Shown: piece by piece, positions 1 through 64,000 of the stretch
Position numbering within the stretch: the stretch's first letter is position 1
How the letters are laid out: every line of letters begins with the position of its first letter
Virus record (IMG/VR): IMGVR_UViG_3300030098_002040
Coordinates: 1 to 64,000 of that record
Direction: 5' to 3' (one strand)
Source of the DNA: an uncultured virus (IMG/VR IMGVR_UViG_3300030098_002040)
Lineage: Duplodnaviria > Heunggongvirae > Uroviricota > Caudoviricetes
DNA length: 64,000 nucleotides
Program-made: the position numbers and the translations under genes
Notes under the pieces: model-generated
The model's input: the letters and a program-made list of their open reading frames with translations, nothing else
The model's database searches: none
Told to the model about the DNA's origin: nothing

Positions 1-399
1 GTATATTACATTATCAAGATTGTATCTACTATACCGTGGCATCCAATTCCATTTAGGAGTATTCCAGAGGGTAGAATATTCCTTGATACATTGACTAGGT
101 AAAGTTAAGGTTGTTATCTTTCTCTTAGGAAGATCATCATGATTACCTGTCATTACTGTAACTTTGGGGAATGCTTTGTACAATAGTTGTACCTGATCCA
201 TAGCTTTCTCAAACTCATCATTAGGTGAGGGAAACTCTGGTAATTTTTCATGGAAACTAATACTTGCCCAGTCAACTACATCCCCAATATGAACAGTTGT
301 ATCTGTATTCCATAGTTGTTTCATATCATTAAGAAAATCTACATACCCTTTTTTCATAGCAGGGCAATGTGTATCTCCAATTACTAAAACTCTAGCCAT
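1..399 (-). CDS. Calcineurin-like metallophosphoesterase (3' end truncated by window edge)
   Basis: Manual translation MARVLVIGDTHCP...HIGDVVD...MTGNHDD shows the DxH, GDxxD and GNHD motifs. Not in the ORF track. Confidence 0.85.
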   Translation of the reverse strand, partial: MARVLVIGDTHCPAMKKGYVDFLNDMKQLWNTDTTVHIGDVVDWASISFHEKLPEFPSPNDEFEKAMDQVQLLYKAFPKVTVMTGNHDDLPKRKITTLTLPSQCIKEYSTLWNTPKWNWMPRYSRYNLDNVIY

Positions 400-565
400 T
401 ATCTTTTCCTTTATTCATACTCTTTAATCTACGCTTCCATTCATCTTTCCATTGCTGAGCAAGAGGTGGAAGGAAAGAGCCATCGGGTTGTTTTATTGGA
501 GCCCATACATTGAACTCTCCTCTGTCATGCATATCTTGGTATTTATTACTATTCATTTTTTTCAT
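392..565 (-). CDS. Small hypothetical protein (57 aa, MKKMNSNKYQDMHDRGEFNVWAP...)
   Basis: Manual translation. GGAGAGG RBS upstream; fills the gap between neighbouring genes. Confidence 0.55.
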   Translation of the reverse strand: MKKMNSNKYQDMHDRGEFNVWAPIKQPDGSFLPPLAQQWKDEWKRRLKSMNKGKDNG

Positions 566-791
566 TATCTTCCTCTCCTAAGACAACAATATTTAATTGA
601 ACATCATCTCTATTTTTGTACAAATTTTTATTATCTAAAGCAATAGTTAAGTTTTGTAAAAAAACATTTGCCATGAAATGATTATAAAATGTTAAATCTA
701 ATATAGCGTTACCTTTATATTTTACCACATTAACAGTTTCTTTGATAGCTAATTCCATATCGCCTTCACTAGCGATTGGGATAATAGTCAT
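549..791 (-). CDS. Hypothetical protein (80 aa)
   Basis: ORF track; ATGA overlap with the upstream gene. Confidence 0.6.
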   Translation of the reverse strand: MTIIPIASEGDMELAIKETVNVVKYKGNAILDLTFYNHFMANVFLQNLTIALDNKNLYKNRDDVQLNIVVLGEEDNEKNE

Positions 792-1060
792 CTAATTTTC
801 TCCATTGATAAGATCATACCCTTTGGAATAGTAGTTACGCCACCACTTTCATTAGGTCCAACAGAATCAGTTAAACTAATCCATTCATCAGTTTCTTTTA
901 ATACAAAGCCTACAGTTTTCATTGTAGGTGGTTGACGGTGAGCCCAGTCGTATGCTTCTTCATGTTCTACCCAATCAGGTCCGCCAGAAGTTTGTGCATC
1001 TTTCCATATAATATATCGAACATCAGGAGAAGAAATAATCTGATTCCAAAACGCTTCCAA
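788..1060 (-). CDS. Small phage protein (IIWKDA...W...TVGFVL...IPKG pattern)
   Basis: Part of ORF 788..1162. Start inferred as TTG at 1060, 9 nt after GGAG, overlapping the RNAP 3' end. Confidence 0.65.
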   Translation of the reverse strand: MEAFWNQIISSPDVRYIIWKDAQTSGGPDWVEHEEAYDWAHRQPPTMKTVGFVLKETDEWISLTDSVGPNESGGVTTIPKGMILSMEKIR

Positions 1061-3467
1061 TCCTAAGTTCTCCGGTTGAGGGGACTGTTGGTAATGTAAT
1101 TCCGTATCTTTCTTCGATCTGCTCTTTGAGTTCTTGGAGGAGGTTAACTTTGTGCATTTCATAAAATTGTTCCTTTGTTACTTTAATTAAGTCATCAATG
1201 AAGGGAGCATGGCAACCGTATGAATCATGTATCATACTGAAAGAAGACATTCCCATATTATACAATACAAACACAGTACAAATCAAGTGGCTTGCATCTA
1301 AAGAATGAATATAATTTGGAGGAATACCTTGCTCTGCTTTCTTAGCATGTAAGTCTCCGGCATCTTCCCAAAATATTAACTCTTTATTATTAAACAATGC
1401 AGCTAAGCTACGTCTCTTTCGTATCTTTGTGTAATGATGAACAACTTTAAATCCACTTGGTACAGTGTATGTTAAGTGTTCTCCCATTGAAGATACTATA
1501 TTAGTAATAGCTCTAAGATATTCTTTACCTCTGTTAGCTGACTCAAGTGCTGTACCAAGTCCGGCTTGAACAGCTCGTGCAAGTTCTACAATAGCACCTG
1601 CTTGTGTTTCATGAGGAACCCAGTCTACATGTCCTTCTAGTTTCATATACTTTTGGATACCATAAAAGGTTAAACCATATGCATCGCACATAGTACTTCG
1701 CTTTGTAATTTTTCGTGACAACTTACCTTGCCAGTACTCTAAAAACTTAGCACACCAAGGATTGGTTTTGTTTTCATTTAAGTAATCAGTACTAGCATCA
1801 GCTACATGTTGATATAAATCTTGAGGAGTTTCACTAGGAACTACATTAACAAGAGAAGCTAGATCATCGTCTTTCATAATAGCTGACCAATGCTGGCTTC
1901 CGTTACATGCCCCATCCATTTGTACAGGAACTTGTGTAAGCCCATCGGTTCTAAAGAAATCAAATATAGCAGCGATCCTTTGGAATGATTTGTTTTTCTT
2001 TACAGAATCATCAATCCATTCTTTATTATTATAAGGATCTTCATTAATTCTTTTTAACATATCTATATTATCATCTACCCATTGAACACGATCATCAAAG
2101 CTTACTTTGTCTACGTCAAACAAGTTAGCAATATGAACCTTTGCCCAATACTTGCCACGCTCTGTTTGTTGTACAGGATTGGCAAACATAATAAGACCTC
2201 TGTCAAAGTCAGAGCCTTGGCAACTAAGTAGTTCGCAGGTTGTATATCCTCTGCCTCTAAAGTCTAAGGTCATAGTATTATAAAAGAAACCCCAACGCAT
2301 AAGTTTATTAGCAAGCTCTAGTCTTACTAACATACGTCCACGCTTTTGTTCTTCTTTAAACCAGTTAGCCCATGCTTCTTCCCGGCGTTGACACCAGACT
2401 GCCTTTTCATTCTTTGTACCCTCTTCAGGGTAACTGTCACTAAATTCAAAGGCATCAAAAGAATATGCTGGAAGATTGCATAGTCTTGTGTTGTTGTGAA
2501 AGAAGTCAGTCATAACTTTCAGTACACGATCATTTATCTTCCACTCTGTTTTTTGCATACCATTGACAGCATCAAGAACCTTTTGACTAGGCTCGGAATG
2601 TTGTTGCTTAAGTATATGCTCTTCGGTAATATAATCAGAGCTGTATCTGTGAACAACTTCTTTACGAACCCAATGGTGTAGGTATCCTCCGCTTCGTTCT
2701 AGTGTATGATCTACAGGCGGTGATACCATAGGTCTGTATAACAATACAGTATTCTCTAAGAACTTATGTTTCTTGTGTAAATCTTTTAATACATTATCAG
2801 AAAAGGTAACGTGTAATCTTTTTCTCCAGTATTTACCGTGAGGTTTATTAACAACGTAAGTCCTGATAACAGTAGAAGCTTCTGCTATTCGTATCATGTG
2901 ATGTCCAAAGTCATCCTTCTGTTTCAAAGTCATCTTTGGAATTTGCATCATCTTCCTAGTAAAAGCAAGGCATCTTTTCTCTGTCCAGTTCTTTATAAAC
3001 TTAGATTGTTTTCTCCAATCGTCTTTAAAGTCTTTCTTAGCTTGCTGATATGATATAATATTTATAGCATCCTTTGATATAGTTCGAGCTATGTGTTGAG
3101 CTAAGGGTGGTGTTCCTTTAATATCGTCTGACATTGTACTAACTGAGTTTAACTTTAACCAATGAGTAATTACACTACGAATAGTAAGGTCTGCCATTTT
3201 AGCTGCACCTAAAGTTAACAAAGGGTATACCCAGTTCGGAGTCTTCTTGTTAGTAGATATTATATCAATCCATTCTTGGTATACTGGAGTTAACAAAGAA
3301 ACCATATTATCCAAGAGTTGTTGCTCAGGGATACCTTCGTCTCCAGCTCTATCATATTCACTCCAATATTTATTATTACCATCATATAGCATCTGCTCCT
3401 CAAGCCCAGACTGAAAAGAAATCCTACGCTCCTGTTCTTCAGGAGAGAGTGTATTCCAACTTATCAT
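1023..3467 (-). CDS. T7-like single-subunit DNA-directed RNA polymerase (RNAP-1, 814 aa)
   Basis: DFRGR, motif A DGACNGSQH, motif B RKITKRSTMCDAYG, PPNYIHSLDASH, motif C IHDSYG, C-terminal SDYFFS; AAGGAG RBS. Confidence 0.97.
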   Translation of the reverse strand: MISWNTLSPEEQERRISFQSGLEEQMLYDGNNKYWSEYDRAGDEGIPEQQLLDNMVSLLTPVYQEWIDIISTNKKTPNWVYPLLTLGAAKMADLTIRSVITHWLKLNSVSTMSDDIKGTPPLAQHIARTISKDAINIISYQQAKKDFKDDWRKQSKFIKNWTEKRCLAFTRKMMQIPKMTLKQKDDFGHHMIRIAEASTVIRTYVVNKPHGKYWRKRLHVTFSDNVLKDLHKKHKFLENTVLLYRPMVSPPVDHTLERSGGYLHHWVRKEVVHRYSSDYITEEHILKQQHSEPSQKVLDAVNGMQKTEWKINDRVLKVMTDFFHNNTRLCNLPAYSFDAFEFSDSYPEEGTKNEKAVWCQRREEAWANWFKEEQKRGRMLVRLELANKLMRWGFFYNTMTLDFRGRGYTTCELLSCQGSDFDRGLIMFANPVQQTERGKYWAKVHIANLFDVDKVSFDDRVQWVDDNIDMLKRINEDPYNNKEWIDDSVKKNKSFQRIAAIFDFFRTDGLTQVPVQMDGACNGSQHWSAIMKDDDLASLVNVVPSETPQDLYQHVADASTDYLNENKTNPWCAKFLEYWQGKLSRKITKRSTMCDAYGLTFYGIQKYMKLEGHVDWVPHETQAGAIVELARAVQAGLGTALESANRGKEYLRAITNIVSSMGEHLTYTVPSGFKVVHHYTKIRKRRSLAALFNNKELIFWEDAGDLHAKKAEQGIPPNYIHSLDASHLICTVFVLYNMGMSSFSMIHDSYGCHAPFIDDLIKVTKEQFYEMHKVNLLQELKEQIEERYGITLPTVPSTGELRIGSVLESDYFFS

Positions 3468-3486
3468 ATATTTCTCCTTATGCGTT

Positions 3487-3514
3487 GGGTCTTCTACCCA
3501 TAACCCAACTATTG
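3487..3514 (-). promoter_or_regulatory. Candidate phage RNAP promoter, copy A (CAATAGTTGGGTTATGGGTAG)
   Basis: Intergenic, just upstream of the RNAP-1 RBS; near-identical copies at 10390-10418 and 27109-27135. Confidence 0.55.
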
Positions 3515-3521
3515 GGAACAG

Positions 3522-3575
3522 TAAAATAAAAGGTGAAGAGACAACAGTTTTACCTGTGCCTCCTCACCTTTATTT
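3522..3575 (-). terminator. Possible intrinsic terminator or processing hairpin after DUF932
   Basis: Minus strand AATAAAGGTGAG...TTCACCTTTTATTTT, an imperfect stem ending in a T-rich tract. Confidence 0.4.
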
Positions 3576-3581
3576 GGGGGA

Positions 3582-4610
3582 TCAAGAATATAATTCAGTA
3601 AACTTTAACGCACTCTGCATAACTTTAGAACTTAAAGTTGCAGCGTTGCCGATCAAGTTGTTGTGGATTCTAGACTCTTGTGTAGTCTGCTTACCACGAT
3701 CACCTTGACGATTCTGAATAAAGTTTGTGACTGCATTCGCAGCAAGCCATCCAGTAGATACATTAAGTTTCATATCAGATTCTTCTATGAATTTATCTTG
3801 CATCTTCATAATGTCTGCACTTGCTTTTATCTTTAGCTTATCTACTTTATCATGATTAGGTTCTTTCTTAGCCAGTTCTTTCTTTATATCTGTATTTATA
3901 ATATTTGTATAAACATTTTCAAAGAACAAACTAATTCTTTTGCTATCCCAATCTTTAGCAGTAGCCATAAACTCTACCTTTTCTCTAAAGATTTTACCGG
4001 TTTGCTTAAACGATTTGATAGCAGTTACCATTTGATCGTATACATCTTCGATAGTATTACCTCGATGACGCAAGCTAATCTTGGATACCTTGCCACTTAG
4101 GGCAGCATCTAAAGTGTTTTTGCAACACACACGGACGCTAGTATCTGTACCAATAGTACCCATAGAACCATCCTTGCCATCAAACAATGCAAAGTATGGT
4201 TGTATCTCATCATTGCCCACGGCAAATGAACTTGTTTTCAGTAGAAGATATACTTTTCTTCCACCTTGTAATGATCCCGCAGTTTCTACACGAGCAGTAT
4301 GCCCTGCTGCTTTGACTGCGATATCAAATAAATCTCTGTTTTGTACCGGACGATAGTCTTTACTTACTACACCCAACACTTCGCCAGTATCGCTTCGGAT
4401 ATTGGCAACATAATTATCTACAATAAATTGTTGTGCATCTAATGTGGAAGCTGTTAAGTAATCACTTTGTATTACTTCCCAATCCAAACCACTATGAGTT
4501 AGTGCTTCTGGTATTGTGGGATAGTGATCTATAACAGTACCAAGACCATGCCATGCTTCTTTCTTAGAATACATAGCTGTATCAGTATCATGAATTTCGT
4601 GCATTAACAT
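3582..4610 (-). CDS. DUF932 / TIGR03299-like phage-plasmid protein
   Basis: AWHGLG, LDWEV, VLGVVSKDYRPVQN, ETAGSLQGGRKVY and RVCCKNTL are typical of this family. Confidence 0.85.
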   Translation of the reverse strand: MLMHEIHDTDTAMYSKKEAWHGLGTVIDHYPTIPEALTHSGLDWEVIQSDYLTASTLDAQQFIVDNYVANIRSDTGEVLGVVSKDYRPVQNRDLFDIAVKAAGHTARVETAGSLQGGRKVYLLLKTSSFAVGNDEIQPYFALFDGKDGSMGTIGTDTSVRVCCKNTLDAALSGKVSKISLRHRGNTIEDVYDQMVTAIKSFKQTGKIFREKVEFMATAKDWDSKRISLFFENVYTNIINTDIKKELAKKEPNHDKVDKLKIKASADIMKMQDKFIEESDMKLNVSTGWLAANAVTNFIQNRQGDRGKQTTQESRIHNNLIGNAATLSSKVMQSALKFTELYS

Positions 4611-4827
4611 ACTCCTCTAGTAATTCAATTGATCTATCCGAAAGATCGTATACACAACAATCTTTTTGAATAGATGCATATAAACTTGTAGCGATAACAT
4701 TTAATGGAAACCATTCTTCTTGATCAAGAACCCAAGGTTCAGTTTCACCCCAGATACCATATTGATCAATAACTTTATCGCTTCTCAACGATATAGCTAG
4801 ATTATCTCCAATATTTTTCACGCTCAA
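4588..4827 (-). CDS. Hypothetical protein (79 aa)
   Basis: ORF track; overlaps neighbouring genes in operon fashion. Confidence 0.5.
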   Translation of the reverse strand: MSVKNIGDNLAISLRSDKVIDQYGIWGETEPWVLDQEEWFPLNVIATSLYASIQKDCCVYDLSDRSIELLEEYVNARNS

Positions 4828-4960
4828 TCCTTTCCAGTTCTTGACGAACAGTTTCTTTACTCTCTACAACTATTTTATGAATCATAGATTGCTCAAGTCG
4901 TATGAGCTTATCATTCATTTCTCTTCTTAGTTCTCTTATCATTTCTAAGTCACTCGACAT
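4802..4960 (-). CDS. Small coiled-coil hypothetical protein (52 aa, MSSDLEMIRELRREM...)
   Basis: Manual translation; GAGGAGG RBS upstream. Confidence 0.55.
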   Translation of the reverse strand: MSSDLEMIRELRREMNDKLIRLEQSMIHKIVVESKETVRQELERIEREKYWR

Positions 4961-5075
4961 CAAGCTCTACCTCCTCAAGTTCTAGCATAAGATCTTCATT
5001 TATAAATTCTTCGCATTGAACTTCGCATAGGAAATCATCTAGCTTAAAGCCATCAACAACTTTAACAGTACGCAT
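4950..5075 (-). CDS. Small acidic hypothetical protein (41 aa, MRTVKVVDGFKLDDFLCEVQCEEF...)
   Basis: Manual translation; GGAGG RBS upstream. Confidence 0.5.
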   Translation of the reverse strand: MRTVKVVDGFKLDDFLCEVQCEEFINEDLMLELEEVELDVE

Positions 5076-5280
5076 TGTACATCCTCCAAATAAGTAAACC
5101 GATACCGCATATTATACCACAACGAATGGCACAACGCAACNNNNNNNNNNCGTTTAGTTTAATTCTTTCTTTTAATATTCTATGCTCAGTCATAAGCATA
5201 CATAAGAAAGAACTAGCCTCTAACTCATCGTATTCTGGCAAGTCAATAATAACTTGGTATTTTGTTTTTCCTTTAACCAT
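5062..5280 (-). CDS. Hypothetical protein spanning an assembly gap (may be two genes)
   Basis: ORF track; interrupted by Ns. Confidence 0.35.
   Translation of the reverse strand: MVKGKTKYQVIIDLPEYDELEASSFLCMLMTEHRILKERIKLNXXXXLRCAIRCGIICGIGLLIWRMYNAYC
5141..5150. other. Assembly gap (10 N)
   Basis: Run of N in the sequence. Confidence 1.
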
Positions 5281-5570
5281 TAGTCATCAATTCCTTTCAA
5301 CATTAACTTGGTGAATTTTTTTGCAAGCCTATCCTCAAGAGTGGGATCTTCTTCTATTTGTCCTAGATTAAAGGTATCTATTGTTTTCTTTAACCTAAGA
5401 GTTTCCTGAGTTTCATCTACTAAATAAGCATCTCTTACATCGTACAACACGCCTTCGCCGTGTTCCCAATGTTCAATAGCTTCTTCTAGATTTTCAGCAG
5501 ATACCTCAAACTCATAGTATCTTTTCATAGTTACATCTCTTTCTGCAAAGATAGTAAATTTTTTACTCAC
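5280..5570 (-). CDS. Small acidic protein, DpnD/PcfM-like pattern
   Basis: MSKKFTIF...FEVSAENLEEAIE; AAGGAG RBS, GTG start. Confidence 0.6.
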   Translation of the reverse strand: MSKKFTIFAERDVTMKRYYEFEVSAENLEEAIEHWEHGEGVLYDVRDAYLVDETQETLRLKKTIDTFNLGQIEEDPTLEDRLAKKFTKLMLKGIDD

Positions 5571-5736
5571 TAGATATCTCCTTTATTTCTAAGATTTCAT
5601 CGTCTTCACGAGTGTGTTCATAATCTTTTGAAACCATCCCGCCTCTTAGGATTTTTTCTTCAGCGTCAGATTTATTTTCAGCCTCTACAGTTCCAAAAAC
5701 ATTGTATGTTTCTCTTAGTATTACCTTATACTTCAT
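5563..5736 (-). CDS. Small acidic protein, DpnD/PcfM-like pattern (57 aa)
   Basis: Manual translation MKYKVILRETYNVFGTVEAENKSDAEEKI...; GGAGG RBS. Confidence 0.6.
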   Translation of the reverse strand: MKYKVILRETYNVFGTVEAENKSDAEEKILRGGMVSKDYEHTREDDEILEIKEISSE

Positions 5737-5914
5737 CGGACACCTCCTCTAAATCACTAAGTTCAAACCTTTCAGCAATGTAAGAAAAATCATAATCAAG
5801 CTTAGGTTTGAACAGTTTAACAGTATAATCGTCATTAAGTAATTCGTTGCCATCATCATCCATTAAATACAAGTGAATATCACACACATGAACATTTTTG
5901 AATTCTTTACTCAT
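5726..5914 (-). CDS. Small acidic hypothetical protein (62 aa)
   Basis: ORF track; GGAGG RBS. Confidence 0.6.
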   Translation of the reverse strand: MSKEFKNVHVCDIHLYLMDDDGNELLNDDYTVKLFKPKLDYDFSYIAERFELSDLEEVSDEV

Positions 5915-6215
5915 TAGTATAATCCTCCCCTTTCATTGTGTAGTCACGTTCTTGTTTATCAATTTCTTTATCAATTTCTTTATCAAGTTCATCCCACTTT
6001 TTTGGTGGTTCAATTCTACTATCAATGATCTCATAATCAAGCACCTCATAATCGTATCTAGGAGGTGTCTGCCACTTAGTCCATTCATAATTATAAGGAT
6101 CTTCATCAAACAATCTAAGTGCTTCTTTATGTGATTCTGCTTCAATAGAAACATCAGCGTATTCAACAACACTTGATAAAACCTTCATTTCTAATACATA
6201 TATTTTTTTACTCAT
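5907..6215 (-). CDS. Small acidic protein, DpnD/PcfM-like pattern
   Basis: MSKKIYVLEM...VSIEAESHKEALRL; start moved to MSKK (GAGGAG RBS). Confidence 0.6.
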   Translation of the reverse strand: MSKKIYVLEMKVLSSVVEYADVSIEAESHKEALRLFDEDPYNYEWTKWQTPPRYDYEVLDYEIIDSRIEPPKKWDELDKEIDKEIDKQERDYTMKGEDYTNE

Positions 6216-6573
6216 CGAGCCACTCCTCTCCATCATCAGGATTGTTCATAGCTTGTGTTACCAAAGCATCTTCAATTTCAGGGTATGATTCTAAGAATGC
6301 ATCAGATTCTTCTGCATTTAATTCAAATTCTTTATAGATTACTCCATTAGCTCCCATAATAATACAAAGAGAAACTAAACCAGTTGTATGTATTTCCCAA
6401 TGCGAGTCCCCATATTCTTTATCATATGGTTCGTATTCTAAAACAGAACCCTCGACATTAACATATATTTTTAATCCATTTGGATTCAATTGATCTATAC
6501 CTAAGCTTGTATCAGAAAATTCGTATTCATAATTCGTTAGCCCTACTTCGTGTAGGTATTTAGATTTAAACAT
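6208..6573 (-). CDS. Acidic hypothetical protein (121 aa), first gene after the sigma70 promoter
   Basis: ORF track; GGAGG RBS. Confidence 0.7.
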   Translation of the reverse strand: MFKSKYLHEVGLTNYEYEFSDTSLGIDQLNPNGLKIYVNVEGSVLEYEPYDKEYGDSHWEIHTTGLVSLCIIMGANGVIYKEFELNAEESDAFLESYPEIEDALVTQAMNNPDDGEEWLDE

Positions 6574-6593
6574 TAGTATATCCCTCCATATAT

Positions 6594-6622
6594 ATTATAC
6601 CATAAAAAGATTAGAATGTCAA
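6594..6622 (-). promoter_or_regulatory. Consensus sigma70-type promoter
   Basis: TTGACA-17 nt-TATAAT with extended -10 TG, immediately upstream of the RBS of 6208..6573. Confidence 0.9.
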
Positions 6623-6623
6623 C

Positions 6624-6747
6624 AAAAATAGGAGAGGTACTAGGCGACTTGGATCTGCTTAACTTATTTTTCAAAGTCAAAGCCTAGTAAAATTAAGTAC
6701 TTGTTTCTGATCCTAAGTTCTTGAGATAAAAACCAGTACCTCTCCCT
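6624..6747 (-). ncRNA. Candidate structured RNA or long terminator-like element
   Basis: Nested stems GGAGAGGUACUGG/CUAGUACCUCUCC, ACUUAGGAUC/GAUCCAAGU and CUUAAUUU/AAGUUAAG, followed by AUUUUUG. The G-U pairs form on the minus strand. Confidence 0.45.
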
Positions 6748-6776
6748 AACCAGTAGCTGGTTGCAACCCGGTTAAC

Positions 6777-7049
6777 CTAGGAATTATGCAACCGTGACTG
6801 TAGTTCTTGCTCTGCTCGTTCCTTCGTTTCAGGTCGAGCATGTTCCATGTTCAAGATATTCTGTAGCTGTCCTTCGTCCAGCTTACTGTAATCTTTGGTA
6901 GTAACCTCATCCAGAGTGAGTCCACGCTCCTCCAATACCGTCATGGCATTTAGCCCAGCTTCGCCGGACTTTGGATTCTTGGCGATGCCACGGAGAACAA
7001 TGTCTCGGTAGCCCTTAAATTTATTCAATTGTTTCTCTAGTCTAGTCAT
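6777..7049 (-). CDS. Hypothetical protein (90 aa)
   Basis: ORF track; GAGGAGG RBS, ATGA overlap. Confidence 0.7.
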   Translation of the reverse strand: MTRLEKQLNKFKGYRDIVLRGIAKNPKSGEAGLNAMTVLEERGLTLDEVTTKDYSKLDEGQLQNILNMEHARPETKERAEQELQSRLHNS

Positions 7050-7315
7050 ACGAGTTCCTCCTCCATTTCTTGGATAGCTTCTGGTAACCAGTGGAACTTG
7101 TTACGATAGCTCTCTGGTCTTGTTTCTTCAAACGAGTTAACGATGGATATCGCAGCCTTCGGCTCGTCAACGAGCAGATGGTTTTTGATATAACTAACGG
7201 CTTCGCCAATGCAGTTAAAGACATCATCAGGACAGTCGAGTCCATAGCAGCCTTCTATATCTGAGTACACAGCGATAGCATATGGGTTTTGGATATCTAT
7301 GATAATACGATTCAT
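7046..7315 (-). CDS. Hypothetical protein (89 aa)
   Basis: ORF track; AAGGAGG RBS. Confidence 0.7.
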   Translation of the reverse strand: MNRIIIDIQNPYAIAVYSDIEGCYGLDCPDDVFNCIGEAVSYIKNHLLVDEPKAAISIVNSFEETRPESYRNKFHWLPEAIQEMEEELV

Positions 7316-7369
7316 GATTGATCCTCCTTAGATCTTATTAGGGTTTATAAAATGATTTTTCAATCAACT

Positions 7370-7680
7370 AGCCGATCACAAGGAGCTGACATTGGTTTTC
7401 CATTGATGGTTGGGTTCCCAACAGCTCCGTTGGTCGGCTTTGGGCAAATGTGAGAAAAAAGCAGGTGTCCCCATAAACACGGGGTTCCCCGCTAGGGGGG
7501 CTAGAATAGCCGGAGAGCGAAGCGTTCCGCAGACGTTCCGAAGGGTCGTTCCGACCGGCGAAGCCGTTACACGAAGAATGAGGGTTGCCGAAGGCATTCC
7601 CCGCAGCCCGAAGGGAAGCATGCACACCGAAAGGTGAGGACGAAGGACTTCCCGAAGGGAGAGATGACTATATTATATAG
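7370..7680 (+). repeat. GC-rich non-coding region with an array of GAA-loop DNA mini-hairpins
   Basis: GGCTA-GAA-TAGCC, GC-GAA-GC, CC-GAA-GG, CGGC-GAA-GCCG, TGCC-GAA-GGCA, CCC-GAA-GGG, CACC-GAAA-GGTG and TCCC-GAA-GGGA, plus a branched stem at 7370-7439. Confidence 0.8.
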
Positions 7681-7687
7681 CCATTAA

Positions 7688-8137
7688 TTACGCCCGTTGA
7701 TAACGAGCGTCACCACAAACTCCATTACGGAACTTCATGGTTCGGGAACGACAGTGAGCTTTGTTGAAGTCTCTCCAGAAATACGAGACAGTATCTGAAA
7801 AGTTTAGACCTTCTACCTCAAGATAGTGACTGTCGATAATATCCTCGTTAAAGATTTCATCATACCAGCACAACATACGGTAGTTGCCATTGTCCAACAA
7901 AGTCCAATAGATAGCATCAGTCTCAAAATACCGAAGACCGTCACTAACAGCATGGAAGGTGTATCCACGCCCTTGACATTCTTTAATATATCTTTTTAAT
8001 TCACCAAGGCGAACAGTAAACTCAGGCTTGCCATAGGCAAAGACCTTTGCTGTGTCTGCTCTGTTGGTAAAATGAATAGAGACCATGCCACGGCTCCCCT
8101 TGCGGAGAACCACATTCTTAAAGCTTTGCTTACGCAT
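7688..8137 (-). CDS. Hypothetical protein (149 aa)
   Basis: ORF 7688..8224; start moved to MRKQSF because of an AAGGAG RBS. Confidence 0.7.
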   Translation of the reverse strand: MRKQSFKNVVLRKGSRGMVSIHFTNRADTAKVFAYGKPEFTVRLGELKRYIKECQGRGYTFHAVSDGLRYFETDAIYWTLLDNGNYRMLCWYDEIFNEDIIDSHYLEVEGLNFSDTVSYFWRDFNKAHCRSRTMKFRNGVCGDARYQRA

Positions 8138-8235
8138 AACTTTCTCCTTTGTCCGTAGACAAGAAACTAGGAAACCTACAGACGTTCTGTAGGGAAAAAC
8201 TCTTGTCCCTCGGTAGAGGAACAAGAGCGATGGTA

Positions 8236-10035
8236 TCAGCCAATAGCTGATGGCAGCTTATCTAGCAATGCTGCAATATCAAACTCTTCAACGCCAGCTC
8301 TTTGCGGTAGACGCTTATTGTGAGCTTTGCAGAAGTCACCTAGATAATCATGGTTAGTGAACATCCAGATCAAAACCTCTTTGAAGATTTGACGTACAGT
8401 ATCTACATAGGCTACAGGGACACCAAAAGAATCGTGGATAGTCGCAATAGGAATACCCAGCTTCTGACATTTGTTGACTACAAGAGTAACAATGACAGCA
8501 TCTATAAGGTGTGTAAAACATGGAGCACACGCAGCTATCCTGCCCTGACCAGTAGTCATAGGACAAAGATTCTTACGAATCCTCTTGCGTTCATCATCCA
8601 TTGTAAATGAAATATCAATATAGTCCTTGATAGACTCACTCCCTCTCTTGTGAGGAAATGGATGTATAATAATATTATTATCAAGTGGATGCACAAAAGA
8701 AAAGCAAGAATCTGTTTTCTTGTACCAACTACTAGCAGCACCTTTTAACGTACCAAGGTAATCCTTGATAGACGGAAAGCGATTGAACATAGCTTGCTGT
8801 AATGACTTAGCCAAATAAGACAGTTGCCTTATCTGATTAGGAACAGACAAGTCTGCCAAGTGTGACTTAAGACAAGACGCTGGAGATAGTGTGACTTCCT
8901 CAAGAGGAATACGACCCTTTTCGATTTGAGTAGCCAACCCATCGGTTGACTTCGTATCGAGTAGAGACATGTCACACTCCTGTCCAAAGACAAGGATAGT
9001 TCCGATAGCACAAGCTAAAGCATCAGACGCTGTACCATACATGGTTTGAATCCCAGTTGGCTTAGCGATTTCTTTTCTTAAGATCTTAGTATCAATCTCA
9101 GAAAGTGCTTTAGACCAAGAAGAGCCTTCATTTAGAAACTGATCAACAATAGCTAAGTAGAAGTCTTCTTCTAGTATGGTAGTTAGCAAGTTCTTGTCTC
9201 GCATCATAAGAGACACTAAGAGTGGACCAGATGATTTAGTATCTAGTTGCACAATGTAATGCTCTGCAAATGTTTGATCAGTACAAGCTAACCATGCACT
9301 ATATGCTTTCCAAGATTCAGGTACATTATGAGTCGTGAATGAGGAAAAGTACTTACCGTACTCTTCTTTTAAGAAGTCACGAGCTCTATCCCATTGCTCA
9401 TCTGTAAAAGGATAAGCATCTGCAAAGCAGACGAGAGATCGATTAAGATCATCACCTTGATGAGATAATATACCAGAGCCATTGTAGTATCTACCACGCC
9501 AGTCGAGAAAGACTGTGTTGTAGAATCTATCCCAGCTTTCAATCCTTTCGAGTTCCCTAAAGACAGGTTCAGTTTGATCAGACATTACCTTTTCTTTATT
9601 AAGATAAAGCATATGTTCGATCTCAGGATGAATGTCAAACGGTGTATTGCCGATATACGACAGGGCATCCTGCACTCTCTTAGGTTGAGGCACATTGCCA
9701 TTGCGACTCACCACAGTACGGTGTGTCCCTGCAATATAAGGACGAGACAATACATATCCTTTAAGCCTTGTAGGCTCAGGTAGCATTGTGTCGCCCGCTA
9801 CGATAGCATTCTCGATAGACCGTAAATCTGTAAGATCTACATTCCAACCATAGACTGCTACAGCAATCTGCTCTCGCATCTGGTCAACGACCTGATGGAT
9901 AGAGCGGTCTGCTCTTCGTAGTTTATTGCGAATGGTAATGAACTTCTCAAGACCAAAAGTACTGAGAGGTTCCCGGTATCGCTTGGGTAGCTGTTGGATA
10001 GCTCCAAGTTGTTTAGATAGTGGGCTTATAGCCAT
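8236..10035 (-). CDS. Compact, divergent T7-family single-subunit RNA polymerase (RNAP-2, ~599 aa)
   Basis: FLDWRGRYY, motif A LDTKSSG, motif B RKEIAKPTGIQTMYG, APCFTHLIDA, motif C IHDSFG. Start MAISP follows an AAGGAG RBS. Confidence 0.9.
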   Translation of the reverse strand: MAISPLSKQLGAIQQLPKRYREPLSTFGLEKFITIRNKLRRADRSIHQVVDQMREQIAVAVYGWNVDLTDLRSIENAIVAGDTMLPEPTRLKGYVLSRPYIAGTHRTVVSRNGNVPQPKRVQDALSYIGNTPFDIHPEIEHMLYLNKEKVMSDQTEPVFRELERIESWDRFYNTVFLDWRGRYYNGSGILSHQGDDLNRSLVCFADAYPFTDEQWDRARDFLKEEYGKYFSSFTTHNVPESWKAYSAWLACTDQTFAEHYIVQLDTKSSGPLLVSLMMRDKNLLTTILEEDFYLAIVDQFLNEGSSWSKALSEIDTKILRKEIAKPTGIQTMYGTASDALACAIGTILVFGQECDMSLLDTKSTDGLATQIEKGRIPLEEVTLSPASCLKSHLADLSVPNQIRQLSYLAKSLQQAMFNRFPSIKDYLGTLKGAASSWYKKTDSCFSFVHPLDNNIIIHPFPHKRGSESIKDYIDISFTMDDERKRIRKNLCPMTTGQGRIAACAPCFTHLIDAVIVTLVVNKCQKLGIPIATIHDSFGVPVAYVDTVRQIFKEVLIWMFTNHDYLGDFCKAHNKRLPQRAGVEEFDIAALLDKLPSAIG

Positions 10036-10039
10036 ACCT

Positions 10040-10389
10040 AACTCCTTCCGCCAATAGGCAAAAGAAACCAAAGAAACTTCTGGAAACGCTCCAGAAGTAA
10101 AAAGTGCTGGAAGCAATAACTCCTCCAGTACCGTCTCCCGCCATCTTCTCTTCCATGTCTTACGCACAGTAAGACGGCACGGCGAGGATGAGCAGTACGC
10201 CCATCTTTGGTAGCTCACGGCTAAGTAAGCTACCTAAGACAAGCACAGCTTAGGGGGGTATAGGGGGACATTCCGTAATCCCACTAATACAACCCTAGCT
10301 GTATATTCGTGACCCCTAGTCGATTTTCCTAAGTATACCTAGTATATAATATATATAATATATACCTATAGATAAACTATAGTTAACTA
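10040..10389. other. Non-coding hairpin-rich region, probable genome end or terminal-repeat junction
   Basis: Several inverted repeats, GGGGGGTATAGGGGG, TATATAA repeats and repeated CCTA(A)G words. Lies between the last structural gene and the first early gene. Confidence 0.45.
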
Positions 10390-10418
10390 GGGTCTACCTA
10401 CCCTTAACCCAACTATTG
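10390..10418 (-). promoter_or_regulatory. Candidate phage RNAP promoter, copy B (CAATAGTTGGGTTAAGGGTAG)
   Basis: 20/21 identity to copy A; overlaps the stop codon of the giant gene. Confidence 0.55.
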
Positions 10419-13400
10419 CAACTCTTCGGGTAAATCAGGAGTTCTTGGCTTTTGTATTTCTTCTAAAGGATCAACCGAAGGAGCAACATCGACTCGACCC
10501 CTCTCAGGTTGTAGGGTTTCTGTTGCCGGTGCTGGAGCTTGTGTTGGCTCTTGCATTGGTTTTCCTCTAGGAATATTATATTGTTCAATCATATGAGATA
10601 AGAATGCTTGAGGATACAATTCTCTTATTATATTATTAAGATTCTTTTCTTCTTTAGTAAAGAACATATTATTGTTATTTCCAGTATCTATAACAAAGTC
10701 CTCGTTGAATCCTTCACGTCTAGGACCTTGTTGCTGATTACGTCTTAACTGATCTACAGACTTTTGTTTACCTAGAGTATGAGAAAGAATAGCTCTAGTA
10801 AATGGGTTAGCAAATGCCTGACCTATAACTGGATGAGGTGCTAAGGTTAAAAGACGTGCATAGTTTCCAAAGTCTTTCCCATCAGGATTTGTTATATTCT
10901 TAAGAGATTCAAGCTGTCCACTTAGTAATGAGAACCCAACAGGAGCTAAGGGTCTTCCCACTCCTTTGGCTAAGTTGCCTTCTAGAAATCCTTTAAAGGC
11001 TGATACAATAGCTTCTCCTGCAAATCCCATAGAAGGGTTCCTAGATAATATATAAGATATTTCTTTAGCAGGATTTTCTGAAAATCTTCGTCTTAGAGTT
11101 TCAGCACTTACTCCAGCAGCTAACATAATAATAATCATATAAACAGCTTCTTGTAACATAAACCTTATGGTTCTTCCTAAGAAAGCTGCGGGACCATATC
11201 TTGGTAAATCTCTAAAAATTCTTTGTGAAGCGTAAACATTAGGATAAGACTTATAGTGTCTCATTAATCTAAATAGAGGAACATCAGTTGTATCTAAATC
11301 CATAGCGGTAGGATTGATAATATTTAAATGTACCACGGCATCTTCCCAATTCTTTAATCTTCTCATGGCATCATTAAGTCTTGATCTTCCGCTTCTATCT
11401 TGTTCTGAAATATAAGATTTTAAAGATTTGCCAAAAGAATATACTCCATATACCCTAGAAGATTTATCTAATATTATATCTATATCGTTTAAGATAGCAA
11501 TATCTAAAAGACCCATTTGTGCCATTTGATAGACTGCTTCTACTCGACCGTGAGAACTACCAAGGGTTCTAGAAACAATTTCTTTTAATTGTTTTCGATT
11601 TTCTAATACATCCCTATTTTTATTTATTTCTTCAACAAGAGTTTTAAATCTACCATCTTCAATAATTTCCTGTAGAAATTTTCTATAAGATAAAGTAGAT
11701 ACCATTCTAAGGTCAGTATTAATAGCTCCGTTTACAGAGTTTGATAAAATTCTAGATTTTCTTAAAAATCTTCTTGTAGAACTTAACTCGTGATCAGGAG
11801 CCTCATCATCAAACAAAAGACTTCTATCCATTTCATACCTATTATGTTTTAGATACTTAGCGTAATAAGCCATACCAGATGCTAGTTCTTTTTGTTTTAT
11901 TCTTCCATTCTTTGTAGCATGGCTTGCCCCTAATGTTATACTATCTATAAGAGTTGTAAAGAAGTTTGAGAATCCTCTTGGACCTCCAAACATCAAAGAG
12001 GTAGTATTAACTATACCTTCTACTACAGGAGTAGCTACAGTTAAGTTAGGTCCTAATAAAGTAGAAGTAAAATCATTTATTGTATCAACAGCTGGATTTA
12101 CATTGTTTACAGCTCTTGTTGCAACTCCCCCTGTTATCTGTAGTTTTCTTCTTAATATTTGTATATCTTCTAAAAGCCTAGATCTAACAGGTCTTTGTAT
12201 TCCTCCAAATAAACTCTTTACAGAATTATCTATAATATTTAAGCCAGATAAATCTGTATTATTTTCTATAACATTTTCAAATATAGTTAAAAATAAATCT
12301 GCATTTATTGTAGAATCAGTAAATTGTTTTAATGTTGAAACAGTACTTGCATTCCACACAGGACCTCGAACCATACCATTTACAATATCGGATATAGAAT
12401 TATTAAATAAACCTTTAGTATTAGGGTTAGTTAGTAAATCATAAGAACTTGGTATACCTACTATTTTTTGTGGTAAGAAAGAAGTACTTCCTATTCTATT
12501 CATAAGTAAATAAAGTTTGTAATCGATAAGATTTAAAACATCATTAGAGTTTATTAAATATTGTTTATGGTTTGGTCTAACAAGATTATTATCTCCAATT
12601 ACTTTAGCTAAATAACTTCCAGATAAAGCTTGAAATTTACTTACAAGATTTGTATGCGACTCTTTTATTCTTCTATTATATGTATTAACTATAACGTCAT
12701 CAGCAGTAGGTATAATTTGTTTTAAAGTTTTAGTTCCACTAGAAGCTTCTTCATACATACCTTCAACCATTTGATGTCTTAATAAGTTAATCTCTAATCC
12801 TTCCCTTGCAATATAATCCCTTTTAGATTCTGTATCAGTTTTTATTTGTTGCTTTAAAGTATCTGCTCTTTCGTCTTCGCTATTTAAAATACGTTGATCA
12901 ATATATTTTTTAACATTATCAGGAGTTAAATCCCAAGATTTTAAAAACTTTGAATCAACTATTCCATCAGTTACATTACTTAAATCCGGAAGAATATTAG
13001 ACATATACAAACCAATTGGATCAACAACTCCTTTATTAGCGGATTTTAATTCTAGTTCACTTTTAATCATATCTTTCAACGCATCTCGTTTAGATAATAC
13101 TTCATCTAAAACTTTATTATTTTCCATATTTTTAATTTTTCTTTTTAAAGTTAATATAATATTTCTATTAGGATCTGTAAATTCTGGCTCAGATAAAACA
13201 CCAGCATCAAACATAATATCAGTCATTTGTTGTAAAAACTCTTTATATTTTTTTGCGTACTGTTTAATTAAATTATAATCAGGATCAGTTTCTGAAATGT
13301 CCTTTTCGTTAACTATAAATCGAATTGCCCCTTCTTTTATTCGTTCAAATCTATCTGTGTCCAATTTTCCTTCTTCAGTAAATCCTTTATCGTAATCTGC

Positions 13401-16400
13401 TGCTTCTTGTTCTAAAATCATTAATTCATTATAATTGTGTTCAAAGCTTTGAATACCTTCAGGATTTTGTAAATTACCAGTAGTGTTTTCTAATCCACTA
13501 GCAATCATTCTAGAAAATAAAACAATTGGAATAGCATTATTTAAATAAGTTCTATCTGACTGAGTAGTATTAAAACTAAAGATACCATTAGTAGCAAGTT
13601 TATTTAAAGTTAAATATATACTTGGAAAATAAGCTAAGTATTGTTCTGTTCCTTCTAAAACATATTCTCCTCTATGCTCTCCCATTTTTTCAAATGAATC
13701 TGCTAAAAATGTTTTTAAAATATCTAAATCACCTTGTTCATTATTATTTAATAAACTAGTAATATAATTTCTAGGTATTAATAAATCGTCTTTAATTTTA
13801 CCATGTCTAGAATGAGTAATTTCTCTTTTTGAATTATTAATTATTTTGCGATTATTTAAAACAGTTCTTCTATCTTGACCAAACATATTTTTATAATCTA
13901 TTTCAGATATTTGTTTTTCAATATGTTCTTTTTCTTTTAACTTATTAACTAATTCAGCTCTCTTTTTATCTTTTTCTTTTAGATCTTTTGCATTGTTCAT
14001 ATCATTTTCTATATCTCTTAACTCACGCTCTATATTCTCAAGGTCATCTATTAACGTCTCAAAAGAAGTACCAGTAGTTTCTGTTTTAGTAATATTATCT
14101 ATTTGTTCTTTTGTCAGAGGAGAACTATCTCTAAATTGAAATAAAGAAGGAGATTGATCACCTAATGTAAGAGATTTTGGATTTAAAAAGTTATACATAT
14201 TCTCTGCATTAGGATGTCCAGTAGAAACTTCAGAGGGGGTTCTAGAAGAAATAGCCCTATGTATTCCTGCTCGTTGATTAAACCCGTAACTGTTTTCTAC
14301 AATTTTTTCCATCATCTCATATGCTTTTGGTGTTCTTGTTTTAAATCTAAATAATGCATCAGTTATTGTTTGTAAGTATCTTCTAACTGAACGAACAATT
14401 TTACCTACCATTGATTCAACATGTTTATCAGGAACTATAATAGATTTATCATGAGTTACATCTAACATAACTCTATGAGACACATACAAAGCAGCCCATT
14501 CTTCTGGATTATTTTGATAGAAAGCAACAAGAGATTGTAATTGTTCTCCACTATACTTAGAGTACTTAGGAAGAGAAGTTACAAAGTCTCGTATAGAAAC
14601 TTGTCCTTCATAAGATTTAATCCACTCAACAACACTTATCCAATGTGCTTCGTCTTTTCTAATAAATCTTTCTACTCCCATATGTCCAATGGTTTCGTGA
14701 AGAATAATTTCTACCAATTCTGTATTATTATCAACATTAGTAGGATCAACAATTATAGAAAACTTGTCTTTCTTAACACCAAAAACTCCAGACACTCTAT
14801 CCTTAGTTCCTATTTTATACAACGGTTGAGTTGCAATTTCTAAATCTATATCGTTAAAGAACTCAGGATTCATTCTTGCTAAATGAGCAAAAGTTATTCT
14901 TAACATTTCTTTTTGTTCATTGTTTAAATTAGAACTTTCTATAGTTTTATTTAATTCTAAAGCAGTATCATTTGATTTAAATGTTTTATTAAATTGTTTA
15001 AAATCTTTTAAAGACCACAAATCAACATCGTCATCTAAACCTCTTGATAAATCTAAAGGATTATAAATACCATGACTATCTAGTCCCTCTTGTATAGCTG
15101 CTGACAAAGCTAGTTTAGCAGCAATTAATTGAGAAGGACTTGGATCTTTAACACCAACAATTTGTTCTAAGGCTGTTTCAAATCCAACTAAATTTTCTAA
15201 CTCATTAACTTCTTCGCCTATTAATTTAGAACGAACTTCAGAAGCACTGTTTCTATCTAACCATTGCCTAGCACTTCTAAATAATATTTGTGCTTCATTT
15301 AAAGCTGACTCTTGAAAATCTATCTCTGTATTTAATTCTTTATAAAATTTCCCAGCCTTGCGTGTGCGTGATTTAACGATAAGCCCTCTTAATTCGCTTG
15401 CAGTTAAATCTTTATTTAAAATATGCAATGCCCAAGTAGGAAACATATTACTATCTACAGTTAATAAGTCACCTTCAATATCATATTCAGTTCCGTTTAA
15501 ATCTTCTAATACTTTTTTAAATAACTCTACTGTAATAGCCCCATCTTCTTCTGTATATTCTTTAATTCGTTTATTTATTTCTTCTTTACTTGTTATCTTA
15601 TTTAATTCTTCTACTGTATTTTTAACATCTTCATTATCTTTCATATATGTAGGAACATGCTCAGAATTATTTATATCTATTTCTCCTTTTAATCTAGTTG
15701 TTAAAAGATGAACTACCCATCCCCCTACTTCTGTTTTTTCTTTTTTAAGAATATTTTTTGCGTAATCATTTAACTTTCCTTTATCGCTTTTATTTGCTTT
15801 CATGTTCTTAAAGATAGTCCTAAGATCAAAGCTTCTCATTGCTATTCGCAAAGCTAAATCATATTCACCGGTAAGGTTGCCTAATTGTACCCAATCAAAG
15901 TGATTACCATTAAAAGTAACAACCTTATATCCTTCCTTTTGTGCTGCTTCAACTCTTTTTAAAAATGCTTTTAAGTTTTTACCATCAGACATTTTATTTT
16001 CTTTTCGATCAGAGTAATGTTCAGCAATGCTATATACCTTAGTTATTTTACCATCTATAACCCAATCAGTTTCAATATCTATAGCTAATATTTTATTATT
16101 TTTTAACCATCCATCATAATCTAATAGTTCAGGAATATTATCTACACCCTTTAATCCTAATTCTTTTAAAATAGATTTAAAATTATCTACATTAGTTCTT
16201 TGTAAAACTCCTATATTATTAGAATCACTTATATGTTTTTCTAGATGCTTAGTCATTTTATTTAAAGGATTAAAATTAAGTTTATTAATTTGTTCATTTA
16301 ATTTATTTACATTTGGTTCTATTTCTGTAAATGTTTTATAATCTATATTTAAAACAGACGCAGCAAATATTTTAGCATCTTGGAAATTTAATCCATGACT

Positions 16401-19400
16401 ATCTTGAACTTTTAAAGCTAGAGATAATACTCTATTAGTATCATTTGGATTACTAGTTATTTCATCTAATACTCTAGATAATCTTGTATTGCCTGATTTA
16501 GTAGCCGATGTTTTCATAATATCAATAGCTGAATAATAAGATTTTGCATAAGCAGTATCAAAATCCATTCCTTTTAATCCACCTAATTTATCTATATCAA
16601 TAGTTTTATGCCGTTCGTTTGGATCAAATGAACTACTTCTTCTATCGTCTGTAAGAGTATAAGAATCTAATTCAGAGTCTTCCATAATTTCAAATGCTTT
16701 TAAAAGTATTTCATTTTTCTTTCTAAGATCAGTTTGAAACCCAGCTTCTAAACTTTCATGCAATGAACGCTCTGTACCTAAATATGGTTTTTGAGTAATA
16801 GACCTATCTTCAATTTGTCGCAAAAGAGTTGACTTAGTATTAATTAACATCTCTTGCAGCCCTTCACGAGTAAGATGATAGGTAGGTGCTCCAATAACTT
16901 TACCATGTAGCAATGGGTATATACTGCCCCACATTCTTTTAATTTTGCCTTCATGCGTAGGATCAAGAACCATTCTTCCTCTTGTTTCAGAATCAGGATC
17001 TAAATAAATTGTAAAGTTTCTATGATGCTGAATTGAAGCTTCTTCAATTGCTTTAAAGAATATATCAGATGCCATGTTTCTAATAACTGGATCAGGATCA
17101 TTGTACATTCTTTCTAAATCCCACCAAGCTAATAACTGTCCTTCTGGTAATTTACTTTCGAGTTCACGAAGATAAGCTCCAATTTCACTATCTTCTTTTT
17201 TCTTAGCTTGTATATATTCATTTGTTTTAGATATAAGGAAATGCTCCATCATAGCCACGCCAGTTTCTAAATGGTGAACAGCTACCGGTCCTTCTACAGT
17301 TGCTACGACTTCTTTCTTTTTAAAAGCTGTGTCTTCATCTAAAGCTACAAGATGTCTTGGGGCAGCAGTAAAAACTCTTGGATCTCCTTTTTCAGATCGT
17401 TGAGATATTACCTTAGCAAGTTGAAGATAAGACATAGCATCGGTATCTATTGCATCTCCTAGTTCTGGTAAAAATACATCTAACTCTCTAGGATCATAAG
17501 TAGTTGTTTTTACTTCATGAGCAATAGACCTCTGTGTGAATAGTTTATCATACCAAGTCATTCTTATTTCTCTACTTCTTGCTGTATAATCTGCTTCGCT
17601 TGTAGTTCTTAATCCTTTTACAATTCCTCTAGTTTGACGTAAAGTGTCTGACATAATTCTATCATGATCCCATAGAATCCATAATCTAGCCCATTGTTTA
17701 TTTTTTATTTCAGTAAAATATCCTCGTTCCATAGCCCAAGGAAGTACAGACTCTTTAAAGTTTCGCATTGCTTTGTAAACTTTTTGTTCATTAGATTCGT
17801 CACTAAAAACATTACTAATAGGCTCTGTAGCAGGAGGACTAGCTACAGGAAGTGTATTAGTATCGAAAGGATGTGATCCAGTTAAAAGACCTGATACAAA
17901 TAAATTTAAATTATCATCAAGTTTATTATCAGCAAGTTTATTAAAATTATCTATTCTCTTATCTTGTTCTTTAACTTTATTTTCAAAGAATTTTTTTCTT
18001 AAGAACAAAGATCCTTTGTCTTGCATAAGATTTCCGGGAGATCCCATTGTAGGTCTAAATGAAGAGATACCAGCCGGAACTTTTGTTGTAATCTCAACCT
18101 GATCTTTTACAGTTCTTCTTGACCATAATGGTTTATTATTTTCATCAAACCTACCGCCAAATTCATTCTTAGTAAATTGATCTCTACCAATTTCATTTGA
18201 TAGTTCACTAGGATTATTCCAAAAATTATTTGATCGTGCTCTTGCTTGAACAGTATGATCTGATTCAGCTTGCCATTGTGCAAAGTAATCAGCCATAGTA
18301 TATTCTGGTATAGCTAACATAGCAGGTTCTAATTGAGTTGAAACTCTAAGAGCTAAATCTATAGCAATAAGTTTATTTACATAATCTCGTTTATTTCCAA
18401 CTCCTTCAGGAAATCTATTACCTAATGTTTGCCAAATACCGTATGGTTTTTCTTCGCTTCTATAGCTACCAAAGGGACTTGTATAAGGACTCCTAGCTCC
18501 AGCAAAAGGAAGCTGCAATCGTCCTGCTGCTGTATCAATCCCAAACTCTTGGAATACATGGTATTGCAATAGTAGCCCACCCATTAGCCAATTTTCTTCA
18601 ACATGAGCAGGATCTAATCCTGAAGCTTCCATAATTTTTTTAGTCATCTCATCGTATTCAATTCTAATTGGCTGTGCATTCTTTTCATTTAAAACTCTAA
18701 GTAATGGCATTTCTTTCCATGCTTCATTAAACCCTGTTAATAATCTATATATTTCAGAATAATGTTTATTAAATATTTCTGGATTATCTAAATCAGTTTC
18801 AGTTAAAGGTCTATCAACAGAAGGATGTCTTTGTGATTTTAAATATTCTTTAACATTATTAATTCTTTCTTGAGTATCTTTTCTAATAATTTCTTTAAGC
18901 CTTGCTTTTTCTTCAGGTCTTCCTTGACTTAAATAATCTGACATTTCTTCTACATAGTTCTCATGAGCTTGAATTAAATCTCTTCTTTTTTTACCAGCCT
19001 CTTTCATATCATCACCATAGACAGCTAACCAGTCTGCTTTAACTAATTCTTCTTGTTTTGCATAATTTTCTAAAATATTAATTAGCTCTACTCTTTCAGT
19101 AGCAGTCATACCTAATCCTTCAAGAATTGTATTAGTTGCTCCTTGAACTTCATTAATCATAGTTGCTCTTAATGCAGCCCCGCCTTTATTTAAAAAGGTT
19201 GCCCATACTTTAATATCTTTTAGAGTAATGCCGTTAGCTTCAGCTTGTTTTGCCCAATCAGCGTTTTGTTGCCAGTCTTTAACTAATGCATTTGCTGTTC
19301 CTTCTAAACCTGCCCAATATAATTGAACCATAGTAGGCTTCTTCATAAACTCTCTAAATAATTTAACTCTATCTGTAGTCTGGTCGTTATTTTTTAAATC

Positions 19401-22400
19401 TTCTAATATACCTTTAAAATCAAATAACTCGTTTAGTTTTTGTAAAGACTCCAATGATTCTGGGTTCATATCTATATGCGATTCAATATTTTGTAGTGCT
19501 GACTCTAATACATACTTGCCAACATTTAAATAAACATCATCTTGAGTATACCCTAATTTATCATATACTAAATTATCTAGAAATTCTTGTATTTCTTTAT
19601 TTGATCTTTCGCCTGAGATTAACATAGATACAGTAATATGTTGACCAGAAAAACTATGATCCCTAACTCTTTGATATGAAAATATATTATCTATTCCTAT
19701 TGTTTGTGCTTTTTCTTGTCCTAATTCTAAAGACCTTTTAGCAAAACCTTCATAGTTTTTATTCATAAATTCCCAAGCAACGTGTTGAAAGAATCCAGCA
19801 AAAGTTAACATCCCAGATGCCATACCCGGCGTAGCTCCTTCTGCTATTCTTTTATTTAATCTACCTCCCACACTCTCTTCATCAAATGACTCATCTCTTT
19901 TTATAAATAAAGGCTGAGGATTATATTTTTCATCAGCTTTTGCTTTTTCATCTTTAGTTAATTCTGAAACAGATTTACCTAACTCTTCTGCATATTTTTC
20001 TCTAGCTTCTACTTGAGTTTGAAATCCAGTAATAATTCCATCAACATAAAATCTACCATCATGAATTAAATTTAACCCTATAACAGGGAAATCTAACATA
20101 ACTTCCATTACCATTTTTTGCCATTGTTCAAAATTAGTAATAGTTTCTCCCGGAGTTCTATTAGATATCTGAGGAAGAAAATCAAATCCTAATTTTATTT
20201 TACCTACAATTTCTCTACTAGGAATATAATATTCTCTGAAAGCTTCTTCTTTTTGTTTAGCCGTTAACTCTTTATCTTTATCTAGCTTTCTATCTTTTAT
20301 ATATTCTTCTATAGCTCCTTCTTTAGTAGTTTTTCTTTTTAATAAATCATTTATAAAATCAGTTACCTCATCAGGTGTCATTGCTTCAATTGTTTTTAAA
20401 GAGTGTTTCATTCTATGAGTAACTAAGGCTTCTTCATAGTTTCGTCTTAGATTTTTTGTAGAGAAAGGCATATCATGTCTAACACTTTTAGGTTGTAGTT
20501 TAGAACTAATATTCGGCTGTCCTCTGTCTACAAGATCTTGAGGGCTATCAGGATCAGTTTGATTTTCAATATTTGTACTGATATTTCTTCTATAAGTTGA
20601 TACTTCATTTCTTCTAAAGATTGCATCAGACAATGCTCTGCCAGCCTCTTCGGCGGGCATCCAATCTAAAGTACCATCCCCCATATCTGTTTCATTTTTA
20701 ATTCCATAATAAAGTTTTGTAGTTTCTAATAATATATCAATAACTCTATCAAGACTTTGTGTTGTTTCATTACTATCAATGATTTCTATATACAACTCTT
20801 TAATTCTAGAGTCAATAGTTTTAGGACGAGTAGTAACATAGTCTTCGTATATATTAACAAAAGTTTCTAATAATCTTTGTTTATTAATTCCTCTTGCTTG
20901 CTCTATAAAATTATCTTTAAATATTTCTGTATATTCTTTTTCTGTGACTGATCTATTAGCGTCAACATCTGTATCTCTATTAAATCCTGCTCGCAATCTA
21001 TTCTCTTTAGGTATTGTTTTAACATAATCTAATAGACCTTGATGTAATTCTTCAGCAAATTTTAATTGTCTTCTATAGTTAGTGGTGCTTTTATCTAAAG
21101 ATTCTACTCTACCTTTAGCATCAACTACTGCTCTTTCAAGTTTGCTTTCTACTCTAGCAGAATAATTATCTCCTAGTTTTTTAGATATTGATAATAAAAC
21201 AGTAGTAAGTTCTTCAACATCAACAATAACATCCATATAATCGCCCTCATGGATTGTGTTATTATCTGTTTTTTCTCTTCTATATAATTTATCTGGTGCT
21301 AATCGTCCATCTTTACTTGCTTCAATAGCTCCTGCTTGTTCAAGAATTACCGGTCTAATTCCTTCTAATGCCTTTGATCCTTCTGGTCCTAGCTCTGAAC
21401 CCATATGAAATATAGGGTGATTAAAATTTATATTTCCTAATCCTGCTTGGTGTAACATAGCAATAACTAAACCAAGATGAGAATATTGTCCGTTTTGATT
21501 TTTTAAGGTTTGTAATAGACGAGCAGCATCTAAGAATCTTTCTGCATATTCTCCAATAGTATCTTCAGTAATAACAAAAGGAATACTATCTTGTGGCGGT
21601 ACTGGGCGTGAAGTCTCTGCTTCTGTTACTGATCTTTTTAATAAAGGCTGATCATTTGCAGTAAACTCACCAATGCTTACATAGTCGTGGACAAGCTCAT
21701 TAAAAGCATTCATAGCTTCGACATCAATTCCAGATAATCTAGCTATCATCATATTTATTCCTCTATGTCTATTAGAGGTTTCGTTTCTCCACATTGCAAA
21801 ATCTGTTATCATATCTCTAGCAGTATTCATATCAACAGTATCTTCCATTTTTAAATCAGGATACTTTTCTTTTAAAAAACTGTCAATATAATTAAAACTT
21901 ATATAGCTATCTTTAACATATGTTTTCCAAGTATATAAGTCTATAGTTTTTAATTTCTTTTTTCTAGCATCATCATTTATTTGGACTTTGCTTTGTTGTG
22001 CTGATCGTACAACATATCTATGATATGCAAATTGTTGAAGACCAGATGAGAAAAGATCTTCTTTTGGAATAAGCCTAGAAGCTGCTACTTCTTTATTTAA
22101 AGACAATCTATTTATATTTTTTCTTAGTTCACTAATTTCTTTGAACGGTCCTAATTTTTCTAATTCTTTCTCTTTCTTTTGGATTTGATTTAAAAGTTTA
22201 TTAAATTCTTTTCTTGTTTTAAAATATTGTTCTAAATTTTCTTTTAATTCTTTTTTATTTTTTATTAATTCTTTCTTTTTATCTTCTAATATTTTTTTAC
22301 TTTGATTACTTGGACTATCTATAGCTTTAATAAAATCTTCTATAACTTGAGATAATTTACTATTTTTTATTTCAGTATTAAATTCTTTACTTTCAATTGA

Positions 22401-25400
22401 TTTATTTTTTACTTTGTCTACAAATTCTTTAGTAAGCCCTAGCTTAGCTATCATTTGTTCTTCTGTTTCATTATTTCTTCTATTGTTTAAAAAATCTAAT
22501 AAAACTCTACGCCTTGTCTCTATATCTTCTTTTATATTTAATACAATCCTTTTAACATCAAAAAGTAGTTTTTTATCTTCTTCGATATTTTTAAGATTAG
22601 TATCAACCTCAGCTATATCCTCGTCTATAAATTCATTAACTTTATTAGAAAGTTTCTTTTTATTTTTTATAGTTGTTAAGTCTACTAGTCTATCTTCTGT
22701 TCTAATTCCTAAAGATTTAAATAAAGTTTCTAGTTGTTCATTTAAAGCCTCTAGTTCTTTTATAGATGTATCAAATTCTTTAACCTCTTTTGTTTCTTTG
22801 TTTTTAGTAGACATCTCTGATAATTGTAATTTTAATTGTGATATTTCATTTGATATTCTAGTTATTTCAGCAAGAGTATCTTTAAGTTCTACAGGCAAAT
22901 CTGCTTCAAGTTCTTCTAATTTTCTATCTGATTCTCTACTTTCTTCTATTGTTTCAGTAATTTCTACTGGTTCTGTAGGTGTAGGATCAACTATCGATTT
23001 CATAGACTTATCGGCTTTTTCAGCAGATAATACTTCTGCGTCTAATCTATCTATAGTTTTTCGGACTGAAGGATTACTTAAAAGATCTTTATGTTTACTT
23101 CGTAGTACTGTACTAAATGGATTTATAAAATCTTTACCTGAAGCCTTTAATATAATAACGGCTGCAATTTCCTGTACTATCGAAGATTCCATCACAAAAT
23201 CTGGATGATCTTCGTTTAAGTAACTAAAAAACCGGTTTAGAGTCATTTCGCCATTAAATACTTTGTAAAGCCTAGTTATAATTGCTGCTTGTTTTAACGG
23301 ATCTTTAGTATAAAATACTAAATTAGTAAAAAATTGTGAAGCTTCTATATTACCTCGGTCACTAGTTTCTTTTATTCTCTTTAATGCCCTGTTAACAGCA
23401 GCATTCTTTTTATCTTCATAAGTTTCTGTAGGTGTAGGATCTACATCAGTTTCAGGCTCTGGTGTTTCTGTTGGCTCTGTAGGCTCTACCTTTTCTTTAG
23501 ATTTTTCATCTCGTATTTTTCTACCTTCTTCTAGGGTAACAGCTTTAGTATCAAAGCCATCTGGATTAGCTACTACCTTATTACCTACTGCGTCTATATA
23601 AATAACAGGTCTTCCAATACTTTTAGAAAGCAGCGATGCATTGGTTTCTCGCTCCTTGTTTAATTTATCTATATCCCCTAGCTCACGACTAGTGTCTTCT
23701 TCAAATTTTTCTTTCATTCGTGTTAAATAATTATTTATTTCTTCAGGAGTCAAATGAACTATGTCATTTAAATTCTTACCATCTTCAGATAATACATTTA
23801 AAAATAAAGTTCGTTCTTCTTCCCCAAGAGTTTGAATCCATACATCTGGATCAAAAGTATCTGGGTTCTCAGCATAATCAATTTTTTCTATTAGCTCATC
23901 AACAGTTAAATCATTTTCTTGTGCAATAAAAATTAAATTAAACCCATGAAATTTATTTATATAATTATTTTTAATTTTTAGTTTTGCAGGAGCTGATATA
24001 GTAGATCCATCTAATGCAGCATCTAATATTTTAATAGCCTTAATACCTGCGTGTTTAACATCAAAAGTACTATCGCCAGAGTCTTCTACTAATTTAGTCA
24101 TGATCTTATCCATCATTTCAAAGGTAAAATCTGTAGGGTTATCTTGTTTTGTTTCTTGAGCATACTCATATACAGTATCGTATAATACATCTAAGAAATT
24201 AGTTTTTCTATTTCTTCTTCTTGGATCATCTGGAAATAAATATTTAAGGGTATCTTTAGTAGCAGTTATTTTTTTAGGAACACGATTGCCAAAAACAATA
24301 TCGTATTTTTTACTAAGAACTCCTAACTTATCCGCTTTATCTATAGCTGTAGATATTTCTGTTAAAGTTCTTCTTCTTCCTGATCCCATCAAAGACAATC
24401 TGTTTCTAAGATTAGCGGTGTATGCATCTAGCCTACCGCCTGTAACATAGCTTCCTAGTTGTCCTGTTTTACCGACTGCAAATCTACCAACCCCTTCAGC
24501 AGTTCCAAAAACAGTTCTCATTGCTGGATTTAATCCTATAGATATTAAACCTTCTAGTCCAGCAGCGTATGCTATATTATCTTCATTTAATTCTTGTCCC
24601 ATTTCCGATTGATGAAGAGCTTCTACTAGACCACCTTCAATTAAACCTTCTGTAAAATCAAGGGGTACTAATTTCATTTTATTTTGAGCTAAGTATCCTA
24701 TTCGTCTATTTTTACCAAACATCATTCCAAATTGTTCTCCAACAGAGTGATGTTTTACAATCCCCATTTTATTAGCAATTATCATAGGTATTCTACTAGG
24801 TAATAGCCAATCACCAATTGATCTTGCTATCCTCATCTTTGCTTCTAGTTGCAAAGACAAAGCATTAGCTGTACTTAATTTTCCAGCTTTTCTTAAATCT
24901 TTTATTTTCTTAGTAACCTTCATGCTTCTGTCAATTGCAGTTGCAGCTTTATCTCCATACCTTCCAAGAAACCTTAATCCACCTACCAATGCACCCCCAG
25001 CAAGCCCAGCAAGATGTCCTACTCCCGGTAAAATAGTACCTGCTGCTATTGCTCCTGCCGCTGAAGTAGCTCCCCATAAAGCAATCTCAGCTTTCATATC
25101 AGGATCTTTTATAATAGATTCTCTTACAAATGCATAAGAAGAAGGTAAAATATAATCAGTAAAGTTTTTATCCTCTACCATATAATACATTGTTGATTTT
25201 AATACCGCATCTTCATTTAAAGTTTTATTTACTCTATACCAAAAATCATGAGTATTTTTAGAATTAATTAAATAACTATCAGTATTTCCTGTATAATTAT
25301 AAGCAGTATACAAAGCTGGTATAAGTTCTTTAAATTCTTCTAACATTTTTTCAGCGTTATAGCCTTCTTGTTCTTGTTCGGTTAACGCTAGTATGCCTTC

Positions 25401-26012
25401 TGCTCCAGTAACAACATAACCAACATCATCAAATTTAAATAATGTTGGTTGTAAAAGTTCAGTATGATCTATGTTACCTTCTCTTTCCATTTCTGCTAAA
25501 GCTGCTTGCTCTAGCTCAGTAGTTAATTTATCATAAGGAAGTAAAAATTCTCCAGCTTTAAATCTTCCTCCTGTCATAAATTGCTGTGCCTGAGCTTCAA
25601 AGAATGCACTTCTTTGAGAATATCCTACAGATTGATAAGGCTGGGCTAATCTAGTATTTCGATCCATAATGCCAAATTTGTAACTACCATCAGGTTGAAT
25701 AAATACACTTAGGTATTGAGAATTTAAAAAGTCCTCTTCAATAGCATCCATTCCAAGTTCATTATTTTCATATGTGTTAGCTAAAGTATTATATTGTTTT
25801 GATCTACGGTCATATCCAGCTTCAGGACTTAGTTGCCCATAGAATGCATCATATTCAAAAGAAGAAATATCGCCAGTTTGTTTTCTAAACCACATAGAGT
25901 TATGAAGTTGATCTATCGCATCGCTTTCAGTATATGCTCCAGTTGCTTCAAATCTTTTTCTTTGGTATATATCATCGTATATATTCCGCATAAATGGGGT
26001 AGGTTCTGGCAT
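10413..26012 (-). CDS. Giant polyvalent internal virion protein (5199 aa) with N4-vRNAP-like, DEDDy exonuclease and zincin-like domains
   Basis: RNAP-like motifs HDGRFY, RDHSFSG and REFMKKPTMVQLY; Exo I/II/III motifs AIDIET, FNGNHFD and YTEED; HETIGH; long coiled coils; AAGGAG RBS. Confidence 0.8.
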   Translation of the reverse strand: MPEPTPFMRNIYDDIYQRKRFEATGAYTESDAIDQLHNSMWFRKQTGDISSFEYDAFYGQLSPEAGYDRRSKQYNTLANTYENNELGMDAIEEDFLNSQYLSVFIQPDGSYKFGIMDRNTRLAQPYQSVGYSQRSAFFEAQAQQFMTGGRFKAGEFLLPYDKLTTELEQAALAEMEREGNIDHTELLQPTLFKFDDVGYVVTGAEGILALTEQEQEGYNAEKMLEEFKELIPALYTAYNYTGNTDSYLINSKNTHDFWYRVNKTLNEDAVLKSTMYYMVEDKNFTDYILPSSYAFVRESIIKDPDMKAEIALWGATSAAGAIAAGTILPGVGHLAGLAGGALVGGLRFLGRYGDKAATAIDRSMKVTKKIKDLRKAGKLSTANALSLQLEAKMRIARSIGDWLLPSRIPMIIANKMGIVKHHSVGEQFGMMFGKNRRIGYLAQNKMKLVPLDFTEGLIEGGLVEALHQSEMGQELNEDNIAYAAGLEGLISIGLNPAMRTVFGTAEGVGRFAVGKTGQLGSYVTGGRLDAYTANLRNRLSLMGSGRRRTLTEISTAIDKADKLGVLSKKYDIVFGNRVPKKITATKDTLKYLFPDDPRRRNRKTNFLDVLYDTVYEYAQETKQDNPTDFTFEMMDKIMTKLVEDSGDSTFDVKHAGIKAIKILDAALDGSTISAPAKLKIKNNYINKFHGFNLIFIAQENDLTVDELIEKIDYAENPDTFDPDVWIQTLGEEERTLFLNVLSEDGKNLNDIVHLTPEEINNYLTRMKEKFEEDTSRELGDIDKLNKERETNASLLSKSIGRPVIYIDAVGNKVVANPDGFDTKAVTLEEGRKIRDEKSKEKVEPTEPTETPEPETDVDPTPTETYEDKKNAAVNRALKRIKETSDRGNIEASQFFTNLVFYTKDPLKQAAIITRLYKVFNGEMTLNRFFSYLNEDHPDFVMESSIVQEIAAVIILKASGKDFINPFSTVLRSKHKDLLSNPSVRKTIDRLDAEVLSAEKADKSMKSIVDPTPTEPVEITETIEESRESDRKLEELEADLPVELKDTLAEITRISNEISQLKLQLSEMSTKNKETKEVKEFDTSIKELEALNEQLETLFKSLGIRTEDRLVDLTTIKNKKKLSNKVNEFIDEDIAEVDTNLKNIEEDKKLLFDVKRIVLNIKEDIETRRRVLLDFLNNRRNNETEEQMIAKLGLTKEFVDKVKNKSIESKEFNTEIKNSKLSQVIEDFIKAIDSPSNQSKKILEDKKKELIKNKKELKENLEQYFKTRKEFNKLLNQIQKKEKELEKLGPFKEISELRKNINRLSLNKEVAASRLIPKEDLFSSGLQQFAYHRYVVRSAQQSKVQINDDARKKKLKTIDLYTWKTYVKDSYISFNYIDSFLKEKYPDLKMEDTVDMNTARDMITDFAMWRNETSNRHRGINMMIARLSGIDVEAMNAFNELVHDYVSIGEFTANDQPLLKRSVTEAETSRPVPPQDSIPFVITEDTIGEYAERFLDAARLLQTLKNQNGQYSHLGLVIAMLHQAGLGNINFNHPIFHMGSELGPEGSKALEGIRPVILEQAGAIEASKDGRLAPDKLYRREKTDNNTIHEGDYMDVIVDVEELTTVLLSISKKLGDNYSARVESKLERAVVDAKGRVESLDKSTTNYRRQLKFAEELHQGLLDYVKTIPKENRLRAGFNRDTDVDANRSVTEKEYTEIFKDNFIEQARGINKQRLLETFVNIYEDYVTTRPKTIDSRIKELYIEIIDSNETTQSLDRVIDILLETTKLYYGIKNETDMGDGTLDWMPAEEAGRALSDAIFRRNEVSTYRRNISTNIENQTDPDSPQDLVDRGQPNISSKLQPKSVRHDMPFSTKNLRRNYEEALVTHRMKHSLKTIEAMTPDEVTDFINDLLKRKTTKEGAIEEYIKDRKLDKDKELTAKQKEEAFREYYIPSREIVGKIKLGFDFLPQISNRTPGETITNFEQWQKMVMEVMLDFPVIGLNLIHDGRFYVDGIITGFQTQVEAREKYAEELGKSVSELTKDEKAKADEKYNPQPLFIKRDESFDEESVGGRLNKRIAEGATPGMASGMLTFAGFFQHVAWEFMNKNYEGFAKRSLELGQEKAQTIGIDNIFSYQRVRDHSFSGQHITVSMLISGERSNKEIQEFLDNLVYDKLGYTQDDVYLNVGKYVLESALQNIESHIDMNPESLESLQKLNELFDFKGILEDLKNNDQTTDRVKLFREFMKKPTMVQLYWAGLEGTANALVKDWQQNADWAKQAEANGITLKDIKVWATFLNKGGAALRATMINEVQGATNTILEGLGMTATERVELINILENYAKQEELVKADWLAVYGDDMKEAGKKRRDLIQAHENYVEEMSDYLSQGRPEEKARLKEIIRKDTQERINNVKEYLKSQRHPSVDRPLTETDLDNPEIFNKHYSEIYRLLTGFNEAWKEMPLLRVLNEKNAQPIRIEYDEMTKKIMEASGLDPAHVEENWLMGGLLLQYHVFQEFGIDTAAGRLQLPFAGARSPYTSPFGSYRSEEKPYGIWQTLGNRFPEGVGNKRDYVNKLIAIDLALRVSTQLEPAMLAIPEYTMADYFAQWQAESDHTVQARARSNNFWNNPSELSNEIGRDQFTKNEFGGRFDENNKPLWSRRTVKDQVEITTKVPAGISSFRPTMGSPGNLMQDKGSLFLRKKFFENKVKEQDKRIDNFNKLADNKLDDNLNLFVSGLLTGSHPFDTNTLPVASPPATEPISNVFSDESNEQKVYKAMRNFKESVLPWAMERGYFTEIKNKQWARLWILWDHDRIMSDTLRQTRGIVKGLRTTSEADYTARSREIRMTWYDKLFTQRSIAHEVKTTTYDPRELDVFLPELGDAIDTDAMSYLQLAKVISQRSEKGDPRVFTAAPRHLVALDEDTAFKKKEVVATVEGPVAVHHLETGVAMMEHFLISKTNEYIQAKKKEDSEIGAYLRELESKLPEGQLLAWWDLERMYNDPDPVIRNMASDIFFKAIEEASIQHHRNFTIYLDPDSETRGRMVLDPTHEGKIKRMWGSIYPLLHGKVIGAPTYHLTREGLQEMLINTKSTLLRQIEDRSITQKPYLGTERSLHESLEAGFQTDLRKKNEILLKAFEIMEDSELDSYTLTDDRRSSSFDPNERHKTIDIDKLGGLKGMDFDTAYAKSYYSAIDIMKTSATKSGNTRLSRVLDEITSNPNDTNRVLSLALKVQDSHGLNFQDAKIFAASVLNIDYKTFTEIEPNVNKLNEQINKLNFNPLNKMTKHLEKHISDSNNIGVLQRTNVDNFKSILKELGLKGVDNIPELLDYDGWLKNNKILAIDIETDWVIDGKITKVYSIAEHYSDRKENKMSDGKNLKAFLKRVEAAQKEGYKVVTFNGNHFDWVQLGNLTGEYDLALRIAMRSFDLRTIFKNMKANKSDKGKLNDYAKNILKKEKTEVGGWVVHLLTTRLKGEIDINNSEHVPTYMKDNEDVKNTVEELNKITSKEEINKRIKEYTEEDGAITVELFKKVLEDLNGTEYDIEGDLLTVDSNMFPTWALHILNKDLTASELRGLIVKSRTRKAGKFYKELNTEIDFQESALNEAQILFRSARQWLDRNSASEVRSKLIGEEVNELENLVGFETALEQIVGVKDPSPSQLIAAKLALSAAIQEGLDSHGIYNPLDLSRGLDDDVDLWSLKDFKQFNKTFKSNDTALELNKTIESSNLNNEQKEMLRITFAHLARMNPEFFNDIDLEIATQPLYKIGTKDRVSGVFGVKKDKFSIIVDPTNVDNNTELVEIILHETIGHMGVERFIRKDEAHWISVVEWIKSYEGQVSIRDFVTSLPKYSKYSGEQLQSLVAFYQNNPEEWAALYVSHRVMLDVTHDKSIIVPDKHVESMVGKIVRSVRRYLQTITDALFRFKTRTPKAYEMMEKIVENSYGFNQRAGIHRAISSRTPSEVSTGHPNAENMYNFLNPKSLTLGDQSPSLFQFRDSSPLTKEQIDNITKTETTGTSFETLIDDLENIERELRDIENDMNNAKDLKEKDKKRAELVNKLKEKEHIEKQISEIDYKNMFGQDRRTVLNNRKIINNSKREITHSRHGKIKDDLLIPRNYITSLLNNNEQGDLDILKTFLADSFEKMGEHRGEYVLEGTEQYLAYFPSIYLTLNKLATNGIFSFNTTQSDRTYLNNAIPIVLFSRMIASGLENTTGNLQNPEGIQSFEHNYNELMILEQEAADYDKGFTEEGKLDTDRFERIKEGAIRFIVNEKDISETDPDYNLIKQYAKKYKEFLQQMTDIMFDAGVLSEPEFTDPNRNIILTLKRKIKNMENNKVLDEVLSKRDALKDMIKSELELKSANKGVVDPIGLYMSNILPDLSNVTDGIVDSKFLKSWDLTPDNVKKYIDQRILNSEDERADTLKQQIKTDTESKRDYIAREGLEINLLRHQMVEGMYEEASSGTKTLKQIIPTADDVIVNTYNRRIKESHTNLVSKFQALSGSYLAKVIGDNNLVRPNHKQYLINSNDVLNLIDYKLYLLMNRIGSTSFLPQKIVGIPSSYDLLTNPNTKGLFNNSISDIVNGMVRGPVWNASTVSTLKQFTDSTINADLFLTIFENVIENNTDLSGLNIIDNSVKSLFGGIQRPVRSRLLEDIQILRRKLQITGGVATRAVNNVNPAVDTINDFTSTLLGPNLTVATPVVEGIVNTTSLMFGGPRGFSNFFTTLIDSITLGASHATKNGRIKQKELASGMAYYAKYLKHNRYEMDRSLLFDDEAPDHELSSTRRFLRKSRILSNSVNGAINTDLRMVSTLSYRKFLQEIIEDGRFKTLVEEINKNRDVLENRKQLKEIVSRTLGSSHGRVEAVYQMAQMGLLDIAILNDIDIILDKSSRVYGVYSFGKSLKSYISEQDRSGRSRLNDAMRRLKNWEDAVVHLNIINPTAMDLDTTDVPLFRLMRHYKSYPNVYASQRIFRDLPRYGPAAFLGRTIRFMLQEAVYMIIIMLAAGVSAETLRRRFSENPAKEISYILSRNPSMGFAGEAIVSAFKGFLEGNLAKGVGRPLAPVGFSLLSGQLESLKNITNPDGKDFGNYARLLTLAPHPVIGQAFANPFTRAILSHTLGKQKSVDQLRRNQQQGPRREGFNEDFVIDTGNNNNMFFTKEEKNLNNIIRELYPQAFLSHMIEQYNIPRGKPMQEPTQAPAPATETLQPERGRVDVAPSVDPLEEIQKPRTPDLPEELQ

Positions 26013-26032
26013 TTTGTTTTCTCCTTAAGAAA

Positions 26033-27085
26033 TCATTTACCAAGTATTGGTGTTGTATTAAAATCTTCTTGCCCCTCATAAGTAGGAGCATCTTCTCTTA
26101 TATTATAAAATGGACTCTTGCCCATCTTCATTCTTGCCTTAGCTCGTTTTTCAGCCCCCTCCATGAGAGCTTCATTGTCTCTAGGGTCTCCCCCTTTAAT
26201 TAAAAAATCTAATTGGTCTTTAGGCATACCAGTATATAAAGTAGGGATATCAACTTCCTTACCATCAAACTCCACGCCTACAGACATTTCTGTCATTATC
26301 TTTCCATCATCTCTAGTTATTTCTCCTAAGAATCCTCTTTCTTTAAATGTTTTTTGATCTCTTCTAAATCCGTATTTATTTATTGGATCAAAGTAACCAG
26401 AGTCCCACGCATCAGACACAAACTCATCTATGTGTCTCATAATACCTCGTGCCTTATTCTTAATAGCATCTCGGTATTCTCCTCTTCCATCAGTCATCTC
26501 ATATTCAAACTTACCAAAGTCTCTATTCATAAAAGCAGCTATAGCATTAGGACTTCCTTTTTTTGGATGCTTAGTCCAACACCCTCGTCTTGTTTGAAAG
26601 ACTAAATGCCGTCTTAAGGATAATGGAAGATTATCAAAACCTACTCCGGGAGTCATTCTCTTGCACGTTTTTACATATTCTTTTAAATCATTTTCGGCTA
26701 ATAAAGACGCTTCAGCTTCAGACAGACCTTCTTCACCCGCTACTAATCTTTTAGTTCTATCTTCACCAAATAATTCTTTCATTTTAATTCTATTACTAGG
26801 CGATAATAGAGTTCCATATCCTATAGTAGGAAGCTTGCCAGTATCTAAATATACAAAACTTCTAAATCCTTCTCGTTCTTTTATAAAAGGCATATACTCT
26901 TTTACTATAATTGGCATTTCTCCTAAGTTTTCTGGAGGATTTTTAAGAGTTATTTCTTGTCCAACTTGTATTTCATTGGGATTTGTTATATTATTTATTT
27001 TTATAATATCATCTACCGACATATTATTTTCTTTGCTAATTCTATAAAGAGTATCTCCTCTTCTTATTATATACTTATTAGACAT
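26033..27085 (-). CDS. LysM domain plus GH24 (T4-type) lysozyme, with an extra C-terminal domain
   Basis: YIIRRGDTLYRIS...NPNEIQVGQEI (LysM); EGFRSFVYLDTGKLPTIGYG (E-x8-D-x5-T). Start MSNKY after AGGAG. Confidence 0.9.
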   Translation of the reverse strand: MSNKYIIRRGDTLYRISKENNMSVDDIIKINNITNPNEIQVGQEITLKNPPENLGEMPIIVKEYMPFIKEREGFRSFVYLDTGKLPTIGYGTLLSPSNRIKMKELFGEDRTKRLVAGEEGLSEAEASLLAENDLKEYVKTCKRMTPGVGFDNLPLSLRRHLVFQTRRGCWTKHPKKGSPNAIAAFMNRDFGKFEYEMTDGRGEYRDAIKNKARGIMRHIDEFVSDAWDSGYFDPINKYGFRRDQKTFKERGFLGEITRDDGKIMTEMSVGVEFDGKEVDIPTLYTGMPKDQLDFLIKGGDPRDNEALMEGAEKRAKARMKMGKSPFYNIREDAPTYEGQEDFNTTPILGK

Positions 27086-27108
27086 TAACAATTCTCCTAT
27101 CATTACTA

Positions 27109-27135
27109 GGGTTATTACCCTTAACCCAATCATTT
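27109..27135 (-). promoter_or_regulatory. Candidate phage RNAP promoter, copy C (AAATGATTGGGTTAAGGGTAA)
   Basis: Intergenic, upstream of the lysozyme and giant-protein genes. Shares TTGGGTTAAGGGTA...ACCCTAGT with copy B. Confidence 0.55.
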
Positions 27136-27276
27136 ATTCCAATTCCTATGAAACCAGAAATAAGCACCAAGCATTAAAAAAGCTATGCCGGAACTATCAT
27201 TACCTGCTTGAAAAGCACAGGCTGCTTGAAAGCATAATATCCCCCCTGAAATCTTAAGCAGTAACATTCTTTTCAT
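27130..27276 (-). CDS. Small hydrophobic protein (48 aa, MKRMLLLKISGGILCFQAACAF...)
   Basis: Manual translation; TAATG coupling to the upstream gene. Confidence 0.45.
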   Translation of the reverse strand: MKRMLLLKISGGILCFQAACAFQAGNDSSGIAFLMLGAYFWFHRNWNK

Positions 27277-27563
27277 TAGTCTGTCCTTTTGTCTTCATTA
27301 TCTAGTTTGCCAATTCTTTCCCAATCAGGATCAATATCTTTTAAAATCCTAATCATAGTTTCAAGACGGATGATAGAATTATCTAACGCACGGATTCTAT
27401 CTATTAATTTAACTACCATTTCCCATAATGAATTAAGTTTACTCATAAGAGTATTCATCATCCACTTCATCATAAAGTAGATGCCTCCTATAAGAACAAT
27501 AGCCATAAATACTGGAAAGCCTAAAGTTTCTATTAGGCTAATAAGCTCCGTGGTTTCCATCAT
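27276..27563 (-). CDS. Holin-like membrane protein (single TM plus coiled coil)
   Basis: LIETLGFPVFMAIVLIGGIYF transmembrane segment; close to the lysozyme gene. Confidence 0.6.
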   Translation of the reverse strand: MMETTELISLIETLGFPVFMAIVLIGGIYFMMKWMMNTLMSKLNSLWEMVVKLIDRIRALDNSIIRLETMIRILKDIDPDWERIGKLDNEDKRTD

Positions 27564-27571
27564 TCCCCCTT

Positions 27572-27841
27572 TTAATTACTACATTTCCATCTCTTTCTCG
27601 CTAAGCAAGCTCTCTTCTTAGGAGTTTTTCTACAGTCAATACCAAACTTTCTAATCTGCCCTTTGTTTCTAGCACAGAAAGATCGCTTACGAGGTCCTCC
27701 TCCGGGTTGTGGAGCCTTTAATTTAGAGCCAGTTTTTCGGTTAATCATACGCCGTCCTTTGGCTGTAAGACCACCTGCTTTGCTTTTGCATCCATTCTTA
27801 ATGGTACAGCCCTTCATGGCTCCTTTCTTTTTACTTGGCAT
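27572..27841 (-). CDS. Small Lys/Arg-rich basic phage protein
   Basis: GGLTAKGR...LKAP...RKRSFCAR...ARKRWKC. Confidence 0.75.
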   Translation of the reverse strand: MPSKKKGAMKGCTIKNGCKSKAGGLTAKGRRMINRKTGSKLKAPQPGGGPRKRSFCARNKGQIRKFGIDCRKTPKKRACLARKRWKCSN

Positions 27842-27953
27842 TTTTACCCCCTGTATTTTTAAATTTAACTTTAAAAGGTTTCATAACTTTCTTAGCATGA
27901 GAACCTGTAGCTCTTGTAGTCATACCACAAGCACATTTAAATTTCTTATGCAT
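27831..27953 (-). CDS. Small basic protein (40 aa, MHKKFKCACGMTTRATG...)
   Basis: Manual translation; TAATG coupling. Confidence 0.5.
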   Translation of the reverse strand: MHKKFKCACGMTTRATGSHAKKVMKPFKVKFKNTGGKNAK

Positions 27954-28186
27954 TACTTGCCCCCTTTCTTTTTCTTCCAGCTAATTCTAGCAGGACCTTT
28001 CTTGCGTTTAGCAGCAGCTGTACACTGTGCTTTTGTAGGACGACAAGCAGGATAAGGACGCTTGCTGCCTCCCTTAGCAGACTTACGTCCACAAGGTTTA
28101 CCAGTTTTACAATCAATCCACCCTTTGCCTTTATTACGACCAAACCATTTCCTTAATCCTTCACTACTACTTTTTCGTTTTGCCAC
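27953..28186 (-). CDS. Small basic Cys-containing phage protein
   Basis: GLRKWF...WIDCKTGKPCGR...YPACRP; GTG start inferred. Confidence 0.75.
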   Translation of the reverse strand: MAKRKSSSEGLRKWFGRNKGKGWIDCKTGKPCGRKSAKGGSKRPYPACRPTKAQCTAAAKRKKGPARISWKKKKGGK

Positions 28187-28334
28187 GCTTATTCCCCCAG
28201 TTAGCTGCCCCAACTTTACGGCATTTAACTAAAGCACCAGAAGCATAAGCTGAGGGCCATTTAGTATAACGAGATTTAACCTTATGGTAACAGGCATCTT
28301 TTTTGCCACCAGACTTTTTCTTTTTCCTAGCCAT
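28167..28334 (-). CDS. Small basic phage protein (55 aa)
   Basis: Manual translation MARKKKKSGGKKDACYHKVKSRYTKWPSAYASGALVKCRKVG... Confidence 0.7.
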   Translation of the reverse strand: MARKKKKSGGKKDACYHKVKSRYTKWPSAYASGALVKCRKVGAANWGNKRGKTKK

Positions 28335-28345
28335 AGCTTTCCCCT

Positions 28346-31300
28346 TTATCTATTAAATAACTCAAATGGAATACCTACGTTCCATGTTCTATTGTTTATA
28401 AATTTTGCATTACTAATATCTCTTACATTCATTTGTAATCTAAAGTAACCATGAGCTCCATCTTCTTCTCTAGTAAAATCAGTATGTTTTAGTTTGCTTG
28501 GATCTAAATTAGGAACATACGATCTACCATCCCCTGCTTCTGTATAATACCACCTTGCTTCTGATTTTCTACCTTTACTATTTTCGTAGTTTATTCGATC
28601 CATATTTAATAGCTTAGTTATATCCTTTAATCCTTTATAGTCTAATCTTTCTCTAATAAAATCTTTAGATTCTATATCACTTTCCATTAAGTTTAATAAA
28701 AAAGAATTTAAAGTTTTATTGCCCTTATCTTGTTTATTAAACCAAGCAGATGCATACTCTTTAATTGGGTCAAGCATTTCGTTAGTCATATCCTTATTAG
28801 GTGTATTAACTTGCAATAAACTAAAAGCAGCCGTAGCTAAACTTTCTGCATTTGTATATTTTTTATTTGTAAGGTTATAAATAAAATCTTTAGACATTAT
28901 ATTTGTTTCTGTATAATTTCTTAAAACTGTTTGCATGTGAGGATTCGTTATTCTATCATCATTATATGGAGTCAAATTATTCGTTGGAGAATATTCTAAG
29001 CTATCAAATTCTCTTCTTTTTTTACTAGCCTCTTTCATTTGTTGTTGCCCTAATTGATTTGTAATACGAGCTACAGTTATTCCATTATTAATGTCATTAA
29101 AATATGCAAGTTTTTTATCTGGAGGATACGCTAATCCTACAGAATGCCAATTAGTCATATCACTATTTAATTCTATGGGCGACTCTATCATAGGGTTTGA
29201 AATAAAGTATAGATTAGGATCATTAGCTCCCATTATACCATCTAAAATTTGAATACCTGAAAATGGTTTATTGTTATTTAAACTTGATGTTTTTCCATTT
29301 AACATTGTTAAAGCATGTTTTACAGTTGGATTTTTATCTATTAAAGTTTCCAGTCTTATCCTCATGTCAGTTACGCCTTGAACTATTACATTATCTTCAT
29401 TCCAATTTCCTATGGTTCCAGAAAAATTTTGTTTAAGTATTTTATTTTGTTGGTCTATTGTAAATGCACCATTAAAATATTTACCTTCTGGTCCTTCGTT
29501 GGGACCATAAATATTTGGTATCCCTGCTCCTCCAAACTTACCGCCCATAGTATCACTAGAAAATAGATCTACAAACATATTAGCATCTTTAATATCTATT
29601 AAACTGTATATAAGGTGATCTTCAGAAAGACTTTTTCCTCTTTCTTTTACTATTTTATTTAATAATCTTTCAGAAGGATTAGTAGCAGCTTCTTTCCACC
29701 ATCCAACTTGTCTTGCTTCGTTTTTCCATTCTGCTAAAACATTTTGCAAATCATTAAAATCTTCAGGGCTTATATAACCATATGTATTTAAAAGAGCTTT
29801 GCTTTTAAGAAGGGTTGCGAAAGTATTTACTAAAATTGGTTCATCGCTAATTACTGTGTCAGTATTAAGATTAACAATATCGTATGACAATGTTTCTGCA
29901 TCTTTTAGTTGTCTTCTTTCTTGATAGAAATTTTCTTGGGCAAGCATTTCATTTGCATAGGCTAATTTAATTTGTCTATCTTTATCTAAGCCATTTAAAT
30001 AAATATTAAACTGTTCTGGTTTTTTTAAAAACTCTTGTGATAATTTTCTTAGATCCATCTCTGATGCATGTTTTGCAAAATTTAACATTGCTTCAGCTTC
30101 TTCTCTAGCAGCAACAGATTCCACAGAAGGCTGATCTCCGCTTCGATTTATAAATAAACCTAATATATCTGAATCTGTAATAGCAAATGATCTGCCTTGT
30201 ATTTGGGTATTAAGTCCTTTATAATAATGAGCTAAAAATCCAAAAGCATTAACACTTTTAGCAGTCCAGTTTCCACTTTCCATAGATCCTTGTACATCTT
30301 CAAAAGAATTTTTTAAAGCATTGTCTAAATTATCATTGCTTCTAACTCCTCCGTTTGGATTATTAATTTTATGCATTGCAATAGATCGACCAGCTTCAAA
30401 TCCAGAAGCAACATTATAGTACGTTCCTGTTGCAATTGAATCTATTATACCATAGCCGTCTTCTATTAACGTCCTATGCCTTTGCTCTGAGTTATTTCCT
30501 TTAGGATTAAATCTTAAAGGTTCCCCTTCTTTTTCATACCAATCCCCTTCTACTTGATATATATTGGAAGCATTATCTTGAATAGTTGCTTTAGACATAT
30601 CTTCTATATAAGGTATATCAGTTGGATGAAACGGTGTACTATCTTTAGGATCTGTAGACATTATAGTTTCTGTTTCTAGTTTTTCACTAACATTCTTTTG
30701 TGTTTCTTCCCCTACATCAATAACCCCGCCATTTATAGGATAGTCTCCAGTAGTAGCAAATAATATATCTAAAATTTTTAAATCTTCATCACCCTCTTTA
30801 TAAAAATCTAATATATCTATTTCGTTTCCATCATCAGTTATATAAGATCCTTCTCCTCTTACAAACTCTGCAAACCTTTCGTTAATTACCGTATTTCCAT
30901 CGTCTAGTATTGTTGTTAACTCATTTCGATTTACTCCTAAGCGTTCAAGAGTTGGCATAATTTTATCATAAAGTACATCCGCTACTTCTTTCGTAGCTTC
31001 AGCAACCTCTTTATCTGTATAGTTTTTAACATTAGTAATTACATTTTTAGTATTAGGAGTAAAATCACCTACATCTTTTAGTTTCATAGAATAACGAGGG
31101 TCTTCTCCTGCTTTTGCTATTATATGTTTTAATAAACTTTGATCTGTAAACTTAGCTATTATTGTATTATCAAAACCTTTTTCTTTTAAATATGTTATTA
31201 ATTTATTATTTGATAGTCTTAGTGCATCTGCGTCCTCGTAAGCCGGATTAGACATAATTAAAGTTATATCTTCTAATAAATCGCCCTCTATGAATCCCTC

Positions 31301-32812
31301 TTTTTTAAGGGGATCTTTAGCAGAATAGGGCATGGTAAAACCATACAGACTAGATTCTCCTATACCTTTAAGTTCTAGCTTTTCAAAAATATTGTCGTTA
31401 TTTATACCAGAAAAATCTAACTTATCTTTTTCAAACCTTTTTCTTTCAAGACTATTAAGTCTTTGTTGGGTTTGTTTATACACATCAAGAACATTTTCTG
31501 CATTTGTTTGGTCTTCAGTACTTTTATCTCTAGATATAGCCTCTCTCATTAGAGTACCATACAAAGAATTTTGTTCGGCAATTTTTTCTATTGTAGGATC
31601 TTTAATACTTAATTCATTTCTTACCTGTTCAGTAGGATATCCTGAGACTGAATCTCTTGTAGAATTTAAATATATCATTTTACTAGCTTGAATTAAAACA
31701 TCTTTAAACTCTCTAGCATCATTTTTAGCAGTATTAAAAATACTGTTGATAAGATTATTCCAAGATGCTCCTCCTGCTTCATACAGTGCCATTATTTCAT
31801 TTTGATTAGGTAAAGTATCTGTTGGTTTTTTAGTTCTTGCTTTAATATCTTGATTTATTTTAGAAAGATTATTCCAAACAACTTGAGCTGTTCCTAAATG
31901 TTCTAGATATTCGTCTTCATCTGGAGCATTTACAGGTATTTGTTGCCATTCTGGAAGATCTTTATTTGTATCTGCAATAGTTTGTAAAAGACTAGACATA
32001 TCTACCATTCCAGTTTTAGGATCTATATGACCTACAATAAGATCAGCATCTCCAACTATTGCTAAAGCTTGAGCATAAGACTCTATAAAATCAGTTTCTT
32101 GTCCTAGTACAAAACCACTGTTAGGATCATTTACAATATCTTCTAATGTTTTTCTTAATTTAAATATTGTTTCATCTTTTGTTAATTTATAAGTTTCTTG
32201 TGCTAAAGTAGAAGTAGCTTCAATCCTTAACTGCATTAATTTATCTTCAATGCTAGGATGAGCCTTTGGAAGTATTTCATTTATATAATTTATTCTATCT
32301 TGTGGATCTATTAATTGTGCTATTTCACTTTGATACTTTAAAAATTCATCATTAACTATATCTATATTATTATCCGTTGCAATTTTATCTCTTTGAGAAA
32401 TATAGTTATTATGTGTTGTTGTGTATTTTTCTATTCCATATTTTTTTTCAAGCCCTTTTACTTTATTTAAAGCTTCTGCTATTGTTAATTCACCAGCACT
32501 TTGTTGTTTCATAATATTACTTATTTCTTCTTGTACATCAACATCTTTTTTTCTATCGACTTCTTTTTTTGAATTAGAATAAGCTCGAACTGCATTAGTC
32601 AGGTAGTTTGTTTCTGGTCCTAAAGTTTTAAACAATGTTTCCATAAAGCTTGGACCTTCTCCTTGTGGACCCGCTTGTACCGTTCCTTGCATAGATATAT
32701 CTAAAGGGGCTGGAGTTGGAGCAGAGAATATCGCCTGTCCTTGAACTTCAGGTTGCATAACTTGTATTCTACCTTGATTAGGTTCTCTTCTTGTATTATC
32801 CATTCTAGGCAT
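28346..32812 (-). CDS. Large internal virion protein (gp15-like position, 1488 aa)
   Basis: Size, Q/P-rich N-terminus, helical composition, and position after the gp14-like gene. Confidence 0.6.
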   Translation of the reverse strand: MPRMDNTRREPNQGRIQVMQPEVQGQAIFSAPTPAPLDISMQGTVQAGPQGEGPSFMETLFKTLGPETNYLTNAVRAYSNSKKEVDRKKDVDVQEEISNIMKQQSAGELTIAEALNKVKGLEKKYGIEKYTTTHNNYISQRDKIATDNNIDIVNDEFLKYQSEIAQLIDPQDRINYINEILPKAHPSIEDKLMQLRIEATSTLAQETYKLTKDETIFKLRKTLEDIVNDPNSGFVLGQETDFIESYAQALAIVGDADLIVGHIDPKTGMVDMSSLLQTIADTNKDLPEWQQIPVNAPDEDEYLEHLGTAQVVWNNLSKINQDIKARTKKPTDTLPNQNEIMALYEAGGASWNNLINSIFNTAKNDAREFKDVLIQASKMIYLNSTRDSVSGYPTEQVRNELSIKDPTIEKIAEQNSLYGTLMREAISRDKSTEDQTNAENVLDVYKQTQQRLNSLERKRFEKDKLDFSGINNDNIFEKLELKGIGESSLYGFTMPYSAKDPLKKEGFIEGDLLEDITLIMSNPAYEDADALRLSNNKLITYLKEKGFDNTIIAKFTDQSLLKHIIAKAGEDPRYSMKLKDVGDFTPNTKNVITNVKNYTDKEVAEATKEVADVLYDKIMPTLERLGVNRNELTTILDDGNTVINERFAEFVRGEGSYITDDGNEIDILDFYKEGDEDLKILDILFATTGDYPINGGVIDVGEETQKNVSEKLETETIMSTDPKDSTPFHPTDIPYIEDMSKATIQDNASNIYQVEGDWYEKEGEPLRFNPKGNNSEQRHRTLIEDGYGIIDSIATGTYYNVASGFEAGRSIAMHKINNPNGGVRSNDNLDNALKNSFEDVQGSMESGNWTAKSVNAFGFLAHYYKGLNTQIQGRSFAITDSDILGLFINRSGDQPSVESVAAREEAEAMLNFAKHASEMDLRKLSQEFLKKPEQFNIYLNGLDKDRQIKLAYANEMLAQENFYQERRQLKDAETLSYDIVNLNTDTVISDEPILVNTFATLLKSKALLNTYGYISPEDFNDLQNVLAEWKNEARQVGWWKEAATNPSERLLNKIVKERGKSLSEDHLIYSLIDIKDANMFVDLFSSDTMGGKFGGAGIPNIYGPNEGPEGKYFNGAFTIDQQNKILKQNFSGTIGNWNEDNVIVQGVTDMRIRLETLIDKNPTVKHALTMLNGKTSSLNNNKPFSGIQILDGIMGANDPNLYFISNPMIESPIELNSDMTNWHSVGLAYPPDKKLAYFNDINNGITVARITNQLGQQQMKEASKKRREFDSLEYSPTNNLTPYNDDRITNPHMQTVLRNYTETNIMSKDFIYNLTNKKYTNAESLATAAFSLLQVNTPNKDMTNEMLDPIKEYASAWFNKQDKGNKTLNSFLLNLMESDIESKDFIRERLDYKGLKDITKLLNMDRINYENSKGRKSEARWYYTEAGDGRSYVPNLDPSKLKHTDFTREEDGAHGYFRLQMNVRDISNAKFINNRTWNVGIPFELFNR

Positions 32813-32814
32813 TA

Positions 32815-33483
32815 TTAATTTCCTCCAAAGATACTGCTGTATAAATCAGGTATTTGCAATCCCTGTAGTTGGGATTCAAATGCCCCACCTGCTATTGATC
32901 CTCCAGCACTTAATCCAGCTCCTAATAAACCAGAACCAAGAGCTTGCGTTGGAGTAGATCCACTATATACTCCGGGTATGTAAGCATCAGGAGCTTTTTC
33001 AGAAAGATTCATTCTTGATAATGATTGTTCCATTTCTTCTTTATTCTTTCTTAAAGACTGAGCCCTATTCCATTCTAAAGTTTTAATATTTTTAAAAGCA
33101 TTGTTTAAATTCATTCTACTTAAGGCTTGACCAGTTCCAGAACTAGGATCTATTCCTCTTCCAGTAAGTTGGCTATCCATTTTAGATTGCATAGCTTGAT
33201 ATGATCTCATAACATCTTCTTCTTGTCTGTCTTGTAGTATATTAATTATAGCTTTATTAGTTCCATACTGAGTTCCTGCTACCTTATTAATTCTATTATT
33301 CATAATATTTCTATTTACATTAGCCATCATTTCATTATAAGCTTTTTTATTAAACTGTGTTTGGCGAATGTATTCTTGCCGATCAAATTCTGCCTTTTTT
33401 CTTGCAGCTTCAGCGGATGCACCAAATGCACCAAAGACACCTTGGGCTAAATTAGCTACTGCCATTGCTGTGAATGGGTCCAT
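32815..33483 (-). CDS. Internal virion protein (gp14-like)
   Basis: MDPFTAMAVANLAQGVFGAFG N-terminus, Q/N-rich coil, GRGIDPSSGT, Gly-rich C-terminus; GGAGGAG RBS. Confidence 0.7.
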   Translation of the reverse strand: MDPFTAMAVANLAQGVFGAFGASAEAARKKAEFDRQEYIRQTQFNKKAYNEMMANVNRNIMNNRINKVAGTQYGTNKAIINILQDRQEEDVMRSYQAMQSKMDSQLTGRGIDPSSGTGQALSRMNLNNAFKNIKTLEWNRAQSLRKNKEEMEQSLSRMNLSEKAPDAYIPGVYSGSTPTQALGSGLLGAGLSAGGSIAGGAFESQLQGLQIPDLYSSIFGGN

Positions 33484-35189
33484 TATCTTCTCCTCCTCCA
33501 CATATTATTAGTATATGAATGTTTAATAACACTATGTCCTTTAGGCTTATGACTCATTGGCTTGCCATTTACAAGAACAGCTCCACTTACTTTATCGCCT
33601 AATAATTTGTATCCTCGTTTGTCGCCTAACCAACTATTAATAATTTCATCTCTATCATCTTCTTCTCTCTTACGAACTTGTTCATCTACATCAAACTGTA
33701 TTCGTTCTTGATAGTACGATACCGCAGCAGACAATGCATCAATACGGTCATCATGAGCCAATGATCCACGGCTATAATTAATTCTAGTTATTTGCCTTTG
33801 TGTTTCTTCCTCTCGTATAGCCTTCTTGTTAAAGACTAAACGATGATTACCAAACACAGGTTCTAAAATCTTAAGGATTCGAGATTCTTTTTGTCCCCCT
33901 ACCCTATATTCTTCAATAGCAATCTGACCACACCACTTGGCTACTTCAGGACGCAAGATTTGTACATACATAGCATCACCAAAGTTAGACTCTACTCTTA
34001 CTAAATTTATATTATATTGATTAATTAATTTACAGATAGTCTCAAGAGAAGAAGAATCATAACCGTTTCCTTGAATCCCTATGAGTTCGTGTATGAAGAC
34101 ATACCCATTCTTGGTAGAGGCGATGCATACCGCCGTTTCATCCTTGCCCCTACCAGATGGGTCTATTGTCATAATGGTTTGTTCGTATTCTGAGAAATGG
34201 TCAGAAACCCACATAGGATCGTATATAGCGTCTCCGGCTACACCAAAGGTAGGTATGGACTTATTTTTATCAGAAGAAGCCCAGACGAGCTTCTCTGGTC
34301 CTACAAAGGGATCTAGGTCTACGACTATTAAGTCTGACAATCGTAGAGGATATTTCTGAGCATCAGCCAAGCTAGTATCCAGTTTGTAGTGCAAGCTAAA
34401 TAGCGTAGGTCCCACCTTAGCCATACGCTCTAGCAATAATTCTTTAGGGAATCTTTCAGGTTGAGTAGGCTCTCCTACTTCTACATCAAGACTCCATATA
34501 TAATCGTTTACATTTTCACATTCTGCTGGCTTTGTTTTATCAGGCATGACAGCAGGGAACTTAGTTACTTCATAGTGATTAGACAGTTGGATATAGATAG
34601 AATCTTTAATCTGCGGTGTTCCCAAGAATATGATTCTACCCCCCGGATTCCTAATCTGCTCTGCTTCTAGACACTTATTTAAAAGCTTAGATCTAGCAGC
34701 AGGTGTTTCACAATTACCTTCGATTTCTACATCATCAAATATAATATATTCAGCATGAGAACCTGTTATCTGAGACGTAATACCTCTCGCATAGCAAGAC
34801 TTATCTTGCCCAGCTTTTGTACGAGCTTCGACATTAAAAGCAAAAGCATTATCAACAGTATTATCTCCCGGTCTGAGTGACTTGCAGTATGGTACAAGAT
34901 CAAGTATTCTTCTTGTCATACTAATAAATTCCGTAGCTTTCATTCCTGTAGCAGATATAACTAGTATAGTAGTATTAGGATCTTTTAAAAGAAACCAACT
35001 TGCTAAACAAGAAGTAATTACAGACTTTCCGAAACCTCTACCAGCTTGAAGTTGCATATCTTTAGGACCATGTTGCAAAGCATCAGCCATTGCGTACTGT
35101 GCAGGTGTAGGTTCCCCTAAACCCAAGTATTTGAAACAAGCCCACAAGTGGTTACGAAAGTCACTTAATACTTCTTTTGATGGTTTCAT
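33483..35189 (-). CDS. terL: Terminase large subunit (T7 gp19-like)
   Basis: QAGRGFGKS, GITSQITGSHA, IIFDDVE, IDPSGRGKDET, ESNFGD, HDDRIDAL. Confidence 0.95.
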   Translation of the reverse strand: MKPSKEVLSDFRNHLWACFKYLGLGEPTPAQYAMADALQHGPKDMQLQAGRGFGKSVITSCLASWFLLKDPNTTILVISATGMKATEFISMTRRILDLVPYCKSLRPGDNTVDNAFAFNVEARTKAGQDKSCYARGITSQITGSHAEYIIFDDVEIEGNCETPAARSKLLNKCLEAEQIRNPGGRIIFLGTPQIKDSIYIQLSNHYEVTKFPAVMPDKTKPAECENVNDYIWSLDVEVGEPTQPERFPKELLLERMAKVGPTLFSLHYKLDTSLADAQKYPLRLSDLIVVDLDPFVGPEKLVWASSDKNKSIPTFGVAGDAIYDPMWVSDHFSEYEQTIMTIDPSGRGKDETAVCIASTKNGYVFIHELIGIQGNGYDSSSLETICKLINQYNINLVRVESNFGDAMYVQILRPEVAKWCGQIAIEEYRVGGQKESRILKILEPVFGNHRLVFNKKAIREEETQRQITRINYSRGSLAHDDRIDALSAAVSYYQERIQFDVDEQVRKREEDDRDEIINSWLGDKRGYKLLGDKVSGAVLVNGKPMSHKPKGHSVIKHSYTNNMWRRRR

Positions 35190-35194
35190 TAATA

Positions 35195-36049
35195 TTATCC
35201 TCCCATACGTCTGTCATCATAGGTATTTAAATTTTGACTAAGCTCAGCAATCATAGATGGATTAGAAGATAAATCTTCAGTTGATAAAGTTTGTGCAGAT
35301 ACACAATGACAAGTTGTTGGAGGACCATATTGATAAGTTCCCGTAGTATCGCTATCAAATTTATGATGGATATAACCTTGAATTTTTCCACGATTAGCAG
35401 AAGTTTGAGCACTATGATATAATATTACTTCGCCAATATCAGACTTCCAAAAAGAAGTTCCTTTAGCTCCTCTTCCTCCAATAGTTATTTCACTATCATC
35501 TGCTGATCCACTTTGAGTACCAGAATCATCATTATCATTAGCATTTAAATGTAAGTAAGCTGTTGTACCTGATCTATACATACCTGCCCAGTTATAAGAG
35601 TCTGCTGTTAAGGCATCACTACTTAATGTATCGCCTGAACCTCCACCAATAGTAGCTCCATATTGTATTTTAATTTGTCTTGAAGTATTTACTCTTATCT
35701 CTGTTTGGTTAGTAGCATTATCATGAGCTTTTAAAACACGAACACTACCATCTGACGGAGCTGGAATTGTTGCTTTAAAATATATTCCATAATAATAATT
35801 TCCAGTTCCTACATCAAAGGGTCCCTCAGTAGTTTCAGTAGTATCATACATTGTTCCTGTGTTATCTGCACCAGAAAAAGTAACAATAGGAACTCCATTC
35901 TTTCTATTAACAGTTCCATTGTCATGGCTTGCTAATACTACTGCATCATCTTTATTAAAACTTACATCTCTCCATCTTGAAACTCCTGCCTCTTCTGCTT
36001 TTAACCAAAAATTTAAATCGTTAAGATCATTTGGTTTAAATAGTGGCAT
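35195..36049 (-). CDS. LamG/concanavalin-like virion accessory protein
   Basis: LNFWLKA...VSRWRDVS and TIGG...DIGEVILYH...IQGYIHHKF pattern. Confidence 0.65.
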   Translation of the reverse strand: MPLFKPNDLNDLNFWLKAEEAGVSRWRDVSFNKDDAVVLASHDNGTVNRKNGVPIVTFSGADNTGTMYDTTETTEGPFDVGTGNYYYGIYFKATIPAPSDGSVRVLKAHDNATNQTEIRVNTSRQIKIQYGATIGGGSGDTLSSDALTADSYNWAGMYRSGTTAYLHLNANDNDDSGTQSGSADDSEITIGGRGAKGTSFWKSDIGEVILYHSAQTSANRGKIQGYIHHKFDSDTTGTYQYGPPTTCHCVSAQTLSTEDLSSNPSMIAELSQNLNTYDDRRMGG

Positions 36050-36051
36050 GA

Positions 36052-36423
36052 TTATTCTCCTAAGAATACTGTTACTAAGGGAGTATTAGCAGTGCTTGAT
36101 TGTACTGCTCTCATAAAAGGAAAGAGAGTTACTACAGCACTTTTAGATCCAGCTTGTCCTGCTGTATTTATTGCACCAAAATCATGCACTTCAATATAAG
36201 TAGTATCATCAAAAGAACCTTCAATTTTAATAGAAGCAATATCGCCACTATCTGTTGAAGTTTGTACTGCATGTACAAGTCCTGTCCTAAATCTTTCCAT
36301 TTTCATTTCTTTGCCACTACCTGTACCATCCGCAGTTGATCCTTCTAGTAATTTATGAATTACCATTCTTGGATGATATATTGTTCCTAGTGGTCCTATT
36401 CCTGTTCCGACTGCCATAGTCAT
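36052..36423 (-). CDS. Small beta-rich virion-associated protein
   Basis: IKIEGSFDDTTY...FPFMRA pattern; position among tail genes. Confidence 0.55.
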   Translation of the reverse strand: MTMAVGTGIGPLGTIYHPRMVIHKLLEGSTADGTGSGKEMKMERFRTGLVHAVQTSTDSGDIASIKIEGSFDDTTYIEVHDFGAINTAGQAGSKSAVVTLFPFMRAVQSSTANTPLVTVFLGE

Positions 36424-37169
36424 ATTCTCCTTTTATGAGGCAATTGCCTCTTTTTAGTTTTAGATGGCAACAAATCTTCTTCTACATACTTATGCCACTT
36501 ATGCATAGTATTATCATTTGGTGATATAAGAGTTAAAGATTTTTCGCCATTAAAATAAGTTAAAAAGACCCCACCTTTTGTAAGGGTAAACTGTACAACA
36601 GCAGAAGGTCCCTTTTGCATACCTTGATCTAGGTAAATTACAATTAATGTAGAAAGAGTTATATTAAAATTATTTCTTATAATATTATTTTCCTTATCAT
36701 GATACATAGGAAGAAATATATTATCATAACTCCATCCATTATCTGGTAAGGGTAAATAAGCTCTATGGAAAGATACAACTGATCCTACAGATTCAAAATC
36801 TTTTGCTTCTGATCCTGCCCACCATATAGCTCCTGCACTATGAGCTCCCATAAATTTACCTGCTATTGTAGTAGCATTGTATTCTTTAGTTAGCCTTGCT
36901 AACTTATATCCAGTAAGAGCACTACCTCCCGGTGTATCTATAATAATTCTAATAACTAGTTTTTTATGCTCTGCTTCTTTACATATTTTATTAAAATACT
37001 TTGATACAGAAGCATCAATCATACCATAAAAACGCCAATCATAATATCTGTCTGTAGCATCGTACTCAGTATCAATAAATGAATCATGGCAATTAGGCTC
37101 AGGCATAACCGAACCATACACACATGTAGCAAATACAATCTCAATAGCTAATAATATTCGTGCAAACAT
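36420..37169 (-). CDS. Exported ClpP/crotonase-fold protein
   Basis: Hydrophobic N-terminus; IDTPGGS, AHSAGAIWWAG, VSFHRA. Confidence 0.6.
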   Translation of the reverse strand: MFARILLAIEIVFATCVYGSVMPEPNCHDSFIDTEYDATDRYYDWRFYGMIDASVSKYFNKICKEAEHKKLVIRIIIDTPGGSALTGYKLARLTKEYNATTIAGKFMGAHSAGAIWWAGSEAKDFESVGSVVSFHRAYLPLPDNGWSYDNIFLPMYHDKENNIIRNNFNITLSTLIVIYLDQGMQKGPSAVVQFTLTKGGVFLTYFNGEKSLTLISPNDNTMHKWHKYVEEDLLPSKTKKRQLPHKRRI

Positions 37170-37192
37170 AGACAGACTCCTTATTTAATTAT

Positions 37193-37351
37193 TTATTTTT
37201 TCTTTTCTATGGATCGTAAACGATCTTCATGGTCGTGAACAATCTCCTTCATTGAATCAATAGCGGTTGTAATGTAACCTAGTTCTCTTTGTATTTTCCA
37301 GAGCATTCCAATGATGCCCAATCCAGCAATTAATTCTGGTATGCTTTCCAT
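37193..37351 (-). CDS. Small membrane/coiled-coil protein, holin- or XhlA-like (52 aa)
   Basis: Manual translation MESIPELIAGLGIIGMLWKIQRE...HEDRLRSIEKKK. Confidence 0.55.
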   Translation of the reverse strand: MESIPELIAGLGIIGMLWKIQRELGYITTAIDSMKEIVHDHEDRLRSIEKKK

Positions 37352-37352
37352 T

Positions 37353-38060
37353 TTATGCTGTCCTTATAGCAATCCACACACAGTTTGTTAAACCATGAGT
37401 AATAGACCAGCTATTAGATTTTTGAAGAGTATCAAATTTAATAGCGGGCGTTCCGTGTAATTGAGTATGGTTAGCATCTGTAGTTTTTAAAGCTAAGATT
37501 TTCCAAACTTCAGTATCAGATACAGTAAAGTTATCAGTATCTAAATAAATAGTAGTACTTCCATTAGTTTTAACTTTTGTAGATGTAGCAGTGGTTTCAT
37601 CGCCAATTGATACAATATTATCTATTGGTTTATCAAAAGATCCTGTACCATAAGAATTAAACAAAACTCTAAAAACAGCATCAGCTACGCCTTCTCCAGT
37701 TACCGCAGAGGCAATAGTACCGTATTTCCATTGAGAAGAAGAGTTGGTATATCTTACTCCCCCATTTACAGTACTCCCAGAAATACCAGAACCAGAAGCA
37801 ATAGACGTGCCGTCAGCAATATCTAAATCATTTAAAGAATCTACTGTAGATTGTCTTGCTAATTTAAAACCACCAGTAGTTTGTCCGTCATGGACACGAG
37901 CGGTGTAGTCACTTGTTCCTGATCCTCTTGCTGCTAAAGGCTCATCGGTTCCTGTATCTACAGTAATCTCGCCCTTTGCTCCTGTGAAACCTGAAGAACC
38001 ATCCGTCCCATCATGTTGGGCGGTACTTCCTCTTCTAAATTGTACTTGTTTAGCACCCAT
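37353..38060 (-). CDS. Short tail fibre-like protein with Mtd N-terminal-like domain
   Basis: QVQFRRGSTAQH...FTGAKGEITVDT...RVHDGQTTGG. Confidence 0.75.
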   Translation of the reverse strand: MGAKQVQFRRGSTAQHDGTDGSSGFTGAKGEITVDTGTDEPLAARGSGTSDYTARVHDGQTTGGFKLARQSTVDSLNDLDIADGTSIASGSGISGSTVNGGVRYTNSSSQWKYGTIASAVTGEGVADAVFRVLFNSYGTGSFDKPIDNIVSIGDETTATSTKVKTNGSTTIYLDTDNFTVSDTEVWKILALKTTDANHTQLHGTPAIKFDTLQKSNSWSITHGLTNCVWIAIRTA

Positions 38061-38062
38061 AA

Positions 38063-38275
38063 TTACCCTCCAAATTTAAATGGTACAGCTTCAGATAGTT
38101 TTTCTTGAAGCTCTTCCATAACTCCATTAGGTATACTATCTAAATCTTTTTTATTGTCATTAATAACTCCACGGACTACTTGATACAATCCCGGAGTACA
38201 TTTTAGAGGGTCTTCTAGATCCTCAATCAAACGGTCAAATAAAGCTTCTTGTAGTGAATCTACTTTGTTACTCAT
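38063..38275 (-). CDS. Probable terminase small subunit (T7 gp18-like)
   Basis: About 70 aa; LQEALFDRL...TPGLYQVVRGVINDN...VPF pattern. Confidence 0.55.
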   Translation of the reverse strand: MSNKVDSLQEALFDRLIEDLEDPLKCTPGLYQVVRGVINDNKKDLDSIPNGVMEELQEKLSEAVPFKFGG

Positions 38276-38478
38276 TTTTGCCCTGCTTTCTCGCAATCAC
38301 ATTCTTCTTTCTTTTTCTCGCAATCACAAGGTCGTTTCTTTTTCTTACATGGACATTCTTTTTTCCAAAAGATAAGCCTATTAAGAAATTCTTTACGCTT
38401 CTTACAAGAAGCACATTCTTTTAGTAAACCAAAAGTAACAACCTTAATTAACCAAGATATAATATCTCCTAATCCCAT
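38272..38478 (-). CDS. Small Cys/Lys-rich protein (GLGD...CxxC..R...LN)
   Basis: Start MGLGD after AAGGAGG. Confidence 0.65.
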   Translation of the reverse strand: MGLGDIISWLIKVVTFGLLKECASCKKRKEFLNRLIFWKKECPCKKKKRPCDCEKKKEECDCEKAGQK

Positions 38479-38488
38479 AATGTCCTCC

Positions 38489-41400
38489 TTAGACTTCTGA
38501 ACTAGACCTCTTTCTAGGGGAGAAAGTGGCATTTAATTGAATATTTGTAATGTTCACCGGATCTGGTGAATTACTTGTTATTGATATAAAACAATCGTTT
38601 GCATTAAGAAATACTTTCTGCGTAAACTCCCCCTGATAATCAGTTCCTAAAGTTTTTTCATACAATGGATCTATTCCTAAAATCTTTCGTTGAGATCTTG
38701 GACTATGTAATACTGTAGAAACAATAGCTCCTCTATCTAAAACATTAAGCCTATATTTACCAGTATTAAAATGTCTAGTATCAATAGATAATACTTTCAT
38801 AACACCTTCAATAGTATTATTATTTTGATCTCTAAAAGTTGGAGGAGAAATCATAGCAGCCATGCTAAAGTTTTCTCCTGCAACAAAATCTTGTAGTAAA
38901 TAAGTAGCATTGTTTTCAATAGTTCCTATATCATATATAAAAAGATTTGAATTTACAGATTCTAATGGTTCGTTTATAGTTCCACAATCTAATTGATTAA
39001 ACTGCTGTAACCCATCAATATAATCTTGATCATATGCTACATCTGTTTCTCTTAATAAAGTCTGAGTATCAGTACTACTATCAGTTATAGAACCGTAATC
39101 AATAAAGACTTTGCTATAAGGAGGCAACATAAATTGATTTATACCTAATAATTCTAAGACTGTAGTTTTAGGTGAGCCTTCTCCTTCTATAGTTCCAATA
39201 GAAGATACAAACTTTGTTCCAGTTTCTGGATCATCTATTTCATACCGTGCATATCCGGGACCATAACTATAATTATAACATTTAATTGTATCTCCAGCTT
39301 TAAAGTCTCCAACACCTTCCCAATTTTCTCCTAATACAATCTCAAAGATGTTAGGATTATGATATGATAATTCAATAAAACTACGACCATCTGATCTTGA
39401 TAATATTCTATAGTTTTCATTATTATCTAAAGCTTTAGGAAAAGACTGAATTACTTTTCTACCTTTATTATTTCCCATATATACATGTGAATATTGGATA
39501 GTAAAAGAATACCCTGTTGCGGTAGAACTTTTTGCAGTACCGCTTTTCCATTTTCCAATTGTCATATTTCTAGTTTTTTCAACTTCAGTAGGAATATTTC
39601 TAGAATCGTGCCAAGCTATTCCTTTATCATTAGTAGTATTTACTCCGCTATCTCTTCTACTATTAATATATTCTTGTGGTCCAGAGTATAATCTGCCTAA
39701 ATAATTACTTCCGTTCATATTTACAAAAGGTGCACCTTCTCCTCGAATTACATTTTGTAAAACTTTTTCTAAATACTTATCTTTAGTTTCAGGAATTTCT
39801 CCCAAAACAACATTCTCAGTATAAGTTGTTCTTCCCTTTATACTATTATAGGAATTGCCTGTTGTAGTTTGAGATCTTGTATCATCTTTTCGTTTTTTTC
39901 TATTTGTTACAGGAAGATATTCAGAAGCAAAATACAATCTATTTAAAAATCCTTCTGATATACCATCAGTATCTGTAGAAAACGATCCGCAAGTGCAAGG
40001 GTTGACAGTAGAATTTTGTATTACTTCGCTTCCTGCACTACCAATACTACCACATGCAGTTGTTGAGTTACAATCACTATTGCCACAAGGACACCCAGTA
40101 AAAGCTATGGAAGTTATTGCTGGTTGAATATTTTTAGCAGCAACATATAAATAAGAAGTAGCTTTTAATCTCCAAATTTTATAATATAATGGTTTACCAT
40201 TTAGGAAAGCATCTTCTCCGTTACTAGTCTGTGCTCTACAAAGATCAGTATCTAGCCATAAAGCTTTAATTGGTCCGCTGTATACTTCAGCAGGACCTTG
40301 AAATGGATTTGAAACTGAAACACCGCATTGAGTAACTTTCATTCCACAACGATACAAACCTTTACCAAATTTACTACTTGATAAGTATTTACATATTCCA
40401 TCAAAAGCATCTCCTGCCCAATCTAATAAAGTTTTTTCTTTAGCTTCAGGAGTTTCACCATTTGTTGAATATAATACTATATCTTGTGTTAAATTAGTTG
40501 CTTTAAAAAAATCATATTTTCGATAACAACTTTCTGGATCAAGTCCAGCTTCTGCTGCAAATGTATCAGCTCCTTCTAAAGAACCAATAGGTCCAAGACT
40601 AGGTTGAGTAAAAACCCTAAACCTACAATGACCATTAGCATAAAACGGAGCGTTGGGTTCGTTTTGATTGTAACCAATAACTCCATTTTGTTGCACACTG
40701 CATCTCATTCTTAATGTATTTCCTGTATCTTGATTAAACCAATGAGATGCTTTTCTATAATACTCATCAATATCATCACTACCATCGTATCCACTAGGAG
40801 TACAATCAGTACAACTACTAACATCTGATGCTTTAGGACAAAACCAACCTTTAGGATATTCTAAATTAAACAAAGGACCATGACCGCCTAAAAAATTTGT
40901 TTGAGGAAATTCATTTATATTAGAAATACAATCTCCAGTATGACACGTTGGAATACCTCCCGGACTAGTACAAGTTTTAGACAAAATAGCTCCGGGTTGC
41001 CATCCACTTACTGATGTTTTAATTCCAGTTGTTGTAGCCCAAGATCCTCCATAATAATAATCTGAAAAATTACCCGGAAGTTCATTGCAGCCCATTAAAG
41101 TTCCTGAAGTATCGTATTGTGTATCATTAGCATGATCAGAGGGCCATGTATCTTCGTTTATACAAGGTGGACAAGTGTTATCGCTACAAGGAGTATCGCA
41201 ACCACAGGGTTCTTGAGGACAAAGCCCAGCTCTTGGCGTTCCTGCTGGACATACATCCTCCCCATTGTCACATTCAGCGTTGCATGCTTCAATACCATCA
41301 CAACAACAACAAGTAGGAAGACCATCAGCAGCACCGCATCCTAAATCTTTACAAGATTCTCCAGCATGAAGCGTACCTTCTGGACAACATGGTCCTCGTC

Positions 41401-44400
41401 CTCCGATATTACCATCTTCATCTTGACAACAATATCCAATTGCATCGCCAGTATCAGGATCGACAAACTCACATGGAAGTGTACCATCCGAACAAGGACA
41501 ACATTCTACGCCACCAAATTTACTAGCCCCTTCTCCTGCTGCTGCTGATCCTTGAGGACAACAAGGAGGCTCACTCCCGTCATCACAACAAGTATCATCG
41601 CATTGACAGCCACAACAAACGGTATCAGGACAATTACCACATCCTCCATAATGTTGACAACTTTCATCTGAACTTCCATCTTCACAACAACAAGGTTTTG
41701 GAAATCCATCAGGACAACAACCTTCCATTGGAGCAGGATCTCCGCTATCGCAGAAACCGTAAGGATTACAATGAGAAACACCAGACTCGGTATCGCCACA
41801 TCCTCCGCTAGGACATTCGTATCCTGCTAAAAGCGTACCTTCAGGACAACATTCTGCTCCCGGAGTATTACCGTAAGGACAAGTTTCATATTGATATATT
41901 CTATTAACATAAATTCTATGCGGTCGTTTATATAATATTGGATTATCTGGATCTGTTATATCTTCAAAAATAATTTCATTTTCAAATAGAACTGTTTCGT
42001 CACAAGTGACACATAATTCATCGTATCTATTTTTTAATTTTTCTTTATTGATTATACTAAATATACGAGTACGATCTAAGAATGTTCCTTCGGCATCTAG
42101 ACTTCCAGAATTAAACAACTCATATCCAGAACCAGCTGGATCAAAATAATAATCTGGAGTATCTCCATCTTCCCAAGCTAAAAAGTTATCTTCTGAAGTA
42201 TAATCTGATATATAAGCATTAATTTTTCTATTATCAGCCCCTTCATTTATAATAGACCATTCAAAAAAATCTGCTTGTCCTGTAAATACTTGACCACTAG
42301 AATCTATAGTAGCATAAGTTACATACATATCGGGCGATATAGACAAAGAGTTAGGCTCAAAGAAATAATTTCTTTCAACAGATCTTCTATCAGTCCGTGG
42401 TGTTGCAGGACCATCGCTATTCATATTCATTTTCTGTATAAATATACTTGTTCTTGGATTTGTTCCATAAGCATCTGTCCAAGATCTAGCGACTGTTATA
42501 AATATTTCGTTATCATATTCTTTAATATTTAAAACTTTAGAATTTTGTGGTAAAATCCATCTAAAGAAAGCATTTTGTGCAGCCCTATCCCCTTCCCATC
42601 TATTAACATATACATATAGATGATTTTGAAATTCTTTATCTACCATAATAATCATATCTTTATTAGGCAATGCTTCTATAGTAGATATTTCTTTTGGTAA
42701 ATATCCTTCAGCATGTTTACTAACTTCAACTGCTTGATTAACAGAGGCAGCAGAACTAGAAAAATATAAAAATAATTTATGAGGTGCAAAGAAATATACT
42801 TGAGATCCCATAGTTACTGGAGATATTAAAGGTGCGGTTGAATAAAAAGAAGAAGGAGCAAGCTTTGCAGTAAAAGGAGTAATTTGATTTTCAGATCCAA
42901 GTAATTCATATTGTGTATCGCTTAGAGTATTAACAAATATAAAATCTTTAAAAGGAGTAATACTTGCAATAGAACTAGACTCTGCTGATCCAGTTCTTAC
43001 ATCAATAGGATCTGTATCTACTATATTATCAGGATCATTTAACCAAAGATTAAAGTAATCGTTAGAGGCTGAAGAAAATAAAGTATCATCAGAAGCAAAC
43101 CATAGTCTGTTTCTCCATACACACATGTCAGTTATTTTAGCCTTTGCTCCATTTTCAAATACCAAAGGACCTTTATTTGTTTCTTTAGTTCCGCTTGTTC
43201 TTAATTTCCAATCAGGATATTTTAGTACCCATTTATTTTCAGCAGTTACATAATCTAAAATAATAGGCATAGAGACTTTATCAAACATGCAATCGCCATC
43301 TTGAGTTCGTACTCGTTCAAAAAACGGCTCACGATCTACATCAACTGTTCTATAATATCCAGAAGGTTGGCTTCCAAAAGATTCTCTAGTATACCATATT
43401 TTTCCAAACCCAGCTGTTGATCCAGTTTCTCCAGAAATAGTAGCTAAATGATTATTAGCACCGTTTACATTTCTATCATCATCGGCAGCAGGAGGTAAAG
43501 GAATTTTAGAAAAGTTTTGTACTGATTGTCCTAATACTTCCTCTGATCTAATATCTTTATTAATAGCAATCGGTGTTGTATTTCCCTGTCCATCTCTACT
43601 AGGGGTAATAGAAGCACTAAAAACAGGTCCAGAACTTTCGGCACTTTCAACAGAAGCAACTGATATAGAGAAATCATAGTTTTCTTCTGACTCAAAAATT
43701 ATTTTAGTATCTGTACCTGATACTTCGAGCCTTGCTGTTTCAAAAGGATAACTGCTATCCTCTTTTGGGAATAGAATTAAATCTTTATACAAAGATCGTG
43801 TAACATCTTTTGCAGTTCTAGGGTAATTAACTTCAACATTTCCTGATGTATTAGTAAAAGTCAAAGCATCAATTGAAGCGGTAAAACTTCCTGACTTTAA
43901 ACTTGCATCAGCTTCAGGAGCAATAGCAGTTAAAGTATTATTTGTCCAAGTCCATGTTACTACAAGACTTCTAAAGTTATCTATATTTCCTATACTATCA
44001 GCAGCAATAGTAGTTTCAAACCTTGCTTTCTCTCCACCTTCTACATTTCTAGCAGTAAGATAAGTAATATCTTCTCCCGGAAATCCTTGAACAAATCCCG
44101 CATTAACCCTTTTGTTTAAAATAAACATAGAAGAACCAAAGGGTATTGTTTTTAACCGTTCTTCTGAATTATATTCATTGCTTTTATCTTTTATATAATT
44201 ACTAAAACTAACTTGATCTGTACTTGATATACTAGAAGTATCCACAATTTCTTTTGTTACATTAGAATTTTCATCTACTTTAAAAACAGTAATAAGATCA
44301 TCAAAATCATCAGACGAAGAATTAATAGCTATTAAAAATCTTTCATCTTCGTCTAAATTTAACCAACTAAAATGTATATCATCTGAACTACTTGACAAAG

Positions 44401-44617
44401 GAATATCTAAAGCACCGTCTCGGTCACTATCTTCTTGTATTGTCCCTTGTACAAACTTAAATCCATTACGTTTCTCTAAAGATTTTTCTAAAGTTACTAA
44501 ACAATTATCTAATTGTTGAGCTTCGTTTAGTTGTCTTTTACTAGGAGGAGTTCTTCCAACGCCTCCACTAAGAGAATTAATTGGCAATGTAACTTTTTGA
44601 GATCTTTTTTTAGCCAT
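38489..44617 (-). CDS. Tail tubular protein B / nozzle (T7 gp12-like) with a very large Cys-rich insertion
   Basis: INSLSGGVGRTP...LEKRNG N-terminus; WRNRLWF, DTDPIDV, NAFFRW; C-terminal PVNITNIQLNATF. Confidence 0.85.
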   Translation of the reverse strand: MAKKRSQKVTLPINSLSGGVGRTPPSKRQLNEAQQLDNCLVTLEKSLEKRNGFKFVQGTIQEDSDRDGALDIPLSSSSDDIHFSWLNLDEDERFLIAINSSSDDFDDLITVFKVDENSNVTKEIVDTSSISSTDQVSFSNYIKDKSNEYNSEERLKTIPFGSSMFILNKRVNAGFVQGFPGEDITYLTARNVEGGEKARFETTIAADSIGNIDNFRSLVVTWTWTNNTLTAIAPEADASLKSGSFTASIDALTFTNTSGNVEVNYPRTAKDVTRSLYKDLILFPKEDSSYPFETARLEVSGTDTKIIFESEENYDFSISVASVESAESSGPVFSASITPSRDGQGNTTPIAINKDIRSEEVLGQSVQNFSKIPLPPAADDDRNVNGANNHLATISGETGSTAGFGKIWYTRESFGSQPSGYYRTVDVDREPFFERVRTQDGDCMFDKVSMPIILDYVTAENKWVLKYPDWKLRTSGTKETNKGPLVFENGAKAKITDMCVWRNRLWFASDDTLFSSASNDYFNLWLNDPDNIVDTDPIDVRTGSAESSSIASITPFKDFIFVNTLSDTQYELLGSENQITPFTAKLAPSSFYSTAPLISPVTMGSQVYFFAPHKLFLYFSSSAASVNQAVEVSKHAEGYLPKEISTIEALPNKDMIIMVDKEFQNHLYVYVNRWEGDRAAQNAFFRWILPQNSKVLNIKEYDNEIFITVARSWTDAYGTNPRTSIFIQKMNMNSDGPATPRTDRRSVERNYFFEPNSLSISPDMYVTYATIDSSGQVFTGQADFFEWSIINEGADNRKINAYISDYTSEDNFLAWEDGDTPDYYFDPAGSGYELFNSGSLDAEGTFLDRTRIFSIINKEKLKNRYDELCVTCDETVLFENEIIFEDITDPDNPILYKRPHRIYVNRIYQYETCPYGNTPGAECCPEGTLLAGYECPSGGCGDTESGVSHCNPYGFCDSGDPAPMEGCCPDGFPKPCCCEDGSSDESCQHYGGCGNCPDTVCCGCQCDDTCCDDGSEPPCCPQGSAAAGEGASKFGGVECCPCSDGTLPCEFVDPDTGDAIGYCCQDEDGNIGGRGPCCPEGTLHAGESCKDLGCGAADGLPTCCCCDGIEACNAECDNGEDVCPAGTPRAGLCPQEPCGCDTPCSDNTCPPCINEDTWPSDHANDTQYDTSGTLMGCNELPGNFSDYYYGGSWATTTGIKTSVSGWQPGAILSKTCTSPGGIPTCHTGDCISNINEFPQTNFLGGHGPLFNLEYPKGWFCPKASDVSSCTDCTPSGYDGSDDIDEYYRKASHWFNQDTGNTLRMRCSVQQNGVIGYNQNEPNAPFYANGHCRFRVFTQPSLGPIGSLEGADTFAAEAGLDPESCYRKYDFFKATNLTQDIVLYSTNGETPEAKEKTLLDWAGDAFDGICKYLSSSKFGKGLYRCGMKVTQCGVSVSNPFQGPAEVYSGPIKALWLDTDLCRAQTSNGEDAFLNGKPLYYKIWRLKATSYLYVAAKNIQPAITSIAFTGCPCGNSDCNSTTACGSIGSAGSEVIQNSTVNPCTCGSFSTDTDGISEGFLNRLYFASEYLPVTNRKKRKDDTRSQTTTGNSYNSIKGRTTYTENVVLGEIPETKDKYLEKVLQNVIRGEGAPFVNMNGSNYLGRLYSGPQEYINSRRDSGVNTTNDKGIAWHDSRNIPTEVEKTRNMTIGKWKSGTAKSSTATGYSFTIQYSHVYMGNNKGRKVIQSFPKALDNNENYRILSRSDGRSFIELSYHNPNIFEIVLGENWEGVGDFKAGDTIKCYNYSYGPGYARYEIDDPETGTKFVSSIGTIEGEGSPKTTVLELLGINQFMLPPYSKVFIDYGSITDSSTDTQTLLRETDVAYDQDYIDGLQQFNQLDCGTINEPLESVNSNLFIYDIGTIENNATYLLQDFVAGENFSMAAMISPPTFRDQNNNTIEGVMKVLSIDTRHFNTGKYRLNVLDRGAIVSTVLHSPRSQRKILGIDPLYEKTLGTDYQGEFTQKVFLNANDCFISITSNSPDPVNITNIQLNATFSPRKRSSSEV

Positions 44618-47600
44618 CAGGTAGTCCTCTCCATTGTCTTCTTACCCATGCATCATTGTATCCTCTGTTTCTATTTCTGTAAACAGCCTTATAAACATTT
44701 GGATCACCAGTTGTTAATATATTTTTATTATGATCAGTAATATCTTTAGCCTTAGCATTTAATTTAGTTTCCATTTCTCGCTGAGCTAATAAACTATCTA
44801 CATTTAAATCTCCTACAGTTATTCTTTGATACTCTCTAACCGCAGTATCTATAATCGAAGTTTGCATAGCGGTATCTATTGCTTCCCAAGGAATAAAATA
44901 TATAACTTCTACATTTCTTCCATCTGTAACTTTTGTAGTATCCCAACTTAATGTATCATTAGTTAAGTTTTTTAAATATATTTTCTTTTCACTTTGATTA
45001 AAGTAATCAGCACCATCTATTAATATATTATCAGCATCGTATTCATAATCACCTTCATCATATCCATTTATATATCTTGCAGATAAAATAGTTTTACTAG
45101 TAGGTCCAGTTTCAAGATCAAATATTTCAGCATTTTCTTGTAATATTATTTTATCTGATGCTAAATTAATAGGTAAAGAATAACTTGCTGTTGTTCCTGC
45201 CTTATCAGTATACGATACAGAGACAGTATCATTAGTACTATACTTTTGTCCAGAAGATACTAATGTAACTTCAGACGGTTGAACATTAGAAACTTTGGTA
45301 ATATCAAATACACTAGAAACATACGAGCGTGTAATAGCAGTAGTATCTGAATCAAGTTTAACTCTCATACCTTTGGTTATTATATCCGAAGTATCATCTT
45401 GTTGATCATTAACTGCATATACTAAACCGCTTACAATAGGATTGGCATCCCCTCCTACAGTTCCTCGAACATTAAAGTTTGTGCCATCTTGAATAACAGG
45501 ACTGCCAGTAGCAGAAACAGTTTGAGTAACAGCAAACTCTGTAAGATTAGTAGTTACGGTAGGATAATTAGTATCATCATCTACCATTTCATTGCTATAT
45601 CCCCAACCATAACTAGTAAAGGCATCAGAACCAACGTGATCGGTTTTATCTTTATATCGTAAAGTTAATCCTGAAATAGCCCCATCTGTAACTTCTGCTG
45701 CTCTAAAAACCACAGGTATTGTAGACGAAGCAGGAGATTTTACAGTAAGAACATCCCCAACTACATATCCAGTTCCCGGATTTACAAAAGAAAAGTCAGA
45801 TATAACACCGTTTAAAACTTCACTAATATATAAACTAGCTCTTGCATCTACACCACTAGTAAAAGCGGAGGCTACAGAGCCACTAATATGATCATTAAAT
45901 CCACCTCCTACAGTAATAGTAGTATTACCAGCTGTACCACGAGCTACTTGTGTTATAGTTAATACATTAGAAGAAGCCCCAGATATTGCAACAGTAAATC
46001 TACTAGTGCCGTGTCCATTAGAATGATCAATAGCAGCCTTTAAAGCAGTTGCCATTTCAGCATGTGTAGGACTTCCATCAACTGCAAAAGCAATATTATC
46101 ATTTGCAAGGACTGTGCCATTGGCAGAAGAACTTGCTTCGTATGTTTTAGTTGTGCCATCAGTAGATATTAATTGAATAGTTGCAGCAAGATCACATCCT
46201 TCACTAAAAGTAAAAGAAACTGATGCAGCAGTTCCCGCAGAAGTATCGTTTATTTCGTATTCTTGAGTAGTAGAGGCAGCATAATTTGCACCATTATGAA
46301 CAAGAGTAGCTGTTTCAACCACTCCAGTATATAAAGTTTCGTCATCAGCAGCATTGTAAGTGCTATTACCATCCTTTGTATAAAAGAAAAAGGACGGAGC
46401 AAAGTTTGATTCAGCACTTAAAGCTCCACTTGTTGGATAAGAAGGATCAGCTACTGTATTTTTATTAGTACTAGTTATTTCTCTTTTCATTTTTAAAAGA
46501 GGACCTGTAATAGCTCTTGTGCTTATTGGAGCACCCGCAGAACCATGAGTAGTACTGGTTACATCAGCATCAATATAACCTAAATTAATTGTTAAAGCTA
46601 CAGATTCAACTCCTCCGGTTACTCTTTCTAGTTTAAAACTATGTGCTGTTCCTGTTGCTGCTTCTTTTTCATACCCATACCCACTATCCACAATACATTC
46701 AATATCAACATTACCATCAGAATCTTCGAGCCCTTGAACAATTGCATTCTTAACGTCTGTTCCTGTATCCCAAACAATATAATATAACTGACGACCCGCA
46801 CTACCAGTACCGTAATCAAAACCATAGCTACCCCCAGTTGCTCCAACCATGTTTTTTAATCCAAGTGCGTTTAGATGTCCAATAGAACCGACATCATCAT
46901 TTGTTGTGCCACCGTGCCATAGCCCTTCTCCTCTATAATCAGAAGAAGCTGGCATAGTTTTAATTTTTTGTATGCCCAAAGCAGATACAATAGATCTTCC
47001 AGACTTATGATCAGATGCTGCTATAGTATAACTAAAGCTTTTCTTTTTCTGAGCGGTACTTGTTTTAGCAGGAACTGAAGTGGCATCAGGAAAATCAAAT
47101 GTAATAACATCTCCTGTTTCCCAACCATATCCTCCGTCTACTAATTGAACATCTATTATTTTATCTGCTATTTCAATAAATTTAACTTTACATTTTGCTC
47201 CAGCTGAACTTGCTGTAGTAGAAGTTAAAATAGTACCAAGAAATCCAGTAGCTGTATAAGCAGCAGTACCATCGCTAGTTAAGTTTTTAGATATTTGATA
47301 ATTAAATATAGTAGGATTTAATACTTTAGTATTGACATACCCTTGTATTTGACAATGATAAGAATTACCATCGTCTCCTGTATAACTTGTAGGTAATGTA
47401 TAGTTTCTAGATGTACCGTCTAATTGAGCAACAGCAGCATCAAAAGTGTACCACGTTCCCGCAGTAAATTTATCAGAATCTAATTCACCGGCATCTTCTA
47501 AACAAAGACTTGTATTACTATCAGACTCGATATCTGGAGGTAATACATTATTTTTAATAGTAGTTGTTACTGTTGATCTACTTGTTGAACTTAAATCAGC

Positions 47601-48716
47601 ATAACTACTTTGATAAGGAGGGAATAGAACATAAGTTCCTGCTGAATTAAGTTTCCCTCTGTCTTTAAAATCTCCTAAAGTTTTAACAACTCCATCAGAT
47701 AATGTTAAATTAACTCTTGCATTTTTACCTGTTCCTGATCCACTTAAATATTCAATACTTTGATTGCTTACTTTTTTAGCATCGTAGTTAGCACCGGGAT
47801 ATGATTTGGTATTTGTAGTAGAAATATTCCAAAAGTTATTAGTTGCATTAGTTACAGAAGTGCTTGTATCTAAAAGAACACTAGAATTTGTTTTCTGCGG
47901 AGCAGTAGATGCTGAGCCATCTTCAAAGAATTTTAAGGCTCCATCACTAGCAGTAACCACACACTGTACTCCACCGGCATTATATTCTTCAGCACCCCAA
48001 CAACTAGTATTACTGGTAGTATTAGCAGCACTTACTGAATCCCAGATCCATCTACCAGCACCAGAAATAAGAGGAGTTTCAAAATTATAAGTACCACCAT
48101 GATTACTATGGGCTCCAAAGGTAGCAGCAACTGGTTTAATTCTAACAATATCTCCAGTAGTAAATCCACTTCCGCTATACTGCGGATCAATACTAAAGCT
48201 TTCACATACTCCCATAAGATACGCAACATCCGCAGTGATTCCTGTTTCTGTTCCATTTAATGTTTTTACTTTAACAGCATCAGAAGTTGTAGTAGTTCCA
48301 AACATATTAGAAACAGCATCATGTCCTGAGTCGCCTTCTTTTATTTGTTTAATCCAGTTCTTACCAAATGAAGATAGTATTAAACCATCAGAAGCAATAG
48401 TATTTGCAGTAAACTTAACATCAATTTCCAAGCCAGTATCAAAAGTAAATCTTGAAGCTGAACCTGAATCTAGTATTGCGGTATTAGTTGTTGTAGTAGT
48501 AGGCAATCCTATACTTATAACTGAACCATGAAAAAACTTTTTAATATCTTTATTATGTAATATGCCCCTTAACTGATAGTCTCTAACAGTTTCATTAAAA
48601 ACATATTTAGCTATCGTCAAATCAACGGCTTGTTCATCTTCAAGCCCTGTAACCATTTGCTCCCCACTGTTGAGGAGCATTCTATTAATAGCTTCTAACT
48701 TAGAAATCATTCCCAT
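44610..48716 (-). CDS. Tail tubular protein A / adaptor (T7 gp11-like) with a ~1100-aa beta-rich insertion
   Basis: N-terminus SKLEAINRMLLNSGE...YQLRG and C-terminus IPWEAIDTAMQTSIIDTAVREYQ match the two halves of gp11; position after the capsid gene. Confidence 0.85.
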   Translation of the reverse strand: MGMISKLEAINRMLLNSGEQMVTGLEDEQAVDLTIAKYVFNETVRDYQLRGILHNKDIKKFFHGSVISIGLPTTTTTNTAILDSGSASRFTFDTGLEIDVKFTANTIASDGLILSSFGKNWIKQIKEGDSGHDAVSNMFGTTTTSDAVKVKTLNGTETGITADVAYLMGVCESFSIDPQYSGSGFTTGDIVRIKPVAATFGAHSNHGGTYNFETPLISGAGRWIWDSVSAANTTSNTSCWGAEEYNAGGVQCVVTASDGALKFFEDGSASTAPQKTNSSVLLDTSTSVTNATNNFWNISTTNTKSYPGANYDAKKVSNQSIEYLSGSGTGKNARVNLTLSDGVVKTLGDFKDRGKLNSAGTYVLFPPYQSSYADLSSTSRSTVTTTIKNNVLPPDIESDSNTSLCLEDAGELDSDKFTAGTWYTFDAAVAQLDGTSRNYTLPTSYTGDDGNSYHCQIQGYVNTKVLNPTIFNYQISKNLTSDGTAAYTATGFLGTILTSTTASSAGAKCKVKFIEIADKIIDVQLVDGGYGWETGDVITFDFPDATSVPAKTSTAQKKKSFSYTIAASDHKSGRSIVSALGIQKIKTMPASSDYRGEGLWHGGTTNDDVGSIGHLNALGLKNMVGATGGSYGFDYGTGSAGRQLYYIVWDTGTDVKNAIVQGLEDSDGNVDIECIVDSGYGYEKEAATGTAHSFKLERVTGGVESVALTINLGYIDADVTSTTHGSAGAPISTRAITGPLLKMKREITSTNKNTVADPSYPTSGALSAESNFAPSFFFYTKDGNSTYNAADDETLYTGVVETATLVHNGANYAASTTQEYEINDTSAGTAASVSFTFSEGCDLAATIQLISTDGTTKTYEASSSANGTVLANDNIAFAVDGSPTHAEMATALKAAIDHSNGHGTSRFTVAISGASSNVLTITQVARGTAGNTTITVGGGFNDHISGSVASAFTSGVDARASLYISEVLNGVISDFSFVNPGTGYVVGDVLTVKSPASSTIPVVFRAAEVTDGAISGLTLRYKDKTDHVGSDAFTSYGWGYSNEMVDDDTNYPTVTTNLTEFAVTQTVSATGSPVIQDGTNFNVRGTVGGDANPIVSGLVYAVNDQQDDTSDIITKGMRVKLDSDTTAITRSYVSSVFDITKVSNVQPSEVTLVSSGQKYSTNDTVSVSYTDKAGTTASYSLPINLASDKIILQENAEIFDLETGPTSKTILSARYINGYDEGDYEYDADNILIDGADYFNQSEKKIYLKNLTNDTLSWDTTKVTDGRNVEVIYFIPWEAIDTAMQTSIIDTAVREYQRITVGDLNVDSLLAQREMETKLNAKAKDITDHNKNILTTGDPNVYKAVYRNRNRGYNDAWVRRQWRGLPDG

Positions 48717-48739
48717 TATAGTGCTCCTTATAAAAAACT

Positions 48740-48772
48740 AAAAACCCACTCTCCCCTTTCGAGGAGAGAGGG
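48740..48772 (-). terminator. Intrinsic terminator after the capsid gene (Tphi-like position)
   Basis: CCCTCTCTCCTC-GAAA-GGGGAGAGTGGG-TTTTT. Confidence 0.85.
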
Positions 48773-48813
48773 CGAATGTCAATATAATATTATAAATTAA
48801 AATAATATAATTA

Positions 48814-50343
48814 TTATGACTTAACAAATGCTCCCGGTATTGCACCAAGACCAGCAGGAATATTATTTGAGTATGCAATATCAAGAGCAGGAGCTCCATT
48901 AAATAGTGCATTTCCATACAGGTCAAGAAGAATACAGCCCGAAGCTGCATCTAAAGGAGCACTGTTGTACTCTACTAATGTTAAATCGTCAGTATCAGTT
49001 TCATTCATTTCTAATGCACCGCCACCAATAGCATCAACTTCAGCAGTTGCAGAACCTTTGTACTTGATACCATCAAGGACAACACCTGTGCATTCTGGTT
49101 TAAGAATACCAGTACCGCCCATCATAGAAGCAACAGTAAAGGTAGTATTTCTACGAACATCATCTACTGTATCAACTTTAAGACCTTGTAGTCTAATAGA
49201 AGCAATAGATGAAGCTGTAAACATAAGTGCTTTAATACCAGCTTCAAGACCTTGAACATTGTACTTGTCTTCACCAATAACTGGTACAAGATTAGTATCA
49301 GGTGATGCCCCAGGATTTGTAGCAGCAACAGTTGCATAGTTTGCAACAGGTAAGTGGTTGCTCTTAACAATAGTAACACCCATGTAAACTAGAGTATCAC
49401 CTAGTCCAAACATACCTTGAGATAAACCAGCACCTAAGCCACCCATGTCTTCAGTTCCACCGAAGAAAGGTCTACGACCGCCATCATCAAGATCGCCGGT
49501 TGCACGAGCGACACCAAGAGCACGGATATCTTGGAAAGTTCTTGGTTCAACTACTAAGAAGTATGGTTCTTCAGGAATGTTAGCTTCTTGTTGACGTACT
49601 AAGAAGTCTTCCACATATTGAAGAAGTTCTAAAGCAGCTGTAGTTCTATTTGCAGCAGATGCAGTGCCACTTCCTAAGTATTGGAAGTTGTCACGAGTTC
49701 TAGCAAATCCAAACTGGTGTCTTGGTTGCATGCCTCGTGTACTAGCTACACCCGCAGTAACAGTTCCCCATTTAGTTGAAGCGGAACCTGTACTGCCTCC
49801 GTCTGCTTCGTCAAAAGCTAAACAAAGTGTAGTAATAGCACTTTTTTCAAGCTCAATACTGTTACATACAGCACGAGCTACGAAAGATGCAAGTTGTCTA
49901 TCACGAGTAGAAGCAAGACGCAAACCAGCTTGACGTGCAAGCTCTGCTCTGTATTCCCACTGTGATACCATTTGGTCAATGTTGTCTAGCTCAAAGTGAG
50001 CAGCCATTGGACGCTTGTCCAAAGTAACAACAAATGAATCTGAAATTGGTGAGTTGCCGTCTTTATCGCTACCACCACCAAGCTCTTCACCCGCAGACCA
50101 GACAGCGTTAAGACCTACTGTACCAGTGATTGGGAACTCCATTTGCATGCCACTTGCAATGGATCTACTTGTAACCATTGACTCAAACATATTATATTCG
50201 TCATACGCATTGATGACTTCACCCGACCATATCGGGAGCCACAAACGACCCGGAGCACCCGGAGTTGTAGCAGTATGGAGTGAAGTATCTGCTCGATACC
50301 CGATATCTCCATGAAGCAAAATTTGATCTGAACTAAATGCCAT
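48814..50343 (-). CDS. Major capsid protein (T7 gp10-like)
   Basis: LWLPIWSGEV, RSIASG..MEFPITG, YRAELARQAGLRLA...D, IVKSNHLP, MGGTGILKPEC; AAGGAG RBS. Confidence 0.93.
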   Translation of the reverse strand: MAFSSDQILLHGDIGYRADTSLHTATTPGAPGRLWLPIWSGEVINAYDEYNMFESMVTSRSIASGMQMEFPITGTVGLNAVWSAGEELGGGSDKDGNSPISDSFVVTLDKRPMAAHFELDNIDQMVSQWEYRAELARQAGLRLASTRDRQLASFVARAVCNSIELEKSAITTLCLAFDEADGGSTGSASTKWGTVTAGVASTRGMQPRHQFGFARTRDNFQYLGSGTASAANRTTAALELLQYVEDFLVRQQEANIPEEPYFLVVEPRTFQDIRALGVARATGDLDDGGRRPFFGGTEDMGGLGAGLSQGMFGLGDTLVYMGVTIVKSNHLPVANYATVAATNPGASPDTNLVPVIGEDKYNVQGLEAGIKALMFTASSIASIRLQGLKVDTVDDVRRNTTFTVASMMGGTGILKPECTGVVLDGIKYKGSATAEVDAIGGGALEMNETDTDDLTLVEYNSAPLDAASGCILLDLYGNALFNGAPALDIAYSNNIPAGLGAIPGAFVKS

Positions 50344-50494
50344 GATCAATCTCCTTTTATCATATATTATAAATTAAATAAAAAAAATTAAAAACAATAT
50401 ACGACATCTATCTTAGAATTATTCTTTCGAGTTCTTTGATAAAAGGAAACCATTCAATATCCCCTAAGAATATTTATTGTTTCAAACGCATTAA

Positions 50495-51478
50495 TTAAAA
50501 GTGACCCTGTATAATTCCTTGAGAAACATTAACTCTTTGTTGTACAGCTTCTCGGAATCGAGGATCAACTTTGTATCTTGGGTTTCTCATATCTGCTATC
50601 ATCTCTTGTTGACTTGCATACCCTACAATTTGTTTAGCTTTAGCCTCGCTCGCTTGTCTCCTGTTTGGAGTAGGTGATGGCTCTTGTTGCCTCATACTAG
50701 AAGCAGCTTGATTGTAGCGTTGTTGTAGCCCCATAAGAGTGGTAGCATAACTAGGAGAGCGAAGCTGTGAATTAATAGCATCACGCTCCGCTGGCTCAAG
50801 ATTATCTCTTGCCCAGCCTAAAATATTATTGAGGTTTTCTTCACCTCCAACGTGACCCGCAGCAGTACGGAAAGCTTCTTTACTAGCTGCTTGTCTTCCA
50901 TAAACAAAATGATCAATTACTTCGTCAGTAACACCCATCTTTGCTTTGATTTCATTTCTACTCTCTGGAGTCAATGCTCCATTCGATTCAATTTCTTCTC
51001 CCCATCTGTTCCATTCGTTTACAGTAACTTTATCTAAAGAAGTTTCTGTTTGCACTGGTTCTGGTGGAGCATCAATTTGCAACTGCTCGCCTTTTTGTGG
51101 CTCAGCTACAGGTGTTTCCACGGCAGGTTTATTTGCATTAGGATCATAGTTTGGATTTGCTATTCCATTTTCATTATATTGAGTCTTAAGCTCTGCAATT
51201 TCTTGACGAGCTTGAGTATAATTTTTCTGTGCTTCAAACAAACTATTAAACCATGCATCCGCTGTTTTAAAATTAGCGGGTATTTCCTTACCCTGATCTC
51301 TAACATGCGAGAGGAATGCCTTTTTCTCATGATTATATTGTGCAACATCTTCTTGAGGAATGCTTTCTGGTATTCCACTCTGAGATTGTTCCGGTGTAGA
51401 TTGTTCCGCAACCAATTGTTCCGTTGGAGTTGGTTGTTCTGGAGTCTGTGGAGTCTCATTACTTTGCTGATCAGTCAT
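50495..51478 (-). CDS. Capsid scaffolding protein (gp9-like)
   Basis: Acidic; VGGEENLNNILGWA and GYASQQEMIADMRNPRYKVDPRFREAV. Confidence 0.9.
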   Translation of the reverse strand: MTDQQSNETPQTPEQPTPTEQLVAEQSTPEQSQSGIPESIPQEDVAQYNHEKKAFLSHVRDQGKEIPANFKTADAWFNSLFEAQKNYTQARQEIAELKTQYNENGIANPNYDPNANKPAVETPVAEPQKGEQLQIDAPPEPVQTETSLDKVTVNEWNRWGEEIESNGALTPESRNEIKAKMGVTDEVIDHFVYGRQAASKEAFRTAAGHVGGEENLNNILGWARDNLEPAERDAINSQLRSPSYATTLMGLQQRYNQAASSMRQQEPSPTPNRRQASEAKAKQIVGYASQQEMIADMRNPRYKVDPRFREAVQQRVNVSQGIIQGHF

Positions 51479-51491
51479 CTATTTCTCCTGT

Positions 51492-51929
51492 TTATCTGGC
51501 AGACGCACTGCCAAAATAAAATCCTATAATTGCAAGCAATGCTTGCCTGTTTTCTTCTGCAAAGAGATATCCATTAATCTCTTTAAATACAGTTTTTTCT
51601 TCGCCTCCGAAAAGACCGAATAAAATTTCACCTGATTTTTCTTTTACTTCAACAACAATAGGTAAGTCAAACATTGGAGCTAAGAATGGAGCATACATAC
51701 AAGCAAATAAAACTGAAAGAACTATAATCCTTCTAGTTAATTTACCTGCATCAATGCCAACTCTTTTAGCTGCACTATTCGCAGTATCATCTGAAGCTTT
51801 TTGAGCTTGCAATGCCAGCTTCATTCTTTCCTGCTCGTTTTTTCTTTTCTCAGCTTGTTGTTTAAAAATAAATCCAACAGCTGAACTACCTAACATTGTT
51901 AAAACATCAGGGGTTAACATATCAAACAT
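51492..51929 (-). CDS. Membrane protein (holin-like, 2-3 TM)
   Basis: TRRIIVLSVLF and AIIGFYFGS segments. Confidence 0.65.
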   Translation of the reverse strand: MFDMLTPDVLTMLGSSAVGFIFKQQAEKRKNEQERMKLALQAQKASDDTANSAAKRVGIDAGKLTRRIIVLSVLFACMYAPFLAPMFDLPIVVEVKEKSGEILFGLFGGEEKTVFKEINGYLFAEENRQALLAIIGFYFGSASAR

Positions 51930-51931
51930 CG

Positions 51932-52144
51932 TCAGTTCTCCTCATCAACATCTGGTTTAATGGGGAGATGATCTCTTGGATGATGATTAGGAAGATTAGT
52001 ATAGATCTTTAAGTTAACAGGCGTACCCATTTCTTTTTCTATTTTCCACATATAATAATTTTCAGCTGTGGTAAATATAAGCATAGTTAATAAACTACCA
52101 GAAAAGATTCCTGCAAAAAAAGATATAAACTTTTTCTTAATCAT
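51932..52144 (-). CDS. Small membrane protein
   Basis: N-terminal TM segment. Confidence 0.55.
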   Translation of the reverse strand: MIKKKFISFFAGIFSGSLLTMLIFTTAENYYMWKIEKEMGTPVNLKIYTNLPNHHPRDHLPIKPDVDEEN

Positions 52145-52242
52145 TTTTTATCCCCTTTAGATTTTGTGGTGAATACCTTGGCAACCTTACGCAAGATGCT
52201 GCCTTTTTGTTTATCTTTATCTTTACTACAATTACATCCCAT
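52141..52242 (-). CDS. Very small basic protein (33 aa, MGCNCSKDKDK...)
   Basis: Manual translation; fills the gap with an ATGA overlap. Confidence 0.4.
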   Translation of the reverse strand: MGCNCSKDKDKQKGSILRKVAKVFTTKSKGDKK

Positions 52243-52243
52243 A

Positions 52244-52573
52244 TTAATAACTCGGTCTGTTTATGTCTACAGGTGTATGTCGTTTTGGTTTTCTGTTCAA
52301 AGATTTAAAAACAGAACTTATTTTTCTACCCGCAGCAGATATTTTTCTATTCATTTCTTGAGATCTTTTATAATACCTTGCTTTACCGGGAACAGATGTC
52401 TGTGCATCAGACCATCCTTTCCATACTTTTTTGTCATCTACTTTAGGTTTAGGTCCGTACCCACTAGTATTACTAGTAGTAGCTTTCTTTGTAGCTTTTT
52501 TTACATTTGCTTTTCTTTTTTTCTTAGGAGGTCTCCCCACTTTTTTACCATATGTTCCTTTACCCATTGGCAT
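52244..52573 (-). CDS. Small basic protein (MPMGKGTYGKKVGRPPKK)
   Basis: ORF track; AAGGAG RBS. Confidence 0.7.
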   Translation of the reverse strand: MPMGKGTYGKKVGRPPKKKRKANVKKATKKATTSNTSGYGPKPKVDDKKVWKGWSDAQTSVPGKARYYKRSQEMNRKISAAGRKISSVFKSLNRKPKRHTPVDINRPSY

Positions 52574-52584
52574 AATTATACTCC

Positions 52585-54183
52585 TTAATTAATTAACTCT
52601 TGTGCTTGTTGAGCAACTTGCCCAATATTAGTACCACCTGTTTGGTCTTGAATATCTTGTTGAGCTGCTGCTTGAGCAATATTACCTACTGCTGCTCCAC
52701 CTTGTGAAGCTAGTTGCTGTAACATTTGTTGTTGCATTTGCTCTTGTTGCATAGCTTGTTGTGCCTTAGCTACTTCTTCTTCAGATTTAATCCAATTATC
52801 TGGATTAAACCCTAGAGTACTAACTAAAGCTTGACCAAAGGCATCCCATTTAAAAGTAGCAATTGATTCTGGAGGAAGGTTACGAACCATTTCTCCCAAT
52901 TGCATTAACTTCATAAGATCTGATTCTCTATTTAAAGCTTGTAACCCAGTAACAATTTCTACATCTAAGTTTCCTTCAGTTGTAAAGAATTGTTGATACA
53001 ATCTTTTATCAATAGAACCATCATCAACCATAAGATAAACAGTTCTATTTAATATAGGTATAAATAAATCTCTAGCGATAGCACTAAATGCACCGCCTAA
53101 AATATTTTCTAATTCTTGTCCTATTTTTTTAACGGCTGTAGCTGTTACACGATCTCCCGAAGGGATTGAAGCTGAGTCTAAAAGAAAAGCTTGTCCAATT
53201 TCTCTTCTCATTTTTTCAACAGCAGCGGAAACAGCTTGTATTTGTGGACTCATAGTGGCTGCTGGACTAATAGCTTCAATGTCTTCTCTTCTAGCTGCAA
53301 TCCATTGACCATTAGGAGCAACTCCTACATCATCAATATCAGTAATTCCAGCTGGATCTACTGCCATCCAAAAAGTAGAACTAGCAGCCATTCCTTCAAT
53401 CATAGATCTTGTATAATTTTCTAAAGTTTCTATATCACCTATTAAATCTTCACAATGAGATCTAGAATACGGCTCGCCAGCTATAGAATTCCATCTTAAT
53501 ACTGCAAGAGGAAGGACATCATAAGAACCAGACTCTACAATTTCACCGTCTAATTCTTTTTCTGCTATCCATTTACCTTTTTCATCTTTATATATTCTAT
53601 TAAACTCTACATCGTAACCAGATCTTGAGTAAGATATTGACCCTGTTGCTGGTTCTTCAATATCTGCATCTTCTGGTTTAGATACAAATTCTAAATAAAT
53701 AAGTTCTAATAAATCACCATTCACATCTCGTCTAACAACATAGTGATCAAGACGAATATTTCTAAAAGTATAATCATCTTCTTGAATAATTAAAACATCT
53801 CCAACAATAATTAAATGTTGAAGAGCTTGAAATAATACTTCTCTCATATTCTGACTTGTTAGTTTTTTATAAACTTGGTAACTTAAATTATTAAGATAAA
53901 CTTGTGTTTCACTAGAAGGTTCTTGTCCCCCTTTAAGATTAAATCTAAAGAAAGGAGAATCATCTAAAGGTAAAAGAGCGTGTAAAATACGAGAAGACAT
54001 AGCAGTTACGCCACGAGCAGAGACAGAAGAAAATGGTTTATTTAAAGAAGTATCGTCAGTATAACCTTCTGGAGGAAATATAGATGGAATAGTTAGCCAA
54101 GAACAATGCCTTGCTCTTTCTAATTTTGCATAACGAAAGCCATCTAACTTATGAAATCTTTCTGCTATAGTTTTCTCTTTCAT
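52585..54183 (-). CDS. Portal / head-tail connector (T7 gp8-like)
   Basis: LTIPSIFP, LLPLDDSPFFRF, YVVRRDVNG, GEPYSRSHCE, DRVTATAV, VTGLQALNR. Confidence 0.95.
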   Translation of the reverse strand: MKEKTIAERFHKLDGFRYAKLERARHCSWLTIPSIFPPEGYTDDTSLNKPFSSVSARGVTAMSSRILHALLPLDDSPFFRFNLKGGQEPSSETQVYLNNLSYQVYKKLTSQNMREVLFQALQHLIIVGDVLIIQEDDYTFRNIRLDHYVVRRDVNGDLLELIYLEFVSKPEDADIEEPATGSISYSRSGYDVEFNRIYKDEKGKWIAEKELDGEIVESGSYDVLPLAVLRWNSIAGEPYSRSHCEDLIGDIETLENYTRSMIEGMAASSTFWMAVDPAGITDIDDVGVAPNGQWIAARREDIEAISPAATMSPQIQAVSAAVEKMRREIGQAFLLDSASIPSGDRVTATAVKKIGQELENILGGAFSAIARDLFIPILNRTVYLMVDDGSIDKRLYQQFFTTEGNLDVEIVTGLQALNRESDLMKLMQLGEMVRNLPPESIATFKWDAFGQALVSTLGFNPDNWIKSEEEVAKAQQAMQQEQMQQQMLQQLASQGGAAVGNIAQAAAQQDIQDQTGGTNIGQVAQQAQELIN

Positions 54184-54187
54184 TTAA

Positions 54188-54502
54188 TTACTCCGGTCTA
54201 GGAATTTGAATAGAATCTGGTCTATCTCTATAAATTGATTCTGCTGCTCGTGTTCCAACATTTCGTTGGGCAGCAACTTCTTCTTGAACAGCTCCTTCTT
54301 GTGCTTCAATTTCAGCTTTCTTTCTTTTAGCTTCTTCTTCTGCGGATTTAATTCTAGCTAACCTTGCTGCTTCTCTTTGAGCTTCTCTTTCGTCAGCTTT
54401 TTCTTGCATCAACATAGTATTTTGTTGCATTCTTTCAAACTGACGTTGTTGCATTTGTTCCATAGCTCCGTAATCTGTTTTTGGTGCTTTGCCTCCACCC
54501 AT
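54188..54502 (-). CDS. Small virion/ejection protein (gp6.7/7.3-like position)
   Basis: MGGGKAPK start, Q/E/A-rich, immediately upstream of the portal gene. Confidence 0.55.
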   Translation of the reverse strand: MGGGKAPKTDYGAMEQMQQRQFERMQQNTMLMQEKADEREAQREAARLARIKSAEEEAKRKKAEIEAQEGAVQEEVAAQRNVGTRAAESIYRDRPDSIQIPRPE

Positions 54503-54503
54503 T

Positions 54504-54821
54504 TTATTTTACCTCCCTTTTACTTGTTGTTTTCTTATGGACTTTAGTTTGTTTATTACGTCCCGTTGTCCCCCTCGAAACGCCCACTCCTCCCTTGTCG
54601 TCAGGTTGCTGTACTCCATCGGTGGATACAGTAGATCCAGTTCCTTTATTACTTGATCTTCTATCAAGGGCATCCGTTCTTTCAGAGATTTTTTGGACAT
54701 TTTGTTCTAGCCTTTCTATTTTATTAGTTAGTTCTTGTATTATCCCCATTAAATGTTTTTCAGTTTGTGATAAAGCTCGACCAGCCCCATACATACTTCT
54801 TATAAATGCTTGTGTATTCAT
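54504..54821 (-). CDS. Hypothetical coiled-coil protein (105 aa) overlapping the gp6.5-like ORF
   Basis: AGGAG RBS; ATGA overlap with the RNR stop. Confidence 0.5.
   Translation of the reverse strand: MNTQAFIRSMYGAGRALSQTEKHLMGIIQELTNKIERLEQNVQKISERTDALDRRSSNKGTGSTVSTDGVQQPDDKGGVGVSRGTTGRNKQTKVHKKTTSKREVK
54509..54700 (-). CDS. T7 gp6.5-like small protein
   Basis: IKELDLLYPP...FRGGQRDVINKL pattern and position. Confidence 0.6.
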   Translation of the reverse strand: MSKKSLKERMPLIEDQVIKELDLLYPPMEYSNLTTREEWAFRGGQRDVINKLKSIRKQQVKGR

Positions 54822-56734
54822 TTTATATCTCCTGTTAAATCGGTAATCTCACAACCACCTGCACTACAAGCAAGCTCTTTGCTATTAGTTGTAGTATCTT
54901 CTTTTTCATAATTTTTTAATTGAGTCCAATCAATATCAATTGGTAAATTATCTTCCATCTCAAGAAAACTTTTATAATCTTTTATTTCTTCAAATGGAGC
55001 TTGATCATATACATGATCTTCTTTTGGTAAGAAAGATATTCCACTTACCCAATTCCAATTATTCCAAACCCAGTTTCCTATTTCTAAAAACTCCTCATTA
55101 GAGTAAGAAATAGTTACACTTGGTTTATGATCGCACCAATGTCTTTGATATATTAACCAAAGATTTAAATGGTTTAATGCACTAATATCTTTTTGTGTTT
55201 TAGAACTCAATGGAGAACTAATAGGAAAAGAAAACACGGTAGTACTATGTGGTCGCATACAACAATCTTCATGTGGGATACCTTGATCAGACATAAACTG
55301 TGTCATTGGATCATTCTTATCCATTCGTACTCTTCTAATATATTGTTTACTATATCTTGGATGCATTCCTGAAGATGAGCCAGCTACACAACTAGTAGTT
55401 CCACTAGGCTTAACACAAGTAATAGCTGTGCTTTCATTAATACCTAATTTATTAGACCATATCTTGTTTATATGTTTAGCACATTTCTTCAAATCAATTA
55501 AAGTATTAGGAAGATCAGGATTATTTACATCACTGAAAAATTTATTATCATATATTCCAGTAAAAGAAACTCCTAGTAATCTTTCCTCATCACAATTTAA
55601 TCTCCATTGTTCATCTAAATAAGGAAATCTAGTACAAGCAGATTGAATAGTTCCAAAAATAGCAGCAGATCTAATTTTACTAGTAATAGATTGAATCGTA
55701 TCGTCTGATTTAATTACAATCTCTGATAAATTACAAAATTGTTTGTGTCGAAGAATGATTTCAGAACAAGGATTTGTTCCAAATTTATAATCTGAATCTC
55801 GACCAGCTAGTTTTGCTATAGTTTTCATTGATTCTCTATTGCATATACCTCTTTCTCCTGATTTAGAATTGTACATCTCTGCCCATTCTTCTAAGAAAGT
55901 AGAGAAAGATGGTTTATTATTATACACAGCAGAGTTATTAGCTAAAGATCTATGACCTGCTGATTCCCACCAAGGACCACTCTTAGCTCTTGCCATGCTC
56001 TTGTCTTCTAAATCACTAAGAGAAATTAAAGCGGATCGCCTGACAGCACCTGCTATTACAATCTCTCCAATCATACACACAATATCATGTACTTCTAAGC
56101 TAGATAGCTTGCGTCCTTTGGCATTGTGAAATGTATTAGTAACAAACTTAAACAAACGAATCAAGGGCTCAGGACCCGAAGCTCGTCCTCCAAAAGTTTT
56201 AAGTCTTGCTCCTGCGGGTCGAACCTGAACCGTATCCCATGTTGGATGAATGCCTTGATACAAATACCAGACCAGCTGTTCTAACGACTCAGCCCACCCT
56301 TTTCTAGAATCTTTAACTATAATCTCTATAGTTTCTACTCTTTTAATAACATTTGGTATTTCAGGGAGCTTGGCAATCTCGTCTCTTTCGCAAGAGAATC
56401 CCACACCAGTTCCACAACAAAGAATATATAATATTTGTGAAAATATTGAAGGATCATTTACAGCCACATAACTACAGTTATATAAACAAGTGTCATCTAC
56501 TTCCGCAGCAGCTCCAGCAGTCATCAATGCCCGCATACTAGGGAATACCTCACGGTTTAACAAATGTTTCTTAGCATCCTGAAGATCTGGATCTTCTGCG
56601 TCTAGGTCAAACCTATTAATAAAATAATTAAAATATCTATTAACACATTCTTCCCAAGTCTCTCTTCTCTTCTCCTCCTCTAGCCACCTACAGTATTTAC
56701 TAGTAGCTATGAAGTCTTCAAATAAACGGCTCAA
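54818..56734 (-). CDS. nrdJ: Class II (B12-dependent) ribonucleotide reductase, monomeric RTPR type
   Basis: PSMRAL, YNCS, GTGVGFS, GGRASGP, RRSALI, TNPCSEI, CVKPSGT, C-terminal ACSAGGCEI; no beta subunit nearby. TTG start inferred. Confidence 0.92.
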   Translation of the reverse strand: MSRLFEDFIATSKYCRWLEEEKRRETWEECVNRYFNYFINRFDLDAEDPDLQDAKKHLLNREVFPSMRALMTAGAAAEVDDTCLYNCSYVAVNDPSIFSQILYILCCGTGVGFSCERDEIAKLPEIPNVIKRVETIEIIVKDSRKGWAESLEQLVWYLYQGIHPTWDTVQVRPAGARLKTFGGRASGPEPLIRLFKFVTNTFHNAKGRKLSSLEVHDIVCMIGEIVIAGAVRRSALISLSDLEDKSMARAKSGPWWESAGHRSLANNSAVYNNKPSFSTFLEEWAEMYNSKSGERGICNRESMKTIAKLAGRDSDYKFGTNPCSEIILRHKQFCNLSEIVIKSDDTIQSITSKIRSAAIFGTIQSACTRFPYLDEQWRLNCDEERLLGVSFTGIYDNKFFSDVNNPDLPNTLIDLKKCAKHINKIWSNKLGINESTAITCVKPSGTTSCVAGSSSGMHPRYSKQYIRRVRMDKNDPMTQFMSDQGIPHEDCCMRPHSTTVFSFPISSPLSSKTQKDISALNHLNLWLIYQRHWCDHKPSVTISYSNEEFLEIGNWVWNNWNWVSGISFLPKEDHVYDQAPFEEIKDYKSFLEMEDNLPIDIDWTQLKNYEKEDTTTNSKELACSAGGCEITDLTGDIK

Positions 56735-56736
56735 TG

Positions 56737-57495
56737 TTATTCTCCCTTTACCCAATTATGTGGTTTCCATAAATTAATACTATTATCTTTCTTGTTATAT
56801 TCACCATCCCGAAGGATACGAACACACCAAGCCATAGACATAGCAAACTGACCTGTAGTCATGTCACCATAATCCTCCGCTGGATTAGGTCGTGTTTCAT
56901 TATCATATAAATTAAAGATATTCGACACCCATTCACCCTTAGCCCAATCATTCAGATACTTTTCTGCCTTCTTAGGACCAACTCTCCAAAGTCCGGGAAT
57001 GCCGTCTGTAGAATCTCCTGTCATCCATTGTTTAAAAAAGAATCTATCAGCCTCTTCTTCTTCTATGAATACAGGCTCCTCTTCTTTATCAGGGTTCCAA
57101 TGCCAACCCGGCACACCTCGTAGATCTTTATCTATAGTAACTGCAATAGCTGACCCGTTGCTTGCAGCCAATCCCATAAGATCATCTGCTTCTAATTTAT
57201 TTACAGCTTTACAGTCCGCATTATCATATAATATCTCTACAGAGTAGCCTAAACAATCTGGTTGTGCAGACCCATCTCTATGTGCCTTGTAACGTGACCA
57301 ATGCTCACGCCTAAAGTTTTCACTCCTTGGACAAGAAAAAGCAACGATAATTTTCTTCACACCATGAGGTGTCCATCGTTTAATATCAAGGCTTAGTCTA
57401 TCCTCTAATGCATCTATGCCCTCAATATCTGCCCAGAATGAAGCTTTATATGCTAATATATCTCCATCTAATACAGCTATCTTAGGCTTCTTCAT
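56737..57495 (-). CDS. 5'-3' exonuclease (T7 gp6-like)
   Basis: LDGDILAY, YKAHR, LEADDLMG, IDKDL, GDSTDGIPGLWRVGPKKA. Confidence 0.93.
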   Translation of the reverse strand: MKKPKIAVLDGDILAYKASFWADIEGIDALEDRLSLDIKRWTPHGVKKIIVAFSCPRSENFRREHWSRYKAHRDGSAQPDCLGYSVEILYDNADCKAVNKLEADDLMGLAASNGSAIAVTIDKDLRGVPGWHWNPDKEEEPVFIEEEEADRFFFKQWMTGDSTDGIPGLWRVGPKKAEKYLNDWAKGEWVSNIFNLYDNETRPNPAEDYGDMTTGQFAMSMAWCVRILRDGEYNKKDNSINLWKPHNWVKGE

Positions 57496-58207
57496 CTATA
57501 TCTCCAAATAATCTATCAATTAAATCATCAATAACAGACTCAATATCAGGTATACGTTGTTCTCTTCTAGCTTTACATAGCTCACAAGAGCATTTACTTT
57601 CTGTTTGACATTCTAAACCTAACCAAAATTTTATCCTCCTGATAACCATTTGTCGCAAGTTCTCTTCGGTAGTTTCGTTAATAAGAGTAGTAGTAAATAA
57701 GTCCTGATAGTCAGCCCTACCCATGTCTTTTGATACCGACAGCAATTCAGACTCATGCGTTCTCCATTCTGCGTCTGCATTTTCCATCGTTCTAGATCCC
57801 GCAGTAACAAATATTTGTATCGCCTTGAGTTTCTTACCTTTGGATAGTTCGTTAAGATATCGGCAATCATCCACAATGACAAGTCTCTCCCAATACTTTT
57901 TCCCTTCATTTAAATCATCCATTTCTTCTGATTGAATCTGTTGTAATTTTTTATACCATTGATTAACCCAATAGTCTGGGTTATCATCTCGCATAATCTT
58001 GCCTAAATGTTGGCAATAATCTCTATACTCTTCCGAGTTTTTATCTTTACATAATCCTTTTTCTTTCGCTGAATCCTTAATAGGACCTGCAAAGGGAAGA
58101 AGTATAGGCTTGTATCCTAATTTAAATCCTTCTTCTGCAATAAACTTAGCAGTTGTTGTTTTACCAACTCTTGCTTGTCCACTTATAGTAATGATTTGCA
58201 TTTCCAT
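57482..58207 (-). CDS. Deoxynucleoside monophosphate kinase-like P-loop protein
   Basis: ISGQARVGKTT, FAGPIK, QHLG..MR, VDDCRYLNE, HESE. Confidence 0.8.
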   Translation of the reverse strand: MEMQIITISGQARVGKTTTAKFIAEEGFKLGYKPILLPFAGPIKDSAKEKGLCKDKNSEEYRDYCQHLGKIMRDDNPDYWVNQWYKKLQQIQSEEMDDLNEGKKYWERLVIVDDCRYLNELSKGKKLKAIQIFVTAGSRTMENADAEWRTHESELLSVSKDMGRADYQDLFTTTLINETTEENLRQMVIRRIKFWLGLECQTESKCSCELCKARREQRIPDIESVIDDLIDRLFGDIDEEA

Positions 58208-58698
58208 TCCTCCATAACACTTTTTGATGAAACACAATTTGTAACAAGTGTTTTCCATAAACTGACAGGGCTATAATTTTTTGCAATATTATAAGCTTCA
58301 TGCTTGCGATAATAATTAAGCCAAGATATAACAGGTACAGTACAAGCATCGGGCGGGTATTGTTTAAAAAATATTCTTGTCAAAAAATACTTAGTCATTT
58401 TATAAGGGTTCATATTAAAATTATTTAAATCATTAAAAAATAAAGAGTGTGGGATAACATCTGCAAAATATAATACATCTACTGGCTCTACTATTTTTAA
58501 TAAAGTATTTAACGGAATCCATTTGCTTTTTCTTTTTATATCAGAATGTAAAGCAAATAAATGTTCATAGTTTTCTCTTCCCTTTTCCCTAACAACTAAA
58601 GCAACATGATTAATTCGAGAGCCAGTTAATACATTAACTAACCAACCCCAAAATGTTTTCTTTTTAAATTGTCCAAATAAAACATATACTTCTATCAA
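58183..58698 (-). CDS. Possible permuted papain-like (NlpC/P60, YiiX-type) protein
   Basis: LTGSRINHVALV (His) upstream of DACT (Cys), then YSPVSL. Confidence 0.45.
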   Translation of the reverse strand: MIEVYVLFGQFKKKTFWGWLVNVLTGSRINHVALVVREKGRENYEHLFALHSDIKRKSKWIPLNTLLKIVEPVDVLYFADVIPHSLFFNDLNNFNMNPYKMTKYFLTRIFFKQYPPDACTVPVISWLNYYRKHEAYNIAKNYSPVSLWKTLVTNCVSSKSVMEEWKCKSLL

Positions 58699-60380
58699 TG
58701 TGTTTCACTCCAATCTTTTCCAACTCTAAACTCACCGTCTAGTTGCATACACTTAAGTTTTTCTCCAGCTTCTTGAATAGAATCTACTGCCATCTGACCA
58801 ACAGTATCTGCAATACTAGGCTCGCATTCTAACTGCCACTCATCATGAACTGTAGCCATAAATCTAGCATTAAGTTTTGCAATTTTCCTATTCAATAAAA
58901 CTTGAGCAAGTTTCATAACAATAGCACCATCTCCTTGCAATTGAACATTCAAAGCACTATGCTCTGACCGACAAGGAACTTCTCTACCGTCTAATAAAGT
59001 AACTGTTCCCTTTTTAGATACTTGATACTTAACATCATCAATCACTTTCTTAATAGCTGGTAATTTACTAAAGTAAGACTCCTTTAGTTTCTTGCCCATG
59101 TGTGCTGATTGATTTATTATCTTACCAATTTTAGCATCTCCAGCTCCATAAATCAAGCCATAAAAGAAAGTTTTACTAAGATCTCTGCTAGGTAAACCCG
59201 CAGCTTTTTGATTCACAGTATGAATATCATCCGTTAAAATAACATTAGCATATGAACCATTGTCGTACTGCATCATTCTAGTAGCTAACATTCTAGCTTC
59301 AAGTCCAGAGGCATCAGCCCCTACCATAACCCATTCATCTTTAGGGATAAATAAACTTCTTGCACGTTTATCGCCACTAACTTGTTGAAGATTAGGCTGG
59401 CTTGCGGTCATCCGACCTGTTACTGTACCTTGAGGATTAATAGAACCATGTATTCTACCATCTCTACTATTCTCTGCTCGCTTTATCCAATCAGATACTT
59501 GTCCCATAAGTTTTGTAATATTAAAATAATCTATTAACATTTTAACTTCAGGAAACTTTAATCTCTTTAGTACTTCTTCATCTACCTTTGGATTACCTTT
59601 ATCTGTTTGTGGAGGAATCCAATTGTATTTATCTTGAAGACGTTCAGCTATTTGTTTTCTAGATCCGGGATTGAATACAGTAATTCTATCCTTTAATCTT
59701 TTACCAGTCTTTTCTGAATGTCTTTCTTCTACTTTAGTTGGAAAGACTTCACGAAGACTATCTTCAATAGAACATTTTTCTAATAGTAAATCAATATGCA
59801 AAGCTTCTGCTTTATCTAAAGCAAAACCAATACCATTTGATATTTGTTTAGCTATGATAGTAGTTACTTCATGTTCAAGCCATACGGATTTACTATACTT
59901 GTTAGCAAATTCTTTTTGTCTATTGTATATCTCAGCATTTACATGCACATCTTGAATGCAATAGTCTAACATTTCTTGTGAAAAGAAATCAAACCCACCA
60001 GTGTAGTTTGTTTTTTCTACACCAATGTGTCTACCCCAGCATTCCAGAGAGTTGCCACCCAATGGGTGACTTGACTTCTCTGGATACATCATCTTGCTAA
60101 CAACCAAAGTATCAAAAGTAGGAGTGTTAATTTTGCCGTAAGTCCTCTCCAGCATAGGAATATCATAAATAATAATATTATGACCAATAATAAGATCAGA
60201 TTTACGCAGAAGTTGAACGCCCAACTCGATGTTATCTTCTGTAAACGTGTATATTTTTTCTGTTTCAATGTCTTTGGCAACTAAGCACCATACTTTTGTA
60301 CCGGCTGGTGTAGCATTTCCTTTCCTATCTAATATAAGTTCGTTTAATCCATTCGCTTCTATGTCGAATACTAGTTTCAT
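58695..60380 (-). CDS. polA: Family A DNA polymerase (T7 gp5-like) with 3'-5' exonuclease
   Basis: FDIEANGL, GHNIIIYD, YCIQDV, TGRM, DASGLEAR, KTFFYGLIYGAG, VHDEWQ. Confidence 0.96.
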   Translation of the reverse strand: MKLVFDIEANGLNELILDRKGNATPAGTKVWCLVAKDIETEKIYTFTEDNIELGVQLLRKSDLIIGHNIIIYDIPMLERTYGKINTPTFDTLVVSKMMYPEKSSHPLGGNSLECWGRHIGVEKTNYTGGFDFFSQEMLDYCIQDVHVNAEIYNRQKEFANKYSKSVWLEHEVTTIIAKQISNGIGFALDKAEALHIDLLLEKCSIEDSLREVFPTKVEERHSEKTGKRLKDRITVFNPGSRKQIAERLQDKYNWIPPQTDKGNPKVDEEVLKRLKFPEVKMLIDYFNITKLMGQVSDWIKRAENSRDGRIHGSINPQGTVTGRMTASQPNLQQVSGDKRARSLFIPKDEWVMVGADASGLEARMLATRMMQYDNGSYANVILTDDIHTVNQKAAGLPSRDLSKTFFYGLIYGAGDAKIGKIINQSAHMGKKLKESYFSKLPAIKKVIDDVKYQVSKKGTVTLLDGREVPCRSEHSALNVQLQGDGAIVMKLAQVLLNRKIAKLNARFMATVHDEWQLECEPSIADTVGQMAVDSIQEAGEKLKCMQLDGEFRVGKDWSETH

Positions 60381-60409
60381 ACTTTACTCCTTCGTCCTGA
60401 TTTTGAGGA

Positions 60410-62137
60410 CTACTCATTTGAAGGCTCCAGTAACAATTGACCTGTGTCATCTAGAGCAAAATTTATTTCTTGCAATCTACCTGTAGCTCTGTTGTAATAC
60501 AATGCCGAAGCAACGCCAGCTCTACCAGTTAGTCTATTCTTTAGAACCCTAACCGTTGTAGTATTTGCGATCCTTTCGTCAGAATTTTGTCGATCACGTT
60601 CAAGAGCAACAACGACATTAGGAACGGAAGCAAGACTACCAGAACCACGCAGGTCTTGAAGAGTAATCCGGTCGCCTTCTTCGTATGCTTTAGTTGTTTT
60701 CTTAAGTTGTGAAACCACATCTATTCTTACTCCTGTTCTTGAGACAAGACTTCTCATCTCTTTCATTAAGTTATCAATGACCATTCTTTCAGAGTCATAG
60801 TTATCATCTGAAGTTGCAAGTCCTACCGCAGCAGCAGTAATATGATCTAATATAATAACTTCAACACCTAGAGAAACAGCCATGTATTCCATTCTTGCAA
60901 AGAGATTACTTAATCCACTATGACCAAGGTGATCATAGATATATAACTTAGTATCATTAAGTTTTTCTTTTGCATCATTGTACATCTCTTCTGTAAACTC
61001 GTCAACTATCTGCATATCAATAGGTTCTTTTCCTAGTTTGATCCGCAGATCATTCATAGTTTTAGCAGCCTTTAATGCTCTAACAGGTTTGTTTATCATA
61101 ATAGATATCATATCATCTAGTGTTTCTTGCGGTGCTTCTTCCAACATAATTGCACCAACGCTACGACTCTCTTCCAGATGGTGCATAACCAACTCTTTGA
61201 GTATTGTTGTCTTACCAGATCCTGTGCCTGAACACCATAGAGTAATCTCACCTGATCGTTGACCGACAAGGAACTCAGTAAGCGTATCAAATGGGAATCC
61301 ATATACTTTTTGCTCCACTCCCTCGGATTTACTTTTAATATCTTTAACATGTAGAATTTCATCAGGTGCATATACTTGTGCTTGCCAAACAGAATTGATG
61401 ACATCCTTGCCAGCTTTATTCATTAGGCATTCATTCGCATCCTTATAAGGTAAAGATGTAATATAACATTTACCCGGAGGCAGTACCTCTGCAACTCTAG
61501 CCATTGCTGCACGACCTGCTTCATCTTGATCAAAGCATAGTACAATTTCTTCATAGCTTGTTATAAATTCTAAGTTTTGTTTAACTGATTTAATGGCAGA
61601 TGCTGCACCATTTGGAAGACTAACCACGGGCCATTTGGATTGCAATAGCATATTAACAGACATACAATCAATTTCACCCTCAGTAATAATAATCCTTTTG
61701 TTTTTCTTGCCAGCACCTGACCAAAGATTTTGTCCCCATAAGGGAAGATTACTTGTATCGCCACGCCATACAAACTTTTTATCTGGAGTTCTAATATGCT
61801 GAGCAATAAGTTTACCATCTCGATAGTAGTTAGCAATGTCACAGAACTGCCCATTAATTTTAGCAGTTTGATAATTGTAAAGCTTTGTAGTTTTTTCATC
61901 AATAAGTCTATTTGGTTTTGATATACACTCACCATTGATTGGTGAAAAATTTATACTAGACGGAACCTTGGTTTCGTATTGCACATTATCTCCTTTTTGA
62001 AAATACTCACAGGCAAAACAATACCCATGACCATCGGAGTATCTTACTAGATTATCTCCGGAACTATCATTGCCTTGTTGTCTACATGAGGGACAAGGCT
62101 CCCTATGAATTGCTTGACTTTCTTCTTGCATTCTCAC
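60410..62137 (-). CDS. Primase-helicase (T7 gp4-like)
   Basis: Zn finger CPSC...YCFAC, TOPRIM EGEIDC and FDQDEAG, Walker A GTGSGKT, ILDHI, DLRGSGS, KNRLTG. Confidence 0.96.
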   Translation of the reverse strand: MRMQEESQAIHREPCPSCRQQGNDSSGDNLVRYSDGHGYCFACEYFQKGDNVQYETKVPSSINFSPINGECISKPNRLIDEKTTKLYNYQTAKINGQFCDIANYYRDGKLIAQHIRTPDKKFVWRGDTSNLPLWGQNLWSGAGKKNKRIIITEGEIDCMSVNMLLQSKWPVVSLPNGAASAIKSVKQNLEFITSYEEIVLCFDQDEAGRAAMARVAEVLPPGKCYITSLPYKDANECLMNKAGKDVINSVWQAQVYAPDEILHVKDIKSKSEGVEQKVYGFPFDTLTEFLVGQRSGEITLWCSGTGSGKTTILKELVMHHLEESRSVGAIMLEEAPQETLDDMISIMINKPVRALKAAKTMNDLRIKLGKEPIDMQIVDEFTEEMYNDAKEKLNDTKLYIYDHLGHSGLSNLFARMEYMAVSLGVEVIILDHITAAAVGLATSDDNYDSERMVIDNLMKEMRSLVSRTGVRIDVVSQLKKTTKAYEEGDRITLQDLRGSGSLASVPNVVVALERDRQNSDERIANTTTVRVLKNRLTGRAGVASALYYNRATGRLQEINFALDDTGQLLLEPSNE

Positions 62138-62444
62138 GCCTTTTAAACTCCTTTTCAGTTATCTTTCCAAACGCTAAATCATGTCTGTCTCTATACTCTT
62201 CATCAGTTACATATTGTTTTCTTCTTCCGTCACCTTTTCCATTTGCTTCTGCTCCTTTTTCTATATGGGGCATCCATGTTTTTTTATTCTTCTGTTTTGA
62301 AGGAGTCATAAACATGTCGTTCTTTACTTGTCCATTTTCTTTTTCCCATTGTTTAACTCCTCCTACCTTCTCTCTTCTTTTCATTATGTCTTCAACTTTT
62401 TTTTCTCTGCTCCATCCATTAGCATTTGATCTTATATTACCCAT
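62103..62444 (-). CDS. Basic hypothetical protein
   Basis: ORF track; start MGNIR after AAGGAG. Confidence 0.6.
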   Translation of the reverse strand: MGNIRSNANGWSREKKVEDIMKRREKVGGVKQWEKENGQVKNDMFMTPSKQKNKKTWMPHIEKGAEANGKGDGRRKQYVTDEEYRDRHDLAFGKITEKEFKRRENARRKSSNS

Positions 62445-62785
62445 TATATAATATTCTCCTTCCAAAGATCATCGGTTAACTCGGCTTGCAATCCCCAAGC
62501 TTCGTCTTCACCATCTCCAGTCCACTCATTAGTTTCATATTGTTTAACATGAATAAGTTCATGAACCAGTGTCATAACAAAATTTCTTATGGTTTGATCA
62601 CCATGTAATTCAATATAATAATTATATTCATTAACTTTTTCACAAGTACCATAACAATCATTCATAGGTTTAATACGAACAGTTACACTTAAAAGATAAC
62701 TAAGTTTCATTCTGTACTTAAACCAATCAATTACATCCGTTACAATTTTTCTTTGGTGTTTGTATCCACCTTTAACTGCAATCAT
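62444..62785 (-). CDS. Small zincin-like metallopeptidase (HExxH)
   Basis: TLVHELIHVKQY...EDEAW. Start moved to MIAVK so that it does not overlap the tRNA. Confidence 0.75.
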   Translation of the reverse strand: MIAVKGGYKHQRKIVTDVIDWFKYRMKLSYLLSVTVRIKPMNDCYGTCEKVNEYNYYIELHGDQTIRNFVMTLVHELIHVKQYETNEWTGDGEDEAWGLQAELTDDLWKENII

Positions 62786-62800
62786 GTTTTCCCCCATGAA

Positions 62801-62873
<73 letters not shown>

Positions 62874-62879
62874 ACTACG

Positions 62880-63254
62880 CTATATAGGGCGTATGCCTAA
62901 AGTGAAGTAACCTTCTTCTCCCTTCGGAGCCCACTCTTTAACAGCGTGAACAGAGCGAACTATATTATCATCTACCCATAATTTATCATTGAGTAGATCA
63001 AAAATTGCTTTGATAAAATTATCTATGTCGCCCTTTGGACATTCTAGTTTTGTTGATTTAGGTTGTCGTACATAACATTCTAAGTCAACAGCAATGGGCT
63101 GATCAATTAAATCAAAGTCAGCACCTAACACTTCGTAGACTACCTTTGACCCTTCCTCTCTAAACTTTTTATAAGGACCAGTAAAGTAAGCCCCGAACTT
63201 AGATATTCGGGGTCTACTTGCAGCAACTGGGCTTATTGGAAAGGTGTATTCCAC
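62880..63254 (-). CDS. rusA: RusA-like Holliday junction resolvase
   Basis: PVAASRPR and KGDIDNFIKAIFD...WVDDNIV. Confidence 0.85.
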   Translation of the reverse strand: MEYTFPISPVAASRPRISKFGAYFTGPYKKFREEGSKVVYEVLGADFDLIDQPIAVDLECYVRQPKSTKLECPKGDIDNFIKAIFDLLNDKLWVDDNIVRSVHAVKEWAPKGEEGYFTLGIRPI

Positions 63255-63259
63255 TTCTT

Positions 63260-63781
63260 TTAGAATGGGATATTGTCATCCGTTACTTCAGGAACTTCTT
63301 GCTGTTCCACTACAGGTGCTTTGTAATCGGAACCATCGAAGCCATCAGTAGCGGTGAACCCACCAGAGTTAGCTTTCTCGTTCTTCTCAATGATTTGACA
63401 ACCATTTAAAAAGAAACTTAGTGAGTTGTCCCTTGATATTACCATCGGGGATAGACGAAGACGAACTTTGTCTCCACCAAAAGGAACAGCATCGGTATCA
63501 TTTGTTGATGCATCCTTACAAGGGAACGTGTTTGTTCCATCCTTAGTATAAATAGTAGACTTTACTTTAATAGTTGTTACACCATCAGCTTCTCGCATAC
63601 CATTAATCTTCTTAGCACCTGAATCTTTTAAAGTTTTATCAAGTGTTGTTTGAAGATCTTCATTAACAACCACAGTAATGTTGTGATTGCCCGGACTTCC
63701 AAACTTATCATCTGGTTTGTGTAAGTGTGACCACTGTACATCAAGTGTGTTAGTATAAATAGGTGACATTTTAGTCATCAT
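63260..63781 (-). CDS. Single-stranded DNA-binding protein (T7 gp2.5-like)
   Basis: WSHLHKPDDKF, PFGGDKVRL, LNGCQIIE, acidic tail ending DDNIPF. Confidence 0.8.
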   Translation of the reverse strand: MMTKMSPIYTNTLDVQWSHLHKPDDKFGSPGNHNITVVVNEDLQTTLDKTLKDSGAKKINGMREADGVTTIKVKSTIYTKDGTNTFPCKDASTNDTDAVPFGGDKVRLRLSPMVISRDNSLSFFLNGCQIIEKNEKANSGGFTATDGFDGSDYKAPVVEQQEVPEVTDDNIPF

Positions 63782-64000
63782 TTTTTTCTCCTTCATTGTT
63801 TTCTTTATTCATTTCACTAGTGTGATTAAATGCTTGGTGATTCAAACGACTAATAGTCTGTTGAATCCCTGATTGAATGTGTGACATAGCACCGGCTACA
63901 TCATTAAGATATCGAACTACGTTCTCAACTTCAACTGCTGGCTTTTCTGCCTGTGCTTCAGCATCAGCTTTGATCTTAGCTTCCATTTCATCTCGATACT
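63771..64000 (-). CDS. Hypothetical protein (5' end may lie outside the window)
   Basis: ORF 63771..63986; the frame stays open to the window edge. Confidence 0.5.
   Translation of the reverse strand, partial: YRDEMEAKIKADAEAQAEKPAVEVENVVRYLNDVAGAMSHIQSGIQQTISRLNHQAFNHTSEMNKENNEGEKNDD

Follow-up and report, generated by a model that had tools for sequence, protein, structure and literature searches.

A cluster of short C-GAA-G DNA hairpins at the inferred chromosome end of an uncultured marine T7-like phage

What is the function of a dense row of tiny hairpins on the template strand of a phage genome, and where in the chromosome does such a row lie? The question is raised by the virus record IMGVR_UViG_3300030098_002040, which is 64,002 nt in length. 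The window analysed here (64,000 nt) is nearly the whole of this record, and its genes lie on the minus strand. The source is an uncultured marine T7-like phage with a single-subunit RNA polymerase, a T7-type portal and genes on one strand. The T7-type RNA polymerase (1023-3467) and the portal have only distant cultured relatives (28% and 34%). The names terminase, primase-helicase and capsid were assigned by eye. In the order of transcription, a giant protein is followed by a second RNA polymerase, a terminator, a 149-aa ORF, the hairpin array, two small ORFs, a sigma-70 promoter and the early genes (Table 1).

All nine hairpin elements and both lone CGAAG cores (7572 and 7641) of the initial annotation were found in place upon inspection of the sequence. 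Only six of these elements (7517, 7538, 7556, 7586, 7607 and 7650) are C:G-closed GNA triloops with at least two pairs, and they have stems of 2-4 bp. The loop of the 7499 hairpin is closed by A:T, and the hairpins at 7487 and 7625 have loops of four bases. Seen from the coding strand, the array appears as CTTCG repeats, with CCTTCGG in four of them.

The enrichment of the motif was borne out by counting. There are 84 copies of CGAAG in the window where 48 would be expected. The plus strand carries 28 of them, eight of which lie within 7518-7657. The array has six C:G-closed triloops per 200 nt on the plus strand, against at most one (plus) or two (minus) elsewhere in the window. The region 7468-7666 (61% GC), which was picked post hoc after the array had been seen, was compared with 10,000 dinucleotide shuffles. 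The eight CGAAG copies (mean of 0.82 in shuffles) and the six hairpins (mean of 0.21) were reached by none of them. When the cores were held fixed and the flanks shuffled, the 13 extra stem pairs observed compared with a mean of 2.8, and 8 of 20,000 shuffles were as high. The complementarity of the stems therefore does not simply follow from the repetition of the core.

Two other sources of the motif were tried and rejected. The first is a translated ORF. The cores occur in all three codon phases, the overlapping frames of 75-85 aa have no ribosome-binding site, and these frames are not kept in L002, a related lineage. The second is a structured RNA with UUCG tetraloops on the minus strand. 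As had been claimed earlier, the triloop register on the plus strand pairs better, with summed pairs of 21 vs 6 in the window and 34 vs 7 in L002. A search of the array region against Rfam returned zero family matches, and no RNA holder of the array sequence was found. The array is a genuine, non-coding cluster of tiny DNA hairpins. Folding of the whole region, which had been put forward as a check, was not better than shuffles on either strand with DNA or RNA parameters (z of -0.64, 0.39, -0.88 and -0.53). According to the available text of one review, structure-prediction parameters miss the stability of mini-hairpins (PMC13037366).

Table 1. Coordinates of the array and of the features that surround it in the window.
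Feature	Position	Strand	Remarks
Perfect sigma-70 promoter (12/12, extended -10)	6594..6622	-	Heads the early genes
Two small ORFs (89 and 90 aa)	6777..7315	-	Strong ribosome-binding sites; no Pfam or PHROG family
Long imperfect hairpin, conserved in L002	7371..7438	-	Lies just beyond the repeat and precedes the first early ORF; possibly RNase III site-like
Concatemer-junction-like motif YCTGCTTWTTT	7455..7466	- (coding strand)	Single copy in the window; compared with T7, T3, K11, KP34 and HTVC019P
Inferred right physical end of the chromosome and terminal repeat	7468..7468	.	Contig starts at 7468 (run X20) and 7467 (run X10)
Terminal 26 bp before the inferred end	7468..7493	-	About 85% identity to L002; conservation ends at 7493
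CGAAG hairpin array	7487..7662	+ (template)	8 CGAAG cores, 6 of them C:G-closed GAA-triloop mini-hairpins; three other short hairpins (7487, 7499, 7625)
ORF of ~149 aa (178 aa from a farther TTG)	7688..8137	-	No family; inside the inferred repeat
Intrinsic terminator-like hairpin	8199..8228	-	After the second RNA polymerase gene
Second single-subunit RNA polymerase (643 aa)	8236..10167	-	PHROG 414, E 8e-30; Pfam RNA_pol, E 3e-12; catalytic motifs kept in alignment
Paired C-runs, starting at 10267	10253..10292	-	Position-26 rule of T7-like repeats would place the left end near 10292
Family-conserved motif	10311..10323	-	Precedes the C-run by 55-59 nt; flanks the inferred left cut on its outer side
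Candidate double-stranded phage promoter (21 nt)	10398..10418; second copy 3494-3514	-	Upstream of the inferred repeat by ~110-125 nt, in the manner of T7 phiOR
Predicted T7-type polymerase fingers fold, ~aa 2158-2282 of the 5199-aa giant protein	19167..19541	-	Predicted structure

The initial annotation described the hairpins and overlooked where they lie, within a terminal repeat and at the inferred end of the chromosome. Very probably, the array forms the last ~200 bp of the chromosome by the packaging cut. The contigs of four runs (X1, X9, X10 and X20) were examined after the junction motif had been picked. A 10,986-nt contig of run X20 starts at 7468 and is preceded by a 23-nt loose end, which we take to be an amplification adapter, and a contig of run X10 starts at 7467. 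In X1 and X9, contigs run across the site, which is expected of a terminal repeat. The T7 rule predicts an end at 7467, and the chance of a random end in such a 4-nt window is ~1/1,000 within the stretch examined. The end at 7468 comes from a single adapter-capped record, which a random shear point could also produce.

The junction motif lies 20 nt beyond the array and two bases from 7468. A scan of 86 loci found it in 11 distinct relatives, in the matching region and on the matching strand. Of 19 near-complete family genomes, 11 carry a similar pattern, with 16 matches compared with three for the reversed control, some of them off-junction. The pattern is missing from the other 8 of the 19 and from the loci L004, L005, L133, L138, L183 and L205. 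The repeats of T7 and T3 stop directly before ATCTGTT, and the motif of this type in K11 is annotated as the concatemeric junction. The motif of the window differs from the T7-like ATCTGTT at two of seven positions. The KP34 repeat is followed by the near-identical CCTTGCTTATTT, and HTVC019P has TCTGTTTTTTT near position 160. The repeat lengths of SP6, Syn5 and HTVC019P are general background, as their records carry no repeat annotation.

The left end of the repeat is marked by two further signals, the paired C-runs and the motif upstream of them. In 9 of 10 cultured T7-like phages, the C-run starts at repeat position 25-29 (position 26 in six, and 14 in the remaining phage, LUZ100). The phage phiIBB-PF7A was omitted from this count; its annotated repeat shows no end signals. 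The spacing from motif to C-run is fixed at 55-59 nt in nine loci (eight distinct contigs) and in the window, where the left motif, the C-run pair and the junction motif are present in one copy each. Taken together, these signals make it likely that the left end lies near 10292 and that a terminal repeat of ~2.8 kb (2,825 bp) carries the array as its last 200 bp. The inferred repeat has a GC content of 44%, compared with 34% elsewhere. No molecule end was seen at the left side in the contigs. It was also noted that the motif at 10311-10323 is conserved in the nine loci and in three further genomes, and it is a candidate terminase or left-cut signal.

Contig depth, which is not copy number, is 20.7 inside the repeat and 15.6 outside in run X1, with 20.3 expected if 2.8 kb are doubled. 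In X9 this contig depth leans toward doubling over 2.8 kb, and in X10 it is 26.5 inside the repeat and 27.8, 27 and 17.5 outside. Two shorter repeats are disfavoured. One would run from 7468 to ~7666, starting at TCTC, and has the family left-end signals at 10267-10323 against it. The other, of 26-29 bp, derives from an overlap of the X10 contig, and the junction is spanned in X1, X9 and most complete relatives.

Among the relatives, the end signals enclose 1.5-4.2 kb in seven loci (L186 without the upstream motif), ~3.4 kb in G019 and ~4.0 kb in G015. In G006 they enclose ~190 bp, a T7-sized stretch without genes that serves as a natural control. This suggests that T7-like repeats range from ~190 bp to 4.2 kb in the group, several of them with a second RNA polymerase. 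The candidate double-stranded promoter has counterparts in L002, and weaker copies were noted near 27137 and 56763. The copy at 3494-3514 heads the main RNA polymerase gene, which suggests self-amplified expression.

The distribution of the array was followed in viral stretches encoding a relative of the main polymerase, of which 155 were found and 80 kept. The array was found in two lineages only, the window type and the L002 type. Among 44 loci with upstream sequence, many of which are fragments, L002 alone carries it. The L002 array has 11 CGAAG cores and 9 hairpins on the same strand and in the same slot as in the window; its stems are mostly different, and it includes three tandem AACC-GAA-GGTT units. 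Conservation of the hairpins beyond the window was confirmed at the level of the motif class in this one related lineage, where the stems have changed. Narrow DNA pattern searches returned the window type and the L002 type only (one viral and five metagenome matches), and two of the matches are identical to the window across the array and hence not independent. Three CCGAAGG in a row are present in at least 119 stretches in a scan of the collection. The second polymerases of the two array-bearing lineages are 53-55% identical.

Other short repeats occupy the array slot in L006, L186 and L203. Such differing repeats in several relatives are as expected for a fast-evolving protein-binding signal. 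At L008 3297-3360, there are seven CGAAG with short stems on the coding strand, opposite to that of the window, ~200-270 nt before the junction motif. L005 has a 1.4-kb non-coding tract (3800-5200) with a duplicated 30-nt unit containing a palindrome, and without a match to the junction motif.

The same variation could have arisen by near-neutral expansion of a short repeat, through slippage in the recombination-prone end of the terminal repeat. The three tandem units of L002 would fit slippage, as would the variation among relatives in repeat unit and even in strand (seven CGAAG on the coding strand in L008). Such an origin is nevertheless very improbable, for the stems vary from unit to unit yet remain complementary (8/20,000 and 0/20,000 flank shuffles), and the array persists in two lineages with second polymerases as far apart as stated above.

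The order of signals in the window is that of the T7-like phages T7, T3, K11, KP34 and phiKMV: an upstream promoter candidate, a C-run near the start of the repeat, heptamer-like repeats, a template-strand C-GAA-G hairpin and a pause-like motif directly after the right end, which in the window is the inferred one. The repeats of T7, T3 and phiKMV have one template-strand C-GAA-G hairpin each (3 of 11 examined), and the T7 core, AACC-GAA-GGTT, is the unit that L002 repeats three times. Heptamers of the form CCT(T/A)N(A/G)G, of which CCTTCGG is one, number 8 in the repeat of T7, 7 in T3 and 5 in K11, with 4 in the window and 6 in L002. A literature search for the T7 heptamer listed no paper containing it.

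There are also differences. Six to nine hairpins lie at the right tip here, whereas T7-type repeats have one. This single hairpin is 66-79 nt from the left end in T7, T3 and phiKMV, compared with ~2.6 kb here, and its position nearer the left end weakens strict homology. The inferred repeat of 2.8 kb carries genes and the second polymerase, in contrast to repeats of 160-414 bp in T7-like phages; that of phiIBB-PF7A has 985 bp and two genes. The array thus appears to be a lineage-specific expansion of short repeats and of the single C-GAA-G hairpin, a known but little-discussed ingredient of T7-type repeats. The short repeats and hairpins of T7-type terminal repeats are not known to have an established function.

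The array may well act as a lineage-specific, multi-copy signal for end maturation and packaging, the favoured reading, held with middling confidence. The available text on T7 describes maturation and packaging as starting with the pausing of the polymerase at the junction (PMC3276506), where the paused polymerase engages the terminase (PMC3276506; 10.1101/2021.01.11.426313). In the present phage, the phage RNA polymerase would cross the concatemer junction and pause at the 7466-7455 motif. By analogy with T7, the paused complex would recruit the terminase, resulting in a cut at 7468/7467. The template strand would then fold into GAA mini-hairpins, either in the wake of the paused polymerase or at the end as it unwinds while the repeat is duplicated. 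These hairpins would mark the last 200 bp for the terminase or a partner, and would resist SSB and exonucleases. GNA mini-hairpins are described as exonuclease-resistant and as poor substrates for SSB binding in the available text of PMC13037366. Both the formation of the hairpins in vivo and a binding partner are what we infer.

Some observations weigh against this end-maturation signal. The terminator at 8228-8199 stands between the candidate promoter and the junction motif, and for hairpins to extrude from duplex DNA, stems of 2-4 bp are short. The class II signal of T7 is strictly sequence-specific, as far as the available text of 10.1101/2021.01.11.426313 describes it, and pausing at the variant motif of this phage is therefore an assumption.

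A different role would involve the additional polymerases of the phage. The second polymerase is the first large gene of the inferred repeat and lies in a block of higher GC (8236-10292). It is divergent across the group (18-55% identity). The gene lies within the inferred repeat in the window, L002, L173, G019 and G015, and after it in L142, L146, L158 and G006; it is therefore always among the first genes to enter. The giant protein (10413-26012) carries a T7-type polymerase fingers fold, as predicted by a domain model of low confidence (mean pLDDT of 48), and any polymerase activity is putative. The fold aligns with T7 RNAP (VIA-align Z of 9.4, rmsd of 2.5, 100 residues) and with N4 mini-vRNAP (Z of 5.2). 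Invariants like those of motifs A and B are present in the domain, motif C was not located, and weak Pfam and ESM leads point to a polymerase-like domain. No match to the domain was obtained by sequence or profile in the PDB, two polymerase profiles or cultured phages, or by Foldseek. Around aa 3310-3430, the protein also matches PF13482 (E 1e-6), an RNase H-like exonuclease domain. Its relatives of 4,000-5,300 aa, with the polymerase-like domain, occur in 11 of 19 family genomes.

The initial annotation had compared the array with the promoters of phage N4. The likeness lies in the C:G-closed GNA triloop on the template strand and in the three single-subunit polymerase-like proteins, one of them in a giant protein. 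In the available text of PMC4496689, N4 promoters are template-strand hairpins with stems of 5-7 bp, an A-spacer and a fixed start. Two of them in a retrieved N4 stretch have stems of 5 and 7 bp, C at +1 and the spacers ATAA and AAAA. This anatomy is absent from the array. Its stems are 1-4 bp and none of eight reaches 5 bp (1 of 11 in L002), C at +1, 11 nt from the loop centre, occurs in 2 of 8 units (1 of 11 in L002), and no spacer in the array has three or more A. Moreover, N4 has single sites ahead of genes, whereas the array is a dense cluster without a fixed +1 C, in a phage with all genes on one strand and a T7-type portal and RNA polymerase. Neither did the array prove to be linked to the polymerase-like domain, which is present in 11 of 19 family genomes, with the array in two lineages only. 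What stands of the promoter idea is the template-strand GAA triloops and the predicted fingers fold; the N4 anatomy and the co-occurrence with the domain do not.

The main rival explanation retains loading or start sites in a geometry other than that of N4, at which either the second RNA polymerase or the polymerase-like domain of the giant protein would act. The hairpins of the left copy would drive transcription of the 89-/90-aa ORFs and draw the genome in up to the first sigma-70 promoter, which lies ~3.7 kb from the left end. No sigma-70 promoter was found between the array and these two ORFs, and an RNase III-like hairpin lies in between. The second polymerase is encoded just upstream, the giant protein has its predicted fingers fold, and the template-strand polarity is as described for N4 in the available text of PMC4496689. 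However, the N4 stem length, A-spacer and +1 C are lacking, and unlike the array, both the second polymerase and the domain of the giant protein occur family-wide. A virion polymerase would need to start upstream of the second polymerase gene, and no C-GNA-G hairpin with three or more pairs is present there. A separate double-stranded promoter candidate is also present. Loading sites of this kind are possible, if on balance unlikely.

The inferred long repeat also recalls phage T5, whose gene-carrying repeat closes with a non-coding tract in which repeats and palindromes abound, according to the available text of 10.1101/866236. On this model, the repeat would enter first and express the second polymerase, and transfer would halt at the array until released by a phage protein. 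The shared layout is the evidence for such an injection stop. The T5 tract is, however, >1 kb in length and conserved across relatives (same source, available text), whereas the array is a 200-bp, lineage-specific feature of two lineages in a T7-like genome, and the repeat of G006 is short and without genes. A T5-like stop is a most improbable function. A broader entry programme, like those of N4 and T5, is rather doubtful. Here, the kilobase-long repeat would be a pre-early cassette with its own RNA polymerase, and a third polymerase would reside in the virion protein of 4,000-5,300 aa. The array would be a single-strand loading ramp that relays transcription-driven entry to the first host promoter, with its right-end copy marking the packaging cut.

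The hairpins could instead act on single strands during replication, as SSB-excluding and nuclease-resistant primase sites or as a strand shield in replication, concatemer formation or duplication of the repeat. In the available text of PMC13037366, CCGAAGG is the mini-hairpin of the plasmid ssiA primase site, and origins of the G4 type carry related hairpins that bind SSB poorly. GCGAAGC and CCGAAGG units occur both in these systems and in the array, and a repeat of several kb would need copying at every junction. At the G4 and ssiA sites, one hairpin forms part of a larger structure on an ssDNA replicon, in contrast to a cluster at the end of a dsDNA phage. The array is missing from relatives whose inferred repeats are just as long, no inversion of cumulative GC skew is seen at it, and the phage has its own primase-helicase-like gene, named by eye. 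A replication signal is regarded as quite unlikely.

With six to nine copies in which the loop is fixed and the stems change, it is directly testable with terminase and RNA polymerase whether structure or sequence is recognised. The three end signals permit the prediction of chromosome ends across a large uncultured group. No description of a group of T7-like phages that combine long repeats with two or three polymerases was found in the open-access text searched, and one may exist in tables or subscription journals.

Some further features of the surrounding region were noted. Conservation of the 7371-7438 hairpin was judged from two sequences, in which one pair is changed on both sides. Two short hairpins at 8138-8200 separate the terminator from the 149-aa ORF, for which no obvious promoter is seen. 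The segment 6671-6777, between the 90-aa ORF and the sigma-70 promoter, is hypervariable in runs X9 and X10, and the promoter block at 6588-6623 also matches contigs of differing sequence context. A single match to a metagenome-assembled genome contig (50% identity) was not counted as evidence of a host. Elsewhere in the window, 38489-44617 encodes a tail-tube-like protein of 2042 aa with a long cysteine-rich insert.

Follow-up and report, generated by a model that had tools for sequence, protein, structure and literature searches.

The N-terminal domain of T7 RNA polymerase (RNAP) binds and opens promoters and then refolds for elongation. Compact RNAPs are known from the Chaseviridae and from phage N4 of the Schitoviridae. 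The 648-aa RNAP of phiEcoM-GJ1 (Chaseviridae) is a single chain encoded by the first gene, which follows an annotated sigma-70 promoter; the putative phage promoters annotated in that genome are predictions. N4 RNAPII (PDB 6DT7) is a heterodimer of gp15 (269 aa) and gp16 (404 aa), 673 aa in total and split after DxxGR. The accessible part of a review describes it as a minimal member of the T7 family, truncated in both the thumb and the N-terminal domain, which acts after the virion RNAP and requires ssDNA plus gp2 (PMC4496689). In the marine Autographiviridae of group AG-10.1, an additional RNAP of ~650 aa is encoded upstream of the typical ~800-aa RNAP, amid small unknown genes and downstream of a gene for a protein of 3,274-5,566 aa (Du et al. 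2025, PMC12361551). The accessible text of that paper gives no domain analysis, promoter or mechanism for the additional RNAP and calls the function of the large protein unclear.

The window analyzed here, a 64,000-nucleotide stretch from an uncultured marine T7-like phage, has the AG-10.1 arrangement, with a shorter RNAP of 599 aa (RNAP-2) between a giant gene and a typical RNAP (RNAP-1). The records behind three of the loci compared (L039, L054 and L055) are named as AG-10.1 in the supplement of PMC12361551. Their RNAP-2 proteins belong to the clade of window RNAP-2 (support 0.988), and window RNAP-1 nests among the RNAP-1 proteins of listed AG-10.1 members (support 0.97-0.99). The class of extra polymerases is already published, and window RNAP-2 joins the additional RNAPs of AG-10.1; as compact RNAPs are also known from N4 RNAPII and the Chaseviridae, the surprise is limited. 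Features that the accessible text of PMC12361551 does not describe are the hairpin-rich island without upstream sigma-70 sites and the N4-vRNAP-like motifs of the giant protein. The same text reports AG-10.1 to be without an SSB; the window has a gp2.5-like SSB match (63260-63796), as do L039 and L054 from the AG-10.1 list, and, going by these matches, the gene was apparently overlooked in annotation.

A compact RNAP lies upstream of a full-size RNAP in 11 further records. The compact enzymes form one clade (support 0.988), separate from RNAP-1, T7 RNAP, N4 RNAPII and the GJ1 RNAP. No close relative was found among cultured phages, where coverage of the query stays below 80% in every record. 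The host search gave no host: GTDB genomes contained no RNAP-1 relatives, and the host scores published for the group lie at 0.14-0.20.

Sequence, fold and truncations of RNAP-2

RNAP-2 is encoded by one ORF in every locus examined, the window included, and none of these ORFs has an internal stop. The window ORF is uninterrupted and is preceded by a Shine-Dalgarno sequence, AAGGAG, at 10042-10047 (Table 1). Its frame stays open upstream as far as a GTG at 10218, which would give 660 aa, and databases hold calls of 626 and 643 aa; because the frames of the relatives in L039, L041 and L042 span at most 595-598 aa, it is the 599-aa start that is conserved. The protein matches PF00940 (E 2.5e-12; 46.8 bits against a curated cut-off of 22), and the best 16 matches of its own profile are all 551-654 aa long. 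Its dN/dS is 0.11-0.24 over eight informative pairs, about twice the RNAP-1 value. RNAP-2 is under purifying selection, with no pseudogene-like decay. A subgroup of relatives of 551-573 aa lacks the loop; a search for its genomic context found none.

The motifs listed in the preliminary description (DWRGR, motif A, motif B and IHDSFG) are intact and stand in the expected order, at residues 178, 265, 320-334 and 533. Both catalytic Asp residues (D265 and D535), H509, H534 and both Arg residues of DxRGR (R180 and R182) are invariant in 17/17 sequences of ~20-57% identity. Nine T7 active-site columns were checked, and RNAP-2 keeps the T7 residue in all except R627, where it has Lys. The earlier reading of motif B as R...K...YG needs correction in this respect: the motif is present, but its spacing is R-x4-K (R320, K325), with Lys in the R627 column. 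Motif A is without the usual Q-H.

The RNAP-2 model has a right-hand polymerase fold and matches T7 RNAP with Z scores of 31-33 (best 33.2) and an rmsd of 3.1-3.5 over 417-445 aligned residues, at 14-17% identity. RNAP-2 has the palm, fingers and active-site residues of T7 RNAP (PF00940, phrog_414), as well as the same specificity-loop position and C-terminal end point. Model residues ~90-599 pair with T7 267-883, and residues 85-90 with T7 262-267. ORF, motifs, PF00940 and fold match together bear out an intact compact polymerase of ~599 aa. The C-terminus had been singled out as lacking an aromatic ending; it is indeed non-aromatic (PSAIG) and not FAFA-like, yet it reaches T7 residue 883, and close relatives terminate in MIF, MVF, IVF or IIF.

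As stated earlier, far fewer residues precede DxRGR in RNAP-2 (177) than in RNAP-1 (402). The preliminary description read this as a much reduced N-terminal domain, but not all of the missing ~224 aa belong to that domain. Ahead of the T7-266 column, RNAP-2 has 83 aa and RNAP-1 has 242; the thumb region (T7 325-421) is also shortened, to 48 aa versus 96. The deficit thus consists of ~160 aa of the N-terminal domain plus ~48 aa of the thumb. Relative to T7 RNAP, ~85 aa stand in for residues 1-266 and the thumb is ~46-48 aa shorter.

By alignment and fold match, RNAP-2 lacks a full promoter-binding domain at its N-terminus (about T7 72-266), and modelling likewise revealed no complete T7-like domain of this kind. 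Neither the model nor the fold match nor the profiles showed a counterpart of the intercalating hairpin or the AT-rich loop of T7 RNAP. The residual N-terminus has no significant profile match to the N-terminal domains of T7, RNAP-1 or N4; its best match (E 0.08) is to T7 40-84. The specificity-loop region is retained, with 46 aa compared with 41 in T7, and through it RNAP-2 may read promoters by sequence.

The truncations of thumb and N-terminal domain are shared with N4 RNAPII in our alignment, which together with the accessible part of the review PMC4496689 is the basis of this comparison, and the RNAP-2 profile matches both N4 subunits (E 2.5e-9 and 7.8e-16). RNAP-2 differs in being one chain, in its shorter stretch ahead of the T7-266 column (83 versus 121 aa) and in its separate clade. 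Unlike N4, its phage also encodes a full T7-like RNAP, and no gp1 or gp2 homologue was identified in it. In the GJ1 RNAP (TM 0.59 to RNAP-2), 117 aa lie ahead of the T7-266 column. The annotated sigma-70 promoter of its gene has no counterpart ahead of RNAP-2.

RNAP-2 is, in our opinion, a natural deletion experiment on the minimum size of a T7-family polymerase and on what substitutes for the melting elements: a conserved single chain with ~85 residues in its N-terminal part and half a thumb. Its function would explain the presence of two, perhaps three, RNA polymerases in a widespread group of uncultured marine phages.

Table 1. Positions of RNAP-2, its motifs and the surrounding features in the window
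Feature	Position	Strand	Basis or remark
RNAP-1, full-size T7-like RNA polymerase, 814 aa	1023..3467	-	
Phage-promoter-like repeat AATRRTTGGGTTAWGGG, directly upstream of RNAP-1	3497..3513	-	
Strong RNA hairpin with U-rich tail, between DUF932 gene and RNAP-1	3515..3582	-	z -6.4
Perfect sigma-70 promoter with extended -10, downstream edge of GC-rich island	6594..6622	-	
Small ORFs of 89 and 90 aa in the island	6777..7315	-	
Hairpin followed by CCTGCTTTT, resembling T7 class II pause/terminator	7452..7500	-	
Six clustered C(GAA)G mini-hairpins, template strand	7517..7660	+	candidate ssDNA element (origin or promoter)
149-aa ORF, no known family	7688..8137	-	homologue only in closest relative
Terminator-like hairpin and T-run directly after RNAP-2	8199..8228	-	z -6.2
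RNAP-2 (599 aa, 11 Cys), compact T7-family DNA-dependent RNA polymerase in one chain	8236..10035	-	PF00940, fold match
Motif C (IHDSFG at 533; H534, catalytic D535)	8422..8439	-	motif scan
Specificity-loop region, retained (aa 459-505; low-confidence beta-hairpin at 473-490)	8521..8661	-	model, alignment
Motif B (R320, K325, Y333-G334)	9034..9078	-	motif scan, alignment
Motif A (DTKSSG at 265, catalytic D265)	9226..9243	-	motif scan, alignment
DxRGR motif (DWRGR, aa 178-182)	9490..9504	-	R180 and R182 invariant, 17/17 sequences
Residual N-terminal region, ~85 aa, short helices replacing T7 1-266	9781..10035	-	model, alignment
Highly structured leader upstream of RNAP-2	10036..10330	-	RNA z -6.8
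Conserved boundary element, TAGGGGTCACGAAT at 10305-10318, then C-rich block	10253..10323	-	
Phage-promoter-like repeat, end of giant gene, directed into island	10401..10417	-	
5,199-aa cysteine-free ejection-type protein	10413..26012	-	RNase_H_2 domain and candidate N4-vRNAP-like domain
Additional phage-promoter-like repeat copies	27118-27134, 35115-35131, 56744-56760, 56936-56952		

The giant neighbor and the hairpin-rich island

The giant protein resembles N4 vRNAP gp50 in being a cysteine-free ejection protein with an internal block of A/B motifs (at about 18540-20066) of similar spacing, 131/114/261 compared with 135/119/273 in N4. It differs in that an invariant, motif-C-like HD occupies the DxxGR position ahead of motif A and the motif-C candidate is degenerate; its polymerase fold is putative. 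Family matches to the polymerase-like domain are weak, the domain model has a pLDDT of 36.5 (7 sequences), the HH probability is 2.5%, and direct searches against PDB, genomes and homologues returned nothing or one protein. On its motifs, the giant neighbor is a candidate carrier of a third polymerase domain. The motif order may be a circular permutation (HD before motif A) or collinear as in N4, the spacing fitting a collinear order equally well.

The boundary element between the two genes is present in a single copy each in 4/5 records, with a similar element in G012, and may mark the genome end or serve in packaging. The 10035-10413 junction is spanned by contigs from two DNA runs. In the window, RNAP-2 is the first gene beyond the presumed genome end, as described earlier; in six relatives (L001, L006, L039, L041, L054 and L055), other small ORFs precede it.

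RNAP-2 sits within a GC-rich, hairpin-rich island, with the ejection genes on one side and the host-promoter region on the other. In nine related loci, sigma-70 sites scoring at least 10/12 number 0 in the 19.5 kb upstream of RNAP-2 and 21 in the 47.7 kb between RNAP-2 and RNAP-1, a comparison in which the higher GC of the island reduces chance matches and the nine loci share kinship. GC skew across the island is near zero. Rfam families were not found over the island, a tRNA being the sole match. The 90-aa island ORF has homologues in L001 and L038-L042, and the class-II-like CCTGCTTTT lies 3' of a hairpin in the window, L001, L038, L039, L041, L006, L054 and G012. An RNA run covers 5/30 bins, none of them within RNAP-2.

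On the coding strand of the island hairpins, G.T wobbles (74) outnumber A.C wobbles (12); for this reason, the long hairpins look like RNA structures. The same bias makes it unlikely that the hairpins at 8140-8230 and 10040-10260 act as template-strand DNA promoters, as had been proposed. The C(GAA)G mini-hairpins at 7517-7660 are another matter. Six are present where 0.54 are expected, a density unmatched elsewhere in the window; at the same place, L001 has nine GAA mini-hairpins (0.7 expected) with different stems. The cluster was not found in the seven other RNAP-2-bearing records scanned.

A strong hairpin stands 5' of RNAP-1 in 4/4 loci folded (window, L001, L037 and L039). In the window it is a candidate terminator or processing site, and we presume that it could be an RNase III site resembling T7 R1. 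Between this hairpin and the RNAP-1 gene, the window and L001 have a phage-type repeat. The window holds six copies of the phage-promoter-like repeat, all on the coding strand (chance mean 0.09). A targeted search of six genomes recovered it in 1/6, the window, and for this reason it is not assignable to RNAP-1 or RNAP-2. Unguided repeat searches, dominated by codon noise, yielded no RNAP-2 promoter.

Role of RNAP-2 and alternative explanations

We give about even chances to the view that RNAP-2 is an active, cytoplasmic early RNAP, a single-chain AG-10.1 counterpart of N4 RNAPII that needs help in opening DNA. The elements with which T7 RNAP binds and melts promoters are gone, hence the need for help; the much reduced N-terminal domain, as in N4 RNAPII, points to pre-opened DNA or a cofactor. 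A need for pre-melted templates or a partner had been suggested in the preliminary description, and its general form is still the best inference; the 149-aa protein proposed there is not supported as a general partner, its ORF being found in 1/8 other RNAP-2-bearing loci. RNAP-2 would be made at the very start of infection. The island would enter the cell first, and transcription of the RNAP-2 gene would fall to an enzyme of the phage, for which the polymerase-like domain of the giant protein is the simplest candidate. RNAP-2 would recognize its own promoter through the specificity loop, on DNA opened by supercoiling, by a mini-hairpin or other pre-melted site, or by an ssDNA-binding cofactor. 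It would transcribe part of the early region, incidentally pulling DNA into the cell, and may turn on RNAP-1, which would then handle replication and late genes.

A more specific version, which we regard as possible but rather doubtful, is a relay of three polymerases, in which the domain of the giant protein would transcribe an entry island devoid of promoters and RNAP-2, initiating at the GAA mini-hairpins or a short duplex site, would turn on RNAP-1. RNAP-2 is missing from 2/7 near-complete relatives that retain the giant gene; therefore, such a relay is not obligatory. It is undescribed for T7-like phages and, if true, would make RNAP-2 a natural near-minimal programmable transcription enzyme.

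Alternatively, RNAP-2 might be self-sufficient, opening a short duplex promoter, possibly the AATRRTTGGGTTAWGGG repeat, by means of its specificity loop and residual helices. We consider this unlikely. The retained specificity-loop region is consistent with it, as is the repeat copy between the terminator-like hairpin and the RNAP-1 gene. The GJ1 RNAP, also short in its N-terminal part, has putative phage promoters, and therefore compactness need not mean factor dependence, although those promoters are predictions. The intercalating hairpin and AT-rich loop have no visible equivalents in RNAP-2, and the repeat resembles an ordinary T7-type promoter, is present at late genes and fits RNAP-1 better.

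It is improbable that RNAP-2, in line with the primase role suggested earlier, chiefly makes primers or an R-loop at a GAA mini-hairpin origin (7517-7660), rather than mRNA. The mini-hairpins on the template strand and the near-zero GC skew would suit such a role, and the short thumb may signify low processivity. Against it, the cluster is confined to two of the records scanned and could equally serve the polymerase domain of the giant protein, and the phage encodes a T7-type primase-helicase.

Returning to an early RNAP in need of DNA-opening help, the adjacent 149-aa protein is a very improbable supplier of the missing promoter-binding domain. Its ORF directly follows RNAP-2 in the window, as does the homologue in L001 (31% identity), and 85 + 149 aa approximates the 242 aa of RNAP-1. 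This ORF is missing, however, from 7/8 other RNAP-2-bearing loci and lies downstream of a terminator-like hairpin, and family and fold searches with the protein gave no confident match; a complex prediction with RNAP-2 scored 0.00, which is uninformative in either direction.

Similarly poor are the prospects of a virion-packaged RNAP-2 ejected as the genome-internalization motor that the preliminary description envisaged. RNAP-2 is compact, adjoins the ejection genes and has no host-like promoter upstream; but it contains 11 Cys, in contrast to none in N4 vRNAP or in the three ejection-type proteins of 5,199, 1,488 and 228 aa, and so lacks the cysteine-free character of the virion-ejected N4 vRNAP type. 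Its GC3 is 0.35, compared with 0.14 for the large virion genes, and its gene is situated beyond the boundary element.

Least probable of all is a decaying or catalytically dead remnant: the altered motifs A and B, the non-aromatic C-terminus, the higher dN/dS relative to RNAP-1 and the loss of the gene from some relatives would fit, but the catalytic Asp pair, H509, H534 and the DxRGR Arg pair are invariant throughout, every locus is free of internal stops, and dN/dS does not exceed 0.24.

Family membership and anatomy of RNAP-2

The compact second polymerase, RNAP-2, is a real, conserved and unusually small enzyme whose class has already been noted in print. In the accessible text of Du et al. 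(2025; PMC12361551), an additional RNAP of ~650 aa is described in 23 genomes of the marine Autographiviridae group AG-10.1, its gene lying between a 3,274–5,566-aa gene on the upstream side and the typical RNAP on the downstream side; the only suggestion made there about its role is that the RNAP required may differ from gene to gene. Of six relatives looked up in its supplement, three are listed as AG-10.1. No functional study of the additional AG-10.1 RNAP was found in the open-access literature. What is added here is the anatomy of RNAP-2 together with a set of testable DNA elements. The window belongs to a T7-like podophage (portal, capsid, tail tubes, terminase, DNA polymerase, primase-helicase, 5,199-aa gene), and the sequencing runs containing its DNA are marine.

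The catalytic motifs, described as intact in the preliminary description, were all located (DWRGR at 178, DTKSSG at 265, motif B as K325/Y333, IHDSFG at 533), and the Pfam RNA_pol score exceeds the family cut-off. A Shine-Dalgarno site precedes the 599-aa start, and the longer frame upstream is not conserved in the relatives compared. Matches between RNAP-2 and the full-size RNAP-1 are short and local only.

The best 16 of 956 profile matches are all 551–654 aa long, and R180, R182, D265, H509, D512, H534 and D535 are invariant in 17 of 17 compact RNAPs. The dN/dS of RNAP-2 is ~0.15 against the closest relative, L001 (dS near saturation), 0.16–0.24 in six pairs within the related records L039–L042 and 0.11 for L053/L054, five near-identical pairs being uninformative; it is 0.06–0.30 over the first 90 codons, and that of RNAP-1 is 0.06–0.12. 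By these sequence measures the family is conserved and under selection; pseudogene-like decay is not seen.

Compact RNAPs form one clade (support 0.988; FastTree, 415 columns, midpoint root), separate from RNAP-1, T7, N4 RNAPII and GJ1, and lie upstream of a full-size RNAP in 11 other records (L001, L005/L037, L006, L038–L042, L053–L055). Five of seven near-complete records carry RNAP-2; the two without it, G002 and G003, fall within the RNAP-1 tree, which suggests an ancient acquisition with subsequent loss. In those pairs from L039–L042 for which RNAP-1 and RNAP-2 are both available, RNAP-2 dS (0.33–0.54) is well below RNAP-1 dS (0.86–1.7), which points to constraint at the sequence level or to exchange of the island. 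Four still smaller clade members (P0037, P0040, P0041, P0161; 526–573 aa) have a specificity-loop region of ~12 residues; a search for their genomic context found none.

The AlphaFold model (17 sequences, pLDDT 77) has T7 RNAP as its best structural match (Z 33.2, rmsd 3.2 over 417 residues), dense from residue ~85–90 (T7 262–267) to 599 (T7 883). In a 69-sequence alignment, 83 residues precede the T7-266 column, compared with 242 (RNAP-1), 121 (N4 RNAPII) and 117 (GJ1). For the thumb region (T7 325–421) the counts, in the same order, are 48, 96, 67 and 57, and the thumb deletion is directly visible in the alignment to T7. Thus, the shortfall of ~224 residues reported earlier is real but not all N-terminal, as ~160 belong to the N-terminal domain and ~48 to the thumb. 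Similarly, the C-terminus (PSAIG) is indeed non-aromatic, but it stops at the T7 end point, and the last residue of close relatives is aromatic. Of T7's three promoter elements (AT-rich loop, intercalating hairpin and specificity loop; PMC4496689, accessible text), the specificity loop alone is evident in RNAP-2, without reduction (46 aa vs 41 in T7), modelled at low confidence as a β-hairpin. RNAP-2 has kept an intact core and the specificity loop and lost the promoter-binding domain.

Island setting and DNA elements

Features of the window and of two related records (L039, L054)
Feature	Position	Strand	Remarks
RNAP-2 ORF	8236–10035	(-)	599 aa
RNAP-1	1023–3467		814 aa; DFRGR at 402
RNAP-like motifs of giant protein	18540–20066	(-)	aa ~1983–2493
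Island holding RNAP-2	~6620–10410		higher GC, flat skew
Perfect sigma-70 promoter	6622–6594		far edge of island
Boundary element	10253–10323		single copy, start of island
gp2.5-like SSB, window	63260–63796	(-)	
gp2.5-like SSB, L039	20914–21429		
gp2.5-like SSB, L054	19229–19765		
tRNA gene	62801–62873		between RusA and primase regions
Tail tube A homologue	44610–48716	(-)	1,368 aa
Tail tube B homologue	38489–44617	(-)	2,042 aa

The composition of the island is shared by most relatives' islands; the L054 RNAP-2 gene is AT-rich. Over nine loci, sigma-70 sites matching at least 10/12 number 0 in 19.5 kb upstream of RNAP-2 vs 21 in the 47.7 kb from RNAP-2 to RNAP-1, a contrast weakened by the island's higher GC and the kinship of the loci. 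The RNAP-2 gene sits ahead of host promoters.

The boundary element occurs in four of five close records, with a similar form in the related locus G012; its strict pattern had no match in five more distant records. The element fits a candidate terminus or packaging signal, but contigs span it and show no end there. That RNAP-2 is the first gene after a presumed genome end holds for this window but for no other record. At 10330–10400 lies an AT-only palindromic stretch, conserved in L001, with a promoter-like repeat on one side and the boundary element on the other. The promoter-like repeat, which is T7-like, has six copies in the window, on the coding strand only (chance 0.09), including the giant-gene end and, after a strong hairpin, just before RNAP-1. 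In 5790–6780, contigs of run X9 carry deletions or replacements among small early ORFs (e.g., skips of 201–728 bases), so this region varies between strains; a 10-base N gap (5141–5150) lies within a 72-aa ORF.

Long hairpins are enriched tenfold in 11 islands (65 vs 6.4 expected), two of which (L007, L009) come from records without RNAP-2. Their wobbles, 74 G.T vs 12 A.C on the coding strand, have the look of RNA, and these hairpins, including 8199–8228 and the leader 10036–10330, are most likely terminators or processing sites. Of the flanking hairpins proposed earlier as templates, it is the cluster at 7517–7660 that survives as a fair candidate DNA element, since N4 vRNAP promoters require a G-x-A loop closed by G:C (PMC4496689, accessible text): six C(GAA)G mini-hairpins lie on the template strand vs 0.54 expected (none on the other), and nine vs 0.7 in L001, although among the nine records with RNAP-2 that were scanned only these two have the cluster.

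Eight records share a hairpin with CCTGCTTTT after it; this element resembles the T7 class II signal ATCTGTT (bioRxiv 10.1101/2021.01.11.426313, accessible text), which hints at phage-type transcription within the island. Just downstream of the CCTGCTTTT element is a long conserved RNA hairpin (window 7370–7450 (-), L001 8095–8160) with near-identical outer arms and no Rfam match. A GC-rich hairpin with a CTGTTTGAT-like tail is repeated about eight times in L055 (~200–3050 and 5700), mostly just 5' of small ORFs within the island that precedes the compact RNAP; the copies may serve individual genes as promoters, terminators or processing sites. The L006 island has two near-identical hairpin pairs (905–990/1340–1430 and 4172–4205/4490–4520), and one of the copies immediately precedes the gene for the compact RNAP.

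The giant protein and the role of RNAP-2

The 5,199-aa neighbour of RNAP-2 is a candidate carrier of a third polymerase, judging from motifs common to seven giant proteins (~20% identity): an invariant HD, a motif-A-like D..G and a motif-B-like K-P...Y (window residues 1984–1987, 2118 and 2224–2232, with D at 2493). Their spacing (131/114/261) fits that of N4 mini-vRNAP (135/119/273); the HD, in the DxxGR position, resembles motif C. Matches are weak (N4_RNAP_helical, E 0.0098; phrog_414, E 0.021; RNA_pol in two of six members), and atlas neighbours (0.86–0.87) are leads only. RNA_pol was seen in four giant proteins (PMC12361551, accessible text), and N4 transcribes RNAPII with a vRNAP-type enzyme (PMC13434306, accessible text).

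The reading we favour, held at about even confidence, is that RNAP-2 would be expressed by this polymerase-like domain or another non-sigma-70 route, would transcribe early DNA from sites opened on its behalf, would thereby draw the genome into the cell and would perhaps start RNAP-1. N4 RNAPII, which works with gp2, is the model for such assistance. A gp2.5-like SSB is a plausible cofactor; it is present in the window, L039 and L054, the latter two listed as AG-10.1, for which SSB is reported absent (PMC12361551, accessible parts).

That RNAP-2 is instead a self-sufficient minimal enzyme is, in our opinion, unlikely, and that it makes primers at the mini-hairpins is more doubtful still. It is very improbable that the adjacent 149-aa protein is a subunit: among eight RNAP-2-bearing loci only L001 has a homologue, and the search for a protein family matched none, so the partnership proposed earlier is not a general one. 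Packaging in the virion appears equally improbable, because RNAP-2 has 11 cysteines and the 228-, 1,488- and 5,199-aa proteins, like N4 vRNAP, have none; RNAP-2 is thus probably made in the cell rather than ejected. A dead remnant is hardly credible given the invariant residues and dN/dS.

Among other features of the window, the tail tube A and B homologues owe their unusual length to extensive insertions within the proteins (in relatives, about 215 and 905–1,804 aa).
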